From NCBI GenBank assembly GCA_963737655.1, contig CAVTTN010000002.1:1088001-1152000 (forward strand): 64,000 nt of DNA. Direction: 5' to 3'. Shown piece after piece: positions 1-64,000 of this stretch. This stretch comes from an uncultured Planctomycetota bacterium (GTDB lineage Bacteria > Planctomycetota > Planctomycetia > Isosphaerales > Isosphaeraceae). The notes below the pieces were generated by a model. That model was given only the letters and a program-made list of their open reading frames with translations, did no database searches and was not told the origin of the DNA. Position numbers and translations under genes: made by a program. The first letter of the stretch is position 1. Every line of letters starts with the position of its first letter.

Positions 1-1
1 C

Positions 2-82
2 GACGGCGGGGCGGTCCTCCCGGGCTTTCGGTTGGCGGTCTCGGCGCTGTTCGACGGGATCATCGGGCCTCCGAGCCGCTGA
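2..82 (+). CDS. C-terminal fragment of a Uma2/DUF820-family endonuclease (partial, window edge)
   Basis: Frame 2 reads DGGAVLPGFRLAVSALFDGIIGPPSR*, matching the typical Uma2 C-terminal 'DGGDVLPGFRLxVxxLF' motif. Confidence 0.6.
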   Translation, partial: DGGAVLPGFRLAVSALFDGIIGPPSR

Positions 83-91
83 GTTATCGAG

Positions 92-1225
92 TCATCCGGG
101 GCCGAGGCGGGCGAGGGTCTGGACGACCTTCTCGGCGGCGTCGGGCCGGGCGATCCTCAGGGCGTTGGCCTTCATCGCCGCGAGGCGCCTGGGGTCGTCC
201 AGGAGGCGATCGACCTTGTAGGCCAGCACCGGCAGGTTGTTGCAGCGGATCGCGGCGCCTTCTTCCAGGAGGTGATCGCTGTTGCGTTCCTCCTGGCCGG
301 GGATCGGGTTGACGACCACGTACACCAGCCCCCGAGACAGGGCCTCGCTGGTGGTCAGGCCGCCGGGCTTGCCGACGATCAGGTCGGAGGCGCCGATGAG
401 CTCGTCCATCTGGGTGGTGTAGCCGACGACCTTGAACGCCAGGGTCGAGCCGACCGGCAGGCGTTCGGCGCGGGCCTGGAGGTCGGCGCGGAGGTCCTCG
501 TTCTTCCCGCAGACGGCGATGACCTGGGCCGGGTGGCGGAGCCGGCCGAGGCTCTCCATCAGCTCCTCGACCCGCCCCACGCCGAAGCCTCCGGCCGAGA
601 CGAGGATCGTCGTCAGGTCCGGCCTCAACCCATGCTTCTTCCTCATCTCCAGGGGGTCGGCCGATCGGGCGAAGGCCGGGTCGATCGGGATGCCCGAGAC
701 CGTGATCCTCGCCGGGCTCACGCCGAGCTCTTCGAGATGGGCCCGGGTCTCGTCCAGAGCGACGAAATAATGCTCGCAGCGGCGGCAGAGCCACATGGCG
801 TGGACGTCGAAATCGGTGACGACGGTGGCCTGGCGGCAGTCCAGCCGCTCCTTGTCGCGGAGCCAGGCGATCACCTCGGCCGGGAGGAAGTGGGTGCAGA
901 CGGTCACGTCGGGCCGGTACTTCTGCAAGAGCTTGGCGAACGGGCGGGTGTTGAGCTTCTCGAAGGCGGTCTTCGTCGGCCGGTTCCTCCAGGGCTTGTC
1001 CAGCGAGTCGTAGAGCCAGCCGAGGACCTCGGGCATGGTGTTGACCATGTCCAGATACGCCTTGGAGTAGAGCCGGCGGAACAAAGGATTGGTGAATTCC
1101 AGGCAATCGACGTGGCGGACCTCCCCGGCCGAGCCGGTCTGGGCGAACGCCTTCTCGATCGCCTGGGCGGCCCGGACGTGTCCGGCGCCGGCGCTGGCCG
1201 AGAGGATCAGGACTTTATTGAGCAT
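92..1225 (-). CDS. MGDG synthase/UgtP-like diacylglycerol glycosyltransferase (GT28-like)
   Basis: Starts MLNKVLILSASAGAGHVRAA; contains CTHFLP, VVTDFDVHAMW, GIPID, KPGGLTTSEAL and PIPGQEERN motifs. Confidence 0.88.
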   Translation of the reverse strand: MLNKVLILSASAGAGHVRAAQAIEKAFAQTGSAGEVRHVDCLEFTNPLFRRLYSKAYLDMVNTMPEVLGWLYDSLDKPWRNRPTKTAFEKLNTRPFAKLLQKYRPDVTVCTHFLPAEVIAWLRDKERLDCRQATVVTDFDVHAMWLCRRCEHYFVALDETRAHLEELGVSPARITVSGIPIDPAFARSADPLEMRKKHGLRPDLTTILVSAGGFGVGRVEELMESLGRLRHPAQVIAVCGKNEDLRADLQARAERLPVGSTLAFKVVGYTTQMDELIGASDLIVGKPGGLTTSEALSRGLVYVVVNPIPGQEERNSDHLLEEGAAIRCNNLPVLAYKVDRLLDDPRRLAAMKANALRIARPDAAEKVVQTLARLGPG

Positions 1226-1411
1226 GGGCGGACCGGGGGTTTTCTGCCGGGACGGGCCGTCGAGGCGATCTCGGCGATGGGGGGGAAGTGGTCCCGGCGA
1301 TGCCGCCATCATCCCCCGCAATGGTCCTTCGGGCCAGACTCTGCTACAATTGAGCGGAATCTCCCGCCGGAACCTCCCGCCCCACCCGCCGCCCGAGAAG
1401 GTCCCCGACGC

Positions 1412-4212
1412 ATGGAACCCGCCCCGGACCGCCGATCGGCCGTCGTCTTCCTCATCCTCGTCACGATCGCCCGGCTCGCCGCGACCGGATCGACCCTCGC
1501 CGACGAGGCCAGGCCCTCGCCGGCCGACCTCGAATTCTTCGAGGCGAAGGTCCGCCCGGTCCTGGCCGAGCATTGCCTGTCCTGCCACGGGCCCGAGAAG
1601 CAGAAATCGGGGCTGAGGCTCGACTCGCGATCGGCGGCGCTGAAGGGCGGCGCGAGCGGGCCGGCGATCGCGCCCGGAGACCCCGGGAACAGCCCGCTCA
1701 TCGAGGCCGTCCGCCAGTCCGGCGACCTGAAGATGCCGCCCAAGGGGAAACTGCCCGAGGAGGCCGTCGCCGCCCTGACCGACTGGGTCAAACGGGGCGC
1801 CGCCTGGCCCGAAGCCAAGGCCGCGCCGACTCTCGATCCCAGGGCCACGCACTGGGCCTTCCAGCCCGTTCGCAACCCCGGGCCCCCGGCGGTGAAAGAC
1901 GCGGCCTGGCCCAAAGACCCGATCGACCGCTTCATCCTGGCGAGGCTCGAAGCGAAGGGGCTCTCGCCGTCGAGACCGGCCGACAAGGCCACGCTGATCC
2001 GCCGGGCCTCGTTCGACCTGGTCGGCCTGCCGCCGTCTCCCGAGGAGGTCGCCGGGTTCGTCCGGGACGACTCGCCCGACGCCTTCGCCAGGGTCGTCGA
2101 TCGCCTCCTCGCCTCGCCCCATTACGGCGAGCGCTGGGGCCGCCACTGGCTGGACGTGGCCCGATACGGCGACACGAAAGGCTATGTGTTCACCGAAGAC
2201 ATGGAATTCCACTGGGCCTACACCTACCGCGACTGGGTCGTCAAGGCCCTGAACGCCGACGTCCCGTATGACGAGTTCCTCGTCCGGCAGATCGCCGCCG
2301 ACCGGCTCGTCTCCGGCGAGGACCGCCGGGACCTCGCGGCCCTGGGGTTCCTGACCGTCGGCAGCCAGTTCATGAAGAATCGCCAGGACGTCCTGGATGA
2401 CCGGGTGGACGTCACGACTCGCGGACTGATGGCGCTGACGGTCTCCTGCGCCCGGTGCCACGACCACAAGTTCGACCCGATCCCCACGGCCGATTATTAC
2501 TCGCTGTACGGCGTGTTCGATTCGACGGTGGATCCGTCGGTCCCTCCCCTGTTCGAGCCTCCCCCGCAAACCGCGGAATACGAGGCGTTCTCTCGCGACC
2601 TGGCCGCGAGGGAGAAGGCCCTGGCCGCGTTCGTCGAGGAGAAGCACGAGGAGCTCGTCCGCCAGACCAAGACCCGGATGGCCGACTTCCTCCTGGCGGC
2701 CCAGGCCACCGGCCGGCAGCCGGATACCAACGAATTCATGCTGATCGCCGACAAGGGAGACCTCAACCCGGTGGTCCTCGGCCGGTGGCGGCGGTTCCTC
2801 AAGAAGACCTCGGAGGGCGCCGACCCGGTCTTCGGGCCGTGGCACGCCCTGGCGAAACTGCCGAAGGACGGATTCGCCGAGAAGGCGGCCTCGACGCTCT
2901 CGACCCTGGCCTCCGACCCGAAGACGCCGGTGAACCCGGTGATTCTCCGGGCCCTGACCGAGGCCCATCCGTCGTCGTTGGCCGAGGCGGCGGAAGTCTA
3001 CGGCCGGGTGCTCAACGCGAACGAGACGATCTGGCAGGATTACGCGAGGCGGGCGGTCCTGAACGGCTCGCCCGCGACCGCGCATCCAGACCCGGCCCGC
3101 GAGGAGCTCCGCCAGGTCTTCCACGGCCCCAACTCGCCGGTGTTCCTGCCCCCTCGGCCCAATCGCGGCGACCTGACCTTGCTGCCCGATCGCGCCTCCC
3201 AGGGCAAGTATCGGGAATTGCTCAAGGATCTGGAAGAGTTCCGGATCAAGGGCCCGGCGCGCCGGCCCGGGCCCTGGCGGTCGAGGACTCGCCCAACCCG
3301 GTCCAGCCGCGGATCTTCCGCCGGGGCAACCCCGGCAACCCCGGAGATGCCGTCCCTCGACGGTTCCTCGCCGTCCTCTCCACCGGCGAGCGGAAGCCGT
3401 TCCAGGACGGCTCCGGCCGCCTGGAGCTGGCCCGGGCGATCGCCTCGAAGGACAACCCTTTGACCGCCCGGGTCCTCGTCAACCGCTCATGGATGCACCT
3501 GATCGGCAGGCCGATCGTGGGGACGCCCGGCGATTTCGGCCTCCGCAGCGACCCGCCCTCGCACCCCGAATTGCTCGACCACCTGGCCTCCTCGTTGCTC
3601 GCCGACGGCTGGTCGCAGAAGCGGCTCCATCGCCGGATCATGCTCTCGGCCACCTATCAGCAGGCGAGCGATCCTCGACCCGAATGCGCGGCGGTCGATC
3701 CCGAAAACTCGCTCGTCTGGAGGGCGAACCGCAAGAGGCTGGACTTCGAGACGACCCGAGACGCGATCCTGAGCGTCTCGGGGAGGCTCGACCGCTCCCT
3801 CGGCGGCCCTCCGGTGCGCGACATCCTCACGCCGGGCGCCTCGCGACGGACGCTCTACGGCTATATCGACCGCCTGAACCTGCCGAACGTCTACCGGGCC
3901 TTCGACTACCCCGACCCGAACGCCTCGAACGCTAAACGAGACCTCACCACGGTCCCCCCGCAGGCCCTGTTCCTCATGAATCACCCGATCGCGATCGAGG
4001 CGGCGAAGGCCACGGCGAAGAGGCCCGAGATCGCCGCCGAGGCCGACGAGGCGAAAAGGGTCGAGCGGCTCTATCGCCTCCTCTACGGCCGAGATCCGTC
4101 GAGCGAGGAGGTCGCCCTGGCCCGCGAGTACCTCGCCGACCCGGCCGGCTCCTCGTGGGATCGGTACGTCCAGGGGCTTATGATTGCCAATGAGTTCGTC
4201 TTCATCGACTGA
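1412..4212 (+). CDS. Planctomycete cytochrome c + DUF1549 + DUF1553 (PSCyt/PSD1) protein, with one frameshift near 3255
   Basis: CLSCHG and CARCHDHKFDPI motifs, YGERWGRHWLDVARY, NPLTARVLVNR, PPSHPELLD; the frame switches in ggcccggc near 3251-3260. Confidence 0.9.
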
Positions 4213-4225
4213 GGAGGGCCGGGGC

Positions 4226-4477
4226 ATGACGACCGTGATCCTGGAGCACGACGCGAGCAAGCTGGCGAACCTGACCGGGGAGGTCGAGGTGTGCGACCCC
4301 TCGGGCCGCGTCCTCGGGTACTTCCGGCCGAACGTCCCCGATCGTTCGCTCTATGAGGGGATCGAAATCCCCGTGACCGAGGAAGAATTGCAGAGGTCCG
4401 AGCAGGAGATGCGCGAGGGGAAGGGATTCACCACGGCCCAGGTGCTCGACCATCTCAAGGGCCTGGAGGCGCGCTGA
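4226..4477 (+). CDS. Putative type II antitoxin, copy 1
   Basis: 83-aa acidic protein after a GGAGG RBS, ending EGKGFTTAQVLDHL; its stop overlaps the toxin start (TGATG). Confidence 0.65.
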   Translation: MTTVILEHDASKLANLTGEVEVCDPSGRVLGYFRPNVPDRSLYEGIEIPVTEEELQRSEQEMREGKGFTTAQVLDHLKGLEAR

Positions 4478-4740
4478 TGGCCGAGGTTCTCTGGACGCCG
4501 TCGGCCCTGGACCGGCTCGCCACGATCTGGACCGAATCGTCCCGCCGAGAGGCCGTAAACGAGGCGGTGGCACGAATCGACCGGGAACTCGCGGCCGACC
4601 CCGCCCACTCCGGAGAATCTCGCGACGAGGGCCGACGCATCCTGATCGATCTGCCCCTCGGTGTGATCTTCCGACCCGGGCCGGGCGGGGCGTCGGTCAC
4701 CGTCCTCGCGGTCTGGGCAATCCGGCCCAGGAATCCCTGA
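4477..4740 (+). CDS. Putative RelE/ParE-superfamily toxin, copy 1
   Basis: 87 aa starting VLWTPSALDRLATIW, with LAADP..GESR and VTVLAVW, a RelE/ParE-like pattern; translationally coupled. Confidence 0.65.
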   Translation: MAEVLWTPSALDRLATIWTESSRREAVNEAVARIDRELAADPAHSGESRDEGRRILIDLPLGVIFRPGPGGASVTVLAVWAIRPRNP

Positions 4741-4765
4741 CGAACCTTCCGAGAAGGAGGTGAAC

Positions 4766-5020
4766 ATGACGACCGTGATCCTGGAGCACGACGCGAGCAA
4801 GCTGGCGAACCTGACCGGGGAGGTCGAGGTGTGCGACCCCTCGGGCCGGGTCCTCGGTTACTTCCGGCCGAACGTCCCCGATCGTTCGCTCTACGAGGGG
4901 ATCGAAGTCCCGTCCGACCTGGAGGAACGACTGGGTCGGGCCCGCGAGCAGAGGGAGGCCGGCGAGGGGCACACCCTGGCCGAAGTCCTGGCCCACCTCA
5001 CGAGCCTGGAGTCCCGGTGA
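4766..5020 (+). CDS. Putative type II antitoxin, copy 2
   Basis: First 47 aa identical to copy 1; AAGGAGG RBS; TGATG overlap with the next gene. Confidence 0.65.
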   Translation: MTTVILEHDASKLANLTGEVEVCDPSGRVLGYFRPNVPDRSLYEGIEVPSDLEERLGRAREQREAGEGHTLAEVLAHLTSLESR

Positions 5021-5286
5021 TGGCGAGCGTCCTCTGGATGCCTGCGGCCCTGGGCCGATTGGCGGACGTCTGGACCTCCGCGCCCGATCGCCAGGCCGTC
5101 ACGGAAGCCGTCTCGCGGATCGATCGGGCCCTGGCCTCCGGGCCGACCGTCATCGGGGAGTCCCGAGATCGCGATGAGCGCATCGTGGTCGAGCCTCCCC
5201 TGGTCGCCGTCTTCGCCGTGGGCCCGGGCGGTCAGGCCGCCTTCGTCCTGGACGTCTGGGCGTCCGAGCGACGTCGTCCCCGCTGA
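5020..5286 (+). CDS. Putative RelE/ParE-superfamily toxin, copy 2
   Basis: MASVLWMPAALGRLADVW...IDRALASGP..GESRD...VLDVW; paralogue of 4477-4740. Confidence 0.65.
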   Translation: MASVLWMPAALGRLADVWTSAPDRQAVTEAVSRIDRALASGPTVIGESRDRDERIVVEPPLVAVFAVGPGGQAAFVLDVWASERRRPR

Positions 5287-5356
5287 ATCGATCGAGGCCG
5301 CTCGATGGGTGGTCGTCCCGCCGGCATCCCTGAACCTTGGAATCGGAGCCCCCGCC

Positions 5357-6814
5357 ATGACCGACCCGAACGCCCGCCCCGATGACGCCTTCTTGACCCG
5401 TCGCGACGTCCTCCGCCGGAGCGGGATGGGCTTCGGCATGATCGGCCTGGCCGGCTTGCTCGCCGAGGAAGGGTTGCTCTCGACCCCCTCGGCCCGGGGC
5501 GATACCGACCTGCTCCCCCTGGCGCCCAAGAAGCCGCAGTTCCCGGCGAAGGCCCAACGAGTCGTCCATTTGTTCATGAATGGCGGGCCGAGCCACGTCG
5601 ATACGTTCGACCGCAAGCCCTTGCTCGACCAGTACCACGGCAAGCCCCTGCCGATGTCCAACCTCCGCACCGAGAGGAAGACCGGCGCGGCCTTGAGGTC
5701 CCCGTTCTCGTGGGCGAAGCACGGCCAGAGCGGCCTGGAGGTCAGCGAGCTTTTCGCGAAGACCGCCGCCCATGCCGACGACCTCTGCGTGATCCGCTCG
5801 ATGTGCGCCGACGTGCCCAATCATGAGCCGTCCTTGATGCTCATGAACTGCGGGGAGAGCCGCCAGCCCCGGCCGAGCCTGGGGTCGTGGGTCACCTACG
5901 GCCTGGGCAGCGAGAACCAGAACCTCCCGGGCTTCCTCGCGCTCTGCCCCAACGGGTATCCGATCACCTCGACGCAGAACTGGCGGTCGGCGTTCCTCCC
6001 GGGGGCGTACCAGGGCACGTATATCAACACGCAACATCAGGACGTCCGCAAGCTGATCGAGAACATCGAGAACAAGAACGCCTCCCCGGGCCAGCAACGG
6101 CGGCAGCTCGACCTGGTCCGCCGATTGAACGAGGCGCACCTGGACAAACGAGGCCGCGAGCCCCAGCTCGAAGCCCGGCTCCAGTCGTTCGAGCTGGCGT
6201 ACCGGATGCAGTCCGAGGCGGCCGAGGCGTTCGACCTGTCTCGCGAGCCGAAATCGACCCGCGAGATGTACGGCGACGGCATCCACGGCCGGCAATTGCT
6301 GCTCACGCGGCGACTGCTCGAACGAGGCGTGCGGTTCATCCAGGTCTGGAGCGGCGAGGGGCAGCCGTGGGACAGCCACGACGACCTCGAATCCGAACAC
6401 CGCCGGCTCGCGAAGGAATGGGACGGGCCGATCGCCGCGTTCCTCGCCGACCTCAAGGCGCGCGGCCTGTTCGACAGCACCCTGGTGATCTGGGGGGGCG
6501 AGTTCGGCCGGACCCCGGTGGTCGAATTGCCCACGCCGGGCTCGAACGCCGGCAAGATGAACGGCCGCGACCACAACCACTACGGCTTCAGCATGTGGAT
6601 GGCCGGAGGAGGCGCGAAGGGCGGCTACGTCCACGGCAAGACCGACGACGCGGGGTTCTCGGCCGTGGAAGACAAGGTCCACGTCCACGACCTCCACGCC
6701 ACGATCTTGCACCTCCTCGGCTTCGACCACGAGAAGCTCACCTACCGCTACGCCGGCCGGGATTTTCGGCTCACCGACGTCCATGGGAACGTGGTCAAGG
6801 CGTTGATCGCATGA
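5357..6814 (+). CDS. DUF1501 domain protein (Tat-type signal)
   Basis: TRRDVL signal, LFMNGGPSHVDTFD, RRLLERGVRFIQV, GGEFGRTP, GRDH, VHDLHATILHLLG. Confidence 0.92.
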   Translation: MTDPNARPDDAFLTRRDVLRRSGMGFGMIGLAGLLAEEGLLSTPSARGDTDLLPLAPKKPQFPAKAQRVVHLFMNGGPSHVDTFDRKPLLDQYHGKPLPMSNLRTERKTGAALRSPFSWAKHGQSGLEVSELFAKTAAHADDLCVIRSMCADVPNHEPSLMLMNCGESRQPRPSLGSWVTYGLGSENQNLPGFLALCPNGYPITSTQNWRSAFLPGAYQGTYINTQHQDVRKLIENIENKNASPGQQRRQLDLVRRLNEAHLDKRGREPQLEARLQSFELAYRMQSEAAEAFDLSREPKSTREMYGDGIHGRQLLLTRRLLERGVRFIQVWSGEGQPWDSHDDLESEHRRLAKEWDGPIAAFLADLKARGLFDSTLVIWGGEFGRTPVVELPTPGSNAGKMNGRDHNHYGFSMWMAGGGAKGGYVHGKTDDAGFSAVEDKVHVHDLHATILHLLGFDHEKLTYRYAGRDFRLTDVHGNVVKALIA

Positions 6815-6845
6815 TTGATGGGGCGTGCGTTTCCTTCACGCCCCA

Positions 6846-7307
6846 TCATCTCACCCCCCACTCCCACAACCCGAACGCGGTCTTCTTGTCGATCGGGTGG
6901 CCGGTCTGCTTGAGGGTCCAGCCGATCTGGCCTCGGTGGTGGGACTCGTGCGAGATCAGGTAGCCGAGGAACGCCGTGGCGTGGGGCTTGAACCCCTTGA
7001 TCCTGCCCCCCTCGGCCACGGCCCGGCGGAGGAGGTTCGCCACGGCGCCGCCCGAGGCCGTCAGCGCCGATTCCAACTGGGCCTTGGTGCCGCCGACCTT
7101 CGTCTCGAGCTTCTCCAGCCCTTCGAGCAGTTCCGGCGCCGCGGCCTTCAGCCACATCAGCCGGACGTTGTGGACGTGGGCGAACTGGTCGAAGACCGTC
7201 CGGCATCTGGGCAGGGCCGCGCCCAGGCCGGCTTCGGGCACGGCGTCGAGCAGATATCGGTGGATCCGGTCGTGGATCTGCCAGGTCTCGATCAGGGGGT
7301 CATCCAT
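6846..7307 (-). CDS. DinB-family protein
   Basis: 153 aa with FAHVHNVR and YLISHESHHRGQI metal-binding His motifs. Confidence 0.85.
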   Translation of the reverse strand: MDDPLIETWQIHDRIHRYLLDAVPEAGLGAALPRCRTVFDQFAHVHNVRLMWLKAAAPELLEGLEKLETKVGGTKAQLESALTASGGAVANLLRRAVAEGGRIKGFKPHATAFLGYLISHESHHRGQIGWTLKQTGHPIDKKTAFGLWEWGVR

Positions 7308-7335
7308 CGACGGCGCTCCCGGCTTCGGAACCAGC

Positions 7336-8514
7336 TCAGGTCTTCGCCCGGGACCGCAACGGGGAGCCGGCCCGGCTGGCGGCGGCGAGGATCGCGTCTC
7401 GGAACGCGAACGATCGGTCGCCCAGGGCGAGCTTCACCGTCTTGCCCCTCGAGGTGACGATCGCCAGGTTGTGCGAGTACGTCTTGCTGTTGCGGCTCTG
7501 GACCTTCTCGATGGAGACCTCGAGCGAGACGATCGAGGCCCAGGGAAGTCTCTTGGTCCAGCCCACGTGGTCGAGTTCGAGGCCGTCTTCCTCGATCCGC
7601 AGGCGATACCACGTGTTGAAGATGCTCACGAACCCGACGAGGGCCAGGACCGGCCCGATGTAGCGCATGGCCATCGCCCGGCCGTCGTTGCGGCGATTGG
7701 CGCCGTTGTTCGGAGCGGGGGCGTTCGGGTCGTAGAGGAGCCAGCTCGCGGTGGTCAGCCCGACGAACAGGAGGGTGGTGAAGACCGCCCCGGCCACCGC
7801 CTTTTTCCTCGGGAAGACGATCGGGGCCGTCTTCGAGCCGCCGATCGGCCCGAAGTCGTCGGCGAGGGTCGGGACGGGGATCGCCGCCGAGGCCGGCGAG
7901 CCGGCGAGGATGAGCGCCTCCCAGTCCAGCCGTTGTCGGAGCCGTTCGAGGAATTCGTCGAACTTGCCGTACTGGTTGCTGATCTTCAAGGTCGGCAGGC
8001 CCGGCCGCCCTTCCAGGACGAGCCGGCCCCAGGCGTCCTGGAGGCGGACGGCGGCGATGTCCTCCCAGCCGAGGAATTCCTCGGGCCGACGGCCCTTGCG
8101 GCGGCTGATCCCGCGATCCTCGACCGTGAACCGCTCCGACATCCTGCCGATCACCCACGACAGCCCGAAGGCCAGGACGAGCAGGACGAGGCCCAGGAGC
8201 CACGGCCCCCAGCCGAGCGACGAGTCCAGGATCGCCCCCACCACGAACCCGCCGCCCACGACGACCAGGACCAGGACGAGGCCCCAGAGGATCGCCTTTT
8301 GCCAGGTCGGCGTGCCGATCGTCAGGACCGGCGCGGGCTTCGCCTCGATCGGAGGCCGGGCGGCCCGGCTCGCCGTGGGAGCTGGCTCGGATCGCGAGGG
8401 GGGCGTCGCCGATTCCGTCTTCGGCAGAACCCCCCGGCAGACGGGGCATCGCGAGAGCCCGGCCGGGACTCGGGTGGCGCACGCCGGGTCGGGACAGATC
8501 ACGTAGTCGGGCAT
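7336..8514 (-). CDS. Hypothetical membrane protein with N-terminal Zn-ribbon and two bacterial PH-like segments
   Basis: CPDPAC...CPVC; two TM hairpins, each followed by a VEDRGI/IEEDGL...W-x-x-I pattern. Confidence 0.6.
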   Translation of the reverse strand: MPDYVICPDPACATRVPAGLSRCPVCRGVLPKTESATPPSRSEPAPTASRAARPPIEAKPAPVLTIGTPTWQKAILWGLVLVLVVVGGGFVVGAILDSSLGWGPWLLGLVLLVLAFGLSWVIGRMSERFTVEDRGISRRKGRRPEEFLGWEDIAAVRLQDAWGRLVLEGRPGLPTLKISNQYGKFDEFLERLRQRLDWEALILAGSPASAAIPVPTLADDFGPIGGSKTAPIVFPRKKAVAGAVFTTLLFVGLTTASWLLYDPNAPAPNNGANRRNDGRAMAMRYIGPVLALVGFVSIFNTWYRLRIEEDGLELDHVGWTKRLPWASIVSLEVSIEKVQSRNSKTYSHNLAIVTSRGKTVKLALGDRSFAFRDAILAAASRAGSPLRSRAKT

Positions 8515-8575
8515 GGGGCGCGGTCCTCGGGGGGCAGGCGACGCCCCTTGATGGGACTCGACGGGACCGGCCGAG

Positions 8576-9510
8576 TCAAGCCCCGGGGCGGGCCGTCAGG
8601 CCCGATGGCTCGCCCGACCTCCCCGGCCTCGTCGCCTTGCCCAGCCAGAGCCTCGCCGAGATCGCCCACGACGCCGCCATGTAGAAGGCCGGGTAGATCG
8701 TCGAGACCAGGACGAGGTTTCTCGCCAGGCCCTCGGGCACGCGATGGCCGGGGGAACCGTCGGAGGGCAGGAGCGCCAGGACCGCGACCAGGAGGGCCGC
8801 CCAGGCCGCCCCTCCGACGTTGCTGACCTTGTTCAGCAGACCCGGGCGCGACGACGGATAGAGATAGCGGCTCGGGACGAACGTGAGGACCGACAGCACG
8901 AGGACGACCGCCAGGGAGGCCCAGGGCGGCAGGTCCAGGACGTAAAGGTAGAACGCCACGATGTTCCAGAGCGACGGGAAGCCGAGGAAATAGCCGTCGT
9001 CGGTCTTGATCGACGTCTGGCAGAACCCGTAGGCGCTGGCCATCAGGGGGACGATCAGCCACGCCTCCTGCCCGGCGGGCAGGATCGCGGCCTTCCAGAT
9101 CAGCAGCAGGGGCAGGCAGGTGTAGGTCAGCCAGTCCACCAGGTCGTCGAGCCTCCGGCCGTCGAAGCCGGGGAGGACTTCCTTGATCCGGACCCGGCGG
9201 GCGAGGGTGCCGTCGGTGGCGTCGATGACCGTGGCGACGATCATCAGGGCGAACGACCCTCGGAACGCCCAGGGGCCGCCTTCGATCAGGAGCCAGGCCA
9301 TCCCGGAGGCGGCCACGAGGCCCAGGGCCGTATAGAAATGGACGAGCCAGGCCAGGACGCGGACGGTCGAGCCCCGGGCGCCCTCGGGGCGTTGCGGACC
9401 CTCTTGTCCTTGGTCCGGAGGATCACCCAGCGGGCCACGCGGTTGCGGGCGAGCTTGTCGCCGACGGTCCGCCATCGGGCGTTGCGGTCGCGGGCGCGTT
9501 TCTCGGTCAT
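8576..9510 (-). CDS. pcs: Phosphatidylcholine synthase-like CDP-alcohol phosphotransferase (probable frameshift near 9385)
   Basis: AWLVHFYTALG, DATDGTLARR..DGRRLDDLVDWLTY, KTDDGYFLGFPSLWN typical of Pcs; ATG at 9510 overlaps the permease stop, alternative in-frame start 9475. Confidence 0.8.
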
Positions 9511-10991
9511 CGTCGGGGTTCCCGTGGAGGGCGGCCGATCCGTCTTCGGCGGTCGCGGGCGATCAGGAGGCCGAGCACCACCAGGGCCGCCGTGGCCAGG
9601 GGGGCGGCGAAGCGCTGGTGCCAGGCCGGACCGTAGACCTCGGCTCGGGGCCAGCCGGTGTTGATCACGATGGCCACGGCCCACCCGACCGCGACGACGT
9701 TGACCGCCGTGCCGAACCGGCCGAGGCGGAAGAACGAGGGGGACTCCGGCCAGCCCCGGCTCAGGCGGCAGGCCAGCAGGGACGCCGACACCAGAAAATA
9801 CGCCAGGTCAATCCACACGACCGAGACCGTCGCGATCAGGACCACGACCTTCGGGTCCTGGAAATTCATCAGCAAACCCAGGGCCGCCAGGCCCCCGACG
9901 ACGATCGCCGGGGCCACCGGCGAACCCGAGCCGCCGACCCGACCCAGCCGGCCCGAGCCGGGCAGCAGGCCGTCCCTGGCCAGGGCGAAGACCAAGCGAA
10001 CGGCCCCGGCGTGGACCGTCAGGGCGCAGGAGACGATCGCCACCGCCACGACGACCAGGAACGCCGAGCCGAGGCCGGGCCCCAGGGCGGTCCGGACGAT
10101 CAGGGTCAGCCCGCCTCCGGCCAGGTCCGGGTCCGCCGGGTCGTCGGCCGCCATCAGGGCCGAGAGGATCAGCAAGCCGCCGAGCACGGCCGCCGAACCC
10201 AGGGCGAGGACGATCGCTCGGGGCGACTTCTTTCGAGGCGAGACCGTCTCCTCGGCGAGCGAGCCGGCCGTCTCGAATCCGTACAGCACGTACGACGCCG
10301 TCAAGGCCGCCGCGAGATACGCCCCCGGGCCGATCGGCCCGCCGCCCCGGGTGGAGGCCGCGCTCAGGGCCTCCATCGGCCCTCTCCGGGCGTGGGCGAA
10401 CAGGAGGGCCACCAGGGCGACGGCCCCCAGCAGCTCGACCATCACGCCGACATTGTTGATCGTCGCCAGGAGCCGGACCCCCCGTGCGTTCAGGAACGTC
10501 GTGAGGCCGATCAGGACGCAGCCCAGGAGCACCGCGTTCTTCGCCTCGGAGGCCGGGTCGCCGGCCGTCCCCACGACCTGGAATCCCGACCACAGGGCCG
10601 GCAGGACCGCCTGCAAGGCCATCGACACCGCCGCCAGGGAGACGACCGAGCCGGCCATCGAGATCCAGCCGGCCATCCAGCCCACCGACGGCGAGCCGAC
10701 CCGGCGGGCCCACTGATACACGCTCCCGCACAGCGGGTAGCGGGCCGCCAGCTCGGCGAAACCCAGGGCCAGGCTCATCTGCCCGAGCGCCACCACCGGC
10801 CACGTCCAGAACACGCCCGGACCGGCGAAGGCCAGGCCCAGGCCGAGCATCTGGAACAGCCCGGTCAAGATCGAGATGAACGCGAACCCCGCGGCGAACG
10901 ACGAGAACCCGCCGAGCGACCGGCCCAGGCTCTGGGCATAGCCGAACCCGGCAAGGTCGCGCTCATCTCCTGGAGTCTCGGCGGTGGTCAC
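9507..10991 (-). CDS. APC-family amino acid/amine permease (choline/ethanolamine/GABA type)
   Basis: GYAQSLGRSLGGFSSFAAGFAFISILTG, AELAARYPLCGSVYQW, GFETAGSLAEET; about 12 TM segments; GTG start inferred. Confidence 0.85.
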   Translation of the reverse strand: MTTAETPGDERDLAGFGYAQSLGRSLGGFSSFAAGFAFISILTGLFQMLGLGLAFAGPGVFWTWPVVALGQMSLALGFAELAARYPLCGSVYQWARRVGSPSVGWMAGWISMAGSVVSLAAVSMALQAVLPALWSGFQVVGTAGDPASEAKNAVLLGCVLIGLTTFLNARGVRLLATINNVGVMVELLGAVALVALLFAHARRGPMEALSAASTRGGGPIGPGAYLAAALTASYVLYGFETAGSLAEETVSPRKKSPRAIVLALGSAAVLGGLLILSALMAADDPADPDLAGGGLTLIVRTALGPGLGSAFLVVVAVAIVSCALTVHAGAVRLVFALARDGLLPGSGRLGRVGGSGSPVAPAIVVGGLAALGLLMNFQDPKVVVLIATVSVVWIDLAYFLVSASLLACRLSRGWPESPSFFRLGRFGTAVNVVAVGWAVAIVINTGWPRAEVYGPAWHQRFAAPLATAALVVLGLLIARDRRRRIGRPPREPRR

Positions 10992-11026
10992 GGCGCGCGA
11001 TGCCCGAAGGGAAGGTGGTTCCTCAC

Positions 11027-11099
11027 TCCCGTAGGGTGCATGAAATGCACCATCCTGGATTGCATCAAGGGGATGGTGCATTTCATGCACCCTACGGGA
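11027..11099. repeat. GTAG-type REP doublet (family A), perfect 29-bp arms
   Basis: tcccGTAGggtgcatgaaatgcaccatcc ... ggatggtgcatttcatgcaccCTACggga. Confidence 0.85.
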
Positions 11100-11135
11100 T
11101 TCCGTCGCCCTCTCCTCGGGCGAATACGTCCTGTC

Positions 11136-11942
11136 TCAGGCCCGCCTGGTCGCCTGATAGATGCCCCACTTCATGTCGCCGGCCTGGCAGAACCGGACCT
11201 TCATGGCCCAGCGATCGACCAGGTAATTCAGGTCGGCCTCGGAGAACGAGCCGAGGAAGTCCTCGCGATTGGCCTCGAGCCGGGCGGGCTCGGACTCGAG
11301 GATCTCGACGAACCGAGGGGTGGCGTCCTCGACGACCACGTCGACGAACCCGGCGTCTTCCAGGAGCTTGCCGTACTCGCTCGGCTCGACGAGGTGATAG
11401 CCGGTGCTCCGGGCATACGCCTCGAACTCGGCCGAGCCCGGCTTCTTGCCGCGGGCGTAGTCGGTGATCACCAGCTTGCCACCGTCGCTCAGGAGGCTGT
11501 GGAGCTTGGCGAACAGCCTCTTCTTGTCGTGGATGTGCATCAGGGCGTCGCGCGACCAGATCAGGTCGAACGGCTCGTCGAAGTCGGTCTCCAAAACGTC
11601 GGCCAGGAGGAACTCGACGCGATCGGAGACGCCCGACTCGGGCAGGGCGTCCAGGGCCAGGTCGGTCATCTCGGGGGAGAGGTCCACGCCGGTGACCGTC
11701 GCCCCGTACTCCCGGGCGAGATGGAACGCCGCGCCGCCGATCCCGCTGCCGACGTCCAGGACCCTCATCCCCGGCCGGAGCGCCCCGCCCAGGAGCGAGC
11801 AGAGGTACAGGGTCGTCTCGCGCCCTCCGGTGCTGATGTAGCCCTTCCCGAAGATCTTCTCGTACCGAAGGATGCTCGTCCGGCTGTACTGTCCGTTGTT
11901 GTCGTAAGAGCGGGACGCGGAGGATCGCGAGAGGGTGGTCAT
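11136..11942 (-). CDS. Phosphoethanolamine N-methyltransferase-like SAM methyltransferase (plant PEAMT C-domain / Plasmodium PMT type)
   Basis: QYSRTSILRYEKIFGKGYISTGGRETT, VLDVGSGIGG, FDLIWSRDALMHIHDK, LVITDY, W..K......MKWGIY match the remembered eukaryotic PMT signature along the whole length. Confidence 0.82.
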   Translation of the reverse strand: MTTLSRSSASRSYDNNGQYSRTSILRYEKIFGKGYISTGGRETTLYLCSLLGGALRPGMRVLDVGSGIGGAAFHLAREYGATVTGVDLSPEMTDLALDALPESGVSDRVEFLLADVLETDFDEPFDLIWSRDALMHIHDKKRLFAKLHSLLSDGGKLVITDYARGKKPGSAEFEAYARSTGYHLVEPSEYGKLLEDAGFVDVVVEDATPRFVEILESEPARLEANREDFLGSFSEADLNYLVDRWAMKVRFCQAGDMKWGIYQATRRA

Positions 11943-12103
11943 GTCGATGTCGAACCCTTGGAGATGAGCGTGATCGAGGAGGACGGGCGGGGCGGGGCAG
12001 CAAAGCAAAGAGGCGGACGGGCCGCTCGGCCCTGGCCGGGAAGCGCGGGCCGGGGGGATCCCGTGGAGATCCCGAGTGGGGCCCGTGAACGTCGGGGATG
12101 ATT

Positions 12104-13030
12104 CTAATCGGATCGACCCGCCCCGTCCAACCCCCAGGCGGTCTTTTCTGGACCCCCGAGCGAGGCCCGGGCCGCCCGGTGCCTCTCCAGGCTCGCCTCG
12201 GCGTACCCGCGATAGTCGAAATCCAGGTCCGAGGCCACCGTCTGGACGATCGACCAGAGCGCCTCCCTCAGCAGCGAAGACGCCTTGAAGATCCGCAATT
12301 CGACCAGGTCGGCCGGGTCGAAATGGCCCCGATAGGCCGTCAGGAGGAGCCGGTCGAGGTCCTCCCCGTATTCGCAGTTCGCCGAGATCCCCGCCAGGTC
12401 GAAGAACGGGTGGCCGATCCCTCCGTATTCCCAATCGACGATCCAGACGCGCCGGCCGTCGTCCAGGACGTTGGCCGGCAGCATGTCGTTGTGACACAAC
12501 GTCGGGACGAACGGACGGACCCGCCGGGAGAGCCGGCGGTCGTCTTCCAAAAGGGCGTCGATCCCCTCCGGCAGCCTCGCCCCGAGCCTCCGGGACGTCT
12601 CGGCATACGTCCGGTTGGCCTGAAACGGGGAGAAATAGAACATCTCGCCCCGGAGCCCGTCCCACCCGTCATGGAGTGCCCGGAGCAATCGGGCCAGCCG
12701 GGGAATGAACTCCGGGTCACGCCCGGATTCGGGCGTCAAGACGCGCGATTCGACGTAACGGGTCACCAGCCAACCCTTTTCGGCGAAAACGATCGGCGGC
12801 GCCACGCCCAGGGCCTCGGCCGCCCGCCCGCAGGCCAGCTCGTTGCGGCGGTCCACCCCGAGCCAGGGCAAATCGGCGCCGATCCGGGCCACAAAAGACC
12901 CGAACTCGTCATCCACCCGGTAGTTGCGGTTGGTGATCCCGCCCGGTAAGGGCCGGATCGTGACCGACCCTCGCCAGATCCCCAGCGACCCGATGCGATC
13001 GACCTCCGAGGCGTCCTCTCCGGCCATCAC
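12104..13030 (-). CDS. Choline/ethanolamine kinase family phosphotransferase
   Basis: PLPGGITNRNYRV, GVDRRNE, Brenner motif CHNDMLPANVL, IVDWEYGG, FFDLA. Confidence 0.85.
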   Translation of the reverse strand: MMAGEDASEVDRIGSLGIWRGSVTIRPLPGGITNRNYRVDDEFGSFVARIGADLPWLGVDRRNELACGRAAEALGVAPPIVFAEKGWLVTRYVESRVLTPESGRDPEFIPRLARLLRALHDGWDGLRGEMFYFSPFQANRTYAETSRRLGARLPEGIDALLEDDRRLSRRVRPFVPTLCHNDMLPANVLDDGRRVWIVDWEYGGIGHPFFDLAGISANCEYGEDLDRLLLTAYRGHFDPADLVELRIFKASSLLREALWSIVQTVASDLDFDYRGYAEASLERHRAARASLGGPEKTAWGLDGAGRSD

Positions 13031-13319
13031 GCCCTCCCGAAAGGGCCGATTCTCGCCTCAAGGACCGTCACCGGCAAGCCTTCGTCCGTAATCTTCGAAG
13101 GGGGATCGCACGCCCCGATCGGCTCGGACCCGCCTCCCCGGCCCGAAACCCCTGGCATAAAATGACCTTGCGCCCCAAACAATGCTGGAATCGCCGGAAA
13201 TATTGCGTGCAAGCATTGATGCACGCTTGACATCACGCAGTCACTCCCCCTATGCTTGGAATGACATCGGACAGGCCCGCGAGGGCCGATCGATTCGAAC
13301 CGGATCTCTGCTCACAGTC

Positions 13320-14390
13320 ATGGCCACGGCGATCCCCACCTTCGAGCCTCACCCCTGGTTGCGAGGCGGCCATCGGCAGACGATCGTGGGCCGTTACCTG
13401 CTGGGAGGAGAGGCCGCGCCGGCCTCGGAGGATCGGGTCCTGGAGCTTCCCGACGGCGACCGCCTGAGGGTGGCCGACTCGATCCCCTCGGGGTGGCTGG
13501 CGGGCGACCCGGCGGCGGTCGTGATCCACGGCCTGGCCGGGGACGCGACCTCGCCGTATGTGGTCCGTCTGGCGGCGAAGTTAACCAGGCGGGGGGTCCG
13601 GGTCGCCCGGATGAACCTGCGAGGGGCGGGGGCGGGCTTCGGCCTGGCTCGCAAGACGTATCATGGCGGCCTGACCGGGGACGTCCGGGCGGTGGTCGAG
13701 CGGCTCTCGGCCGACAGCCCGGGGTCGCCGATCGGCCTGGTGGGGTTCTCCCTGGGAGGGAATCTCGCGCTGAAGCTCGCGGCCGAGGCGGCGACCGAGC
13801 CGGTCTCGGGGCTGGATTGCGTGGTCTCGGCCAACGCGCCGCTGGACCTGGCGGCATGCTGCCGGAACATCCGCCGGCCGTCTCGACGGATTTACGACCG
13901 GAATTTCGTGGGGTCGCTCCGTACAGAGATCCGGCGCCTCCACGAGAGGTTCCCCGAGCTCGGCCCGGTGGACCTCGGGGCGATCCGCTCGGTCTTCGAC
14001 TTCGATGAGCTGTACACGGCTCCCCGGCACGGGTTTGCCTCGGCCGAGGAGTATTATGCCCGGTCCAGCGCCGGGCCGGTCTTGCCTCAAATCCGGGTGC
14101 CCGGGCTGGTTGTGCATTCTCGGGACGACCCGTTCATCCCGTCGGACACGTACGACGGACTCCTTTTTTCGGACGCGTTGGCACTGGAATTGATCCCTAC
14201 GGGAGGACATCTCGGCTACATCAGCCGTGCCCGTTGGGAGGGGGATCGCCGCTGGCTGGAGACGAGGCTGGCCGTTTGGCTGGCCGACCGATGGGCGGCG
14301 AGACTTCACGACCGGCCCGATCGCCCCGAGCGGTCGGCCCTTGGACCCCGACACGGAGGGCCGAACGCCCATGCCCAGCAATCGATATAA
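13320..14390 (+). CDS. YheT-like alpha/beta hydrolase
   Basis: GGHRQTI, HGLAG, GFSLGG nucleophile elbow, DDPF, GGHLGY. Confidence 0.88.
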   Translation: MATAIPTFEPHPWLRGGHRQTIVGRYLLGGEAAPASEDRVLELPDGDRLRVADSIPSGWLAGDPAAVVIHGLAGDATSPYVVRLAAKLTRRGVRVARMNLRGAGAGFGLARKTYHGGLTGDVRAVVERLSADSPGSPIGLVGFSLGGNLALKLAAEAATEPVSGLDCVVSANAPLDLAACCRNIRRPSRRIYDRNFVGSLRTEIRRLHERFPELGPVDLGAIRSVFDFDELYTAPRHGFASAEEYYARSSAGPVLPQIRVPGLVVHSRDDPFIPSDTYDGLLFSDALALELIPTGGHLGYISRARWEGDRRWLETRLAVWLADRWAARLHDRPDRPERSALGPRHGGPNAHAQQSI

Positions 14391-14718
14391 CAAGTACCGA
14401 GCGGCCGTGGAAGTCCTCCAGAAGGGGCGGGACGCGGTCGTCGATGCCATCGCCGACGACGTCCTGGATCAGGGGGACGACCTGATCGACGGCGGCTACA
14501 TGTTCCACGAGTTCCTGGAGACCCAGGGGACCCGGCTCCACTTCCTCACCCTGCTGATCTCGCAGCTCGAGCAGTCGGCCGAGACCGTGGAGGAGGTCGA
14601 GGCCCCCAGCTTGCTGCCGCCCCTGCCGCCCGAGCCCGCCAAGAAGCCGAGGAAGCCCCGGGCCAGCAAGCCCAAGAAGCTCCAGACCTCCGCCGAAGGC
14701 AAGACCGAAGACGCCTGA
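14371..14718 (+). CDS. Hypothetical protein
   Basis: 115-aa ORF with genome-like codon usage after a GGAGG RBS; helical core and basic tail. Confidence 0.6.
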   Translation: MPSNRYNKYRAAVEVLQKGRDAVVDAIADDVLDQGDDLIDGGYMFHEFLETQGTRLHFLTLLISQLEQSAETVEEVEAPSLLPPLPPEPAKKPRKPRASKPKKLQTSAEGKTEDA

Positions 14719-14875
14719 TCCGCGATCGCGATCGCGAGATCAACCTGGACCAACCGGGCCGAAGCGCTTCGGCCCGCTTTCCGATAGGCGATGGCCGGCG
14801 ACGGGTCGAGGGCGAGAGCCCCGGCCGGTCCCCGGCCATCGGCCATTCCCGGGCCGATCCCCGCGTCCCGACCCC

Positions 14876-14898
14876 GAAGGGTGCATGAAAGGCACCCT
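14876..14898 (+). repeat. Degenerate REP family A singlet
   Basis: gaagggtgcatgaaaggcaccct between convergent genes. Confidence 0.6.
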
Positions 14899-14937
14899 CT
14901 TCGATCCGCGATCGCCCGGAATCCATCCTCCCGAGGG

Positions 14938-15838
14938 TCACCCCCTCGCCTGCCGGCTCAGGAGGTAGCTCATCAGCGCCTTGTCGAACGGCATCCCGGT
15001 GTGGATCGGGACGTAGTCGATCCTCGCGCCGAGGCATTCCTTGCGATAGTCCTCGCGGAACTTGGCCACCTCGTCGAGGTAGTCGGCCTTGATCCCCTCG
15101 GCATCGACCATCAGCTTCTCATGGGTCTCGTTGTCCTCCAGCTCCAGCATCCCCTCGAACGGGAAGAGGGCCTCGGCCTCGTCCAGGATGTGGAAGACGA
15201 TGATGTCGTGGCCCGAGTGGCGGAGGCGATGGAACGCCTTGAGGATCGGCTCGGTGTCCCCCAGCAAGTCGCTGAAGAGCATGACGAGGCTCCGGTGCCG
15301 GATCATCCCGGCGACCTGATGGAGGCTCTTCGCCACGTTCGTCTCGCCCGACGGCGAGAGCTTCGCCAGCAGCGACAGGATGTTCCCGAGCTGGGACCTC
15401 TTGCTCCGGGGCGGCAGGCTCTGCCGGACCTGCTGATCGAAGGCGACCAGGCCCACCGGGTCCTGCTGATGGATCATCAAATAGCCCAGGGCCGCCGCCA
15501 GGCTCACCCCGTACTCGAACTTCGTGAGCCTCCTGGCGATAGGTGTAGCCCATGCTCCCGGAGAGGTCCATCACGAGGTAGCCCGTGAGGTTCGTCTCGG
15601 CCTGGAATTTCTTGATGTAGAACCGATCGGTCTTGGCGAACACGTTCCAGTCGATGTCGGCGATGTTGTCCCCGGGCGTGTACTTGCGGTGCTCGGAGAA
15701 CTCGACGGAGAACCCGTGGAACGGGCTGGCATGCAGCCCCGAGATGAACCCCTCGACGATGAATTTCGCCCGGAGGTCCAGCCGCGACACCTGGCGGATG
15801 ACCTCGGGCTTCAGGTACTTCTCGGCGGGTCCGGCCAA
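14938..15838 (-). CDS. DUF58 (MoxR-associated, vWA-like) protein, frameshift near 15527
   Basis: GLHASPFHGFSVEFSEHRKYTPGD, IDWNVFAKTD, DLSGSM, then FSDL in another frame; TTG start. Confidence 0.88.
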
Positions 15839-15861
15839 GGGGCATTCCTTCCGGGGAAGGG

Positions 15862-16438
15862 CTAGAAGACCTCGGCCAGGGGGATGGCCAGGCCGGGCAA
15901 AAGGGGCGACTCATACACCTCGTCGACCGTCAGGACGCGCTCATCATACCCCTCGGGGCGATGCGTGAGCACGGTCACGATCTTGCGGAACCGATCGACG
16001 ATCACGTATTCGCGAATTCCCAACGCATGATACTCGGCGCAGCTTCTCGATGTAATCCCGGTCGCGCGACTCTCGCCCCGGGCTGACGATCTCGAACATG
16101 AGTTCGGGCGGGTTCTTCGGGACGTCGAACTCCGAGGCGCAAAGATAGACGCCGAGATCGCCCACGCGGTCGCCATCCTCGGGCCGGACCCACGCCTGCC
16201 CGACGACCTCCTCGATGATCCCGGGATGGGCGAACTTGAAGAGGATCAGCCGATCGCGCCACGGGTTCGAAGCCCGGATATGTCCGCCACCTTCCGGCGC
16301 CATGGCCAGGAGCCTCCCCTTCACTCGCTCATAGGTCCACGGCTCGGCGAAGTCGGCGTCGGCGAACTCTTCGGAGGAGACGAGCCGGCCGTGGTCCTCG
16401 GGGCCGAGCTTCAGGAGGCGTGGTGCGTCGGTCGCCAT
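15862..16438 (-). CDS. Uma2/DUF820 endonuclease, tandem copy 3 (frameshift near 16042)
   Basis: PELMFEIVSPG..RDYIEK [shift] AEYHALGIREYVIVD...SPLLPGLAI. Confidence 0.85.
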
Positions 16439-16453
16439 CGTTCGGGCTCCTCG

Positions 16454-17041
16454 TCAGGCGAACGCCCCGGCCCAGTCGATCGCCAGGCCCGGCAGGAGCG
16501 GCGAGGTGTAGGCTTCGCCCTCGGGGAGCTCCCGCTCGTCATACCCTTCGGGGCGGTGGGTGAGCACCGTGACCTTCCGCTGATGGGGATCGACGATCAC
16601 ATACTCGCGAATTCCCAACGCATGGTACTCGGCGCGCTTCTCGATGTAATCCCGGTCGCGCGACTCCCGCCCCGGGCTGACGATCTCGAACATGAGGTCG
16701 GGGACCCGGTCGGGGATTTTTGGGACGGGGCGGGTCGTGCTCAGGTAGACGCCGATGTCGCCGATCCGGTCCGTTCCTCCCTGGATCCTCACCCAGGACG
16801 AGGGCACGACCCAATCGATCGAGTCCGGATGGGCGTGCCAGTAGACAGCCAGATTGAGCCACCAGGGGCTGGTTCCGGCGATGTGAAGCTCCCCATCCGG
16901 CGGCATGACGACCAGCCTCCCTCGGACGCGTTCATACTTCCACGGCTCGGCGAAGTCGGCCTCGGCGAACTCTTCGGAGGAGACGAGCCGGCCGTGGTCC
17001 TCGGGGCCGAGCTTCAGGAGGCGTGGTGCGTCGGTCGCCAT
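16454..17041 (-). CDS. Uma2/DUF820 endonuclease, tandem copy 2
   Basis: YERVRGRLVVMPP, PDLMFEIVSPG, KRAEYHALGIREYVIVDP, SPLLPG. Confidence 0.9.
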   Translation of the reverse strand: MATDAPRLLKLGPEDHGRLVSSEEFAEADFAEPWKYERVRGRLVVMPPDGELHIAGTSPWWLNLAVYWHAHPDSIDWVVPSSWVRIQGGTDRIGDIGVYLSTTRPVPKIPDRVPDLMFEIVSPGRESRDRDYIEKRAEYHALGIREYVIVDPHQRKVTVLTHRPEGYDERELPEGEAYTSPLLPGLAIDWAGAFA

Positions 17042-17056
17042 CGTTCGGGCTCCTCG

Positions 17057-17644
17057 TCAGGCGAACGCCCCGGCCAGGTCGATCGCCAGCCCCGGCAGGA
17101 GCGGCGAGGCGTAGGTCTCGCCCTCGTGGAGCTCCCGCTCGTCATACCCTTCGGGGCGGTGGGTGAGCACCGTGACCTTCCTCTGGTGGGGATCGACGAT
17201 CACGTACTCGCGGATGCCCAACGCATGGTACTCGGCGCGCTTCTCGATGTAATCCCGGTCGCGCGACTCCCGCCCCGGGCTGACGATCTCGAACATGAGG
17301 TCGGGAATGCGGTCGGGGATTTTTGGGACGGGGCGGGTCGTGCTCAGGTAGACGCCGATGTCGCCAATCCGGTCGGTCCCGTCCGAAACCCGGACCCATG
17401 ACGCCGGGACCAACCAATCGATCCGATCGGGCCTCTGCTCCCAGTAGGCGAAGAGTTTGCGCCACCAGGGGCTGGTCCCCGAGATGTGAAGCTCCCCATC
17501 CGGCGGCATGACGACCAGCCTCCCTCGGACGCGTTCATACTTCCACGGCTCGGCGAAGTCGGCGTCGGCGAAATCGTCGGAGGAGACGAGCCGGCCGTGG
17601 TCCTCGGGGCCGAGCTTCAGGAGGCGTGGTGCGTCGGTCGCCAT
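17057..17644 (-). CDS. Uma2/DUF820 endonuclease, tandem copy 1
   Basis: Same motifs; 603-bp offset from copy 2. Confidence 0.9.
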   Translation of the reverse strand: MATDAPRLLKLGPEDHGRLVSSDDFADADFAEPWKYERVRGRLVVMPPDGELHISGTSPWWRKLFAYWEQRPDRIDWLVPASWVRVSDGTDRIGDIGVYLSTTRPVPKIPDRIPDLMFEIVSPGRESRDRDYIEKRAEYHALGIREYVIVDPHQRKVTVLTHRPEGYDERELHEGETYASPLLPGLAIDLAGAFA

Positions 17645-17675
17645 CGTTCGGGCTCCTGTCGGGGCCGATCGTCCG

Positions 17676-18698
<1,023 letters not shown>

Positions 18699-19337
18699 AA
18701 ATCGGGCGTCCCTCTCCTCTCCTCGGGCGCGAGGTCCCGGGAGTCGTCGTCCCCGATCGGCGTCCGCCTCGAACGGGGCACAGGGCTCGTTCTGTCGCCG
18801 GCCTGGCCACGAGGCCGCGCCGGGTTCGGCCGCTAGGAACGCCATTGTAGAGGGCCCGGAAGTCGCGATTCAAGGCGGACGAATCCCGGGGACCTCGACC
18901 GCGTGCCCGCCTCGGGGCAGGCCATGCCGCGCCTCTCGGCAGGCCAACCACCCAGCCATGCAGGGTTGGCATTGTGCCCTCAGGCATTCTCGGTTAGGAT
19001 CAGGCGTGTCATACGGCCTTTGAGGACAGGGCTTTGGGGGCCGCCCCCACATCCCGGGCCCCGGCCGGTAGCCCCGATCGGGCCGGGGCCGCCCTCGGTC
19101 CGGCATGACTCTTGCCTTGATGCTCCCGATCGGACCGAGTCCCGGGCGCCGCCGCCCCCCCCGCCGTCCCCGCCCGCATTTCGGGGTGCTGCACCCCGCC
19201 CCGCCCAATGCCGCACCCGACCCCCTGCATCGAGTCCCGGAGCCCGGCCCCCTGAGGATCTCGCGGTTTCGTCGCGAATCTTAAAGATTTCAGTGACAGG
19301 GGCGGCCCGCCCTGCCTTCCTGGAGAGAGGACCACGC

Positions 19338-20441
19338 ATGACCACCTCGCTGACCTCGTGGCTTCGCAAGTTGGGGCTGCTCACGGTCATCGGCGTCCTG
19401 GCGGCGGCGGCCCTGGGGAAATACTGCGGAGTCGAGCCGGCCTCGCGATCGCCCCAGCCCGTGAAGTTCATCCACTTCTCGGTGGCCGACGTCCACGACT
19501 TCGAGCCCGAGCTGACGCTGGTGGACGTCGAAACCGGGACCATGGCGCGGATCGCCCTGCCCGACGGCGACGTGCTGGACTCGGCCAGCCTCTCCCCCTG
19601 GCAAGAGCAGGGGGGCCAGGGGCAGATGGTCGGGCGGTGGACGAGCTGGTCGGGACGGGCCGAAGGGGGCCACAGCCGGGCGTTCGGCCTCGCCCGGTAC
19701 ACCCAGGACGGCAAGCCCCTGAACCGGGTCGTCAGCGAGGTCGCGCCCGAGGGGCCGCCCTGCTGGTATCCCGGCACCCGGGCCCGAATCCTGTTCGCCG
19801 GGGGGGACCGCGTCCTCCACCACTTCGCCTTCGAAGACGCCTCGGGGCCCGAGGCCGGCCCCGACGGCTGCGAGCTGAAGCCCCAGCCGATCGCCTGGAA
19901 AATCCCCCCGCCGGGGGAGGGCGAGGGGCACGTCCAGATCTCCGACCCGGTCTGGCCGGAGGAGCGGATCTTCGGCGGCCGCCTGGTCGTCTCGCTGAGC
20001 GTCCAGGTCCGAGAAGACGACCGGCCCCGGTTCCTCCCCCCTCGGCTCTGGTGGATCCAACTGGACCGGGACGGCTCGGCCATCGAGGCCGCCGGCCCCC
20101 TGACCGAGCGCGCCCCCCGGGACGACCAGGCCAAGGAGCGCTGCCCCCGGCTGATCCGCACGGCCTCGGGCGACCTCCGGCTCGCCTTCCTGACCCGCCG
20201 ACCCGGCCAGGTCGGCTGGTCGCTCGCCGTGGCCGACGTCGAGTTCGACGAGTCCGGCACGCCTCACGCCGACGCCTCGGCCGCCACGATCCTCGCCGAT
20301 CACTGCGCCATCTCGACCCTCGCCTTCTCGCCCGACGCCCGATGGGTCTACTATCTCCCCAAGGGCCCGCCCACCGGAGGGACCCGTCGAGTCGCCGTCC
20401 CCCCGGCCCTCCGGCCCGACCGCCGGGTGGCCATGCGGTGA
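19338..20441 (+). CDS. Hypothetical exported beta-propeller-like (TolB/PD40-like) protein
   Basis: N-terminal hydrophobic segment; SLSPW, PCWYP, DPVW and AFSPDARWVYY motifs. Confidence 0.6.
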   Translation: MTTSLTSWLRKLGLLTVIGVLAAAALGKYCGVEPASRSPQPVKFIHFSVADVHDFEPELTLVDVETGTMARIALPDGDVLDSASLSPWQEQGGQGQMVGRWTSWSGRAEGGHSRAFGLARYTQDGKPLNRVVSEVAPEGPPCWYPGTRARILFAGGDRVLHHFAFEDASGPEAGPDGCELKPQPIAWKIPPPGEGEGHVQISDPVWPEERIFGGRLVVSLSVQVREDDRPRFLPPRLWWIQLDRDGSAIEAAGPLTERAPRDDQAKERCPRLIRTASGDLRLAFLTRRPGQVGWSLAVADVEFDESGTPHADASAATILADHCAISTLAFSPDARWVYYLPKGPPTGGTRRVAVPPALRPDRRVAMR

Positions 20442-20546
20442 GAGGAAGGGAGCGGCCGACTTGCCCAAACGCCGGTCCGGGCCCATACTGGTCTATGACA
20501 AAGGTCAGACCCGGCCCCGGTTCGTCCTGGGACAAGGAGGCGGCTC

Positions 20547-22868
20547 ATGCGTTGGGAATGTGGGCGAGGCCCGGCGGTGATCGCGATGGCGATGGCCGTC
20601 GGGATCATCGGGGCGACGGCGCCGGCCTGTCGAGGCGACGTGACGCCCGAGGAGGTCGAGCGGGCGATCCGCGACGGCGTCAAATATCTGATCAAGAGGC
20701 AGAACGATAACGGCTCCTGGCCCGATTCCGACGCCCGGGCCCATGCCGGGACGACCGGCCTGGCCGCGCTCGCCCTGCTGACCGCCGGGGAGAAGGCCGA
20801 CAGCGTCCCCGTGAGCCGGGCCCTGACCTTCCTCCAGCAGTTCCGGCCCACCGACCTGAATTCGACCTATAGCGTCTCGCTCCAGACGATGGTTTTTGCC
20901 CAGGCCGACCCGGACCGCTTCCGGATCGCCATCGCCGGCAACGTCGCCTGGCTGGAGAAGGCCCAGATCAAGCCCGGCGACCAGGGAGGCCAGGCCCACT
21001 GGCCCGGGACCTGGACCTACGAGCTGAACAAGGGCACGCCCGGCGACAACTCCAACAGCCAGTACGCCCTGCTCGGCCTGAACGCCGCGGCCGAGGTCGG
21101 CGTGCCGATCAAGCCCGAGGTCTGGGCCCTGGCCCGTCAATACTGGGAGCTCGCCCAGAGGGGCGACGGCGGCTGGAGCTACATGCCCCAGGCCGGCGAC
21201 CCCACCTCCGGCAGCATGACCTGCGCCGGCGTCTCCAGCCTGATCATCACCGGGCTGAAGCGCTACGAGGGCCAGGAAGTCCTCCTGCCCAACGGCCAGA
21301 TCCGCAACTGCGGCAAGGGCGGGATCAACCCCAACCTCCAACGAGGCATCGACTGGCTCAGCGGCCATTTCCGCGTCAGCGAGAATTTCCCGAAGAACCA
21401 GACCTGGAAGTATTACTATCTGTACGGCCTGGAACGCGCCGGGAGGCTCTCGGGCCTGCGCTACTTCGGCGACCACGACTGGTATCGCGAGGGGGCCGAG
21501 TTCCTGGTCCACACCGACCAGAGGGACGGGATCGAGGGGTTCTGGACCGGCCGGGACGCCACCGAGCGCGACCCGATCGTCGCCACCAGCTTCTCCCTGC
21601 TGTTCCTGGCCAAGGGCCGGGCCCCGGTGGTCATGAACAAGCTCCGCCACGGCCCGGGCAATGACTGGAACAACGACCGCGACGACGTCCGCAACCTCGT
21701 CGGCGCCGTCTCCCGGGACTGGAAGCACCTGCTGACCTGGCAGGTCGTCGATCCCGAGACCGCGACGGTCAACGACATGCAGCAGGCGCCCATCGTCTAC
21801 ATCACCGGCCACGAGGCCCCGCAGTTCACGGCCGACGCCAAGAGGAAGCTCCGCGAGTACGTCGAGCAGGGCGGGTTCATCCTGGCCGAGGCGTGCGACG
21901 GCCGCCCCGAGTTCGACGCCGGGTTCAAGGCGCTGATGCTCGAAATCTTCCCCGAGCAGGAGTACGAGCTCCACCCCCTCGACGCCGCCCACCCGGTCTG
22001 GCGGGCGAAGCATCTGCTCTCGCCCGACGTCCACCCGCTCTGGGGGATCGAGCACGGCTGCCGGACCGTGGTGATCTACTCTCCTCAGGACCTCTCCTGC
22101 TACTGGAACCAGGCGGAGAGCCAGCCCGATCATCCTTATGTGATCAAGGCCCTGCGAGTGGGCCAGAACATCGTCGATTACGCCACCGGCCGCGAGCTCC
22201 CGGCCGACAAGCTGGCGATCCGCGAGACGACGAAGTTCGGCAACGACCGGGCGAAGCGGGGCGCCCTGCACATCGCCAAGCTCAAGCACGCCGGAGACTG
22301 GAACGTCGCCCCCCTGGCGGTCCCCAACCTCACGACGATGCTCCGCGACAAGTTCAAGCTCGACGTGGTGATCAACCACCGGGAGATCTTCCCGAGGGAC
22401 CCGAACCTCGTCTATTACCCCCTGGTGTACATCCACGGACGGGCCGGGATGGCGTTCGACCCCGAGGACATGAAGGCCCTCCGCCGCCACCTCGACCCCG
22501 GCGGAGGCACCCTGTTCGCCGACGCCGCGTGCGGGGCCCCGGCCTTCGACGCCTCGTTCCGCAAGTTCATCGCCGAGCTCCTGCCGGACAACCCGCTCGT
22601 CCCCATCCCGCCCGAGGACGAGCTCTACCACATGAAGACCGGCTACGACCTGTCCAAGTGCCGGTACAGCAAGGCCGCCGGAGGGGGGGTGGGCATGCCC
22701 CAGCTCGAAGGCGTCAAGATCAACGGCCACTGGGCCGTGATCTACTCGAAATACGACGTCGGATGCTCGCTCGAACGCCAGCAAGGCATGCTCGATTGCA
22801 AGGGATACGTCCACGAGAGCGCCATGATGATCGCGGCCAACATCGTGATCTACGCCACGCTCCCGTAG
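20547..22868 (+). CDS. Prenyltransferase-like alpha-barrel + two DUF4159 domains, exported
   Basis: QNDNGSW, DNSNSQYALLGL, YYLYGLER; KLREYVEQGGFILAEAC and GGGTLFADAACG DUF4159-type motifs. Confidence 0.85.
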   Translation: MRWECGRGPAVIAMAMAVGIIGATAPACRGDVTPEEVERAIRDGVKYLIKRQNDNGSWPDSDARAHAGTTGLAALALLTAGEKADSVPVSRALTFLQQFRPTDLNSTYSVSLQTMVFAQADPDRFRIAIAGNVAWLEKAQIKPGDQGGQAHWPGTWTYELNKGTPGDNSNSQYALLGLNAAAEVGVPIKPEVWALARQYWELAQRGDGGWSYMPQAGDPTSGSMTCAGVSSLIITGLKRYEGQEVLLPNGQIRNCGKGGINPNLQRGIDWLSGHFRVSENFPKNQTWKYYYLYGLERAGRLSGLRYFGDHDWYREGAEFLVHTDQRDGIEGFWTGRDATERDPIVATSFSLLFLAKGRAPVVMNKLRHGPGNDWNNDRDDVRNLVGAVSRDWKHLLTWQVVDPETATVNDMQQAPIVYITGHEAPQFTADAKRKLREYVEQGGFILAEACDGRPEFDAGFKALMLEIFPEQEYELHPLDAAHPVWRAKHLLSPDVHPLWGIEHGCRTVVIYSPQDLSCYWNQAESQPDHPYVIKALRVGQNIVDYATGRELPADKLAIRETTKFGNDRAKRGALHIAKLKHAGDWNVAPLAVPNLTTMLRDKFKLDVVINHREIFPRDPNLVYYPLVYIHGRAGMAFDPEDMKALRRHLDPGGGTLFADAACGAPAFDASFRKFIAELLPDNPLVPIPPEDELYHMKTGYDLSKCRYSKAAGGGVGMPQLEGVKINGHWAVIYSKYDVGCSLERQQGMLDCKGYVHESAMMIAANIVIYATLP

Positions 22869-22938
22869 GGTGCATGAAATGCACCGTCATGGAGGGTGCA
22901 TGAAATGCACCAACCAGGAGGCGGCCGAAAGGCCGCCT
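22865..22938 (+). repeat. REP family A tandem units plus GC hairpin; GTAG supplies the stop of the upstream gene
   Basis: GTAGggtgcatgaaatgcacc...gagggtgcatgaaatgcacc...aggcggccgaaaggccgcct. Confidence 0.8.
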
Positions 22939-22984
22939 GCCTTCTCCCTTCTCCCTTCCTCAAGAAACCCAGGGCCGCCGCCCC

Positions 22985-23995
22985 TCAAACCTCCCGAGAT
23001 CGGCCCACCAACCGCCGCCCGGCCCGTCGCGACGGCGACGGCCCCCGGACCGCGTCGCCCGTCCCCGGATCCACCCGGCCCGGGATCTCCGGCCGATCCT
23101 GCTCGCTCCTTCGCTTCCGATCGAACCACCGGGCCATCGCGAACCATTCGTCGGCGCCGAGGAACGTGAGATAGCCGATGACCATCATCTCGCTGAACAA
23201 AGGGATCTGCACGGTCATCATGATCCCGGCGTGAAGCGCCAGCCCCGCCGGGAGGATCCACGGCCTGGCCGCCTTGAACCACAGGAGGAACGCCAGGGCG
23301 AACTCCAGGGCCATCGCGCCATGGGTCATCGCGCTGGTGAGCGTCGGGTACGCCGTCAGGCCGAAGCTCAGCCGGTGGAACTCGGTGTTCCCCAGGACGT
23401 AATGGACCGCCGTGCCGTCGATCCAGGGCTTGCCGCCGGCCTTGAGCATCGCCGTCGCGAAATAGACCATGGCGATCTGGAACCCGATCAGCCGTTGCGC
23501 CCAGGGGACGATCAACGGCTCGAACACGGCGCCGAGCTTCTTCCTCGCGCGTCGGTAGTCGAGCGACATCGCCGCCCCGCTCGGGCTGAGCATCAGGGTA
23601 AAGGCGAGGACGACCATCAGGACGTCCGCCCCGCTGCACGACGCCATGTTCCGATGATGGATCGACAGCAGCATCCCGTAGAGGAGGACCGAGGTGATCC
23701 GGGTCCGCCAGCCCAGGGTGACCATCGCCGCGACGACCCCGGTCCCGGCCAGGAACAGGCGGATCGAGAGCGGGTCCTGAACCCACTGCAACGGGCTGGG
23801 GCGCAGGGGGCCGGCGAGCTCGCGGGCCTCGGACCCCTGGAGCCGGCCGACGCCGCTCAGCCACTCGTCCGACTCGGGGAAGAACAGGGCGACATGCGCC
23901 AGGACGATCAGGCCGAACGCGATCCGGAACGCCGCCAGGGGGCGTGCCGAGGTCGGCGCGAACCAGAACCGATTCCACGCTCGCCAGGGGTTCAC
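22985..23995 (-). CDS. HTTM-domain (SdpB / vitamin K-dependent carboxylase-like) membrane protein
   Basis: WNRFWFAP..ARPLAAFRIAFG, LGWRTR, FQIAMVYFATAMLK...WIDGTA, HAGI; GTG start overlaps the upstream stop. Confidence 0.8.
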   Translation of the reverse strand: MNPWRAWNRFWFAPTSARPLAAFRIAFGLIVLAHVALFFPESDEWLSGVGRLQGSEARELAGPLRPSPLQWVQDPLSIRLFLAGTGVVAAMVTLGWRTRITSVLLYGMLLSIHHRNMASCSGADVLMVVLAFTLMLSPSGAAMSLDYRRARKKLGAVFEPLIVPWAQRLIGFQIAMVYFATAMLKAGGKPWIDGTAVHYVLGNTEFHRLSFGLTAYPTLTSAMTHGAMALEFALAFLLWFKAARPWILPAGLALHAGIMMTVQIPLFSEMMVIGYLTFLGADEWFAMARWFDRKRRSEQDRPEIPGRVDPGTGDAVRGPSPSRRAGRRLVGRSREV

Positions 23996-24528
23996 GGCCG
24001 GGTCTCCGCCAGGTTGGGGAATCCGTAGGTGGTCACGACCGAGTCGAACGGCATCGGCGGGGGTTCGTCGAACGGGTCGTCGGGGCCGACGATCGGCTCG
24101 AAATGGAGGACGAGATCGACCTCGATCGGGAAATCCGCCTCGGTCAGCCCGACTCGCCGGGTCACGTACCTCGCGGCGAACTCGCGGAAGACCTTGCCGT
24201 TCTGCTCGCCGACCTTCGACGCATATTTCGCGTGGCGATACATCCAGAGCCGCCGGGGAGCGGGCTGCTCGCCGACCCGAGGGAAGTCGAAGTGGCGGAG
24301 GAACCCCCGGCGGTCGCGGACCACGGCCGACAGCGACATCGAGTTGGTCGGCGGGTCGGGGGCGAACATCCCCCACTGCTGGGCCAGGCCGGTCGGGCAG
24401 AGATAATACGCCGCCGCCGGGCCCAGGCGGTCCCTCAGCCGGCAGGTCGGCAGGTTCCACGCGACGATCGCGACCACGTGGACGATCACGAAGGCGGAAA
24501 TCAGCACTCTCTTGACGAGCCACGCCAT
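23992..24528 (-). CDS. HTTM partner protein (SdpA/DUF5819-like)
   Basis: N-terminal TM segment, GLAQQWGMFAPDP motif; coupled to the HTTM gene. Confidence 0.65.
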   Translation of the reverse strand: MAWLVKRVLISAFVIVHVVAIVAWNLPTCRLRDRLGPAAAYYLCPTGLAQQWGMFAPDPPTNSMSLSAVVRDRRGFLRHFDFPRVGEQPAPRRLWMYRHAKYASKVGEQNGKVFREFAARYVTRRVGLTEADFPIEVDLVLHFEPIVGPDDPFDEPPPMPFDSVVTTYGFPNLAETRP

Positions 24529-24759
24529 CGGGGAACTCCTCGTCCATCGGTGAGGCCCGGCCGTCCGGGTCCATCGGCCGCAGACCGTAGGCATTTCCCG
24601 AAAAACGGTCAAGTCCAGCCGATCCCTGGCCGGGGGCCCGGCATTCGATTTGCGGGATGAAGAGGCGATGATCCCGGGCAACGTCGGCCTCGGTCCCGGT
24701 CGGTCGCGGAGGGTCGCGCCGAGGGGCGGTCGCGCCCCGGGCCGAAAGGGCCCTTCCTC

Positions 24760-25839
24760 ATGAGAACTCTGCGGATCGCGATCCCCCCGGCGACGGCCGC
24801 CCTGATCGTCGGGCTGGCCGGGCTCGCCGCCCCGGCCCAGGACGACGCCAAGGCCGCCCCGGCGACGGCCAAGGTCCATGATTTCGACTCCCGCCAGGCC
24901 CTCTCCGACTTCTACGACAAGCAATACGCCGAGGTCGATCGCCAGAGGATCGCCGACCTTGCGGCCCTGGCCCCGAAGCTCAAGGACGACGAGGCCGAGG
25001 CCGCCTATTCCGAGCTCTTCCACCTGGCCGTGACCCGCGACCAGTACGACTCGGCCGAGAAGGCCGCCGAGGCGTTCCTCGCCTCGGGCAAGGGCAGCCC
25101 GCAGACCCGCGCCCTGGCCAGCTTCGTCAACATCATCGCCGCGAGCAATCGCAAGCAATACGACCAGGCCCTGACGGACCTCGACGCCTTCCTCAAGGGG
25201 ATGGCCGCCTCGAACAAGCCCGACGCCAAGATCGACCCGAACCTGCTGTTCGCCGTCGGCGAGGCGTTCTTGCAGAAGCTCATCAAGGCCCGCGAATATG
25301 ACGCCGCGAGAAAGGTCTGCCGCCTGTTCGTGGCCGACTCCATGGACCCGCAGGTCAAGGAGCACTTCGCCTCGAGGATGAAGCGCCTGGCCATGCTCGG
25401 CCAGGACGCCCCCCCGATCGCCGGGACCGACGTGGACGGCCGCAAGATCAGCCTGGCGGACTACCGGGGCAAGGTCGTCCTGGTCGATTTCTGGGCCACC
25501 TGGGCGCCTCCGTGCGTGGCCCAGATGCCGTACTACGCCAGCCTCCAGGCGAAGTACGGCTCGAAGGGCTTCCAGGTCTTCGGCGTGAACGTCGATGCGG
25601 CCCAGCAGCAAGCGGGGAAGGACGCGGGCGCCGTCTCGTCGAACGTCCGCAAGTTCCTCCTGGGGATGAGGGTCGGCTGGCCGACGGTCATGAACGGCCG
25701 AGGCAGCCAGGATTTCGCCGCCGAGTACGGGGTGACCGACATCCCGGCGAACTTCCTGATCGGCAAGGACGGCAAGATCCTCCAGGTCGAGCTCTCCGAC
25801 ACCGACCTCGACGCCGCCATCGCCAAGGCGCTCAAGTAG
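24760..25839 (+). CDS. Exported TlpA-like redoxin with helical N-domain and atypical AxxC site
   Basis: Signal peptide; SLADYRGKVVLVDFWATWAPPC, YGVTDIPANFLIGKDGKI. Confidence 0.85.
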   Translation: MRTLRIAIPPATAALIVGLAGLAAPAQDDAKAAPATAKVHDFDSRQALSDFYDKQYAEVDRQRIADLAALAPKLKDDEAEAAYSELFHLAVTRDQYDSAEKAAEAFLASGKGSPQTRALASFVNIIAASNRKQYDQALTDLDAFLKGMAASNKPDAKIDPNLLFAVGEAFLQKLIKAREYDAARKVCRLFVADSMDPQVKEHFASRMKRLAMLGQDAPPIAGTDVDGRKISLADYRGKVVLVDFWATWAPPCVAQMPYYASLQAKYGSKGFQVFGVNVDAAQQQAGKDAGAVSSNVRKFLLGMRVGWPTVMNGRGSQDFAAEYGVTDIPANFLIGKDGKILQVELSDTDLDAAIAKALK

Positions 25840-25881
25840 GGTGCATGCAATGCACCAACCCAGCGGCGGCCCTCGGCCGCC
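25836..25881 (+). repeat. REP family A unit; GTAG supplies the TlpA stop
   Basis: aaGTAGggtgcatgcaatgcacc followed by a gcggcggccctcggccgcc hairpin. Confidence 0.75.
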
Positions 25882-25974
25882 CACCGCTCTCCTCCTCACA
25901 TCTCGATGAATGAGAATGGAGAGCGGCGGCCGGGCCGGGCCCGCCGGGTGCCCGTCGCCTTCGATGCCTCCGGC

Positions 25975-27231
25975 TCAGGCCAGCGCCCCTTCGGCAACCA
26001 CCGGCTTGCGGATCTCCTCGTCGCGGAACAGGGCGGCGAAGGCGAGGATGCAGAGGACCGTCAGGACGAACGGACCGGCCCAGATCGCCGCCCAGTTGTC
26101 GCCGAAGTGGTCGCGGATCGCCCCTCCGCCGAGGTTGCCGACGACCGTCCCCAGGCCATAGACCAGGAAGATCAGGAGGTTCTGCGCCGTGGCCTTGATG
26201 TCCGTGCTGGCCGCGCGGTCCACGTACATCTGCGCCACGACGAAGAAGAACCCGAAGCAGAACCCGTGGAGCGCGATCGTGGCAATCATCAGCCACTGGG
26301 GCTGGCCGATGATCGACAGGCCGAACCTCAGGGCCCAGGCCGAGGCGCCGAGGATCATCGTGTTCTTGACCCCGAGCGTCCTCACGGCGATCGGCACCAG
26401 GAGCATGACGAGGATCTCGGCGACCTGGCCGAACGACATGTAGAACGACACGTATTCTTCCTTGATGCCCACCCGATCCTTCAGGAAGAACCCCTCGCAC
26501 TGGAAGTAGAAGGCCAGCATGATCCCGATCAGCGCGGCCACGACCGTCAGGACGGCGAAGGAGCGGTTCTTCATGAGCTCCAGCGTCTCCAGGACGGCCG
26601 ACTTCTTGTCGATCGGGTCGTCCTTCCGGGCGGGGGTCGGCGGGGTGTGGGGCAGGGCGAAGCAGTAGAGCCCGTACAGGAACGAGAAGACCGCGGCGAT
26701 CCTCAAACAATCCTGGAACGACGGCTTGCCGATCGCGTGGAACAGCGGCTGCAAGGCCGAGACGTCCTTGCTCTGGAGGTAGAACGTGAAGAACCACCCG
26801 GCGGCGATCCAGCCGATCGTCCCGAGGGTGCGGATCGGCGCGAACAGCTCCTGCCTCCCCTCGCCCAGAGCCCGGAAGGTGATCGAGTTGGAGAGGCCCA
26901 TCGTGGGCATGAACAGGTTGCAATAGATGAACAGCAGGATGAAGATCGGCCAGAAGCCCGTCTGATAGGCCGTCGCCATCAGCAAGCACCCGCCGATCAG
27001 GTGGGCCACGGCCATCACCCTCTCCGACGAGAAATAGCGGTCGGCGAGCTGGCCGACGACGAACGGCCCGAGGATCGAGCCGAACCCGTAGACCGTCCCG
27101 ATGATCCCGATCAGGAACGGCCGGATCTGGAGCTTCTCCAGGTACAGGCCGACGACGGGCAGCCACATGCCCCAGACGAAGTACTGGAAGAACATCATCA
27201 CGCAGAGGCGGACGATCACGCCCGTTTTCAT
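25975..27231 (-). CDS. MFS nucleoside:H+ symporter (NupG/XapB-like)
   Basis: MMFFQYFVWGMW, GQLADRYFSSER, IRTLGTIGWI, GQVAEI, LHGFCFGFFFV. Confidence 0.88.
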   Translation of the reverse strand: MKTGVIVRLCVMMFFQYFVWGMWLPVVGLYLEKLQIRPFLIGIIGTVYGFGSILGPFVVGQLADRYFSSERVMAVAHLIGGCLLMATAYQTGFWPIFILLFIYCNLFMPTMGLSNSITFRALGEGRQELFAPIRTLGTIGWIAAGWFFTFYLQSKDVSALQPLFHAIGKPSFQDCLRIAAVFSFLYGLYCFALPHTPPTPARKDDPIDKKSAVLETLELMKNRSFAVLTVVAALIGIMLAFYFQCEGFFLKDRVGIKEEYVSFYMSFGQVAEILVMLLVPIAVRTLGVKNTMILGASAWALRFGLSIIGQPQWLMIATIALHGFCFGFFFVVAQMYVDRAASTDIKATAQNLLIFLVYGLGTVVGNLGGGAIRDHFGDNWAAIWAGPFVLTVLCILAFAALFRDEEIRKPVVAEGALA

Positions 27232-27369
27232 GAGGGAAGGCTCCGGGTCGAGGCGAAGGCGGGTCGGGGCGAGGATGAACGAATCTAACGCCCGAGAGGG
27301 CCGCCCGCCACCGGGTCCCGCCCTCGGATTCGGCCCGATCCCTCGACGGCCCGCGCCCTCGGCCGCGCC

Positions 27370-27806
27370 TCAGGGCCAATCGTCGAGCGGCGGGGCCTTC
27401 TTCGCGACGATCCCCGCGATCTCGGCGAGCCGCTCGTCGAACGACTCGATGAAGAAATGCGAGAGGAGCCGGCGGGCGACCTCTTCGGGCACGCCCCGGG
27501 CCTCGAAGACGTGGTCGGGCCGGAGCGCGACGGCCCAGGCCCCCCTCGGCCGGGTCAACCCGAGGAAGACGTCGAACGTCCGCCCCTCGCCTCGGACCGC
27601 CTCGATGCGGATCCTCGAACCCTCGGCCGTGCACCAGAGGGCCGGCAGGGCCCCCACGATGTCGTAGCGCGCGAACGTCTCGAAATCGCGAAGATACTGG
27701 TCCCAGGGGACCTCGTCGAAGGCCTCCAGGGCCGGGCCCGGTCGATCCGCCCGAGCTTCCTCGTGGTGCGGTCCGGGAGGAGCAGGCCGGCGGTCGCGAT
27801 GCCCAT
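27370..27806 (-). CDS. Hypothetical protein (probable frameshift near 27735)
   Basis: MGIATAGLLLPDRTTRKLGRIDR joined to LEAFDEVPWDQYLRDFETFARYDIVGALP... in the adjacent frame. Confidence 0.45.
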
Positions 27807-27825
27807 CTCGGTGCTCGGGATCCGC

Positions 27826-29022
27826 TCAGGCCGGGAGCCAGTCGAGGAACCGCTCCACGACCTTCCGGCAGGTGTTCTCGCTCGCGTGGGCGAACCGGCG
27901 TTCGGATCGCTCGTCGTCCCGGCCCGATCGCACGAGCCGATGGGCGGCCTCGATGAAGGCTTCGGCGTCCTCGGCCACGTCGAAGAGGTCCTCGTAGAGC
28001 AGGCACTCGGGCAGGGGGGTCGAGACGATCGGCCGGCCGGTGGCCATGTAGTCCATGATCTTCGTCGGGCAGCAGACGCGGTTGAACGGGTGGTCGGCCC
28101 GATAGGGGATCAGGCAGACGTCGAACGCCGCGTTGTACCGGGCGATCTCGTGCTGGTGCCGCCAGTCCAGGGCGTGAACGTTCGGCTTCGCCAGGCACCG
28201 CCGACGGTCCGCCTGCCACGCCCCGGGCGGTCCGCTGCCGAGCCGGCCGACCAGGACGATCGAGCACGAGGGCAGGGCATCGGCCAGCCGGGCCAGCAAG
28301 TCCCAGTCGATCCGATCTTCGAGAGACCCGACGTAACCCAGCCTCGGGCCAGGAATTCGGGCGAGGTCGTCGGGCGGATGGGCCGGTTCCAAAAACGGGC
28401 CCGGGCCGAGCGAGGCCGACGGCGCCCCGTGAGGCAAGTGCCGGACCTTCCCCGCCGCTTCCGGGACCGCCGCCCGCAACCCGTCGGCCCGCAGCCGCGA
28501 GACGCAGACCGTCAGGTCGGCCTCGCGGACCGCCTGGACCTCCAGCGCGTTGACCCGGTCGGCGCATCGGGGCCAGTATTGCGAGTAGTCATCGATATTG
28601 AAGTAGACCTGGACGTCCGGCCGCACCTGATCGCGCAAATAGAGGTAGTGCGGGTAGGTCATGACCAGCGCGAGCGGGCCGTCGGGGGCGAACCGCCGCC
28701 TCCAGCCGTCGATGGAGCGGCGGATCGGCCTCATCCCCCAGGTCGGGAACCGCTTCATCCAGCCCGAGGGCAGGACGAGGTCCCGCCTCCAGTGGTTCGG
28801 GGCCGTCTCCGAGAGCGAGCGGCCCCAGGCCCACGGCCGCGCGTCCCGCCTCAGCGCATTGTAGTAGTCGATGCACTTCAGGAGGAGCGTGGACGTCCCG
28901 GGCCGGTCCAGCTCGGCGAACAGGTTCTCGGTGGTGAACCAGTTGGCGTCGGCCACGGCCAGGGCGAGCGGCCCCGGACCGGCCTGGACCTCGGCGATGC
29001 GTCGGACGGAGGAGACGGCCAT
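27826..29022 (-). CDS. GT-B (GT4/TuaH-like) glycosyltransferase
   Basis: YFNIDDY, ADLTVCVS, LGYVGSL, FDVCLIPY, PTKIMDYMATGRPIVST. Confidence 0.85.
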   Translation of the reverse strand: MAVSSVRRIAEVQAGPGPLALAVADANWFTTENLFAELDRPGTSTLLLKCIDYYNALRRDARPWAWGRSLSETAPNHWRRDLVLPSGWMKRFPTWGMRPIRRSIDGWRRRFAPDGPLALVMTYPHYLYLRDQVRPDVQVYFNIDDYSQYWPRCADRVNALEVQAVREADLTVCVSRLRADGLRAAVPEAAGKVRHLPHGAPSASLGPGPFLEPAHPPDDLARIPGPRLGYVGSLEDRIDWDLLARLADALPSCSIVLVGRLGSGPPGAWQADRRRCLAKPNVHALDWRHQHEIARYNAAFDVCLIPYRADHPFNRVCCPTKIMDYMATGRPIVSTPLPECLLYEDLFDVAEDAEAFIEAAHRLVRSGRDDERSERRFAHASENTCRKVVERFLDWLPA

Positions 29023-29523
29023 CGCGGACCCCGGGCCGATCGCCGCACCGGGCCCTCCTACCGACTGGGGAGCGATCCGAAGGCCCCGGGCCCGGCGGCC
29101 CCGGAGCTTAAGCCACCCCCCGGGCCCCTGTCAACGCCAGCATCCACGCCCGAGCCCACTCGCAGGCCCGCAGGCCCGGGACCAATCGTCCCGACCCCGA
29201 AGCCCCGCAATTCAAGCACGAATGCATTGTTGGATTCATGATACCATTGCCCTCCCGCCCCCGCAACTCGGCGATTTTCCGACTCCGGGGCTCTGGACAA
29301 GGCAGGCCCGAGGACGAATCACGGGCGGGAAATACGGATTGCAAAAGAAAAAATCAAAAAGTTTCCGGCCATTGCGGGATGATGACTTGGGATCATTCTC
29401 CGAATCGGAGGTTCATGGAAAAACGGCGTTTAGGGGATTTCGCAAGGCCCGAACCATCTCCGAATTCTTTAGGATCAACGTCAAGATCGCCATAAAATCC
29501 CCCAGTTTGACGGCGGAAGGCGG

Positions 29524-29553
29524 TTGGCGCGGTCGGAGGGGGGTCCCTACAAT
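29524..29553 (+). promoter_or_regulatory. Candidate sigma70 promoter
   Basis: TTGGCG-18 nt-TACAAT upstream of a structured leader and the small Cys-rich gene. Confidence 0.35.
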
Positions 29554-29806
29554 CCGGCCGTCTTGGTGACAGCGGCCCGTCGCATGAGGGCGGGTTGGGT
29601 GTCGCCGAGCGGCAACCTTCGTCTGGGATGGACGGGGTCACGTCGGAGGCCGGCGACGAGGCCGACCGAGGCGTCTGTCATACTCCTTGCCCGCCCCTGC
29701 CGGGATCGGGCCCCGGTTCGGGGTCCGTCGCGGGGGCGGTCGCCGGATGCGGAACCTCTCCGCATCCTCCCACACACGATCGACACCACGAGAAGGGTTC
29801 CCACCG

Positions 29807-30145
29807 ATGCATCAGATCGTCCTCCTGACCGCGATGACCGCCACCTCGGGCCTCTTCGGCGGCGGCCGGGCCTGCAAGTCCGGCCACTGCGGCTCCTACG
29901 CCGCCGCGCCCGCGGCCTACGCCCCGGCCGCCCCGTGCGCCTCGGGCCGGTGCGGCTCGGGCTACTCTTACGCCCCTTACGCCCAGCCGATGACGTATGG
30001 CTACGCCCCGACGCACGCTTACGCCCCGGCCCCGGCGTATAGCTACGCCCCGACCCCGCAGGTCGCCGCCGCGCCAACCGGCTACACGTCCTACTACTAC
30101 CCCCCCGCGTCCTCCTGCGCCACCGGCAACTGCCCCCGGCGCTGA
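29807..30145 (+). CDS. Small secreted Tyr/Ala/Pro-rich protein with three CxxGxC motifs
   Basis: MHQIVLLTAMTATSGLFGG; CKSGHC, CASGRC, CATGNC; YAP repeats; GAAGGG RBS. Confidence 0.75.
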   Translation: MHQIVLLTAMTATSGLFGGGRACKSGHCGSYAAAPAAYAPAAPCASGRCGSGYSYAPYAQPMTYGYAPTHAYAPAPAYSYAPTPQVAAAPTGYTSYYYPPASSCATGNCPRR

Positions 30146-30268
30146 CCGGATCTGATCTGATCGGAATCGACCAGGGGTCCGAGCGGCGGCGACTCGTCGG
30201 GCGCGGGGCTCTCCCGCCGCGCCGTCGAGGGTCACCAACCGGATCGCTCGAGTCCCTCCATCCCAAAA

Positions 30269-30316
30269 GACGAAACCCCCACGCCATGACGGCGGCCGGG
30301 GGTTTCGTCAATTTTG
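30269..30316 (+). terminator. Probable intrinsic terminator
   Basis: gacgaaaccccc...gggggtttcgtc 12-bp stem followed by aatttt. Confidence 0.55.
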
Positions 30317-30341
30317 AGCGGCCGTCGTCCGAAGGGGACGA

Positions 30342-30515
30342 AAAAGGGGTCAGGGATGCTCTGGAGAGAACCCCATCGAAGCATCGAGACGAGTAGGTCC
30401 GACTTCAGTCGGCCCTCCAAAGATCCCTCGTTTCGTAGGCCCGACTGAAGTCGGACCTACTCGTTTCCTGTTCCTCAAAGGGGCTTTCTACTACAGAGCA
30501 GCTCCGTCCCCTTTT
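30342..30515. repeat. Composite palindromic element: GTAG REP doublet (family B) nested in AAAAGGGG(T/A)C inverted ends
   Basis: Outer aaaaggggtcagggatgctctg / cagagcagctccgtcccctttt; inner gagtaggtccgacttcagtcgg / ccgactgaagtcggacctactc. Confidence 0.7.
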
Positions 30516-30715
30516 CCTCGCTCCCCTTTTCCTCGCCCGATGGTATACGCCCGTGTGAAGTTCACGGGGAGGCGGCCTTCAGTGGCTCGGGAAGCTCAGA
30601 ATTCCCTCCGTCCCCTTTTCCGCCTCCTCCCCTTTTCCGCCTCTCCAGAATTCCCTCCGTCCCCTTTTCCGCCTCTCCCTGCCATTCGCTCCTGACCCCT
30701 TTTCTCCGTCCCCGC
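30501..30715 (+). repeat. Cluster 1 of (AGAATTCCCTCC)GTCCCCTTTTCC repeats, including copy 1 of a ~125-bp direct repeat
   Basis: Several units at 30501-30712; 30501-30623 is nearly identical to 31535-31658. Confidence 0.85.
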
Positions 30716-30791
30716 CCGACGGCAAGTCCTGGGGAGGGAGAAGGTCCGCGCCGGTTCGGCCGTCCGGGGAAAAAAAATTCACGAGGAGGCG

Positions 30792-31052
30792 TCAGGCCCT
30801 CGCCAACAGGCGCTCGTATTCCTCGTGGGGCCCGATCCAGAACCACACCAAGCCATCGGACGCGTCGGCCGCCAGAGCCCGATAACCCGACCCGGCCCGC
30901 ACCGACCACAGCCGCCCCACTCGCTTCATGTGCAGCGACGGATGCCGCGGGTCCGCCCGCAGCAGTGCATAATGACGATCCGCCACCCGCCGCACGGTCT
31001 TGGGCAGCCGCGCATAGCATAACCAGAAGTCGGTCGTGGTGTGATGATTCAC
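30792..31052 (-). CDS. ParE/RelE-like toxin
   Basis: TTTDFW.CYARLP..VR..AD..Y.LL..DPRHPSL.MK.VG.LWSVR.G..YRAL...WFWIGPHEEYERL. Confidence 0.85.
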   Translation of the reverse strand: MNHHTTTDFWLCYARLPKTVRRVADRHYALLRADPRHPSLHMKRVGRLWSVRAGSGYRALAADASDGLVWFWIGPHEEYERLLARA

Positions 31053-31249
31053 AGCGGGCGGGTCCGCCCGGCTCGATGCTCCTCCAGCGCCCGGTCGATC
31101 AGGGCGTCGAGCCGGCCGGCCCGCTCGTCGCGCTCGACCTGCTCATCCCACAACCGCTCGGCGTACTCCGCCAGCCACGCCTGGACGCGGGCCACTTCAT
31201 CTGCGGAAAGATGCGCGATTGCGGTGGTGATCTCTTCGACTGTGCTCAT
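31049..31249 (-). CDS. Cognate antitoxin
   Basis: MSTVEEI..AI..L...WDEQVERD..AGRLDALI..A..EHRAGRTRPL; GTGA overlap with the toxin. Confidence 0.8.
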   Translation of the reverse strand: MSTVEEITTAIAHLSADEVARVQAWLAEYAERLWDEQVERDERAGRLDALIDRALEEHRAGRTRPL

Positions 31250-31343
31250 CGGCGCCTCGCGTCTGGCGGGGGAACGATCCTTCGGTCAGCGTACCACCCG
31301 CTCCCCTCCTCGACAACCGATGTGAGAGCCCGGAATCGAAGAC

Positions 31344-31398
31344 GCCCAACGACAAGGTTCAGCGGCAGTACTCCGTCCACTGCAACCGTAGGTTAGGC
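31344..31398 (-). mobile_element. Integron attC site (55 bp)
   Basis: Minus strand GCCTAAC-CTACG-GTTGCAG-TGGACGGAGTACTGCCG-CTGAAC-CTTGTC-GTTGGGC: RYYYAAC/GTTRRRY cores and L boxes with one extra base. Confidence 0.8.
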
Positions 31399-31417
31399 CA
31401 TGACAATCGTCGATTCG

Positions 31418-31716
31418 GCTCCTGACCCCTTTTCTGCCTCCATGGTATTTCCCTCCGTCCCCTTTTCCGCCCCCCCCAGAATTCCCTCCGTCCCCTTTTC
31501 CGCCCCCCGTCCCCTTTTCCGCCCCCACAGAGTAGCTCCGTCCCCTTTTCCTCGCTCCCCTTTTCCTCGCCCGATGGTATATGCCCGTGTAAAGTTCACG
31601 GGGAGACGGCCTTCCGTGGCTCGGGAAGCTCAGAATTCCCTCCGTCCCCTTTTCCGCCCCCGGGAAGCTCAGAATTCCCTCCGTCCCCTTTTCCGCCCCG
31701 TCCCCTTTTCCGCCCC
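31418..31716 (+). repeat. Cluster 2 of GTCCCCTTTTCC repeats, including copy 2 of the ~125-bp direct repeat
   Basis: About nine units with irregular spacing. Confidence 0.85.
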
Positions 31717-33234
31717 TCCGTCCGGCCCCCACCGAGAGGCAAGGAACCACGCATACATGAAACCCGGAACGATCGATGGAAGGGCATACAGTGAGCACGA
31801 GAACGTCACAAATTTCCCAGGCGTCCCATTTGGAAGGGTTGCAAGTAGCATTGGGAAAAGGAGCAGCACGACTACCAGAGACAGTGCGATATGCTGGAAG
31901 CGGCCCAAACGCGGGGTCCATGCAAATCGATGTAATGCCATAATGATCAAGAATTCTGTACAGGCACTCATTAGAAGCGAGACAATAAAGCCTGCAATTA
32001 TAGAAAAATTGTACATATATTTCAAGAGCGTGCCCAGGGAGACGAGGGAGTATGTGGAGCATGCGAATGCAGCCACACAAAAAACAAACGAAAAGAAGAT
32101 CGAAGCAATGAATCCCTTAGAAAAGAATCCCTTAGAAAAACCATTGTGTTTCCACGTTAAATATGTAAGACCAATCGATGCTGCCGACAGCAGCAGGGTC
32201 GCCATGAGCCAGAAGATCCCTGACAGAGCGAGAGGCAGAATCGTGCCGACAACTCGTGCAAGAGGGGTTGGAAAGGATCTGATCGAGAGTGTCACTGCGG
32301 CCGCCCCAGGCGCAAGTTCATGCTGTTTTTGGATGAGCGATACGCCAGGGAACCCAATAGTCACCGATGACATGCCCGACGGCTGAGTTCTCGGGGTTAC
32401 CACAATCCATCTTCCATTAATCACATATTGATCATATTCAACTGTTTCATAATTGCTTCCAAACAATCCAAATTCCTGAGTTTTCCGACTTTGCGTCAAG
32501 TGTTCTCTGTATGCGTCCAATGTTCCTCGGCGCACCGTGAATCCAGGGGGTGCCACCGTAGTGGCACCCGTGATGAGCCGTTCTACCTCTGCATCTGTCA
32601 AGACATAGGGATCGAGAGGAACGCCTGGCAGGTGAAACACTCGATCCTTGAAGAATCCTCTTGAGATTGAGGCGGGGATTTCCTCCTGCTGTCCATTGAC
32701 GACGTCAGCGACACGTTCCTCTGACCAAGCAGAATCCACAATCTTTGACATGACTGACCCAAATTGATTACTTTTTAAGTACAAAAAAATTGAAGGCATA
32801 AATGGAATTGCGATCATAAACATTACGATGATAGATAAAATATCCGCAAACAGCAACCAGCGGGTGCCCTGTCTGAGGGACCTGTGTGCCTTTCTTCGTG
32901 ACTTGGGTCGCCTTCCCCCGATCGGTTCCTCAGACAAGTCTAGGCTCGCCAGTAGCTGTGGCGGTCGTGGGTCCAAGTCGCTGGAGTCCCACGATTCCTG
33001 CACCGGCGTTGCCGGCTCGACCCGCGATGTTGAGGTGGTCCCCTGCTGACCGACGGTGTTTCTTGGTTCGTCGTTCGAAACCCCGCTGGTGTTCAGCAGC
33101 TCCGCGCTTTCAGGTGATGCACTTGCAACGTCCTTCATTGGTGAGGGTGCTGCTGCATCTGGTGGCCCACCCGAACTTGACTGATGGGAGTCATTCGGTT
33201 CGGAACCCTCGGTCATGTCCCGCTCCTTTCGCAC
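31669..33234 (-). CDS. Low-GC orphan multi-pass membrane protein (foreign; 3' end runs into the repeats)
   Basis: Long ORF, about 50% GC by eye, several TM segments; last residues (AEKGTGRKRGRREF) are translated repeat. Confidence 0.65.
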   Translation of the reverse strand: MRKERDMTEGSEPNDSHQSSSGGPPDAAAPSPMKDVASASPESAELLNTSGVSNDEPRNTVGQQGTTSTSRVEPATPVQESWDSSDLDPRPPQLLASLDLSEEPIGGRRPKSRRKAHRSLRQGTRWLLFADILSIIVMFMIAIPFMPSIFLYLKSNQFGSVMSKIVDSAWSEERVADVVNGQQEEIPASISRGFFKDRVFHLPGVPLDPYVLTDAEVERLITGATTVAPPGFTVRRGTLDAYREHLTQSRKTQEFGLFGSNYETVEYDQYVINGRWIVVTPRTQPSGMSSVTIGFPGVSLIQKQHELAPGAAAVTLSIRSFPTPLARVVGTILPLALSGIFWLMATLLLSAASIGLTYLTWKHNGFSKGFFSKGFIASIFFSFVFCVAAFACSTYSLVSLGTLLKYMYNFSIIAGFIVSLLMSACTEFLIIMALHRFAWTPRLGRFQHIALSLVVVLLLFPMLLATLPNGTPGKFVTFSCSLYALPSIVPGFMYAWFLASRWGPDGGAEKGTGRKRGRREF

Positions 33235-33520
33235 CGATCACCGAGTAAAGCCACCTGTTGCAAGGGAGTCGTACCGGAGCATCGACCTCCGCGGCCCCCA
33301 CGGAAACCCGCTCGCCGGAGTTTCGAACTGCGTCCACCGGCTCGCCTCCTCCCACTGACGCTCGGCTCCTGTCCGCGGTGAGCCTGTTCTGAAAATGGGA
33401 CCGACCGGATTGCCAGATCGCCGACATCCTGCCCATTTTCATGGTCTCAGGGTGCCGCTCGCGGCATGGCGACTAACATGAAGTAGACATCGAAAGTGAC
33501 GCAGAATCCCCGGATTTGCG

Positions 33521-33574
33521 GGATTACACGTCCTAAATGACGTGACTTATCACGTCATTTAGGACGTGTAATCC
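33521..33574. repeat. Perfect 25-bp inverted repeat with 4-nt loop
   Basis: ggattacacgtcctaaatgacgtga-ctta-tcacgtcatttaggacgtgtaatcc. Confidence 0.9.
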
Positions 33575-34207
33575 TGAGCCGGATTTTCATCTTGCCGGCG
33601 AGGAACTCACCCCGCAAGAAATTTCTTGGATTTTTTCCTCCTGGATTCGATTCGGCCGGTGGTCCGCTTCCTTCCAGACGTTCTGGATGCTCTGGGTTCT
33701 CCCCGCCCCGTGCTCCGCCGGGAGATCAGGACACCGGGGCGACGTGCGATCCGAGTTACCCCGAAATCGGTGATCGGGGGCCCTTGCCGATCTCCCGGTT
33801 CGAGGCAGGATTCATCGAAATTTGATGACTTTTGGATTTGTTGAGGCGTTTTGAGGGACGATCGTCGCGGCCTCCTCGGTTGCGTCTCGATCGGGTCGTC
33901 CTGCGGGACGCGGCGGGGTTTCGCAGGACTTGTTGTTCTTGCTAGTTTAGGGGTCTTGGGGATTTGGGGAGATTTGTCAAATCTATGGAGGGAGATGGGG
34001 GAAGGGGGAGTTTGGCGGGGTGTTCTTGCGTCGATGACGGCGGGCCGCGGCTTGCCCTCCGAGGAGTCGTCGTGCGAGCGGCGGCCGCTGTTGGGAGCCG
34101 TGTTTTGTCCTTGTTCTGGGATCTGGATCTTGGAATTTTCAAAATCTGTTCGATACTGGGGATTTGGATTTCATTAGAAATGCGTGGGCGAAAATGTTGG
34201 GGGAAAC

Positions 34208-34241
34208 TTGACTACACTTTCGGGCAAGTTGACTACACTTT
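34208..34241 (+). promoter_or_regulatory. 13-bp direct repeat at 21-bp period (candidate protein-binding site)
   Basis: ttgactacacttt at 34208 and 34229. Confidence 0.45.
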
Positions 34242-34822
34242 TTCCCGAAAAACGTCGGGAACGGCGGTTTTCAGGCTGTTTCCGGGCGCGCACCGACTGC
34301 GCACATTGGTCCGATCCCCATATCTGGGATCTTGAGGATCTTGGTTTTAAGTTTTGGAGTTTGCTGGAGTTGCGTCGAACGGGTGTTGGGGTCGTTTTGC
34401 TCGTTTTCTGTCCGAAGTGGGTGACAAGTCCGGGTCGTGGGCGAGGGGCTTTGGGGGTGGGTGGTTTCTCGGGTCGCCGTTGGTTTTTTGGGATTGGGTG
34501 ATCGTCGGGGGCGTGGGTCTCGATGGTTTCGAGCAAAGGGGACTCGCGTGGGGCCGGGGGTTCCGGCCTTGCGGTGGGTCGTGGCTTGGGGTCTTGCCGT
34601 GCTCTGCCCTTCGGTCTGCGATCGGATACCCCGGGTGGACCGTCCGGCACCCTTGTCGGCGGCCCTTCCCATCCCGGACATACGGGGACCCGGCCGGTTC
34701 AGGCCGACCCGAGGCCGCCGGAATCGGCCCCTGGCGCCGCCCGGGTCGGCGGGTCCGTGGAAACCGTGGGCGAGAGCGGTTCACCATGGGATCAGGAGTT
34801 ACGCGGTCGAGGAAAAGGCAAT

Positions 34823-34926
34823 GGCCTTCGGCGAAACGCAGATGACGCAGATTACCCAGATTAATAAAATGAGAATTCATGTATTAAATCTGCGTCATCT
34901 GCGTCATCTGCGTTTCGCCGAAGGCC
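34823..34926. repeat. MITE-like palindrome with 3 x 9-nt ACGCAGAT units
   Basis: ggccttcggcgaaacgcagatgacgcagattacccagatt ... aatctgcgtcatctgcgtcatctgcgtttcgccgaaggcc. Confidence 0.8.
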
Positions 34927-35026
34927 CTCCTGAATCCGTTGTCGTGACCGAAGTGCGTCACTCCTCTGGACAAGGCCCGGGGCGAGGGCTGGCCGTGAAC
35001 CTCAGTCGTTTGGCACTGGACACTTC

Positions 35027-36025
35027 TCACGGCTCCACGGTGGCGAACGCGGTGACCTTCACGGGGGGCTCGTCCTTCACGTTGGTGGCGATCTCCAGGA
35101 CGGCGTTGTAGGCGCCGGGCTGGTTCGGGGCCTTCAGGGTGACGTTGAGCATCTGGACCTGGGCCTCGGTCTCGGCGGCCTTGGCGGCGGAGAGCTCGGG
35201 CCGGGCCGAGGTCGTCCCGGTGATCTTGAACGGCTTGGCCGAGCGGACCATCACGGGCCTGGTGACCGTCTGGCCCGCCTTGACCCGGCCGAGGACGAGG
35301 TTCCCGGGCGAGACGGTGACCGCCCCCTGGATGTTGGCCACGACCGAGATCGGGATCGCCTGGGCCTGGGGGTCGTTGGTGACCAGGGTGATCTCGTCCT
35401 TGAAGTAGCCGACCGGGGCCGAGGGATTCAGGGTGACGGTGGTCTGGAACAGGAGGCCGCCGCCGGTCTCCTGGAACGGCCCGGTGACCTTGGCCGTGAC
35501 GTGCTTGGTGAGGGTCCTGGCCTCGACGACCCCCCAGCCCGGCTGGCCTCCCCGATAGCTCAGGTTCAGGACGAGCGAGGGGCTGGAGCCGCGGGAGACG
35601 GTGCCGAAATCGGCCACGCCCGGGTTCATCGCCACGTCTCCGCGGATGAAGCACCCGAGGTTCAGGTCTTTTTCGGCGTAGGTCGGGCCGGTGAGCTGCA
35701 AGGTCAGGCCCGAATCCTTCCGGCCCTGGAACCGCGTGGTGTCCAGGGTGGCCTCGATGGGGGCGCGGGTTCCGGGCGGGACGGTCCGGGCGCCGAGCTT
35801 CACGTCGGTGCAGCCGCACTTGGGGCGGTATCCGGCGATCTGGATGTCGGCACCGGTCGTGTTGACCAGCCAGAAGGTATAGCGGAGCTTGGTGCCCCGG
35901 GCGACGGTTCCGAACTCGTGGGCCGTCTCGGGGAAGAGGCCGTCGGACCAGGTCTGGGCCGTCGCGGACGAGCCGAGGAGGGCGACGGTCACCGCGAGGG
36001 CCAGGGCGGGAAGGACTCGACGCAT
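35027..36025 (-). CDS. DUF1573 domain exported protein
   Basis: Signal peptide; HEFGTVARG, KCGCT, VPPG; repeated Ig-like segments. Confidence 0.85.
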   Translation of the reverse strand: MRRVLPALALAVTVALLGSSATAQTWSDGLFPETAHEFGTVARGTKLRYTFWLVNTTGADIQIAGYRPKCGCTDVKLGARTVPPGTRAPIEATLDTTRFQGRKDSGLTLQLTGPTYAEKDLNLGCFIRGDVAMNPGVADFGTVSRGSSPSLVLNLSYRGGQPGWGVVEARTLTKHVTAKVTGPFQETGGGLLFQTTVTLNPSAPVGYFKDEITLVTNDPQAQAIPISVVANIQGAVTVSPGNLVLGRVKAGQTVTRPVMVRSAKPFKITGTTSARPELSAAKAAETEAQVQMLNVTLKAPNQPGAYNAVLEIATNVKDEPPVKVTAFATVEP

Positions 36026-36296
36026 GGGGAGGACGTCCCTTCAAGAGAGGGGAGAAGCGATCGGCGGCGACATCGGCAATTCGGTCGTTTCGCTCGCGAA
36101 ATCATACCATGAGGGGGCCGCGATGGGGGCGGGAAATCGGGTCGCAACCGGCGCGCCGGGGTCGGCCGGGCGGTCGGAATCGCCGGGCCGGCCTGTTCGG
36201 CGGGTCGGGTCCATGATACCGTTAAGAGACGGCCATGTCGGGGCGCCTTCCGGCCCGCCCCGAGGCCCCTCTTCGGCCCGATCGGACGATCCCGCG

Positions 36297-36728
36297 ATGC
36301 TCAAGCCCTCGGTCCAGGTCCGCGAGGAAGACGGCGTCCTGACGGCCGAGTTCTGGGACTGCCTGAGGCTCGACCCCGCCCCCATCGGCGACCTCCGCCG
36401 CGAATTCGAAGGCTATCACAAGAGGACCGGCAAGTCCGCCCTGGTCGTGGACCTCAACGGCGTGACGTTCGCCGGCTCGGCCGCCCTGGGCGGGTTCCTG
36501 GGCATCCGCAAGCAGGGCGCGAAGATCATCTTTTGTAATCTCGACCCGACCGTCCGCGAGGTCTTCCGCGTCTCCAAGCTCGACCCGCTGTTCCACTTCG
36601 CCGAGGACAAGCCGGCCGCCCTCGCCCTGGCCAACGCCCCGGACGACGCCCCGCACGCCCCCAACTCGCCCCGGCCCGACGCCCCCCCGCCCGGTCCCGC
36701 CCCGCTGCGACGACGACGACCGACCTGA
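36297..36728 (+). CDS. STAS-domain anti-sigma factor antagonist
   Basis: VVDLNGVTFAGSAALG, CNLDPTVREVFRVSKLD. Confidence 0.85.
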   Translation: MLKPSVQVREEDGVLTAEFWDCLRLDPAPIGDLRREFEGYHKRTGKSALVVDLNGVTFAGSAALGGFLGIRKQGAKIIFCNLDPTVREVFRVSKLDPLFHFAEDKPAALALANAPDDAPHAPNSPRPDAPPPGPAPLRRRRPT

Positions 36729-36775
36729 ACCAAGTCGAACAAAATCGACGCATCCCGACCGGGAGACGACACCCG

Positions 36776-37138
36776 ATGCCCGCCCCTTCGCGGATCGCCG
36801 TGGATGACCTCGACGGCGTCCCCGTCGTCCGGTTCCTCGACCGCCAGCTCTACGACGATCGCACGGTCCGAGAGGTCGGCGACGCTTTGATGAGCACCGC
36901 GACCGCCAACCCGGGCCCGTTCCGGCTGATCCTGGATTTCTCCGGCGTGACGATGATCTCCAGCGCCCTGATCGGCCGGCTGGTCCTCCTCCAGCGCAAG
37001 GCCGATGCTTCCGGAGGGACGCTCCGGCTCTGCGACCTGGGCAAGCCGGTCTTCGACGCCCTGAAGACCACCAACCTCGACCGAATCCTCAAGATCGCCC
37101 GAGACCGCCGAGAGGCCCGAGAGGCGTTCGGCGATTGA
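36776..37138 (+). CDS. STAS-domain anti-sigma factor antagonist
   Basis: LILDFSGVTMISSALIG, GTLRLCDL, TNLDRIL. Confidence 0.88.
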   Translation: MPAPSRIAVDDLDGVPVVRFLDRQLYDDRTVREVGDALMSTATANPGPFRLILDFSGVTMISSALIGRLVLLQRKADASGGTLRLCDLGKPVFDALKTTNLDRILKIARDRREAREAFGD

Positions 37139-37201
37139 AAGAGGGCCGTCCTGCGACCTCGCCGAGGTCCTCGGGTGTCCCTCCCACGAATCGATCGAGC
37201 C

Positions 37202-38587
37202 TTACACCCGGACCCGCTTCCACCCGCCCTGGAGGAACCTTGCCGCGATCAGCGTCCCCCTCACCGCGAGATCGACCAACATGGCGATCCAGGCGCCGTT
37301 GAGGCCCATTTCCCAGCCTCCTCGATCTCTCGGCAGGGTCAGGAGATAGGTCAGGGGGAGGCGGACGGTCAGGTAGCCGACGAGGACGATCACCCAGGGC
37401 CATCGGGTGTCCCCGGCGCCCCGGAGCGAGCCGGTCAGGACGTTGATCGTGGCCAGGAACGGCAGGGCGAAGGCGACGATCCGCAGGACCGGCACGCCCA
37501 TCGCCGCGACCTCGGGGTGGGACCGGCCGAGGAAGAGGCCGAACATGCTCTCGGCGTTCGCATAAAGGATCGCCCCGAAGAACGTGATGAAGACGACCCC
37601 GCCGAGCCAGGCCGTTTTGGCGGACCTGGCGGCGAGGTCCGGCCGACCGGCGCCGAGGTACTGGCCGGTCAGGGTGCTCGCGGCCACGGCGAACGCCTGG
37701 ACGGTCAGGAAGGCGATCGCCTCGCAGCGGATGGCGACCCCGTGGGCGGCGGTGGCCGTCTTGCCGATCTCGTTGATCAGGCTGAGGAACCAGAGCTGGC
37801 AGAGCGTGTTCGTGAGGCTCTCTCCGGCCGCCGGGAGGCTGACCCGCAAGATCCTCCGGGTCGCGTCGGCCGTCGGGACCATCCCCTTCCACGAGAGCGA
37901 CAGGCCCGAGCGTCCCCGGGCGAGCAGGCCGAGGAGGATCAGGCCGCCGAGACCTTCGCCCGCGGCCGTCCCGAGGGCGACGCCCCGGAGGCCCAGCCTG
38001 GGCAGGCCGAGGAACCCGGTCACCAGCGACCAACTGATCGCCGCGTTCACGACGTTGATGACGAGCATCACATACATGCCCGTTTTCGTGTCGCCAGCCC
38101 CTCGCAAGCACGCCACGCCGACGACCTCGGCCGCCAGCAAGGGCGTGATCGCCAGGATGATCCGCAAGAAGCCGACGGCCTCGCTCGCCTCGGTCCCCTT
38201 CAGGTTCATGGCCCCGATGATCGCCGGGGCCGCGAGCAGGCCCGCCGCCCCGATCGTCGATCCGACGACCAGGGCCAATCCCATCGCCCGGCGACACGTC
38301 TCGGTCGCCTCGCGAAAATCCCCCTCGCCGACCCGCCTCGCCACCAACGCCGTGGCCCCGGCGGAGACCACCATCATCAGGCTGCCCAGCGACCAGAGCA
38401 GGTACGTCCCGACGGTCACCGCCGCGAGCTGCTCGTCTCCCAGGAACCGGCCGGTCAAAATCGTATCCGAGATCCCCACCAGATAAAGCAACGCCTGCTC
38501 GACCAGGACCGGCAGGGCGAGCCTCGCGACCTGCCCCGGGATCGATCCTCCCACGCGAACTCGGGGCGGGGCCGTCGAGACGTTCAT
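37202..38587 (-). CDS. MATE-family efflux transporter
   Basis: LALPVLVEQ, LRGAGDTKT, STLTGQYLGAG, LRGAGDTRWP. Confidence 0.9.
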   Translation of the reverse strand: MNVSTAPPRVRVGGSIPGQVARLALPVLVEQALLYLVGISDTILTGRFLGDEQLAAVTVGTYLLWSLGSLMMVVSAGATALVARRVGEGDFREATETCRRAMGLALVVGSTIGAAGLLAAPAIIGAMNLKGTEASEAVGFLRIILAITPLLAAEVVGVACLRGAGDTKTGMYVMLVINVVNAAISWSLVTGFLGLPRLGLRGVALGTAAGEGLGGLILLGLLARGRSGLSLSWKGMVPTADATRRILRVSLPAAGESLTNTLCQLWFLSLINEIGKTATAAHGVAIRCEAIAFLTVQAFAVAASTLTGQYLGAGRPDLAARSAKTAWLGGVVFITFFGAILYANAESMFGLFLGRSHPEVAAMGVPVLRIVAFALPFLATINVLTGSLRGAGDTRWPWVIVLVGYLTVRLPLTYLLTLPRDRGGWEMGLNGAWIAMLVDLAVRGTLIAARFLQGGWKRVRV

Positions 38588-38946
38588 GGAGAGATTGAAC
38601 CGTCGAGGCGTCCGAGGCGCCAAGGGGAGACGGGAGGAGGATTTTGCGATCCGAAGCGGTGAGATCCCGAAGAGATCGTCACCGATCGCCAATCTCCGGA
38701 CGTTGTGAAGTCTGGACAACCCGCCGCATCGGAGCGATCTTTCCCAGGAATGGACTTGCAACGGCTCGACTCGTGCCCGATCACGTCCCCAACCCTCAGG
38801 ACGACACCCCGGGTCACCCCCGGCCCCAGGTCGCGAGGCCTCCGCCCCGTTCGCCAAGATCCACTTTTCAGTGGATTGGGATCGCTAGATTCAAGCACAA
38901 TCTGTTCGTCGGATCGAGAATCGCGGAGGGCCTTGTGGACACGCTC

Positions 38947-40104
38947 ATGCACTTACTCTCCCTGACATCGTGCGTCGCCATCCTGGCGGCCTGGACCCCC
39001 GCGCCGGCCGACGAGGCCGGGCGCCCTCTCGAAGATATGGGCCACCGGGTCAGGGATGTTGTGTTCAGCACGGAAGGCCGCCTCGTGGCGGTCTCCGATG
39101 CGAGGTTCTGCCTGGATGGCACGAGGGCGAGCTCGCTTCGGATCTGGGACGCGACGACCGGCCGGGTCGTCCGCACGTTGATGGAGGAACGCGACATCAA
39201 GTTCGTGCCCCCGTCGCGTGCCCTCGCATTCAGCCCCGATGGACTGAAGCTGGCGTCCGTCGGGCCGCTCCTCTGCGCCGATCCCACGCCCGGCGCCCCG
39301 CGCCCCCTGAAGACCTGGTCGGGCGGGAAGCTCCGGCTCTGGGACGTCGAGCGTGGCCGCCTCCTGGAAGAGGTGAAAGACCCGGGCCCGGTCTTCCAGG
39401 CCGTGACCTTCGGCAAGACGATCGCCTGCATCGATGAAGGGTGGAGGCTCCATGAGTACCGCGGCGACGCCGGCAAGGAACTGGCCTGTATCACCCCCAG
39501 GGGGGCCAGCCCGAAGGATTATCCATCCTCGCTGACCGCGAGCATCGCGTCGTTCGACCGGGCCGCGCGACGCGCCGTCGCGATCGTCGGCCGGAGGAAG
39601 ACCATCCCGGGGCCTGCACCAGTGATCCTGGCGTTGTGGGACGCGGATCGGCCTTCGGCCCGCTATCTCGATCTCAGGGACACCTCCCCGGACGCCGTCG
39701 CGATCGATCCCGATGGGCTCAGGTTCGCGGTCGCCGACTTCGACAGCCAGAGCCATAACGTCCCAATGGACCAACAAGTCTTGGTCCGCGACTTCGGCTC
39801 GGGCGAGGTCGTCCAGGAGATGGAGAAGACCGACATCGGCCAGCCGTTGCTCATCCGCTTCAGCCCGGACGGGACCAGGCTCGTGGCGGGCGACGAGAAG
39901 GACAACATTGACGTTTGGGACGCTCACACTGCACGGCACGTCCGCCGCATCCAGGGCCCTTCGGGCCTCGTGCCTCGTGCGATCGTCTTCCTGGATGGCC
40001 GCGTGCGGGTCGCCAGCGGAGGGAATGGCCTGTTGCGAGGCGCCACCGCAGACGAGCCGGCCACCTGGGAGCCATTGGTGATCTGGGAGGCCGCGATCCG
40101 ATAG
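38947..40104 (+). CDS. Exported WD40-repeat protein
   Basis: LRIWDATTG, AFSPDG, LRLWDVERG, FSPDGTRL, IDVWD. Confidence 0.8.
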   Translation: MHLLSLTSCVAILAAWTPAPADEAGRPLEDMGHRVRDVVFSTEGRLVAVSDARFCLDGTRASSLRIWDATTGRVVRTLMEERDIKFVPPSRALAFSPDGLKLASVGPLLCADPTPGAPRPLKTWSGGKLRLWDVERGRLLEEVKDPGPVFQAVTFGKTIACIDEGWRLHEYRGDAGKELACITPRGASPKDYPSSLTASIASFDRAARRAVAIVGRRKTIPGPAPVILALWDADRPSARYLDLRDTSPDAVAIDPDGLRFAVADFDSQSHNVPMDQQVLVRDFGSGEVVQEMEKTDIGQPLLIRFSPDGTRLVAGDEKDNIDVWDAHTARHVRRIQGPSGLVPRAIVFLDGRVRVASGGNGLLRGATADEPATWEPLVIWEAAIR

Positions 40105-40248
40105 CCCTGGGCGTATCCTCCGCTTCTCGACGACTTCGGACGCCCTGGATGACGGAGACCCGTCGATTCCCGTCCTCGACGCCGACCTCGGCTTCGAACC
40201 GATCGACACGATCCGCCCGAGGGCTTCGCTCGAAGGGCCGATCGCGAT

Positions 40249-42556
40249 TCACGGCCGGTCGAGCGCTTTCTTGAGGGCGGAGAACCGGGCCTTCATGGCG
40301 GCGCCTCCGAGGCCGGGGTGGAGGAGCTCGGTTCCTTCGATTAGCCTTCGGGCCGGGTCTTTTCGCCCTTCCTTGCCGAGGGCGGCGGCCTGGCCGAGCC
40401 GGGCGAGGAACCAGAGGGGCGACCCCGACTCGGCCCGGTGGGCGAGCTTGCGGTACGACTCGGCCGCCTCCGCCGGCTCGCCGGATTTGAGCTGGAGGTC
40501 GGCCAGGTCGGCCAGGTCCTCGGGTCCGAGCGCCTCGGGCGAGAGCGGTTTCGGATCGTTCAGGACGGCCCTGGCTCCGTCGCGGTCGCCCGAGAGGAGC
40601 CGCCCTCGGGCCCTCCGTAACCTGGCCTCGGTCACCCTCTTCGGCGGGACGCGGTCTCCGAGGCGGTCGGCGATCAGGGCCTCGATCCCTCCGGCCCGGC
40701 GGCTGACCCGGTCGCTGGCCGAGGCCGACGCCACGCGGTCGAGGTCTCGGGCCAGGTCGAGCCGGACGTCGGGCGGGATCGTCGGCGGGAGGTCGCTCGC
40801 GGCCTTCTCGGCGTCCAGGAGCTTCTCGGCCGAGACCATGGCCACGATCTTCAGGGCCGAGACCCGGGCCCGGGCGGCGTCTCTCAGGGGGCCTCGGGCC
40901 ACTCGTTCGATCGTGGCGAGGGCCTGGGACGGGTCGCCGAGGCCGGGGATCAGGTCCAGCCGGGCCCGTTCCAGGGCGATCTCGGCCTTGTCGGAGTCGT
41001 CCTTCGCCTGGGAGGCCAGGGCGTCGAGCGCCTTGCGGGCCTCGGCCAGCTCGGGGCCGATTTCCGAGGGGCTCGACCACGAACCGTTTCGCCGCGATCG
41101 CCTCGCGACGCATCGCCGAGGCGGCGAGCCGGGCGTCGAGCCATCGCGAGTGGTCGCGAGGGACCGACTCGAACAGGGCTTCGGCCTCGGATCGCTCGCC
41201 CTGGTCGAGCCGGTCGAGCCCGAAGAGCCATCGGGCCTCTCCGGTGCTGGGGTCGTCGGGAAACTGGGCGATCTGGTCGGCCAGGGCCCGGCGATAGCCG
41301 GAGACGGTCGGCCCGTCCTGCCCTTCGGCCAGGGCCCGGCCCTGGGCCAGGGCCCGGAGCATCCCGGCCCGGGGCCGAAGGGCCTTCGCGGACGGGTCGG
41401 CGAGGACCCGGGAGAACACGGCGTCCGCCCTGGCGAATTTCCCGGCCGAGAACAGGACGGCCCCGGCGCGGAACCGCAGGTCGGCCGCGCCCTGGGGATC
41501 GCCCCGGGCCTCGGACCGGGCCGCGGCGTTCAGGGCGAGCCGGGCGGAGCGATCGGGCTCGCCCAGGGCCTCGGCCGCCCGGGCCAGCAACGCCCAGGCC
41601 GACGGCTCGGCCGACGACGCCGGCTCGTCGATCGCCCGGCCGAGGTCCAGAAGGGCGAGCCGGCCTTCGGCCGGGGCCGATTGCACGAGCGCCTCGGTCC
41701 GCCGAAAGGCGTCGGCCTCGATGTCCGTCCGGGCCGGGCCGGGAGGCGTCGCCGCGTGCTCGGCCAGCCGGAGCCGGATCGCCAGGAGGTCTCGCTCGGC
41801 GGCCGGGATCGCCGCATCCTTCAAGGCCGCGAGCAGATCGCTCGCCCGATGCCGGCCGGCGGCGATCGGGACGCTTGCGGAGAGCCTCTCGGAGAGGCTC
41901 GTCGCGCCGGTCCTGGCCGAGGCGTCCAGCGCCTCCTGGGCCTCATCGAACCGCCCGGCCTCGGCCAGGAGCTCGGCCCGGAGCAGGTCGACGTGGCCCC
42001 GGAGGCTCGGCTCGGGGAAGGGGGCCTGGAGGAGCTTCAGGGCCTCGGCGCGATCGGAGGCCGAATTCGGCAACTTCAAATCGGCGCGATCGGCCAGGGC
42101 CCGGGCCAGCCGATATCGCGCGTTCCGGCCGAGGAGGTCGTCGGGACCGGCGACCACGGGCCTCAATCGCTCGACGGCCGAGGAGAGCGCCGAAGCCGCC
42201 TCCGCCGGGGCCCGACGATCCAGGGGCGCCCTCTCCGCCTCCGACGACCAGCTCCGCCCCCTCGCCCACGAGTACACGGCCGACTGGAACTCGAACTGGC
42301 GGCGGTCGGGATGCTCGGGGTTCCTCGTCGAGAACCCATCCAGCAAGGCGGATGCCGCCGACCACCGCCTCCGCCTCTCCTCCGGAGTCGAGGCCGACCC
42401 GGCGGCGCGATCGAGCGTGCCGGCGAGGTCCAGGGCGACCCGTTCCCTCTCGCCGATCGGCCGGGACGGATCGTCCATCGCCGCCCGCCGGGACTCCACG
42501 AACGCCTCGACCTCGTCCTCGACCGGGGCCATCAGCACCAGGGCCAGAAGGAGCAT
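40249..42556 (-). CDS. Exported TPR/helical-repeat protein (frameshift near 41060)
   Basis: Signal-like start and Ala/Leu/Arg-rich helical repeats; continues in the 40249-40902 frame. Confidence 0.6.
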
Positions 42557-42624
42557 GAATCCCCCGAGGTGAAATCCGCCGATCTCTCCCGGGGATTCTA
42601 TCCCTCAACCCCCCCGGCCCCAAC

Positions 42625-43749
42625 TCACTCGGATGGCCCCACCGAACCGACCCTGGGCACGGTCACGCGATGCTCGCGGGCCCCTCGCAACACGGCCTCG
42701 CACAGCGCGATGGTCTTGAGGTTGTCCCGGCCCGAGATGTCGGGCTCGGTGCCGGTCTCGATCGCGAGGATCAGCCCGGCCATCGGCCCGGAGAAGGCGT
42801 CGGGGAACCAGGCCTCGGGCCATCTCGGGCGGTGCCAGGCCCCGCCGTCCCGCGAGGTCGTCCAGTCGATCGTGCTGGGCACGCGCTCGGGCCAGCCGGG
42901 CCAGCCGATCGTGCCCAGGGCCATCCCCTCGGTCCCCTCCACCCGCCAGCGGATGCCGAGGTCGGCCGCCGCGCCCTCGCGGGCCGGGCCCGCCCAGACG
43001 TCGTCCCACGACGCCGCCCTGGCGCCGTCGTCGTATTCCAGGATGTACAGGTTGATCCCGTCGAAATGATCGAATTTGGTCCGAGGATCGAGGCCCGTGC
43101 TGGCCAGGACCCGCGCCGGGTCGCCCAGCCAGTATCGGAACGTGTCGAGGTGGTGGATGCTCATGATGAACGTCGAGAGCGACCGCCCGCCCCGGGCCCA
43201 GGGCATCCAGTGGGGGATCGCCCTCATCTCGATCGTCGCCAGGACGGGAAGGCCGAGGTCCCCGCGATCGAGCAACGCCTTCAGGGCGCGGACCGAGTGG
43301 TCATATCGCATGTTCTGGTTGACCTGGAGCGCCACGCCCGCCGCCCGGCAGGCCGTGACGAGGTCCCTCGCCTCCTCGATCGACGGCGCTAAAGGTTTTT
43401 GCGCGAGAATGCCACGCACCTTTCTCGGATGATCCAGGATCCGGCGGATCACGCCCGGCTGGGCGGCCGGCGGCACGGCCACGTCGACGACCTCGACCGC
43501 CGGGTCGTCGAGCATCGCCTCCACCGAGTCGAACACCGCGGGGACGCCCCGGAGGGCCGCCACCTCGTCGGCCGAGGCCCGCGTCCTCGACGTGATCCCG
43601 ACGACGCGGAAGCCCGACTCGCGATAGGCCACGAGGTGGCAGTCCCGGACGATGAACCCGGCGCCCACGACGCCGATCCCCAACGCCCGGGGATGATCGG
43701 GCATCCGGGCCAGGTGAGGGAGATCCTGAGCAGAGAAGGATTCTGGCAT
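42625..43749 (-). CDS. Gfo/Idh/MocA oxidoreductase
   Basis: IGVVGAGFIV, AQKPLA, VNQNMRYD, SIHHLDTFRYWLG. Confidence 0.9.
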   Translation of the reverse strand: MPESFSAQDLPHLARMPDHPRALGIGVVGAGFIVRDCHLVAYRESGFRVVGITSRTRASADEVAALRGVPAVFDSVEAMLDDPAVEVVDVAVPPAAQPGVIRRILDHPRKVRGILAQKPLAPSIEEARDLVTACRAAGVALQVNQNMRYDHSVRALKALLDRGDLGLPVLATIEMRAIPHWMPWARGGRSLSTFIMSIHHLDTFRYWLGDPARVLASTGLDPRTKFDHFDGINLYILEYDDGARAASWDDVWAGPAREGAAADLGIRWRVEGTEGMALGTIGWPGWPERVPSTIDWTTSRDGGAWHRPRWPEAWFPDAFSGPMAGLILAIETGTEPDISGRDNLKTIALCEAVLRGAREHRVTVPRVGSVGPSE

Positions 43750-44026
43750 CTTCACACCTTCGATTGCCGAGCGCAGGGCGGTCGAGACGCCCTCATGGTA
43801 CGCCCTCCGAGCCGCCAATCCAATGAAGAGTTTGTCAAGGGAATTTTTCGATCGGGAGAAGTCGTGGGTTGCAAAGTCGTTACAATCCTCCCATCCTGTG
43901 ACCTCGGCGCGGTGGCCGCGACGAGTCAGGCACCCCTCTCCACGACAAGGGGCTGTCATCGTCGAGGCCGGGATGAGGCCCGCATCGCTGCGGGCCCGCC
44001 GTGCCGGACCTCCGGAGTCTGGTCTC

Positions 44027-44632
44027 TTGACGCATTGCATCTTCACCAGGTGGGACCGACGGATCGCTCGCCTCTTCGCCCTGACGGCCGCCCTCGGCGC
44101 CGTCTGCCTCGCGGCCCCCTCGGCCAAGGCCCAGTCCTTCGCCCGGCGGACCTCCGCGACCTATCGGCCGGCGTACTACACGACGTATGCCCCGAGCCGG
44201 CCCTCCTACTCGTACCCGCCGCAGTACCAGTACCGGTACCAGTATCCGCCGACTTATACATATTCCTCGGGGTACTCGTCTCCGGTGCAGGCGCCGGCCG
44301 CCGTCGCGGCGGCCCCGACGTCCTCGGGCGATCCGACCGGATTCCTCTCCTGGCTGAACGCGACCCGGGCCGCCCACGGGCTGTCCGCCGTCGGGTACGA
44401 CGCGAACCTGGCGAGCTGGGCGGCCATGAACAACGGCCACCAGTCCGCCCGCGGGATGGGCCACTTCGTCATGGGGCCGGCCCGCAGGCAGAACTGCGCG
44501 ATGGGCAATGCCGCCTCGATCGGCTCGATGTGGATGAGCTCGCCGGCGCACCGCGCCGCCCTGCTCGACCCCAGCATCCGCGCGATCGGCCTGGCCGGAA
44601 ACGGCAATTACTGGACGTTCAACGCCTATTGA
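44027..44632 (+). CDS. Secreted CAP (SCP) domain protein
   Basis: Signal peptide, Tyr/Pro-rich linker, LNATRAAHGL, GH, WMSSPAHRAALL; TTG start inferred. Confidence 0.75.
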   Translation: MTHCIFTRWDRRIARLFALTAALGAVCLAAPSAKAQSFARRTSATYRPAYYTTYAPSRPSYSYPPQYQYRYQYPPTYTYSSGYSSPVQAPAAVAAAPTSSGDPTGFLSWLNATRAAHGLSAVGYDANLASWAAMNNGHQSARGMGHFVMGPARRQNCAMGNAASIGSMWMSSPAHRAALLDPSIRAIGLAGNGNYWTFNAY

Positions 44633-44773
44633 GGCGAGGCGATCCGGGTGGGAGCCCTCTCGGCGCCCCGCGCGCGCCGGGAGGGCCATTCCGAGGAATA
44701 TTTTCATTGTCTCCGGGGTCGGGGCCCGGAATGATGGGGCGTCGCAGGCGACATCGATCCCCGGGGTCCGCTC

Positions 44774-46277
44774 ATGTTTCCCATCTCGCTCGCCTCCCTG
44801 ATGCTCCTGGCCGGGTCCGGGGTCTCGCCCCTGGCGGACGATCCGCCGGCCGGCGATCACGTCCGGCGTTCCGTGGTGAAAATCGATGCGACGATCCGGT
44901 CTCCGGACCTCGGCCATCCGTGGTCCCGGCCGTTCCCGATGGACGTGAGCGGGACCGGCCTGGTGATCGCCGGCCATCGCATCCTGACGAATGCGCACGT
45001 CGTCTGCTATGCCACGAGGGTGATGGTCCAGGGAGGCCGGTCCAGCGACAAGGTCGGCGCGACGGTCGAGGCGATCGCCCCCGGGATCGATCTGGCCGTC
45101 CTGAAGCTGGAGGACGAGGCGTTCTTCGACGACAAGCCCGCCCTGCCGTTCTCCTCCGCGATGCCCCGAGACCGCGAGAACGTCCTGGTTTACGGGTACC
45201 CGACCGGAGGGGCGAGCATCAGCGTGACCAAGGGGATCGTCTCCCGGGTCGAGTTCACGGCCTACGACCAGGACACCCAGGGCCTCCGCGCCCAGATCGA
45301 CGCCGCGATCAACCCGGGCAACAGCGGAGGCCCCGTCGTGGCCGAGGGCAAGCTCGTGGGCGTGGCCTTCAGCCGCCTGAACGGGGCGGACAACATCGCC
45401 TACATCATCCCGACCGAGGAAGTCGAGACCTTCCTCGACGACGTGAAGGACGGCCGGTACGACGGCAAGCCCTCGCTGTTCGACCAGCTTCAGACCCTGG
45501 AGAACTCGGCCCTGAAGGCGAAGTTGAAGCTCCCGCCCGGCACCTCGGGCATCGTCGTCCACAAGCCCGAGCCGCCCGAGGGCCGCGAATCCCCGCTGAA
45601 GGAGTGGGACGTGATCACCCGGATCGGCGATCATCCCGTGGACAACACGGGGATGGCCACGATCGACGACGGGTCCGAGATCCGGTTCCAGTACTTCGTC
45701 CCGAAGGTCGCCCGCGACGGGAAGGTTCCGCTGACGATCGTCCGGGATGGCCAGACGATGGCCGTCGAGGCCCCGGTGGCGTCGCGGAAGTCCCTGCTCT
45801 TGCCCCCGCTTCGAGGCGGTTTGCCCTCCTACATCATCTATGGCCCCCTGGTCTTCACCGCCGCCACCAGCGACATGGTTTCCGGCTCCGAGCAGGCCCA
45901 GAGCGGCTGGTTCGCCTGGATGTGCGCCAACAGAGCCCCTCGGGCTCCGCTTCGCCGACCGGCCCCGGTTCCCGGGCGAGCAGCTCGTGGCGATCCCGAT
46001 CCACTTCAACCACCGGACCATCCAGGGCTACTCGGACATGAGGATGCTCACGGTCAAGGAGGTCAACGGCGTCACGATCAAGAACCTCAAGCACATGGCC
46101 GAGACCCTCCGCGACCTCAAGGAGGACCTCGTGACCATCGCCTTCTACGAGGAGAACGTCGAGACGATCGTCCTGGACCGCAAGGCGATCGAGGCGGCCT
46201 CCGAGGACATCCTGGCCGAGAACGGGATCCGCAAGGCCGCCAGCGACGACCTCGCGCCGATCTGGGAGAAGAAATAG
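44774..46277 (+). CDS. HtrA/DegP-like serine protease with two PDZ domains (frameshift near 45935)
   Basis: LTNAHVV, DLAVL, DAAINPGNSGGP; PSYIIYGPLVFT then VKEVNGVTIKNLKH in the next frame. Confidence 0.88.
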
Positions 46278-46285
46278 GCCGGCGG

Positions 46286-47119
46286 TCACCCGCCCAGCGG
46301 GCGGAACCAGCGGCCGAACTCCGCCCCGGGCGAGTCACCCCGGACGGCCCTCGCCGCCCTCCCCACGGCCAGGATCGGCGCGAGGATCGCCATCGCGCCG
46401 ACGAACCCCCGCCACACGGCGATCCAGGCCGTCGGCGCCAGGACCGCGACCGTCCCGAGGATCGCCAGGGCGATCCAGATCGTGGGCGGCTCGCACGCCT
46501 TGAACAGGGGCCACGTCACGAGCCCTCGGCCTCGTCCGGGCCACGGCGGAGGCGGCGAGGGCCGTCCCCCCGCCCCGCCGTCCACCCGGAACGATCGCGT
46601 CTCTCGCTTCAATCGCTGAAAAAACGCCTTGTATCGGCAATCGTTGTGGAGGCCGAGGAACGTCCAGCCCATCGCCACGAGCCAGCCGGCCGCGGACCAC
46701 CCGGGGCGACCGTCCCGGAGGCTCAGGCCGAACCCCAGGGCGAATCCCAGGGCCATCGTGAGCGCGTGATGCATCAGATAATCGAAATAGACCCCGCCAA
46801 GACTGGCCGTCCCCCGCCACCGGGCGACCTGGCCGTCGACGTGATCCAGCCAGTACGAGAGCCAGAGCGCCACGACCCCGGCCACGAACCCGAGGCGAGT
46901 CCCCGAGCCGATCAAAGCGGCGCCCGCGAGCCCGGAGGCCAGCGCCAGGGCCGTCACCGCATGGGCGGACAGCCCCAGCCGGACCGCCGCCCACGTCCCG
47001 AACACGGCCGACGGCCGGCCCACCCGCCGGGCCAGCCAGTTGCCGACCTCGGGCCCTCGGCCCTCGGAATGTTTGAACACCCGAGAGCGCAACTCGGCGA
47101 GCGAGGGTCGATCGGTCAT
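46286..47119 (-). CDS. CDP-alcohol phosphatidyltransferase family protein
   Basis: SAHAVT, LDHVDGQVARWRGTASLGGVYFDY motif. Confidence 0.82.
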   Translation of the reverse strand: MTDRPSLAELRSRVFKHSEGRGPEVGNWLARRVGRPSAVFGTWAAVRLGLSAHAVTALALASGLAGAALIGSGTRLGFVAGVVALWLSYWLDHVDGQVARWRGTASLGGVYFDYLMHHALTMALGFALGFGLSLRDGRPGWSAAGWLVAMGWTFLGLHNDCRYKAFFQRLKRETRSFRVDGGAGGRPSPPPPWPGRGRGLVTWPLFKACEPPTIWIALAILGTVAVLAPTAWIAVWRGFVGAMAILAPILAVGRAARAVRGDSPGAEFGRWFRPLGG

Positions 47120-48942
47120 CGTCGCGCCCCCGGAATCGCGGCGACCTCGGCCGGGGCATCCAGGTCGTAGATCGAATAGAGCCGAGTCACGCCGTCGGCG
47201 TCGGAAATCGCCTCGCGGAAGGTCGGCGAATGGCCCGAGAGCCACGGCGCAAGCCTTCGCGAAAGGGTCGGGTCGAATTCCACGGCCGCCTCGGGCACCG
47301 GCGGGCAGAGCATCAGATGCGTGAAGCCCTGACGGCGCAAATGATCGACGACCTCTTCGGCGGATTCGCCGCGACTCGTCAGGCCGGTCCGCCGGCGATG
47401 GGCCAGCTCCATCGTGTAAGGTCGAGGCAAGTAGAACCCCCGATGGTCCTGCCCCACGATCCGGGCGTCCGCCGGCAGATTCGCCGCGATCCACCGGCCG
47501 ACGCGATAGGTCGGCTCGCGACGATCGAGGAAGGACTCGGCCGTCTCCCGACCCAGGACCACGCCGATCCCGTGACGGGCCCGGCCGACGGCGATCGTCG
47601 CCTCGAACGCCAGGATGAGCGCGAGAATCCCGACGAGCACGCGGCCCGGGACGCCCCGACGGTCCCACCATGCCGACGCGGCCCACGCCACGCCCACCGC
47701 CATCGGCCCGACCGCCGTGAGCACGAATCGCATGCTCTGCCTCACACACAAACAGGTCGTCAAGAACGCGAATCCCAGGAGGACCACGCCGACGACCCGC
47801 CTCGGCGGCCCGAGCAGCAGGAGGCCCGGCAGGAACAGCAGGAACGCGGGCCCGAACTGGTGCGCGAGGCTGTCGAAGCGGTCGGGGTCGAGCGTCATCG
47901 GGCCCAGGGCCGTGAGCAGGTTCCACGGCGAGACGGCCATCGGCCGCTTGATCGGGTCGAGCACGTCGTCGATCCCGGAGCCGAAAATCCCCCGGAAGAA
48001 CGGATGGACGGGATTTCCCGTGAGGCCATACGCACGCAAGTACCACCCGCCGCCGACGAGGAGCGTACACGCCGCGAACGCGACGAACGGGCGGAATCCC
48101 CGGCCTCGGCCGAGCAACGACCCGCCCAGGACCGCCGCCCAGACCAGCCCGGGATACTTCACGCCGATCGCCATCCCGGCGAGCACCCCCGAGAGCGCGG
48201 CCGACCTCGTCGAGACCCGCCCCGAGACGACCAGGGCCGCGAGCGCCGCGTTGCCGAAGGCGGCGAGGGCGACGTCATTCAGGGGGGCGCCCATCCCGTT
48301 GGAGATCGCGGGGGTCAGCAACGCGATCGTCCCGGCCCATCGGGCGCGATCGCCCAGGACCGGCCGGGCGATCGCCGCCACGTTCGCCGCGAACGCCAGG
48401 CCCAGGACCCACTGGACCAGCCGGCACGCCACCGGCCCCCGGAACGCCAGGGCGACGGCGTAGAGCATCTCGACCACGAGCGGATAGGCCGTCTCGTGGA
48501 GGTCCGGCTCAAACGTCATCGCGCGATCGTGCAAGAAAATCTTCGGGACCTGGAGGTGATAGCATAAGGCGTCGCCATCGGTCACGGGCGACAGCGCGGT
48601 CAGCAACGTGCCGAGGACCGTGGCGATCAGGGCGGCGTCGAAGATCCACGACGGGAGGTCCGACGGGACCGAGGGACGCGCGATCGATCGCGTGAATCGT
48701 CTCAAGGCCAGGGACGCGGGGACCGCGCCGAGGCCCAGGATCAGGAGGAGTCCGCCTCGGCCGAGCGCGCCGATCTCCCCGAGAGCGAACGCGGCGAGGG
48801 ACAGCGAACCGAGGCCAAGCGGGACGGCGAGGCCGAGGGCGTCGCACCGATTCTCGGGAACGCCGATCGACCGGGCGAGGATCGCCAGGCCGAGGCCCGC
48901 CGACCAGGCCGTCAGGAGTGCGAGAAAGAGGAGGTCGAGCAT
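47116..48942 (-). CDS. GT-C / ArnT-like integral membrane glycosyltransferase
   Basis: DALCYHLQVP, GVKYPG, WYLRAYGLTGNPVHPF; many TM segments. Confidence 0.75.
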   Translation of the reverse strand: MLDLLFLALLTAWSAGLGLAILARSIGVPENRCDALGLAVPLGLGSLSLAAFALGEIGALGRGGLLLILGLGAVPASLALRRFTRSIARPSVPSDLPSWIFDAALIATVLGTLLTALSPVTDGDALCYHLQVPKIFLHDRAMTFEPDLHETAYPLVVEMLYAVALAFRGPVACRLVQWVLGLAFAANVAAIARPVLGDRARWAGTIALLTPAISNGMGAPLNDVALAAFGNAALAALVVSGRVSTRSAALSGVLAGMAIGVKYPGLVWAAVLGGSLLGRGRGFRPFVAFAACTLLVGGGWYLRAYGLTGNPVHPFFRGIFGSGIDDVLDPIKRPMAVSPWNLLTALGPMTLDPDRFDSLAHQFGPAFLLFLPGLLLLGPPRRVVGVVLLGFAFLTTCLCVRQSMRFVLTAVGPMAVGVAWAASAWWDRRGVPGRVLVGILALILAFEATIAVGRARHGIGVVLGRETAESFLDRREPTYRVGRWIAANLPADARIVGQDHRGFYLPRPYTMELAHRRRTGLTSRGESAEEVVDHLRRQGFTHLMLCPPVPEAAVEFDPTLSRRLAPWLSGHSPTFREAISDADGVTRLYSIYDLDAPAEVAAIPGARR

Positions 48943-48958
48943 CGACGGGCGGCCCTCA

Positions 48959-50587
48959 TCATCGGGGAGTCGGCTCGGGGGCGGGGAGGGCCGGGGCTGC
49001 GGAATTCACCACGGAGCCACGAAGGGCACGGAGGAAGACACGAAGGAATGCTGGGCCTCGTCGTCTTTGTGTCTTCCCCCGTGCCCTCCGCGGCTCCGTG
49101 GTGAATCTGTCGATCGCGCCTCGGCCCCTGGCCAGGAAGCCCGAGAGTTCCTCCGGAAATGCCCGGGCGCCAATCGCGATCGCGGGCAAGGAGCCGACGG
49201 CGAGGATCACGCCTCGGATCGCGGCCCCGAGCGGTCCGGCTCGGCCGATCTCGACGTGGGCCGCGAGGATCGCGGCGAGGCCGAAGCCCATCGAAAGACC
49301 CGCCACGCGGACCAGATGGAAGGCCCAGGCCCTCGCCCCGCATTCGGCGACGAACGCCGCGAAGCTCGTCAGCAGGAACACGCCGGAGTAGCCGATCGTC
49401 ATCCCCCAGGCCACGCCCACGAGGCCCGAGCCGACCGCGCCGATCGTCCCGACCTCGAGGATCAACGCGAATCCCGCGGCCGTCGCCAGCCCGAGCCGCC
49501 ACGGCCGGCCGACGGCCAGGAGCATCTGCCTGGCCGGCCAGGCCAGCGCCAGGAGGGCCGATCCGAGGACCAGCGGCCGGAGCGCGGGCAGCCCCTCGAC
49601 GTACCTCGGGATCAGCATCCCGAGAAATGCCGGCGCGAAGACATAGGCGATCGCCCCGCCCGCCGCCAGGATCGGCGCCTGGGCCTCGGTGGCCCTCATG
49701 GCCTGGATCGCCACGGCCTTCGGGTCGGCCGTCCGCCCGAGGGTGGCGAGGAAATGGGTCGAGAGGACCGTCACGAGACGGCCGGCCAGGTCCAGGCCCC
49801 AGCCCGCGCCGAGGAGGGCGACGGTGTACAGGCCCGCCGAGCGCTCGCCGTCGGGGACGAAGGCGAGGATCAACGCGCGGTCGATCGTCATCACGGCGCC
49901 GAAGGCGGCCGTGTTCGCCAGGATCGGCAGGCCCACGCCCATCAGGCGGGCCGTCGAGCGGACGTCCCAGGCCCATCGGAGCCGGAGCGGGTTCGAAACG
50001 TGGAGATACGAGATCTTGGCGATCAAGATCACGCCCACGGCCGCCAGCAAGCCCCAGAAGCCGGCCAGCCAGAGGCCCGAGGCCACGGCGACGGCCGAGA
50101 CGCTCGCCTCGACCACGTCCAGGCGGGTCGTCAGCGCGAATTCCCCCCGGGCCCGGAACACGGCGATCAGGAAGCTTTCATAGCGCTTGACCATCGCCAG
50201 GACGGCGACGGCGACGAGGCCCCAGGTCCACTCCGCGGCCAGGGGATCGCCGATTCGCGAGGGCGCCTTGAGCAGCGCCCAGGCGATCAGGGCGGCGGAG
50301 TAGAGCAAGCACGTCAGCGAGTTCGCGGTGTGGGCGACGTCGGCCACCCGGCGGGCCTCGGCGTCCCGCCCCGAGGCGATCAGGGCCGGGATTTCCTGGA
50401 CCGCGCCGAGGCCGACGCCCAGGCTCGATCGGTTCGTGTTGTCGAGGAACAGGCGGAGGCCGGTATAGACGCCGAGCCGTGCCGGGTCCAGGCCCCAGCG
50501 GAGGGCCAGGGTCGTGAGCGTCCCGAGGGCGCGCTCGACCTGCCCGCCCAGGGCGACGATCAGGCCGTCGCGGGTCAGCCCGGCCAC
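48959..50587 (-). CDS. Polysaccharide flippase (Wzx/MOP family)
   Basis: LDPARLGVY, GLPIL, IDRALI, GLYTVA, LIPRY..GLPAL; about 12-14 TM segments. Confidence 0.75.
   Translation of the reverse strand: MAGLTRDGLIVALGGQVERALGTLTTLALRWGLDPARLGVYTGLRLFLDNTNRSSLGVGLGAVQEIPALIASGRDAEARRVADVAHTANSLTCLLYSAALIAWALLKAPSRIGDPLAAEWTWGLVAVAVLAMVKRYESFLIAVFRARGEFALTTRLDVVEASVSAVAVASGLWLAGFWGLLAAVGVILIAKISYLHVSNPLRLRWAWDVRSTARLMGVGLPILANTAAFGAVMTIDRALILAFVPDGERSAGLYTVALLGAGWGLDLAGRLVTVLSTHFLATLGRTADPKAVAIQAMRATEAQAPILAAGGAIAYVFAPAFLGMLIPRYVEGLPALRPLVLGSALLALAWPARQMLLAVGRPWRLGLATAAGFALILEVGTIGAVGSGLVGVAWGMTIGYSGVFLLTSFAAFVAECGARAWAFHLVRVAGLSMGFGLAAILAAHVEIGRAGPLGAAIRGVILAVGSLPAIAIGARAFPEELSGFLARGRGAIDRFTTEPRRARGKTQRRRGPAFLRVFLRALRGSVVNSAAPALPAPEPTPR
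49004..49106. repeat. MITE-like palindrome inside the flippase 3' coding region
   Basis: attcaccacggagccacgaagggcacggaggaagacac ... gtgtcttcccccgtgccctccgcggctccgtggtgaat. Confidence 0.8.
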
Positions 50588-51360
50588 GGCTCGGCCACGC
50601 AGAACTGCGAGGCGCCGGGGTCGTCGGCCTCGACCGGGATCGGCCCCGATTCGACCACTCGAAATCCGTTCTGGGCGTACCAGGCGGCGGTGTCGTAGCC
50701 GAAGCGGTTGTACGAGACGTCGGTGTCCTCGTTATGGGCGGCCAGGCGGGCGGAGACGCGGACGACCTCGCGGCGGATCGCCTCGGCGGCGGCCGGGGCG
50801 TTGTGGAGGATCACCGCCGAGGTCAGGACGAGGTCGAATGAGCGGTCCGGGAACGGCAGCCGCATCCCCGAGCCCTGGACCAAATGAACATCCTCGCAAT
50901 CGCTCAGGTATTCGCGCGCCCGGCCGATCTGCGAGGGGCTGAAGTCCAGGCCGACGATCGGGCAATCCAGGTGTCGCCGGAGCGCCCGGACCTGCTTGCC
51001 GTAGCCGCAGCCGACTTCGAGGATCGAGGCCGGCCGATATCGCGCGACCCGCCCGGCAATCCAGCGAGAGCGGGCGTCTCGGCCGGGCTGGCCTTCCTGT
51101 TCGAGGAAATAATCCGAACCGCCGCGGAGGGTCCAGTAGCGGCGAGGATCGGAATAGACCAATCGCCGCTTCAGGCCCGGCCATCGGCCCAGAGACCGCC
51201 GGAACGCCTTATGAATCACGTATTCGGCCCCTCGACGGCGGAGGGCCGCCAGGGCGCGAACGGGCAAGGACGACGAGGAAGGACGATCCACCGCCAGGCT
51301 CCATCCGGGGTGCATCGGGGCGACGGGCGGGAGTCTACGACCGGCCGGGAGGGCGGTCAA
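50575..51360 (-). CDS. Class I SAM-dependent methyltransferase (start uncertain)
   Basis: ILEVGCGYG, GLDFS, LPFPDRSFDLVLTSAVILH. Confidence 0.85.
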   Translation of the reverse strand: MTALPAGRRLPPVAPMHPGWSLAVDRPSSSSLPVRALAALRRRGAEYVIHKAFRRSLGRWPGLKRRLVYSDPRRYWTLRGGSDYFLEQEGQPGRDARSRWIAGRVARYRPASILEVGCGYGKQVRALRRHLDCPIVGLDFSPSQIGRAREYLSDCEDVHLVQGSGMRLPFPDRSFDLVLTSAVILHNAPAAAEAIRREVVRVSARLAAHNEDTDVSYNRFGYDTAAWYAQNGFRVVESGPIPVEADDPGASQFCVAEPWPG

Positions 51361-51483
51361 GGCGGATCGGCCAGGACGCCAGGAGGACCGATTGATTGGC
51401 GTCTCGCGGAGGCTGGTCTATAATGGTGGTGTCCGAATTCGGGGGGAATCCCGGTCCGCCAGCGGTTCAGGAGGGTCTTCCGC

Positions 51484-52044
51484 ATGGGCGTCAGTCCCGG
51501 ACGGTCGCGCGTGTCCGACACGTCCGTTCATGTGTTTGGTCGGGTGGTGCATCCGGATTGGTTCACCGTCCGGGCCCATCGTCGGATCGCTCGGACGGGC
51601 TGGGAGGCGGACGTTCGGATCATCGATGGCGGCCACGCGATCACCTGGGGTTCGGGCGAGGCCCGGGTCACCGAGGTCCTCGCCGGCCCCGAGACGCCGA
51701 TGCCCGACCTCGGCCGGATGTTCCAGGCGCCGGTCCGTCGCGAGCGATCGGTGCGCCTGCGGCCCGAGGGCCGGGTCGAGTATCAGACGTGCTTCGCCGT
51801 CGAGAGGCTCGACCCCGAGGTCTTCGGCCTCCTGAGCGAGGAACTCGAACGAGACGCGGCCCGGGGCGACCTGTTCCATCAATTCGGCCCGTCCAGCCGG
51901 CTCGCCCCGGCGCCGATCAGCCGGGTCCACATCGAGCCCCGAGGCCGGGGGATCTCGATCCAGGCGTTCCACACCTTTCCCGACGAGCGCGCGATCGTCC
52001 GGACGCAGTCGCTCTTCGAGATCGCCGCCCCGGGGAAGAAGTGA
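51484..52044 (+). CDS. DUF2617-like protein
   Basis: RVVHPDWF, GGHAITW, FHTFPDERAIVRTQSLFE. Confidence 0.7.
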   Translation: MGVSPGRSRVSDTSVHVFGRVVHPDWFTVRAHRRIARTGWEADVRIIDGGHAITWGSGEARVTEVLAGPETPMPDLGRMFQAPVRRERSVRLRPEGRVEYQTCFAVERLDPEVFGLLSEELERDAARGDLFHQFGPSSRLAPAPISRVHIEPRGRGISIQAFHTFPDERAIVRTQSLFEIAAPGKK

Positions 52045-52057
52045 CGCGGAGAACGGC

Positions 52058-52609
52058 TCAGGACGAGGCCGTTTTCGACCTCAAGACGAGCTGAAATCGG
52101 CCCGAGACCGGGATCGTGGCCCCGGCGCCGGGGATCGGGTCGGCCTGGGGGGTGAGCAGGGTCACCGTCGCCGTGCCCGAGCCGCGTTCTCGGGAGAATC
52201 GGCCGGTCCCCGCGGTCGCGGTGAACGTGAACGTCCCGGGCAGGGGCGAGAACCCGGCCTGGGAGGGCCCGGTCAGGCTCAGGGTCACGGTCCCTCGGCG
52301 GGCGGTCAGCGTGAGCGTCCCCCCGGCGTGGCCCGAGGCGATGAAGCCCGCGGATCGCAGGCTGCCGGCGATCGTGGCCCTTCCCAGGCGAGGGCCCAGC
52401 CGGCCCGAGCCGGAGAATCGGTACGGGGTGCCGGCGTCCGGTGGCGCCTCCTCTCGCGAGAACGTGCCCTGGAACGTGCCGTTCAGGGCCGGGGCGGCCG
52501 GTTGCTTCGACGGAGAGACCACCTCGGCGAGCCCGGCGGCGAGGCCCGAGAGCATCGCCCGGGGCTCCATGCCCTCGACGGTCGGCGGCATGCCCTTCCG
52601 GCGGTTCAT
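52058..52609 (-). CDS. Hypothetical secreted beta-rich protein with planctomycete LEPR-xLL-like signal
   Basis: MNRRKGMPPTVEGMEPRAMLS; GTGRF..GSG strands. Confidence 0.65.
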   Translation of the reverse strand: MNRRKGMPPTVEGMEPRAMLSGLAAGLAEVVSPSKQPAAPALNGTFQGTFSREEAPPDAGTPYRFSGSGRLGPRLGRATIAGSLRSAGFIASGHAGGTLTLTARRGTVTLSLTGPSQAGFSPLPGTFTFTATAGTGRFSRERGSGTATVTLLTPQADPIPGAGATIPVSGRFQLVLRSKTASS

Positions 52610-52768
52610 GACGAGCCTCCCTGGAGTGAGGACGGGAGAGAGATTCGGCCGCACCTCGGGATCAGTCGGAATTCCCCGGCAAGCGGCGACGCCCGGGGAT
52701 GGAGGTCCGGGCCGATCGGCGATACTCTGGGTCGAGACGCCTCGATGGCCCCGCGGAGCCGATGTCCC

Positions 52769-53272
52769 ATGACGATTCGAATTGTCCCGGCCGCGATGGC
52801 CATCCTTGGCCTGATCGTCTCCGGGGCGAGGGCCGAGCATGCCAAGATCAACCTGGAGGTCTCTTCCGACGGGAAGAAGCAGGAGGCGTTCGTCGATCAG
52901 ACGCCGCCGGACTCGGGCAAGAATCCCCGGCCGGTCCTGAAGGCGAAGGCCGGGGCCACGATCAAGATCCAGTGGACGTTCACGAACGTCTATCCCCACA
53001 AGACGCTCGACGACGTGTTGCTCCACTCGTTCGTGGCGAGGGAGAAATCGGTGGGCCAGAAGGACCTGCCGCCGATCGACGACGACGTGGTCCTCCAGAC
53101 CGCGTTCCGGATGGACTTCAAGCCCGGCGCCAAGGCCGGGGCCAAGAGCACGCTGAGGATCACCGAGCCCGGCGTGTACCTGGTGAGGGTCGAGAGCCGC
53201 GAGACCGGCAGCGACCACGAGCATTTCGCGGCGATCGACCTGGTGATCGAGCCGGCCGACGGGGGGAAATGA
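52769..53272 (+). CDS. Hypothetical exported protein
   Basis: Signal peptide ending ARA; PGVYLVRVE, HEHFAAIDL. Confidence 0.65.
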   Translation: MTIRIVPAAMAILGLIVSGARAEHAKINLEVSSDGKKQEAFVDQTPPDSGKNPRPVLKAKAGATIKIQWTFTNVYPHKTLDDVLLHSFVAREKSVGQKDLPPIDDDVVLQTAFRMDFKPGAKAGAKSTLRITEPGVYLVRVESRETGSDHEHFAAIDLVIEPADGGK

Positions 53273-53315
53273 AATGACCGCCGAACCCGGGCGAGGGCCC
53301 GGCGGTCGGCGAGGC

Positions 53316-54308
53316 TCAGTGATTGTTGGGCCGGACGATGTCCTTCTCGGCGAACGGCCGGTCCTGGCGGGCGGGCTGGACGCCCATGTCCCGGACGCAA
53401 TTGATCAGGCCGGTGCCGCATCGGGCCGAGTAGCCGGCGCGGACCGGCAGGCCCGCCTCGACGCGGAGCTTGTTCTCGGAGAAGGCCAGGTTGGCGAACG
53501 GGGGGAGGCCGGTGGTCATGGCCTCTTCCTCCCAGCCGGTCTCGAACACGCGCCGGCCCTTCATGATCCGCCAGGCGTGGATCAGCTCGTGGCCGATGAT
53601 GATGTAGAGGGGGTCGTCGGGGTCCTTCGCCTGGGTGAAGACGACGCGCATCTCGGCGTCGCACCCCTTGCCCGACTCGATCACGTCGTAGAGGTACAGG
53701 CAGAGCTTGTAGTACTCGGTGTCGGGGATCGGCCGGGTGCCGTCCTCCATCTCCTGGAGCCAGGCCGGCGAGATCCCGATCAGGGCCGCGATCGCCGCCC
53801 GGGTCAGCCCGCTATTGAGGGCGTGGGCGCGGTCGAGGGCGTGGGTCAGGACCGACGTATAGGCCTGCTTGGGATTCACCCACATGCCTTCCTTCATCAT
53901 CTTCTTCAGCTTCGGCGCGGCGGGAGGCCGGATCGACTTGATGAACCGCTCCTCGGACGTCTTCATGTCGCCCGGGTAGGGGATCACGCAGCTGCCGTCG
54001 GCGAAGTTGTCGGCCCCGGAGATGATGTAGAGGACGTGGCCGCTGCCGTCGATCTCCGCGAGGAGCTGGGCCCCGGTCGGCAGGGTCTTGAGCTGGTCGA
54101 GCGAGGCGATCACCTTGGTGTTGAAGGCGGCCGCCACGTCGCCCATCATCGCGCTGGAGTCCGAGATCTTCTTGCCGATCCTCGTCTTGAGGACGATCCC
54201 GGCGCTGTAGTTGGTCTGGGTGTTGGTCTGGGAGATGGCATTGGGGTCGCGCTTCTCCCCGATCTTGACCCCCGACCGCCCCGGCGTGGTCCCCGAAACC
54301 CAGCTCAT
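53316..54308 (-). CDS. M91 (NleD-like) zinc metallopeptidase with inserted XRE-like HTH
   Basis: GHELIHA..EEEAMTTGL..SENKLRVEAGLPVR..Y; internal GLTRAAIAALIGISPAWLQEMEDGTRPIP. Confidence 0.72.
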   Translation of the reverse strand: MSWVSGTTPGRSGVKIGEKRDPNAISQTNTQTNYSAGIVLKTRIGKKISDSSAMMGDVAAAFNTKVIASLDQLKTLPTGAQLLAEIDGSGHVLYIISGADNFADGSCVIPYPGDMKTSEERFIKSIRPPAAPKLKKMMKEGMWVNPKQAYTSVLTHALDRAHALNSGLTRAAIAALIGISPAWLQEMEDGTRPIPDTEYYKLCLYLYDVIESGKGCDAEMRVVFTQAKDPDDPLYIIIGHELIHAWRIMKGRRVFETGWEEEAMTTGLPPFANLAFSENKLRVEAGLPVRAGYSARCGTGLINCVRDMGVQPARQDRPFAEKDIVRPNNH

Positions 54309-54579
54309 GGTCGCTCTCCTCGGCTCTGTGGGTCCTGGTCGTTCCGGGGACGTCGGCCCCGGACCGCAGGATTGCCCTTATACCAGGGTCGGGGCGCCGA
54401 TCCTAACGTGTTTGAGGTCGTGGTCTTTTTTTTATCATTTGCTTGATTAGCCCCGGTGGGACGGGGCGATCCGGCCCGCGGGGCCGTCGTCGCTTTCCGG
54501 GGGCGGCCGGGGCCGCTACACTGGAGAGGGACGGGAGACGGCCCGCCTTTGCGGGCCCCGGACCGGCCGAGCCCTTTGC

Positions 54580-56784
54580 ATGACCCTCTCGATCGACCCG
54601 ATCGTCGCCTGGCCGTGGATCGCGGCGGGGGCGGCGGTCGTCACGGCCCTGACGCTCTGGGCCTATGCCAAGAGGCTGCGAGACAGCCAGGGACGCTGGC
54701 GGTGGGTCGCCCTCTCCCTGCGGCTTTTGGCCGTCTTGATGTGCGTCCTGGCCAGCCTCCGGCCGATGGTCCTGTTCCAGAAGAAGGACAAGCAGACCTC
54801 CACCCTCGCCTTCCTGACCGACGCCAGCACGAGCATGACCGTCGGCGACGAGGCCGGCGGGCGGAAGAAGCGCTGGACCGCCGCGAGGGAGGCCCTGGCC
54901 GAAGGCCTGAAGGCCGCCAAGGACCTGGGCAAGAACGTCCAGAGCCACACGTATCGGTTCTCCTCCACGGTCTCCGACGACAAGCCCGACGACCTGGCCG
55001 ACCCCAAGGGGACCGAGACCGCCCTGGGCTCCGCCCTGGAGGAGACCCTCAAGAGGCAGACCGGCGGCCGGGTCCTGGCCCTGGTCCTGCTCTCCGACGG
55101 GTCGAACAACGCGGGGAGGCCGCCGAGCCTCGCCGCCGCCCGGCTCAAGGCCCAGGGCGTCCCGGTCGTCGCCGTCGGCTTCGGCACCCAGACGGCCGGC
55201 GCGTCGAAGGACCTGGCCGTCCGCTCGATGAACGCCGGGCCCACGGTCTACGTCAAGAACGAGATGGGCGTCAGCGGGATGATCGGCGCCCGGGGGTTCG
55301 CCGGGCGGGAGATCGAGGTCGAATTGCTGGTCGAGGGGGAATCCACGCCCGTCGATCGCAAGAAGATCCGCGTCCCCGAGAAGGCCACCGAGGTCCCCGT
55401 GACCGGCCTGAAATGGACCCCGACGAAGTCGGGAGAGACCCGGGTGGCGCTCCGCGTGAAGGAGGAAGAGGGCGAGGCGATCAAGACCAACAACGTCTTC
55501 AGCTCGTTCGTCACGGTCCTCGGCGGCGGCCTGAACGTCCTGTACCTCGCCGGCCCCACCGAGGTTTGGGAGACGCGGTACCTGGTCCGGGCCCTGGACG
55601 CCTCGCAGAAGATCCAGGTCACCCAGAAGAAGCTGGTGAGGCCGGCCGAGGCGGACATGGACGCCGACTTCGCCCCCAATGCCTATGACGTGTACATCCT
55701 CGGCGACCTCCCGGCCGACTTCCTCACCGACCTCCAGCAAAAAGCGCTGGTCCGGGCCGTGGTCAACCGGGGGGCCGGGCTGATGATGCTGGGGGGTCGG
55801 TCGAGCTTCGGCGCCGGCGGGTGGGCCGGGACCGACATCGGCAACATCCTGCCCACGGCCATCGGCCCCGGAGACGGCCAGATCGAGCCCCTGGACGGCC
55901 TGAAGGTCGTGCCCAATCCCCTGGGGCTGGATAGCTACGTGTTGAAGCTCGCGGGCAACCCGGCGGAGTCCCGGCGGATCTGGGAGTCCCTGCCCCCCCT
56001 GCGCGGGGCGAACCGGCTGGGCCAGGCGAAGCCGGCGGCGCTGATCTGGGTCCAGTCCCCCGACGGCGAGCCGCTGATGGTGGGGGAAGACGGGCCCGGC
56101 AAGGGCCGGGTGATCGAGTTCGGCGGCGAGACCTGGCCCTGGGCCCGGTTCAGCGAGGAGAGCCGGCTCGCCCACCTCAAATTCTGGCGACAGGCGATCC
56201 TCTGGCTCGCCCACAAGGAAGACCAGAACGATAGCCAGGTCCAGCTGGTCCTGGACCGCCGCCGGGCGCCCGTCGGCGGGCGGATCGAGCTCTCGGTCCT
56301 GACCCGCGACGCGAAGGGCGAGCCGCTGCCGGGCCTGAAGTTCGAGACCACCATCACCCGGGACGGGGCCAAGACGCCCCCCGAGCGAGGCCCCGAGGTG
56401 TTTGGCCAGTCCGGCGACGCCAAGGGCACGCTGTTCGTCACCGGACCGCCCGGCGACGCGAGGATCTCCGTCACGGCCAAGGACGCCGCCGGCAAGGTCA
56501 TCGGCACCGACTCCGCCCGGCTCATCGCCTACCAGGACGACCGCGAGCTCGAAAACCCCGCCGCCGACCTCAACCTCCTCCGCCAGGTCGCCGACCTCAC
56601 CGGGGGCAAGTACCTCGCGCCCGAGCAGCTCGGCGACTACCTCAAGACCCTGGATAAGGACATCGTCTCCGAGTACATCACCCAGCGCGAGGTGAGGGTC
56701 TGGGACAACTGGTATTTCCTCCTGATCTTCACCATCCTGCTGACGACCGAATGGTGGCTCCGAAAGAGGCACGGATGGGTGTAG
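54580..56784 (+). CDS. Membrane protein with vWA and class I glutamine amidotransferase-like domains
   Basis: DASTSM MIDAS, LLSDG, GAGLMMLGGRSSFGAGGW, C-terminal EWWLRKRHG. Confidence 0.85.
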   Translation: MTLSIDPIVAWPWIAAGAAVVTALTLWAYAKRLRDSQGRWRWVALSLRLLAVLMCVLASLRPMVLFQKKDKQTSTLAFLTDASTSMTVGDEAGGRKKRWTAAREALAEGLKAAKDLGKNVQSHTYRFSSTVSDDKPDDLADPKGTETALGSALEETLKRQTGGRVLALVLLSDGSNNAGRPPSLAAARLKAQGVPVVAVGFGTQTAGASKDLAVRSMNAGPTVYVKNEMGVSGMIGARGFAGREIEVELLVEGESTPVDRKKIRVPEKATEVPVTGLKWTPTKSGETRVALRVKEEEGEAIKTNNVFSSFVTVLGGGLNVLYLAGPTEVWETRYLVRALDASQKIQVTQKKLVRPAEADMDADFAPNAYDVYILGDLPADFLTDLQQKALVRAVVNRGAGLMMLGGRSSFGAGGWAGTDIGNILPTAIGPGDGQIEPLDGLKVVPNPLGLDSYVLKLAGNPAESRRIWESLPPLRGANRLGQAKPAALIWVQSPDGEPLMVGEDGPGKGRVIEFGGETWPWARFSEESRLAHLKFWRQAILWLAHKEDQNDSQVQLVLDRRRAPVGGRIELSVLTRDAKGEPLPGLKFETTITRDGAKTPPERGPEVFGQSGDAKGTLFVTGPPGDARISVTAKDAAGKVIGTDSARLIAYQDDRELENPAADLNLLRQVADLTGGKYLAPEQLGDYLKTLDKDIVSEYITQREVRVWDNWYFLLIFTILLTTEWWLRKRHGWV

Positions 56785-56927
56785 GGTGCATGCAATGCAC
56801 CAGCCACGCGGCGGCCATCGCCGCCTCCCCGATCCTCTCCGAGATCCCCTCCAATCACGAAGAAAACGAGCGATGCGGTAGGCGGCCTTTCGGCCGCCGC
56901 GTGGTTGGTGCATTGCATGCACCCTAC
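56781..56927. repeat. REP family A doublet (REPIN-like); GTAG supplies the upstream stop
   Basis: GTAGggtgcatgcaatgcacca.ccacgcggcggcc ... ggccgccgcgtggttggtgcattgcatgcaccCTAC. Confidence 0.85.
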
Positions 56928-56939
56928 AGGACAATTCCC

Positions 56940-58388
56940 GTGGTCCCCGGACGTGCCTCCCTCGAAACGATCCTCCGACGCTGCGGGGTCGCCCTGTCGG
57001 CCCCGCAGATCGATCAGTTGTGGGCCTATCATCGCCTCTTGCGCGAGGCGAATGCTCGCTTGAATCTGACTCGCATCCATCAGTTCGAAAACATGGTGTT
57101 GAAGCACTACGTCGATAGCCTGCTCGTCCTGAATTTCACCGAATTGCCGTCGCCGCTGATCGACATGGGCTCGGGCCCCGGTTTGCCGGGAATCCCCCTG
57201 AAGATCGCCCGGCCGGGGGTGCGGATGATCCTGGCCGAACCCCGCGCGAATCGCGCCGAGTTCCTCCGCGAGACGTGCGACCGATTGGGTTTGGAGGGCG
57301 TGGAGGTCCAGGCGAGGAAGGTCAACGCGAAGTTCCCCCTGAAGGCCCGGGGGATCATCACCCGGGCCGTGGCGACGATCCCCGAGACCCTCGATCGCGT
57401 GGCCGGTTGCCTCGATGTCGGCGGCAGGATGCTGTTCATGAAGGGGCCCGATTGCTCCGACGAGGTCGCCGAGGCCGCGAAGTCCCACGCCGGACTCTTC
57501 CGCAAGGTCGGCGATCACGCCTATTCGATCCCCGGGACGACCCACGACCGGCGGTTGGTCGTCTACGAACGGCTCGAGGGCGAGGCGCCCGTTCGCGAGG
57601 ACGACCGCGAGGCCGTTTCGGCGTATTCGGGGCCGGTCCGCGAGGTCACCAGCGACGCGAACCCGACGTTCAAGGTCGCCCGCGACCTGCTTTCGGGCCG
57701 GGGCATCCGCAAGCATCAACAAGCCCTGATCGCCGGCTCCCGGATCGTGGCCGAGACCCTGGCCCGCCACCCGGAGAACGCCCTGGCGTGGCTGACGACG
57801 GCCGACGGCCCGCCCCCCCCGCCGGAATCGCCCCCCGGATTGACCTGGCTCCGCCTCGCCCCGGCGATGTTCGCCGAGCTCGACGCCTCGGGGACGCATT
57901 CGCCGTTGCTGCTGGTCCGCGTCCCGGCGATGCCGGAGTGGTCAGGATCGGCCGAATGGCCCGAGGGCTGCACGCTGTTCCTGCCGTTCCAGGACCCGGA
58001 GAACGTCGGCGCGGCGCTGCGATCGGCGGCGGCGTTCGGGGTCTCGCGAGCGGTCTTGCTGAAAGAAGCGGCCCACCCGTTCCACCCCAAGGCGGCGAGG
58101 GCGGCGGGCCCGGCCCTCTTCGCCGTGCCGATGCTCGCCGGCCCGTCGATCCGAGACCTCACCTCCGACCCAATCCCGATCTTCGCCCTCTCGGCCGACG
58201 GCCCGCCGATCGCCGGCCACTCGTTCCCCGAACGCTTCGGCCTCGTGGCCGGGATCGAGGGCCCGGGCCTGCCCGAGCATCTCCGCTCGGCGAACACGCT
58301 GAGCATCCCGATTGCCCCTGGGGTCGAATCCCTGAATGCGGCGACCGCCTTGGCCGTGGCGCTTTATGAATGGAAGAGGGGGATTTAA
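56940..58388 (+). CDS. rsmG: RsmG (16S m7G527 methyltransferase) fused to a TrmH/SpoU methyltransferase
   Basis: LNLTRI, KHYVDSL, DMGSGPGLPGIPL, TRAV, MKG; then QDPENVGAALRSAAAFG, GIEGPGL, VESLNAA; GTG start inferred. Confidence 0.85.
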   Translation: MVPGRASLETILRRCGVALSAPQIDQLWAYHRLLREANARLNLTRIHQFENMVLKHYVDSLLVLNFTELPSPLIDMGSGPGLPGIPLKIARPGVRMILAEPRANRAEFLRETCDRLGLEGVEVQARKVNAKFPLKARGIITRAVATIPETLDRVAGCLDVGGRMLFMKGPDCSDEVAEAAKSHAGLFRKVGDHAYSIPGTTHDRRLVVYERLEGEAPVREDDREAVSAYSGPVREVTSDANPTFKVARDLLSGRGIRKHQQALIAGSRIVAETLARHPENALAWLTTADGPPPPPESPPGLTWLRLAPAMFAELDASGTHSPLLLVRVPAMPEWSGSAEWPEGCTLFLPFQDPENVGAALRSAAAFGVSRAVLLKEAAHPFHPKAARAAGPALFAVPMLAGPSIRDLTSDPIPIFALSADGPPIAGHSFPERFGLVAGIEGPGLPEHLRSANTLSIPIAPGVESLNAATALAVALYEWKRGI

Positions 58389-58607
58389 CCGCCAAGGCGC
58401 CAAGAACGCCAAGGAAAGGCAAGAGGAGAAGAGAGAGGAAGCAGAGAGGAGAAGAGAGAGGAAGAAAAGAGGAGAAGAGCTGAGGAAGAAAAGGGTAGAA
58501 GAGAGAGAAGAGAATCGTTCATCAAATTGCACTTGATTGCTTTCTTGTTCGCTCTCTCTTCTCCTCTTGCCTTTCCTTGGCGTTCTTGGCGCCTTGGCGG
58601 TTAAATC
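58382..58607. repeat. MITE-like palindrome with perfect 56-bp arms and a purine-rich core
   Basis: gatttaaccgccaaggcgccaagaacgccaaggaaaggcaagaggagaagagagag and its exact reverse complement at 58552-58607. Confidence 0.9.
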
Positions 58608-59113
58608 TTCCTCGCCTCACGGACCAGGTGGGGCAGCTCGGGCAGGATGATCCGCTCCATCGCCAGCTTCACCGCGGCTCGCGACCCCGGCATGACCAGC
58701 ACGACCATCCGGGCCATCAGGCCGCCGACGGCCCGGCTCAGGATCGTGGCCGAGCCGATCTCGGCGTAGCTCAGCATGCGGAACAGCTCGCCGAAGCCGG
58801 GCATGGGCTTCGTCAGGAGGGCCGAGACGGTTTCATACGTCTGATCGCGGGGGCTGATTCCGGTCCCCCCGGTCAAAAGGGCGGCGTCAAGGTCGTCGCG
58901 ATCCCTCCAGGCTTCCAAGAGGGGCCGCATCCGGTCGGGCTCGTCGGGCACGATCGCCCGTTCGACGATCCGATGGCCCGCCGCCTCGGCGAGCTCGACC
59001 ACCAGGGCGCCGGAGGTATCGGTTTCGACGGTCCGGGTGTCCGAGACGGTCAGGACGGCCAGGCGGAGGGACTTCGGCGATTCGGAGCGGTGCTGATCGA
59101 CGGCCGTGCTCAT
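58601..59113 (-). CDS. moaB: MoaB/MogA molybdenum cofactor biosynthesis protein
   Basis: VLTVSDTRT..TDTSG, VPDE, TGGTGISPRDQT, PGFGELFR..S, SRA, MPGS. Confidence 0.9.
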   Translation of the reverse strand: MSTAVDQHRSESPKSLRLAVLTVSDTRTVETDTSGALVVELAEAAGHRIVERAIVPDEPDRMRPLLEAWRDRDDLDAALLTGGTGISPRDQTYETVSALLTKPMPGFGELFRMLSYAEIGSATILSRAVGGLMARMVVLVMPGSRAAVKLAMERIILPELPHLVREARKI

Positions 59114-59244
59114 GGCGGTATCCCTTGCAAAGATTGCCTATTTCACCAATTTCGCCCGACGATGGGAACGCGGTTGCCGCCCTTCCCGGGAATGCGGTAG
59201 ATTACCCGGGTGAGGCCAGGAACGTCCGGGCGGGAGGTCCGACG

Positions 59245-60647
59245 ATGACGCGAGCCGGGGTCTTCTCGATCGTTCTGGTCCTGGCGGCCTGGTGCGGAGG
59301 TCCCGTCCCGAGTTCTCGGGCCGATCGGATCGTCCTCCAGGGGGGCGAGATCAAGGGCGTGGTGATCCCCGACCCGGCCCGGCCCAGGAACGTGGTGGTC
59401 CTGACCGAGGGGTCGGCCCGGCCCCTGGTATTCGACAAGTCCCAGGTCGTCCGCGTGGTCCGCGAGACGAGCATCCTCGATGAGTACGTGTCGCACCGGG
59501 ACAAGGTCGAGCCGACGGCCCAGGCCCAGTACGATTTCGCCACCTGGTGCGAGGAGAACAAGCTCGCCGGGCTGGCCGAGCTGCACTTCCAGAAGGCCGT
59601 CGAGGCTCGACGCCTCGTTCGCCCCGGCCCACAAGAAGCTCGGGCACGTCCAGCAGGGCGACCGCTGGCTGACCTACGACGAGCAGAGGGCCGCCCAGGG
59701 GCTGGTGAAGGTCAAGGGTCGGTGGGTCTCGAAGGGCGAGAAGGAGAAGATCGACGCCAAATCGGCCCAGGCGGCCGAGCAATCGGCGTGGACCTCCCGG
59801 CTCAAGCTCCTCCGCCGCAAGCTCCTGTTCGACCCCGACACCCTCCAGAGGCAACAGGCCGAGACCCAGCTCGCCGAGATCAACGACCCGGCGGCGATCC
59901 CGGGGCTGCATCCAGATCTTCATCAACGACGGCGACGCCATGCGGATCCGCCTGGCCGAGATCATCGGCGGGATCACCGGCGTCGAGGCCACCGAGGCCC
60001 TGGTGCAGATGGTCGTCCGCGAGGCCGATCCCGACGTCCGCCAGTCGGCCGTGGACCAGCTCGGCCGCCGGGGCGACGAGGCGACGAGCCGCCTGCTGGC
60101 GGCGCTCAAGTCGAAGAACCCCGAGATCATCGGCCGGGCCGCGCTGGCGCTGTCCACGATGAGGGCCGTCCGCACCGTCCCCAAGATGATCGACGCGTTG
60201 ATCCAGACCGAGAAGCGGCTGTTCTTCTCCCAGGCCGACCCCACCGCCCCGCTGCCGAACACGCCGGCCTACGGGTTCGTCAGCAGCTCGACGCCGAACA
60301 TCCCGGCGAACATGCCGCCCGGGTTCGCGGCCGTCGGCTCGGTGCCGTATCTGACGGCGCCGGCCGTCGCCCCGGGCGTGATCGCCTTCGGAGGCGGTTC
60401 GGTCCCGGTCCCCGCCGGAGGGACGGCCACCCCGATGATCAATCAGGGTTCCTCCGACCCCAGGACGCCTCCGAGCGAGGTGCTGATGGTCTACCACAAC
60501 ATCGACGTCCGCCGGGCCCTGATCGAGCTGACCGGCGAGGACTTCGGGTACGACCAGGACGCCTGGAGGCAATGGGTCCAGAACTCGTTCCGGCCCGACG
60601 CCAACCGCCCTCAGCGGCGGGTGCCGCAGCCTCTGGGCCGGCGATAA
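59245..60647 (+). CDS. Exported HEAT-repeat protein (frameshifts near 59605 and 59910)
   Basis: Signal, AQYDFATWCEE..L, AHKKLGHV, GLVKVKGRWV, HEAT-like EADPDVRQSA, LTGEDFGYDQDAW spread over three frames. Confidence 0.7.
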
Positions 60648-60767
60648 GTCGGCCTCAACACCGCTCAACATTCGAGACGGGCGAACGAACATCGCTCTGA
60701 CCGGACGGCCCCCTCGTCGGGGAAAGGGCTCGCTCGGCCGGGATCGGTCCCTTCGGAGCCTCCTCAG

Positions 60768-62240
60768 ATGTCGATGATCGCCGCGTTCCTGGCCGTTTCG
60801 CTGTCGCTGGCGGACGAACCCGCGAAGCCCGAACTCCCTCTGGTGATCGCCCATGTGGAGGTCGTGGATCTCGACAGCCGAGGGCCTCTCCGCGATGCCT
60901 CCGTGGTCGTCAAGGAAGGCCGGATCGTCGCTGTGGGCAAGTCGGGCGAGATGGCGATCCCCGACGGGGCCCGGACGATCGATGGCACCGGGAAGTTCCT
61001 GATCCCCGGTTTGTGGGATATGCATGTTCACTTCAGCAACGCGACGTCCATGCCGCTGTTCCTGGCCAACGGCGTGACGGGCGTGAGGGTGATGTGGGGC
61101 AACCCGTCGTTCGGCTTCCCGATGGGGCCCTATCACTTCCGCTGGCGATCACAGGTCGAGGAGGGGACGCTCCTGGGGCCAAGGATGGTCGTCGCGAGCA
61201 ACATCATGGACGGCCCGAAGCCGATCTGGCCGTCCTCACTGGGGCTCGACTCACCGGAGAAGGCCCGCGAGGCCGTCCGCAAGGCCAAGACCGAGGGCGC
61301 GGACTTCATCAAGGTCTACTCCAAGCTTTCGCCCGAGGTCTTCCGCGCGATCGCCGAGGAGAGCAAAGCTCAGAACATCCCCTTCGCCGGGCACGTGCCC
61401 TCGAGCGTGTCGGCCCGGGAGGCGTCAGCCCTCGGTCAGAAGACGTTCGAGCACCTGTACGGAGTCCTCGCCGATTGCTCAACCGGCCGCGATGAGATTC
61501 TGGTCAGGCGAGGGGCCTTGATCGCCTCAGGGAAGGACCTCGACGCTCTCCAGAAGGAGCTGGCCAAGCTCGACAACCAATCGCGGGAGACGTTCGACGA
61601 GGCCCTCGCCGCCGACCTCTTCGCGACGCTGAAGAAGAACGGGACGTGGCAATGCCCCACGCTCACGGTCCTCCGCGCGATGGCCTCGCTCGATGACGAC
61701 GCCTTCCGCAACGACCCGAGGTTGAAGTATACCGACGCGATGACCCGATTCCGATGGGACCCGAAGAACGACTTTCGGCTGAAGTCCTGGACCGCGGAAG
61801 ACCACGCGCGTCAGAAGGCGAGTTTCGCGAGGGCCTTGGACTGCGTGGGACGGCTCCACCGCGCCGGGGTGCCGATCCTGGCCGGGACCGACGAGCTGAA
61901 CCCCTACGTCTTCCCCGGGTTCAGCCTTCACGACGAGCTCGCCTTGCTCGTCCGAGCCGGCCTCTCGCCCCGCGAGGCGCTCGAGGCCGCGACGATCAAT
62001 CCGGCGAAGTTCCTCGGCAAGGAAGCGACGATGGGCACGATCGAGCCGGGCAAGGCCGCAGACCTCGTCCTCCTGGACGCCGATCCGACGGCCGACATCG
62101 CCAACTCGACGAAGATCCGCGCCGTGATCGTCCGGGGCCGGCTCCTCGATCGCGGCGCCCTCGACGCGATGCTGAAGAAGGTAGAGACGCCCGCGCCCGC
62201 CTCGGGGCCTGCCCCGGGCGGGTTCTGCCCGGAGCATTGA
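60768..62240 (+). CDS. Amidohydrolase-family protein
   Basis: PGLWDMHVH, GADFIKVY, AGH, EH, AGTD, GKAADLVLLD. Confidence 0.9.
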   Translation: MSMIAAFLAVSLSLADEPAKPELPLVIAHVEVVDLDSRGPLRDASVVVKEGRIVAVGKSGEMAIPDGARTIDGTGKFLIPGLWDMHVHFSNATSMPLFLANGVTGVRVMWGNPSFGFPMGPYHFRWRSQVEEGTLLGPRMVVASNIMDGPKPIWPSSLGLDSPEKAREAVRKAKTEGADFIKVYSKLSPEVFRAIAEESKAQNIPFAGHVPSSVSAREASALGQKTFEHLYGVLADCSTGRDEILVRRGALIASGKDLDALQKELAKLDNQSRETFDEALAADLFATLKKNGTWQCPTLTVLRAMASLDDDAFRNDPRLKYTDAMTRFRWDPKNDFRLKSWTAEDHARQKASFARALDCVGRLHRAGVPILAGTDELNPYVFPGFSLHDELALLVRAGLSPREALEAATINPAKFLGKEATMGTIEPGKAADLVLLDADPTADIANSTKIRAVIVRGRLLDRGALDAMLKKVETPAPASGPAPGGFCPEH

Positions 62241-62246
62241 GGACAC

Positions 62247-62272
62247 GTCGGGCCCGCGAGTTCGGGCCCGAC
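62247..62272. terminator. Hairpin between convergent genes (candidate bidirectional terminator)
   Basis: gtcgggccc-gcgagttc-gggcccgac. Confidence 0.4.
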
Positions 62273-62293
62273 CGAATTTCCTGGCCGCTCGAC

Positions 62294-63745
62294 CTATCGC
62301 CTGGAGGCGGCCGTCGTCCCCGGCTTGGTGATCGTGAAGCGGTCCAGCTCCTTGCCTTCGGCCGAGAGCTGGCGGATCGTCAGCGACGGGCCATCCACGT
62401 CGGCGACGGTCAGCGAGTGGACCTGCGAGACGAACTTGTGGGTGAACCCCTGCCAGGTGTCGGGCTGGTCCTGCTGCTCCGGGTTATACAGGTGCTGGCC
62501 GCCGGCGCCGGTCACGAGGTAGATCACGCCCTCGGGCGAGGTGTCGGCCTTGCCGTCGAACGCCTTATCGAGGGTCCAGGCGCCGATCACCAGGCGGCCC
62601 CGGACCGTCTTGCCGTCCCTGCCGCCGAGCAGGGGGATGCCCTGGCCGTTCTTGTCGGCCTTGAACTTCAGCGGGTAGGAGCGCTGGTAGTTGTGGACGT
62701 GGCCGTTGAACACGACGTCCACCTTGCCCGCCTCCAAGAGGGGGGCCACCAGCCTCATCTGCTGCTGCTCGTAGTGCTCGCGGGCCGAGTTGAAGCCGGG
62801 GTGGTGGAAGACGACGAACCGCCAGGTGGCGTCCTTCGCCGAGGCCAGGTCGCCGGCGACCCACTCGCGGAGGGCCTTGTCGTTCCAGTCCACGTAGGGG
62901 TTGGAGTCGAGGAACGTCCAGTGGGCGTTGCCGTAGTCCAGCGAGAACATGGCCATCCGAGGATAGGCGTCGCCGGCGGCCGAGATGAACGCCTTGCGAT
63001 GGGCCTCCGAGGCCACGAGCTTCGGCACGGAGGCGCTGCCTTCCTCGTTCTTCGGGCCGTTGAGCGGCTGGTCCCAGACCTCGAAATAGGCCAGGCCGTC
63101 CGGCAGGCGGTCGAGGTCTCGGGTGTCGGTGTCGTGGTTGCCCGGGGCGGCCACGAACGGGGTGGACCTCATCAGCGGGGCGGCCTTCTGCGAGGCCTCG
63201 TCCGCGTTGTAGATCGGCCAGAACTTCTCGCGATACTCGGCCAGGGTGCCGCGCTCGTACACGATGTCTCCGGGGATCACGACGAGGTCCGGCTTCTCCA
63301 GGAACGCGCGGACGGCCAGCGCCTGCTGCTCCGGCGTCTCGGCGCCGACGTCCCCGAACGCCACGAACCGATACGGCTGGCTCGCCGCCTTCAGGGCCTT
63401 GCCTTCGGCCGAAAACTCGACCTGATCGCCCTTCTTCACGCGATATTCGAAGGTGCCGCCCGGCTCCAGTCCGGTCAGTTTGGCGCGGTAGATCCGGTGG
63501 GGCGGGAGCTTCTCGACGGCGACCCGCCGGCCGCCGTCGACGTCGGCCTTCCGCCATTCCTTGCCGGCCCCGACGCGGTACTCGACGGCCCAGGGGGCAT
63601 CGGCGTCGTCGGCGTGCCACATCAGGACTAGGGAATCGGCCCCCTTCGCCTCGCCGACCTGGAGGTAAGGCTTGACGACGAACGGCCCGTCGGCCAGGGC
63701 CGGCGAGGCGATCGCCAGGAGGACCAGGGAAATCAGGAGGCGCAC
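62294..63745 (-). CDS. Exported purple acid phosphatase-like metallophosphoesterase
   Basis: FGDVG, GDIVY, GNHD, HHP, GHVHNYQR; FN3-like N-domain. Confidence 0.9.
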   Translation of the reverse strand: MRLLISLVLLAIASPALADGPFVVKPYLQVGEAKGADSLVLMWHADDADAPWAVEYRVGAGKEWRKADVDGGRRVAVEKLPPHRIYRAKLTGLEPGGTFEYRVKKGDQVEFSAEGKALKAASQPYRFVAFGDVGAETPEQQALAVRAFLEKPDLVVIPGDIVYERGTLAEYREKFWPIYNADEASQKAAPLMRSTPFVAAPGNHDTDTRDLDRLPDGLAYFEVWDQPLNGPKNEEGSASVPKLVASEAHRKAFISAAGDAYPRMAMFSLDYGNAHWTFLDSNPYVDWNDKALREWVAGDLASAKDATWRFVVFHHPGFNSAREHYEQQQMRLVAPLLEAGKVDVVFNGHVHNYQRSYPLKFKADKNGQGIPLLGGRDGKTVRGRLVIGAWTLDKAFDGKADTSPEGVIYLVTGAGGQHLYNPEQQDQPDTWQGFTHKFVSQVHSLTVADVDGPSLTIRQLSAEGKELDRFTITKPGTTAASRR

Positions 63746-63917
63746 TCTTCATCGTGAAGGCTCCGGGAACTCGCCTCGCCGTGACCCCGGCCCGGACCCC
63801 GATCCTCGATCGGGCGGCGGGCCGCGAGGCGAGGCCCCAGGCTACCGGATGACGACCGCCCCTGAACCCCGTCCGCCATGAGATTTGACGGAAGTTTTCG
63901 TGAAGGAGACGATCGCC

Positions 63918-64000
63918 TCAGATGTCAATGTCTTTCGCCGTGTACGCCTCGGCCATGATGAACTTGAACCGGGCCTCGGGCTCCTTGCCCATCAGGTCGC
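63918..64000 (-). CDS. C-terminus of a type IIA topoisomerase B subunit (GyrB/ParE), partial
   Basis: Reads DLMGKEPEARFKFIMAEAYTAKDIDI*, like the GyrB/ParE 'LMG....R..FI......DI' tail. Confidence 0.7.
   Translation of the reverse strand, partial: DLMGKEPEARFKFIMAEAYTAKDIDI

Follow-up and report, generated by a model that had tools for sequence, protein, structure and literature searches.

Conserved Isosphaeraceae genes suggest a phosphobase route to phosphatidylcholine that ends in Pcs

Results

Conserved genes of the Isosphaeraceae, on a somewhat better than even judgment from their sequences, make phosphatidylcholine (PC) through soluble intermediates, whereby phosphoethanolamine would be methylated to phosphocholine, a phosphatase would release choline from phosphocholine, and choline would be used by the synthase Pcs. 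This is likely a new bacterial PC route assembled from known enzyme types. The genes were examined in a 64,000-nucleotide stretch of DNA (the window) from an uncultured member of this family. As originally predicted, four successive minus-strand genes are present at positions 8576..13030, and family and structure matches supported the identities assigned to them: a kinase of the choline/ethanolamine family, a phosphoethanolamine N-methyltransferase (PMT), an APC permease and Pcs. The intergenic gaps along the order kinase, pmt, permease and pcs are 161, 144 and −4 nt, and a weak sigma-70-like site (9/12; a match to consensus only) lies on the minus strand between kinase and pmt (12101..12129).

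The pmt gene (11136..11942, minus strand) encodes a 268-aa, single-domain homolog of the PfPMT/MT2 type, in which Thr180 and Arg244 replace Arg179 and Gly243 of PfPMT, the Plasmodium enzyme. Its closest solved structures were Arabidopsis PMT2 and PMT1 (E 8e-68 and 2e-67), followed by nematode PMT-2 and Plasmodium PMT, and the first non-PMT class among its solved relatives appeared at E 4e-19. The protein resembles the C-terminal MT2 domain, not MT1, and fold comparison gave TM values of 0.82-0.92 to PMTs at 33-42% identity. In 120 of 120 close homologs, 11 PfPMT active-site positions were invariant, and Tyr19, His132 and Asp128, the last of which also has a role in PfPMT, were conserved. The equivalents of Gln18 and of the phosphobase-site residues Tyr27, Tyr160, Tyr175, Tyr181 and Lys247 are also retained. 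Tyr19 and His132 form the catalytic dyad of PfPMT (PMC6705855). The PfPMT phosphate contact Arg179, on the other hand, was Thr in all 120 homologs, and by this residue the window enzyme is a variant, not a canonical, member of its type. Among the 132 scorable sequences of 150 representatives, Arg or Lys at sites 180 and 244 was nearly mutually exclusive (70 only at 180, 44 only at 244, 2 at both and 16 at neither), and Arg244 is located one turn from Lys248 on the same helix; Arg244 likely stands in for the lost Arg179. An independent-pairs test of this swap comprised 5 pairs (median p 0.5), so few that significance was out of reach. In a quick tree, which was midpoint-rooted and had most rows without taxon names, the clade of the window PMT fell outside the mostly two-domain Arg clade; this tree does not demonstrate that the gene was acquired from eukaryotes. 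Overall, the closest structures, active-site residues, fold and pattern at sites 180 and 244 support the prediction that the substrate is a phosphobase, not glycine/sarcosine or the lipid PE, and the enzyme likely adds up to three SAM methyl groups to phosphoethanolamine.

A glycine/sarcosine methyltransferase identity was rejected (NF041675, 75 bits against a cut-off of 550; TM only 0.76 to sarcosine/dimethylglycine methyltransferase), as was a PmtA-type identity (structure 8ys9, a distant match at E 2e-6). Distant relatives of the PMT include P0205, which is fused to a cytidylyltransferase domain, and the Arg244-type P0217, which is fused to an AEP aminotransferase. The viral contigs searched held distant methyltransferases only (21-45% over parts), and the best 120 matches of the A2 profile search were exclusively two-domain PEAMTs, mostly vertebrate, with no bacterial names among them. 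Weak distant matches missing most PMT site residues (L033-L037 and L058) were left out.

The kinase gene (12104..13027, minus strand; alternative start GTG at 13030) encodes a 307-aa protein matching the APH and Choline_kinase families, with 3dxq (E 9e-26) and 4r77 (E 6e-16) as its closest solved relatives. It contains the Brenner motif (HxDxxxxN) and the DWEY motif. The aromatic cage formed by Trp420 and Trp423 in human choline kinase (PMC4814829) is incomplete, the first Trp being Glu in the window kinase and in all close homologs aligned there, and this Glu makes it likely that the kinase prefers ethanolamine. The motif RE[AS][LM]W is common to the window kinase and a kinase of a permease-eutB-eutC cluster. 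The GntI kinase of the guanitoxin pathway was rejected as an identity (NF041256, 180 bits against a cut-off of 357). In four metagenome loci (L196, L197, L198 and L203) the kinase adjoins more distant PMTs amid different neighbours. A search for longer kinase forms gave three matches, none with a PMT fusion; one unplaced long kinase protein also bears sulfatase/phosphodiesterase-type Pfam entries.

The window Pcs-like gene scored 101-143 bits with five Pcs models, as compared with 26 bits for the next family and with lineage-specific NCBIfam cut-offs of 300-440. The body of the gene (8576..9393, minus strand) encodes the motif DG-x2-AR-x12-G-x3-D-x3-D; the window and each of 25 scanned loci carried this CDP-alcohol motif with a 12-residue spacer, and the modified spacing is a trait of Pcs (PMC3972451). 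The protein would condense choline with CDP-DAG to PC. The suggestion of an altered Pcs specificity was not sustained, as no fixed difference was found between the Pcs of PMT-positive genomes and that of three PMT-negative genomes. The translational coupling predicted for permease and Pcs held with respect to the overlap, which is real, but not to the reading frame, since translation from the ATG that overlaps the stop codon of the permease (9510) runs, in this assembly, in a different frame from the body of Pcs. The frame of this ATG had a GC3 of 0.95 over 39 codons, compared to 0.50 over 28 codons from the in-frame start at 9475, and the same N-terminus is in frame with the Pcs body in three same-genus relatives, indicating that the coupling is real, that the true 5' end of pcs is at 9394..9510 (minus strand), and that this assembly carries a frameshift in pcs near 9390. 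Frame changes affected 6 of the 51 conserved genes that were checked, one of them pcs, so an assembly error is the likely cause.

The permease (494 aa; 9507..10991, minus strand) is a pcs-linked paralogue of the APC superfamily and likely an importer of choline (or N-methyl-ethanolamine). It had been proposed to import ethanolamine. However, it also adjoins pcs in three genomes in which no PMT was found (G022, G354 and G060), and a separate paralogue, at 27-31% identity to the window permease and not its ortholog, lies with eutB/eutC; this eutBC-type permease is absent from the genome of the window. Because the permease remains with pcs where PMT is missing, it is likelier to import choline than ethanolamine.

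PMT was found in 40 of 61 Isosphaeraceae genomes. All 40 also carried Pcs, with pmt and pcs no more than 3.5 kb apart in 32 of them, counts that overstate the co-occurrence because the genomes are related and non-independent. In 18 of 19 relative loci pcs was part of the pmt locus (a 20th locus ends at a contig end), so that co-conservation was supported, and the pmt-pcs linkage is well above chance. The kinase was detected in 27 of the 61 genomes, every one PMT-positive, and in 0 of 21 PMT-negative genomes. The four genes do not, however, form a fixed unit as had been thought: the kinase is often elsewhere or gave no match at E 1e-35 (13 of 40 PMT genomes), 7 PMT genomes had only a 33-42% kinase homolog, and in G024 the kinase and pmt are 1.7 Mb away from the permease and pcs. 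Two modules describe the cluster best, one of kinase and PMT and the other of permease and Pcs.

Lipid methylation was considered from the side of its substrate. CDP-alcohol-type PssA (TIGR00473) was found in none of 37 genomes, in a search confined to this type as opposed to the PLD type, and psd was absent from the window genome and present in 7 of 36 relatives. With no PssA found and Psd rare, PE supply by these enzymes was undetected in most genomes, and lipid methylation likely lacks its substrate. The dephosphorylation step noted as missing in the original prediction is still missing, as no phosphatase lies in the cluster, none was found linked to pmt loci and no phosphatase family was common to these loci. 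PF06888 phosphatase was found in 0 of 5 genomes, and five PF12710 matches and six HAD-motif proteins of the window genome were all away from the cluster. A PhnX-like gene was rejected as the phosphatase; it is near pmt in locus L292 only, and its counterpart in the window genome belongs to a separate phosphonate-catabolism-like cluster. Among ten NTP transferase matches in the 88% complete window genome, the nine that were classified fit non-LicC families, and three PF01467 matches look, by eye, like NadD, CoaD and RfaE.

In six loci of other genomes, a CobD-like decarboxylase gene lies divergently upstream of pmt; this window has none. Like CobD threonine-phosphate decarboxylase, the pmt-linked paralogue matches TIGR01140 (237 bits) and 1lc5 (E 1e-38); it differs in scoring below the cut-off of 290 and in being detached from cob genes, and it is usually a second copy. 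The sole CobD-like gene of the window genome sits in a cobalamin operon. Sulfurospirillum has a CobD homolog that decarboxylates phosphoserine, and the pmt-linked paralogue may supply phosphoethanolamine from O-phosphoserine. Group II PLP serine decarboxylase (PF00282) was found in 1 of 5 genomes, not that of the window. The 16 genomes of two genera (g17 and g31) also gave no CobD-like match, which leaves the phosphoethanolamine source unexplained there.

Discussion

The retention of pmt beside pcs makes it likely that soil bacteria of the Isosphaeraceae type methylate a soluble phosphate ester to obtain a choline head group of their own. In the first module, the kinase would phosphorylate ethanolamine, and PMT would methylate phosphoethanolamine with SAM, up to three times, to phosphocholine; in some genomes the CobD-like paralogue would provide phosphoethanolamine by decarboxylating O-phosphoserine. 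A phosphatase would then convert phosphocholine to choline for Pcs. In the second module, the permease would import choline and Pcs would join it to CDP-DAG. Alone, as in some genomes, the second module would perform ordinary choline salvage, and with the first the cell would no longer depend on choline from outside. The pathway had been called de novo, a label that does not fit imported ethanolamine, which is salvage; truly de novo input would need the CobD-like decarboxylase found beside pmt in other genomes. That Isosphaeraceae make PC fully de novo and free of PE, from the CobD paralogue (or ethanolamine phosphorylation) through a PMT with a rewired phosphate clamp to Pcs, is a tentative proposal, with the balance leaning against it.

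An unlikely alternative, the best surviving of several, is that PMT carries out only methylations 2 and 3, so that kinase and PMT raise scavenged mono- and dimethylethanolamine to choline and spare Pcs from making MMPE and DMPE. The match to MT2 and not MT1 is in keeping with this, as nematode PMT2 enzymes mostly do not methylate phosphoethanolamine itself and usually need P-MME (PMC10269165); Pcs enzymes also accept MMEA and DMEA (PMC8590670, PMC11409717), and related kinases adjoin GcvT-like demethylase genes. However, PfPMT, likewise single-domain and MT2-like, catalyzes all three methylations (PMC6705855), a separate MT1 partner was not seen in pmt loci, and the CobD-like neighbour would give unmethylated phosphoethanolamine. 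Action of PMT on free ethanolamine or lipid PE is improbable. The uniform loss of Arg179 could mark such a shift, which would remove the missing phosphatase step and account for kinase-free genomes, but the other phosphobase-site residues are kept, Arg244 is gained, the kinase is confined to PMT-positive genomes, the PE route was undetected in most genomes and the PmtA-type structure is distant. Somewhat less probable still is a Kennedy-type ending, in which phosphocholine would become CDP-choline and the Pcs-like protein would be a cholinephosphotransferase, as in Treponema denticola. Although no phosphatase would be necessary and the distant PMT-like P0205 is fused to a cytidylyltransferase domain, the classified NTP transferases and the PF01467 proteins offer no LicC, the x12 motif of Pcs is intact, the same Pcs clade also occurs with the permease alone, and CDP-choline with DAG did not serve the A. 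tumefaciens enzyme as substrates, according to PMC11409717, which cites unshown data. We regard as very improbable both 2-aminoethylphosphonate as substrate with a methylated phosphonate as product, where the P0217 fusion and the PhnX-like gene of L292 are set against a PEP mutase over cut-off in 0 of 37 genomes, a phosphonocholine without a hydroxyl for Pcs and a phosphonate that needs no kinase, and, to the same degree, a diversion of choline to glycine betaine, where the ABC-transporter genes of the kinase-PMT loci L197 and L203 (in L203 with an OpuAC betaine-binding protein) are set against betA over cut-off in 0 of 5 family genomes tested and linkage in Isosphaeraceae to pcs.

The phosphoethanolamine-to-Pcs route shares with the phosphobase pathway of Plasmodium (PfPMT), plants (PEAMT) and nematodes (PMT1/PMT2) a homologous MT2-type enzyme that has both the tyrosine cage and the Tyr19/His132 dyad, together with an upstream kinase; it differs in being bacterial, in having lost Arg179 and gained Arg244, and in its linkage to Pcs and not to Kennedy enzymes. 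The Pcs motif, best family matches and linked transporter are those of the Pcs pathway of S. meliloti, A. tumefaciens, Legionella and Pseudomonas, which is described as needing exogenous choline (PMC8590670, PMC3972451), whereas Pcs would be tied here to an internal head-group source, and an APC-type transporter stands in place of ChoXWV. The LicA-like kinase recalls the Lic-1/Treponema CDP-choline pathway, yet no LicC was found among the nine NTP transferases classified, one Trp of the cage is missing from the kinase, and the genes include a PMT. As in PmtA phospholipid methylation, three SAM-dependent N-methylations would end in PC, but by another methyltransferase family with a predicted soluble substrate and with PE synthesis genes mostly not found. 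In the accounts of bacterial PC synthesis considered, the listed routes are PE methylation, Pcs, CDP-choline and acylation, and the phosphobase route is absent.

The cluster predicts a further bacterial PC route, beyond Pcs fed by outside choline. The prediction is directly testable, as two cultured species, Paludisphaera borealis and Aquisphaera insulae, have the PMT, and their relative Singulisphaera acidiphila is amenable to gene deletion (PMC12493201). In the Arg179/Arg244 swap, nature offers a variant of a fold that is an antiparasitic drug target, and a compact bacterial PMT could serve to engineer choline or PC synthesis. If true, single-domain PMTs of the Arg244 type and bacterial kinase-PMT pairs would constitute a hidden bacterial choline source, possibly older than the eukaryotic form, and the route would explain the origin of the head group in PC-containing, apparently PE-poor planctomycetes of peat and soil.

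Organization and conservation of the gene cluster

As the original prediction stated, the window carries on its minus strand a kinase gene (12104-13027), a methyltransferase gene (pmt, 11136-11942), an APC permease gene (9507-10991) and, 3'-most of the four, a phosphatidylcholine synthase-like gene (pcs). The cluster has the GC content of its surroundings and lies between a divergent alpha/beta hydrolase gene upstream and an unrelated membrane protein gene downstream, neither of which was seen next to pmt in the 34 loci scanned. The predicted co-conservation of the four genes held for pmt and pcs, adjacent in 18 of 20 relative loci (one of the others ends at a contig edge; the other, in genome G024, has no pcs), but less so for the kinase gene, adjacent in only 8/20. 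The permease gene lies between pmt and pcs in 13 of these 18 loci and not in the other five, and the complete four-gene order was seen again in G001, G004, G023, G035 and G355. An Atg22-like MFS transporter gene, absent from the window, is convergent and downstream of pcs in 13 loci (L104, L105, L106, L110, L115 and others).

Among 61 Isosphaeraceae genomes (the source genome G000 and 60 at least 90% complete; matches at E up to 1e-35), 40 encode PMT, 45 Pcs and 27 the kinase (20 at 49% identity or more, 7 at 33-42%), counts that are not independent since the genomes are kin. All 40 PMT genomes encode Pcs, within 3.5 kb of pmt in 32 as counted from coordinates, and all 27 kinase genomes encode PMT. 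No PMT was found in 300 other genomes of the phylum (E 1e-45). The four genes thus form a genuine, conserved cluster specific to the family. Named carriers of PMT are Paludisphaera borealis (APW60893.1) and Aquisphaera insulae (WP_165232183.1), and many homologs already bear the automatic annotation 'phosphoethanolamine N-methyltransferase'.

The proposed translational coupling of permease and pcs was borne out in part: both codon bias and the sequences of three relatives from the same genus mark the ATG that overlaps the stop codon of the permease gene as the true pcs start, but it is out of frame with the Pcs body in the G000 assembly (7.6 Mb, 87.7% complete). This frameshift is likely an assembly indel; frame changes occur in 6/51 conserved genes tested, and cbiB is likewise split. 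More split genes, consistent with assembly indels, lie at 1412-4212 and 14938-15838. In the window genus, the N-terminus of Pcs is extended by a basic, Arg-rich stretch of ~50 residues (9394-9510 and relatives), which is shorter in other genera.

Elsewhere in the window are three Uma2-family genes in tandem whose 5' ends are almost the same (15944-17644), a tandemly duplicated antitoxin-toxin-like gene pair (4226-5286; 83-88 aa each) with no Pfam match at 1e-5, and an island of low GC (49-61%) where short repeats flank a 521-aa ORF for a membrane protein (31669-33234). An operon of two membrane proteins and a methyltransferase (46286-51219), likely for surface-glycan modification, ends in a second, divergent CDP-alcohol phosphotransferase gene (46286-47119).

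Methyltransferase and kinase

The assignment of a eukaryote-type PMT was upheld, as plant, nematode and Plasmodium PMTs ranked first in both sequence and fold searches. A quick tree (130 rows) placed the family sequences as a clade with support 98 outside another (76 rows, support 96) that contains most of the two-domain proteins, so that 'eukaryote-type' is a homology label and not evidence of transfer. Eleven positions of the active site do not vary among the best 120 of the 668 homologs found. Arg179 of Plasmodium PfPMT binds phosphate (PMC6705855, PMC4357015); this site (Thr180 in the window PMT) is Thr, and position 244 is Arg, in all of the same best 120, Arg244 lying four residues before a conserved Lys on one helix. 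Among 150 distant representatives, 132 were scorable, with a basic residue only at 180 in 70, only at 244 in 44, at both in 2 and at neither in 16. Another 120 PEAMTs, for the most part named eukaryotic ones, had Arg180 without exception and in no case Arg244. This pattern suggests that the phosphate contact has relocated; the joint state changed five times on the tree, and the pairs were too few for the independent-pairs test to reach significance. The window PMT resembles the MT2 domain; most nematode PMT2 enzymes are unable to start from phosphoethanolamine, and PfPMT and Toxocara PMT are able to (PMC10269165, PMC6705855).

The window kinase has intact catalytic motifs. One site of the tryptophan cage described for human choline kinase (Trp420/Trp423; PMC4814829) is Glu in it and in all close homologs aligned at that position, as in the kinase of L128, from which a preference for less methylated amines is inferred. 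L128 (2308-8690), from another planctomycete family, is a permease-eutB-eutC-kinase-DAO oxidoreductase cluster that may degrade N-methylated ethanolamines. Coupling of kinase to PMT is separately supported by metagenome loci L196, L197, L198 and L203, where the kinase adjoins an Arg180-type PMT. Near these pairs are GcvT/DAO oxidoreductase (in three of the four), ABC transporter or TauD/PhyH genes, and these loci may serve the supply of choline/betaine in other bacteria.

A 2011 review reportedly noted PMT-like genes in Burkholderia. The single full-length Burkholderia homolog found has different site residues and adjoins TauD, not pcs; it lies on a plasmid of Burkholderia sp. FERM BP-3421 (L150:8977-11870) with TauD dioxygenase and DMT transporter genes, beside a thiaminase/bacimethrin-like cluster. 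PMT-like domains are also fused to a cytidylyltransferase (P0205), an aminoethylphosphonate aminotransferase (P0217) and a class II aldolase (P0236), which suggests phosphonate or other head-group pathways.

Permease, Pcs and a predicted dephosphorylation step

Family permeases form two paralogues, 27-31% identical, one occurring with eutB/eutC (five of the loci fetched) and the other with pcs. Since the latter still accompanies pcs in three genomes that gave no PMT match (G022, G354 and G060), it likelier imports choline than ethanolamine, contrary to the prediction. Of the two paralogues, G000 encodes just the one linked to pcs, and EutB was not found there either.

The window Pcs has the 12-residue-spacer motif, a Pcs feature (PMC3972451). 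Altered enzyme specificity, one way proposed to close the pathway, is argued against for Pcs by the finding that no position among 84 conserved in Pcs, or among 103 in the permease, differed in all three PMT-negative genomes, a small sample. The other proposal, a missing step, was supported: the route needs a phosphatase and none was identified, with no PF06888 match in 5 genomes and no PF12710 or HAD-motif protein of G000 near the cluster, a broad HAD enzyme being the default guess. No LicC was recognised among nine classified NTP transferases of G000.

Possible source of phosphoethanolamine

TIGR00473 pssA was found in none of 37 family genomes and psd in only 7/36 relatives and not in G000, so PmtA would probably lack PE, its usual substrate, in the family. 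PEP mutase (0/37 genomes) and BetA (0/5 tested) gave no match over cut-off. By eye, G000:C2:7502154-7506087 resembles a phosphonate-catabolism cluster (HD-domain protein, FAD oxidoreductase, phosphonatase-like HAD).

In six loci (L290, L292, L293, L109, L028, L031), pmt has a CobD-like gene immediately upstream in divergent orientation (4643-5851 in L290, 4837-6045 in L292), detached from cob genes. CobD homologs that decarboxylate O-phosphoserine are known from the norcobamide literature. The pmt-linked paralogue is a candidate O-phosphoserine decarboxylase, which would yield phosphoethanolamine directly. Its group, at 69-71% identity, occurs in 7/61 genomes, all PMT-positive and six with an additional copy; a 50-58% group, whose G000 member sits in a cobalamin operon, was found too in six PMT-negative genomes. 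A CobD/HisC-like gene also neighbours the distant PMT of L194. Neither group was matched in 16 genomes of genera g17 and g31, so CobD-like supply does not explain these genera, where close kinases are mostly missing too.

Implications for phosphatidylcholine synthesis

Bacterial PC routes are described as PE methylation, Pcs, CDP-choline and acylation, with Pcs said to need exogenous choline (PMC8590670, PMC11409717, PMC10434233, PMC3972451). No description of a bacterial phosphobase route was found in the literature on it or on planctomycete lipids, with little subscription coverage. S. acidiphila has PC, PG, PA and a trimethyl-ornithine lipid as main lipids, and because its medium contained yeast extract and peptone (PMC12493201), this PC is no proof of choline-independent synthesis. 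A fully de novo, PE-free PC route starting from phosphoserine is a tentative and rather doubtful extension. Judged from the genes, the cluster is best read, with reasonable probability, as encoding a bacterial route of phosphobase methylation that supplies phosphatidylcholine synthase; the enzyme types are known and their arrangement is new.
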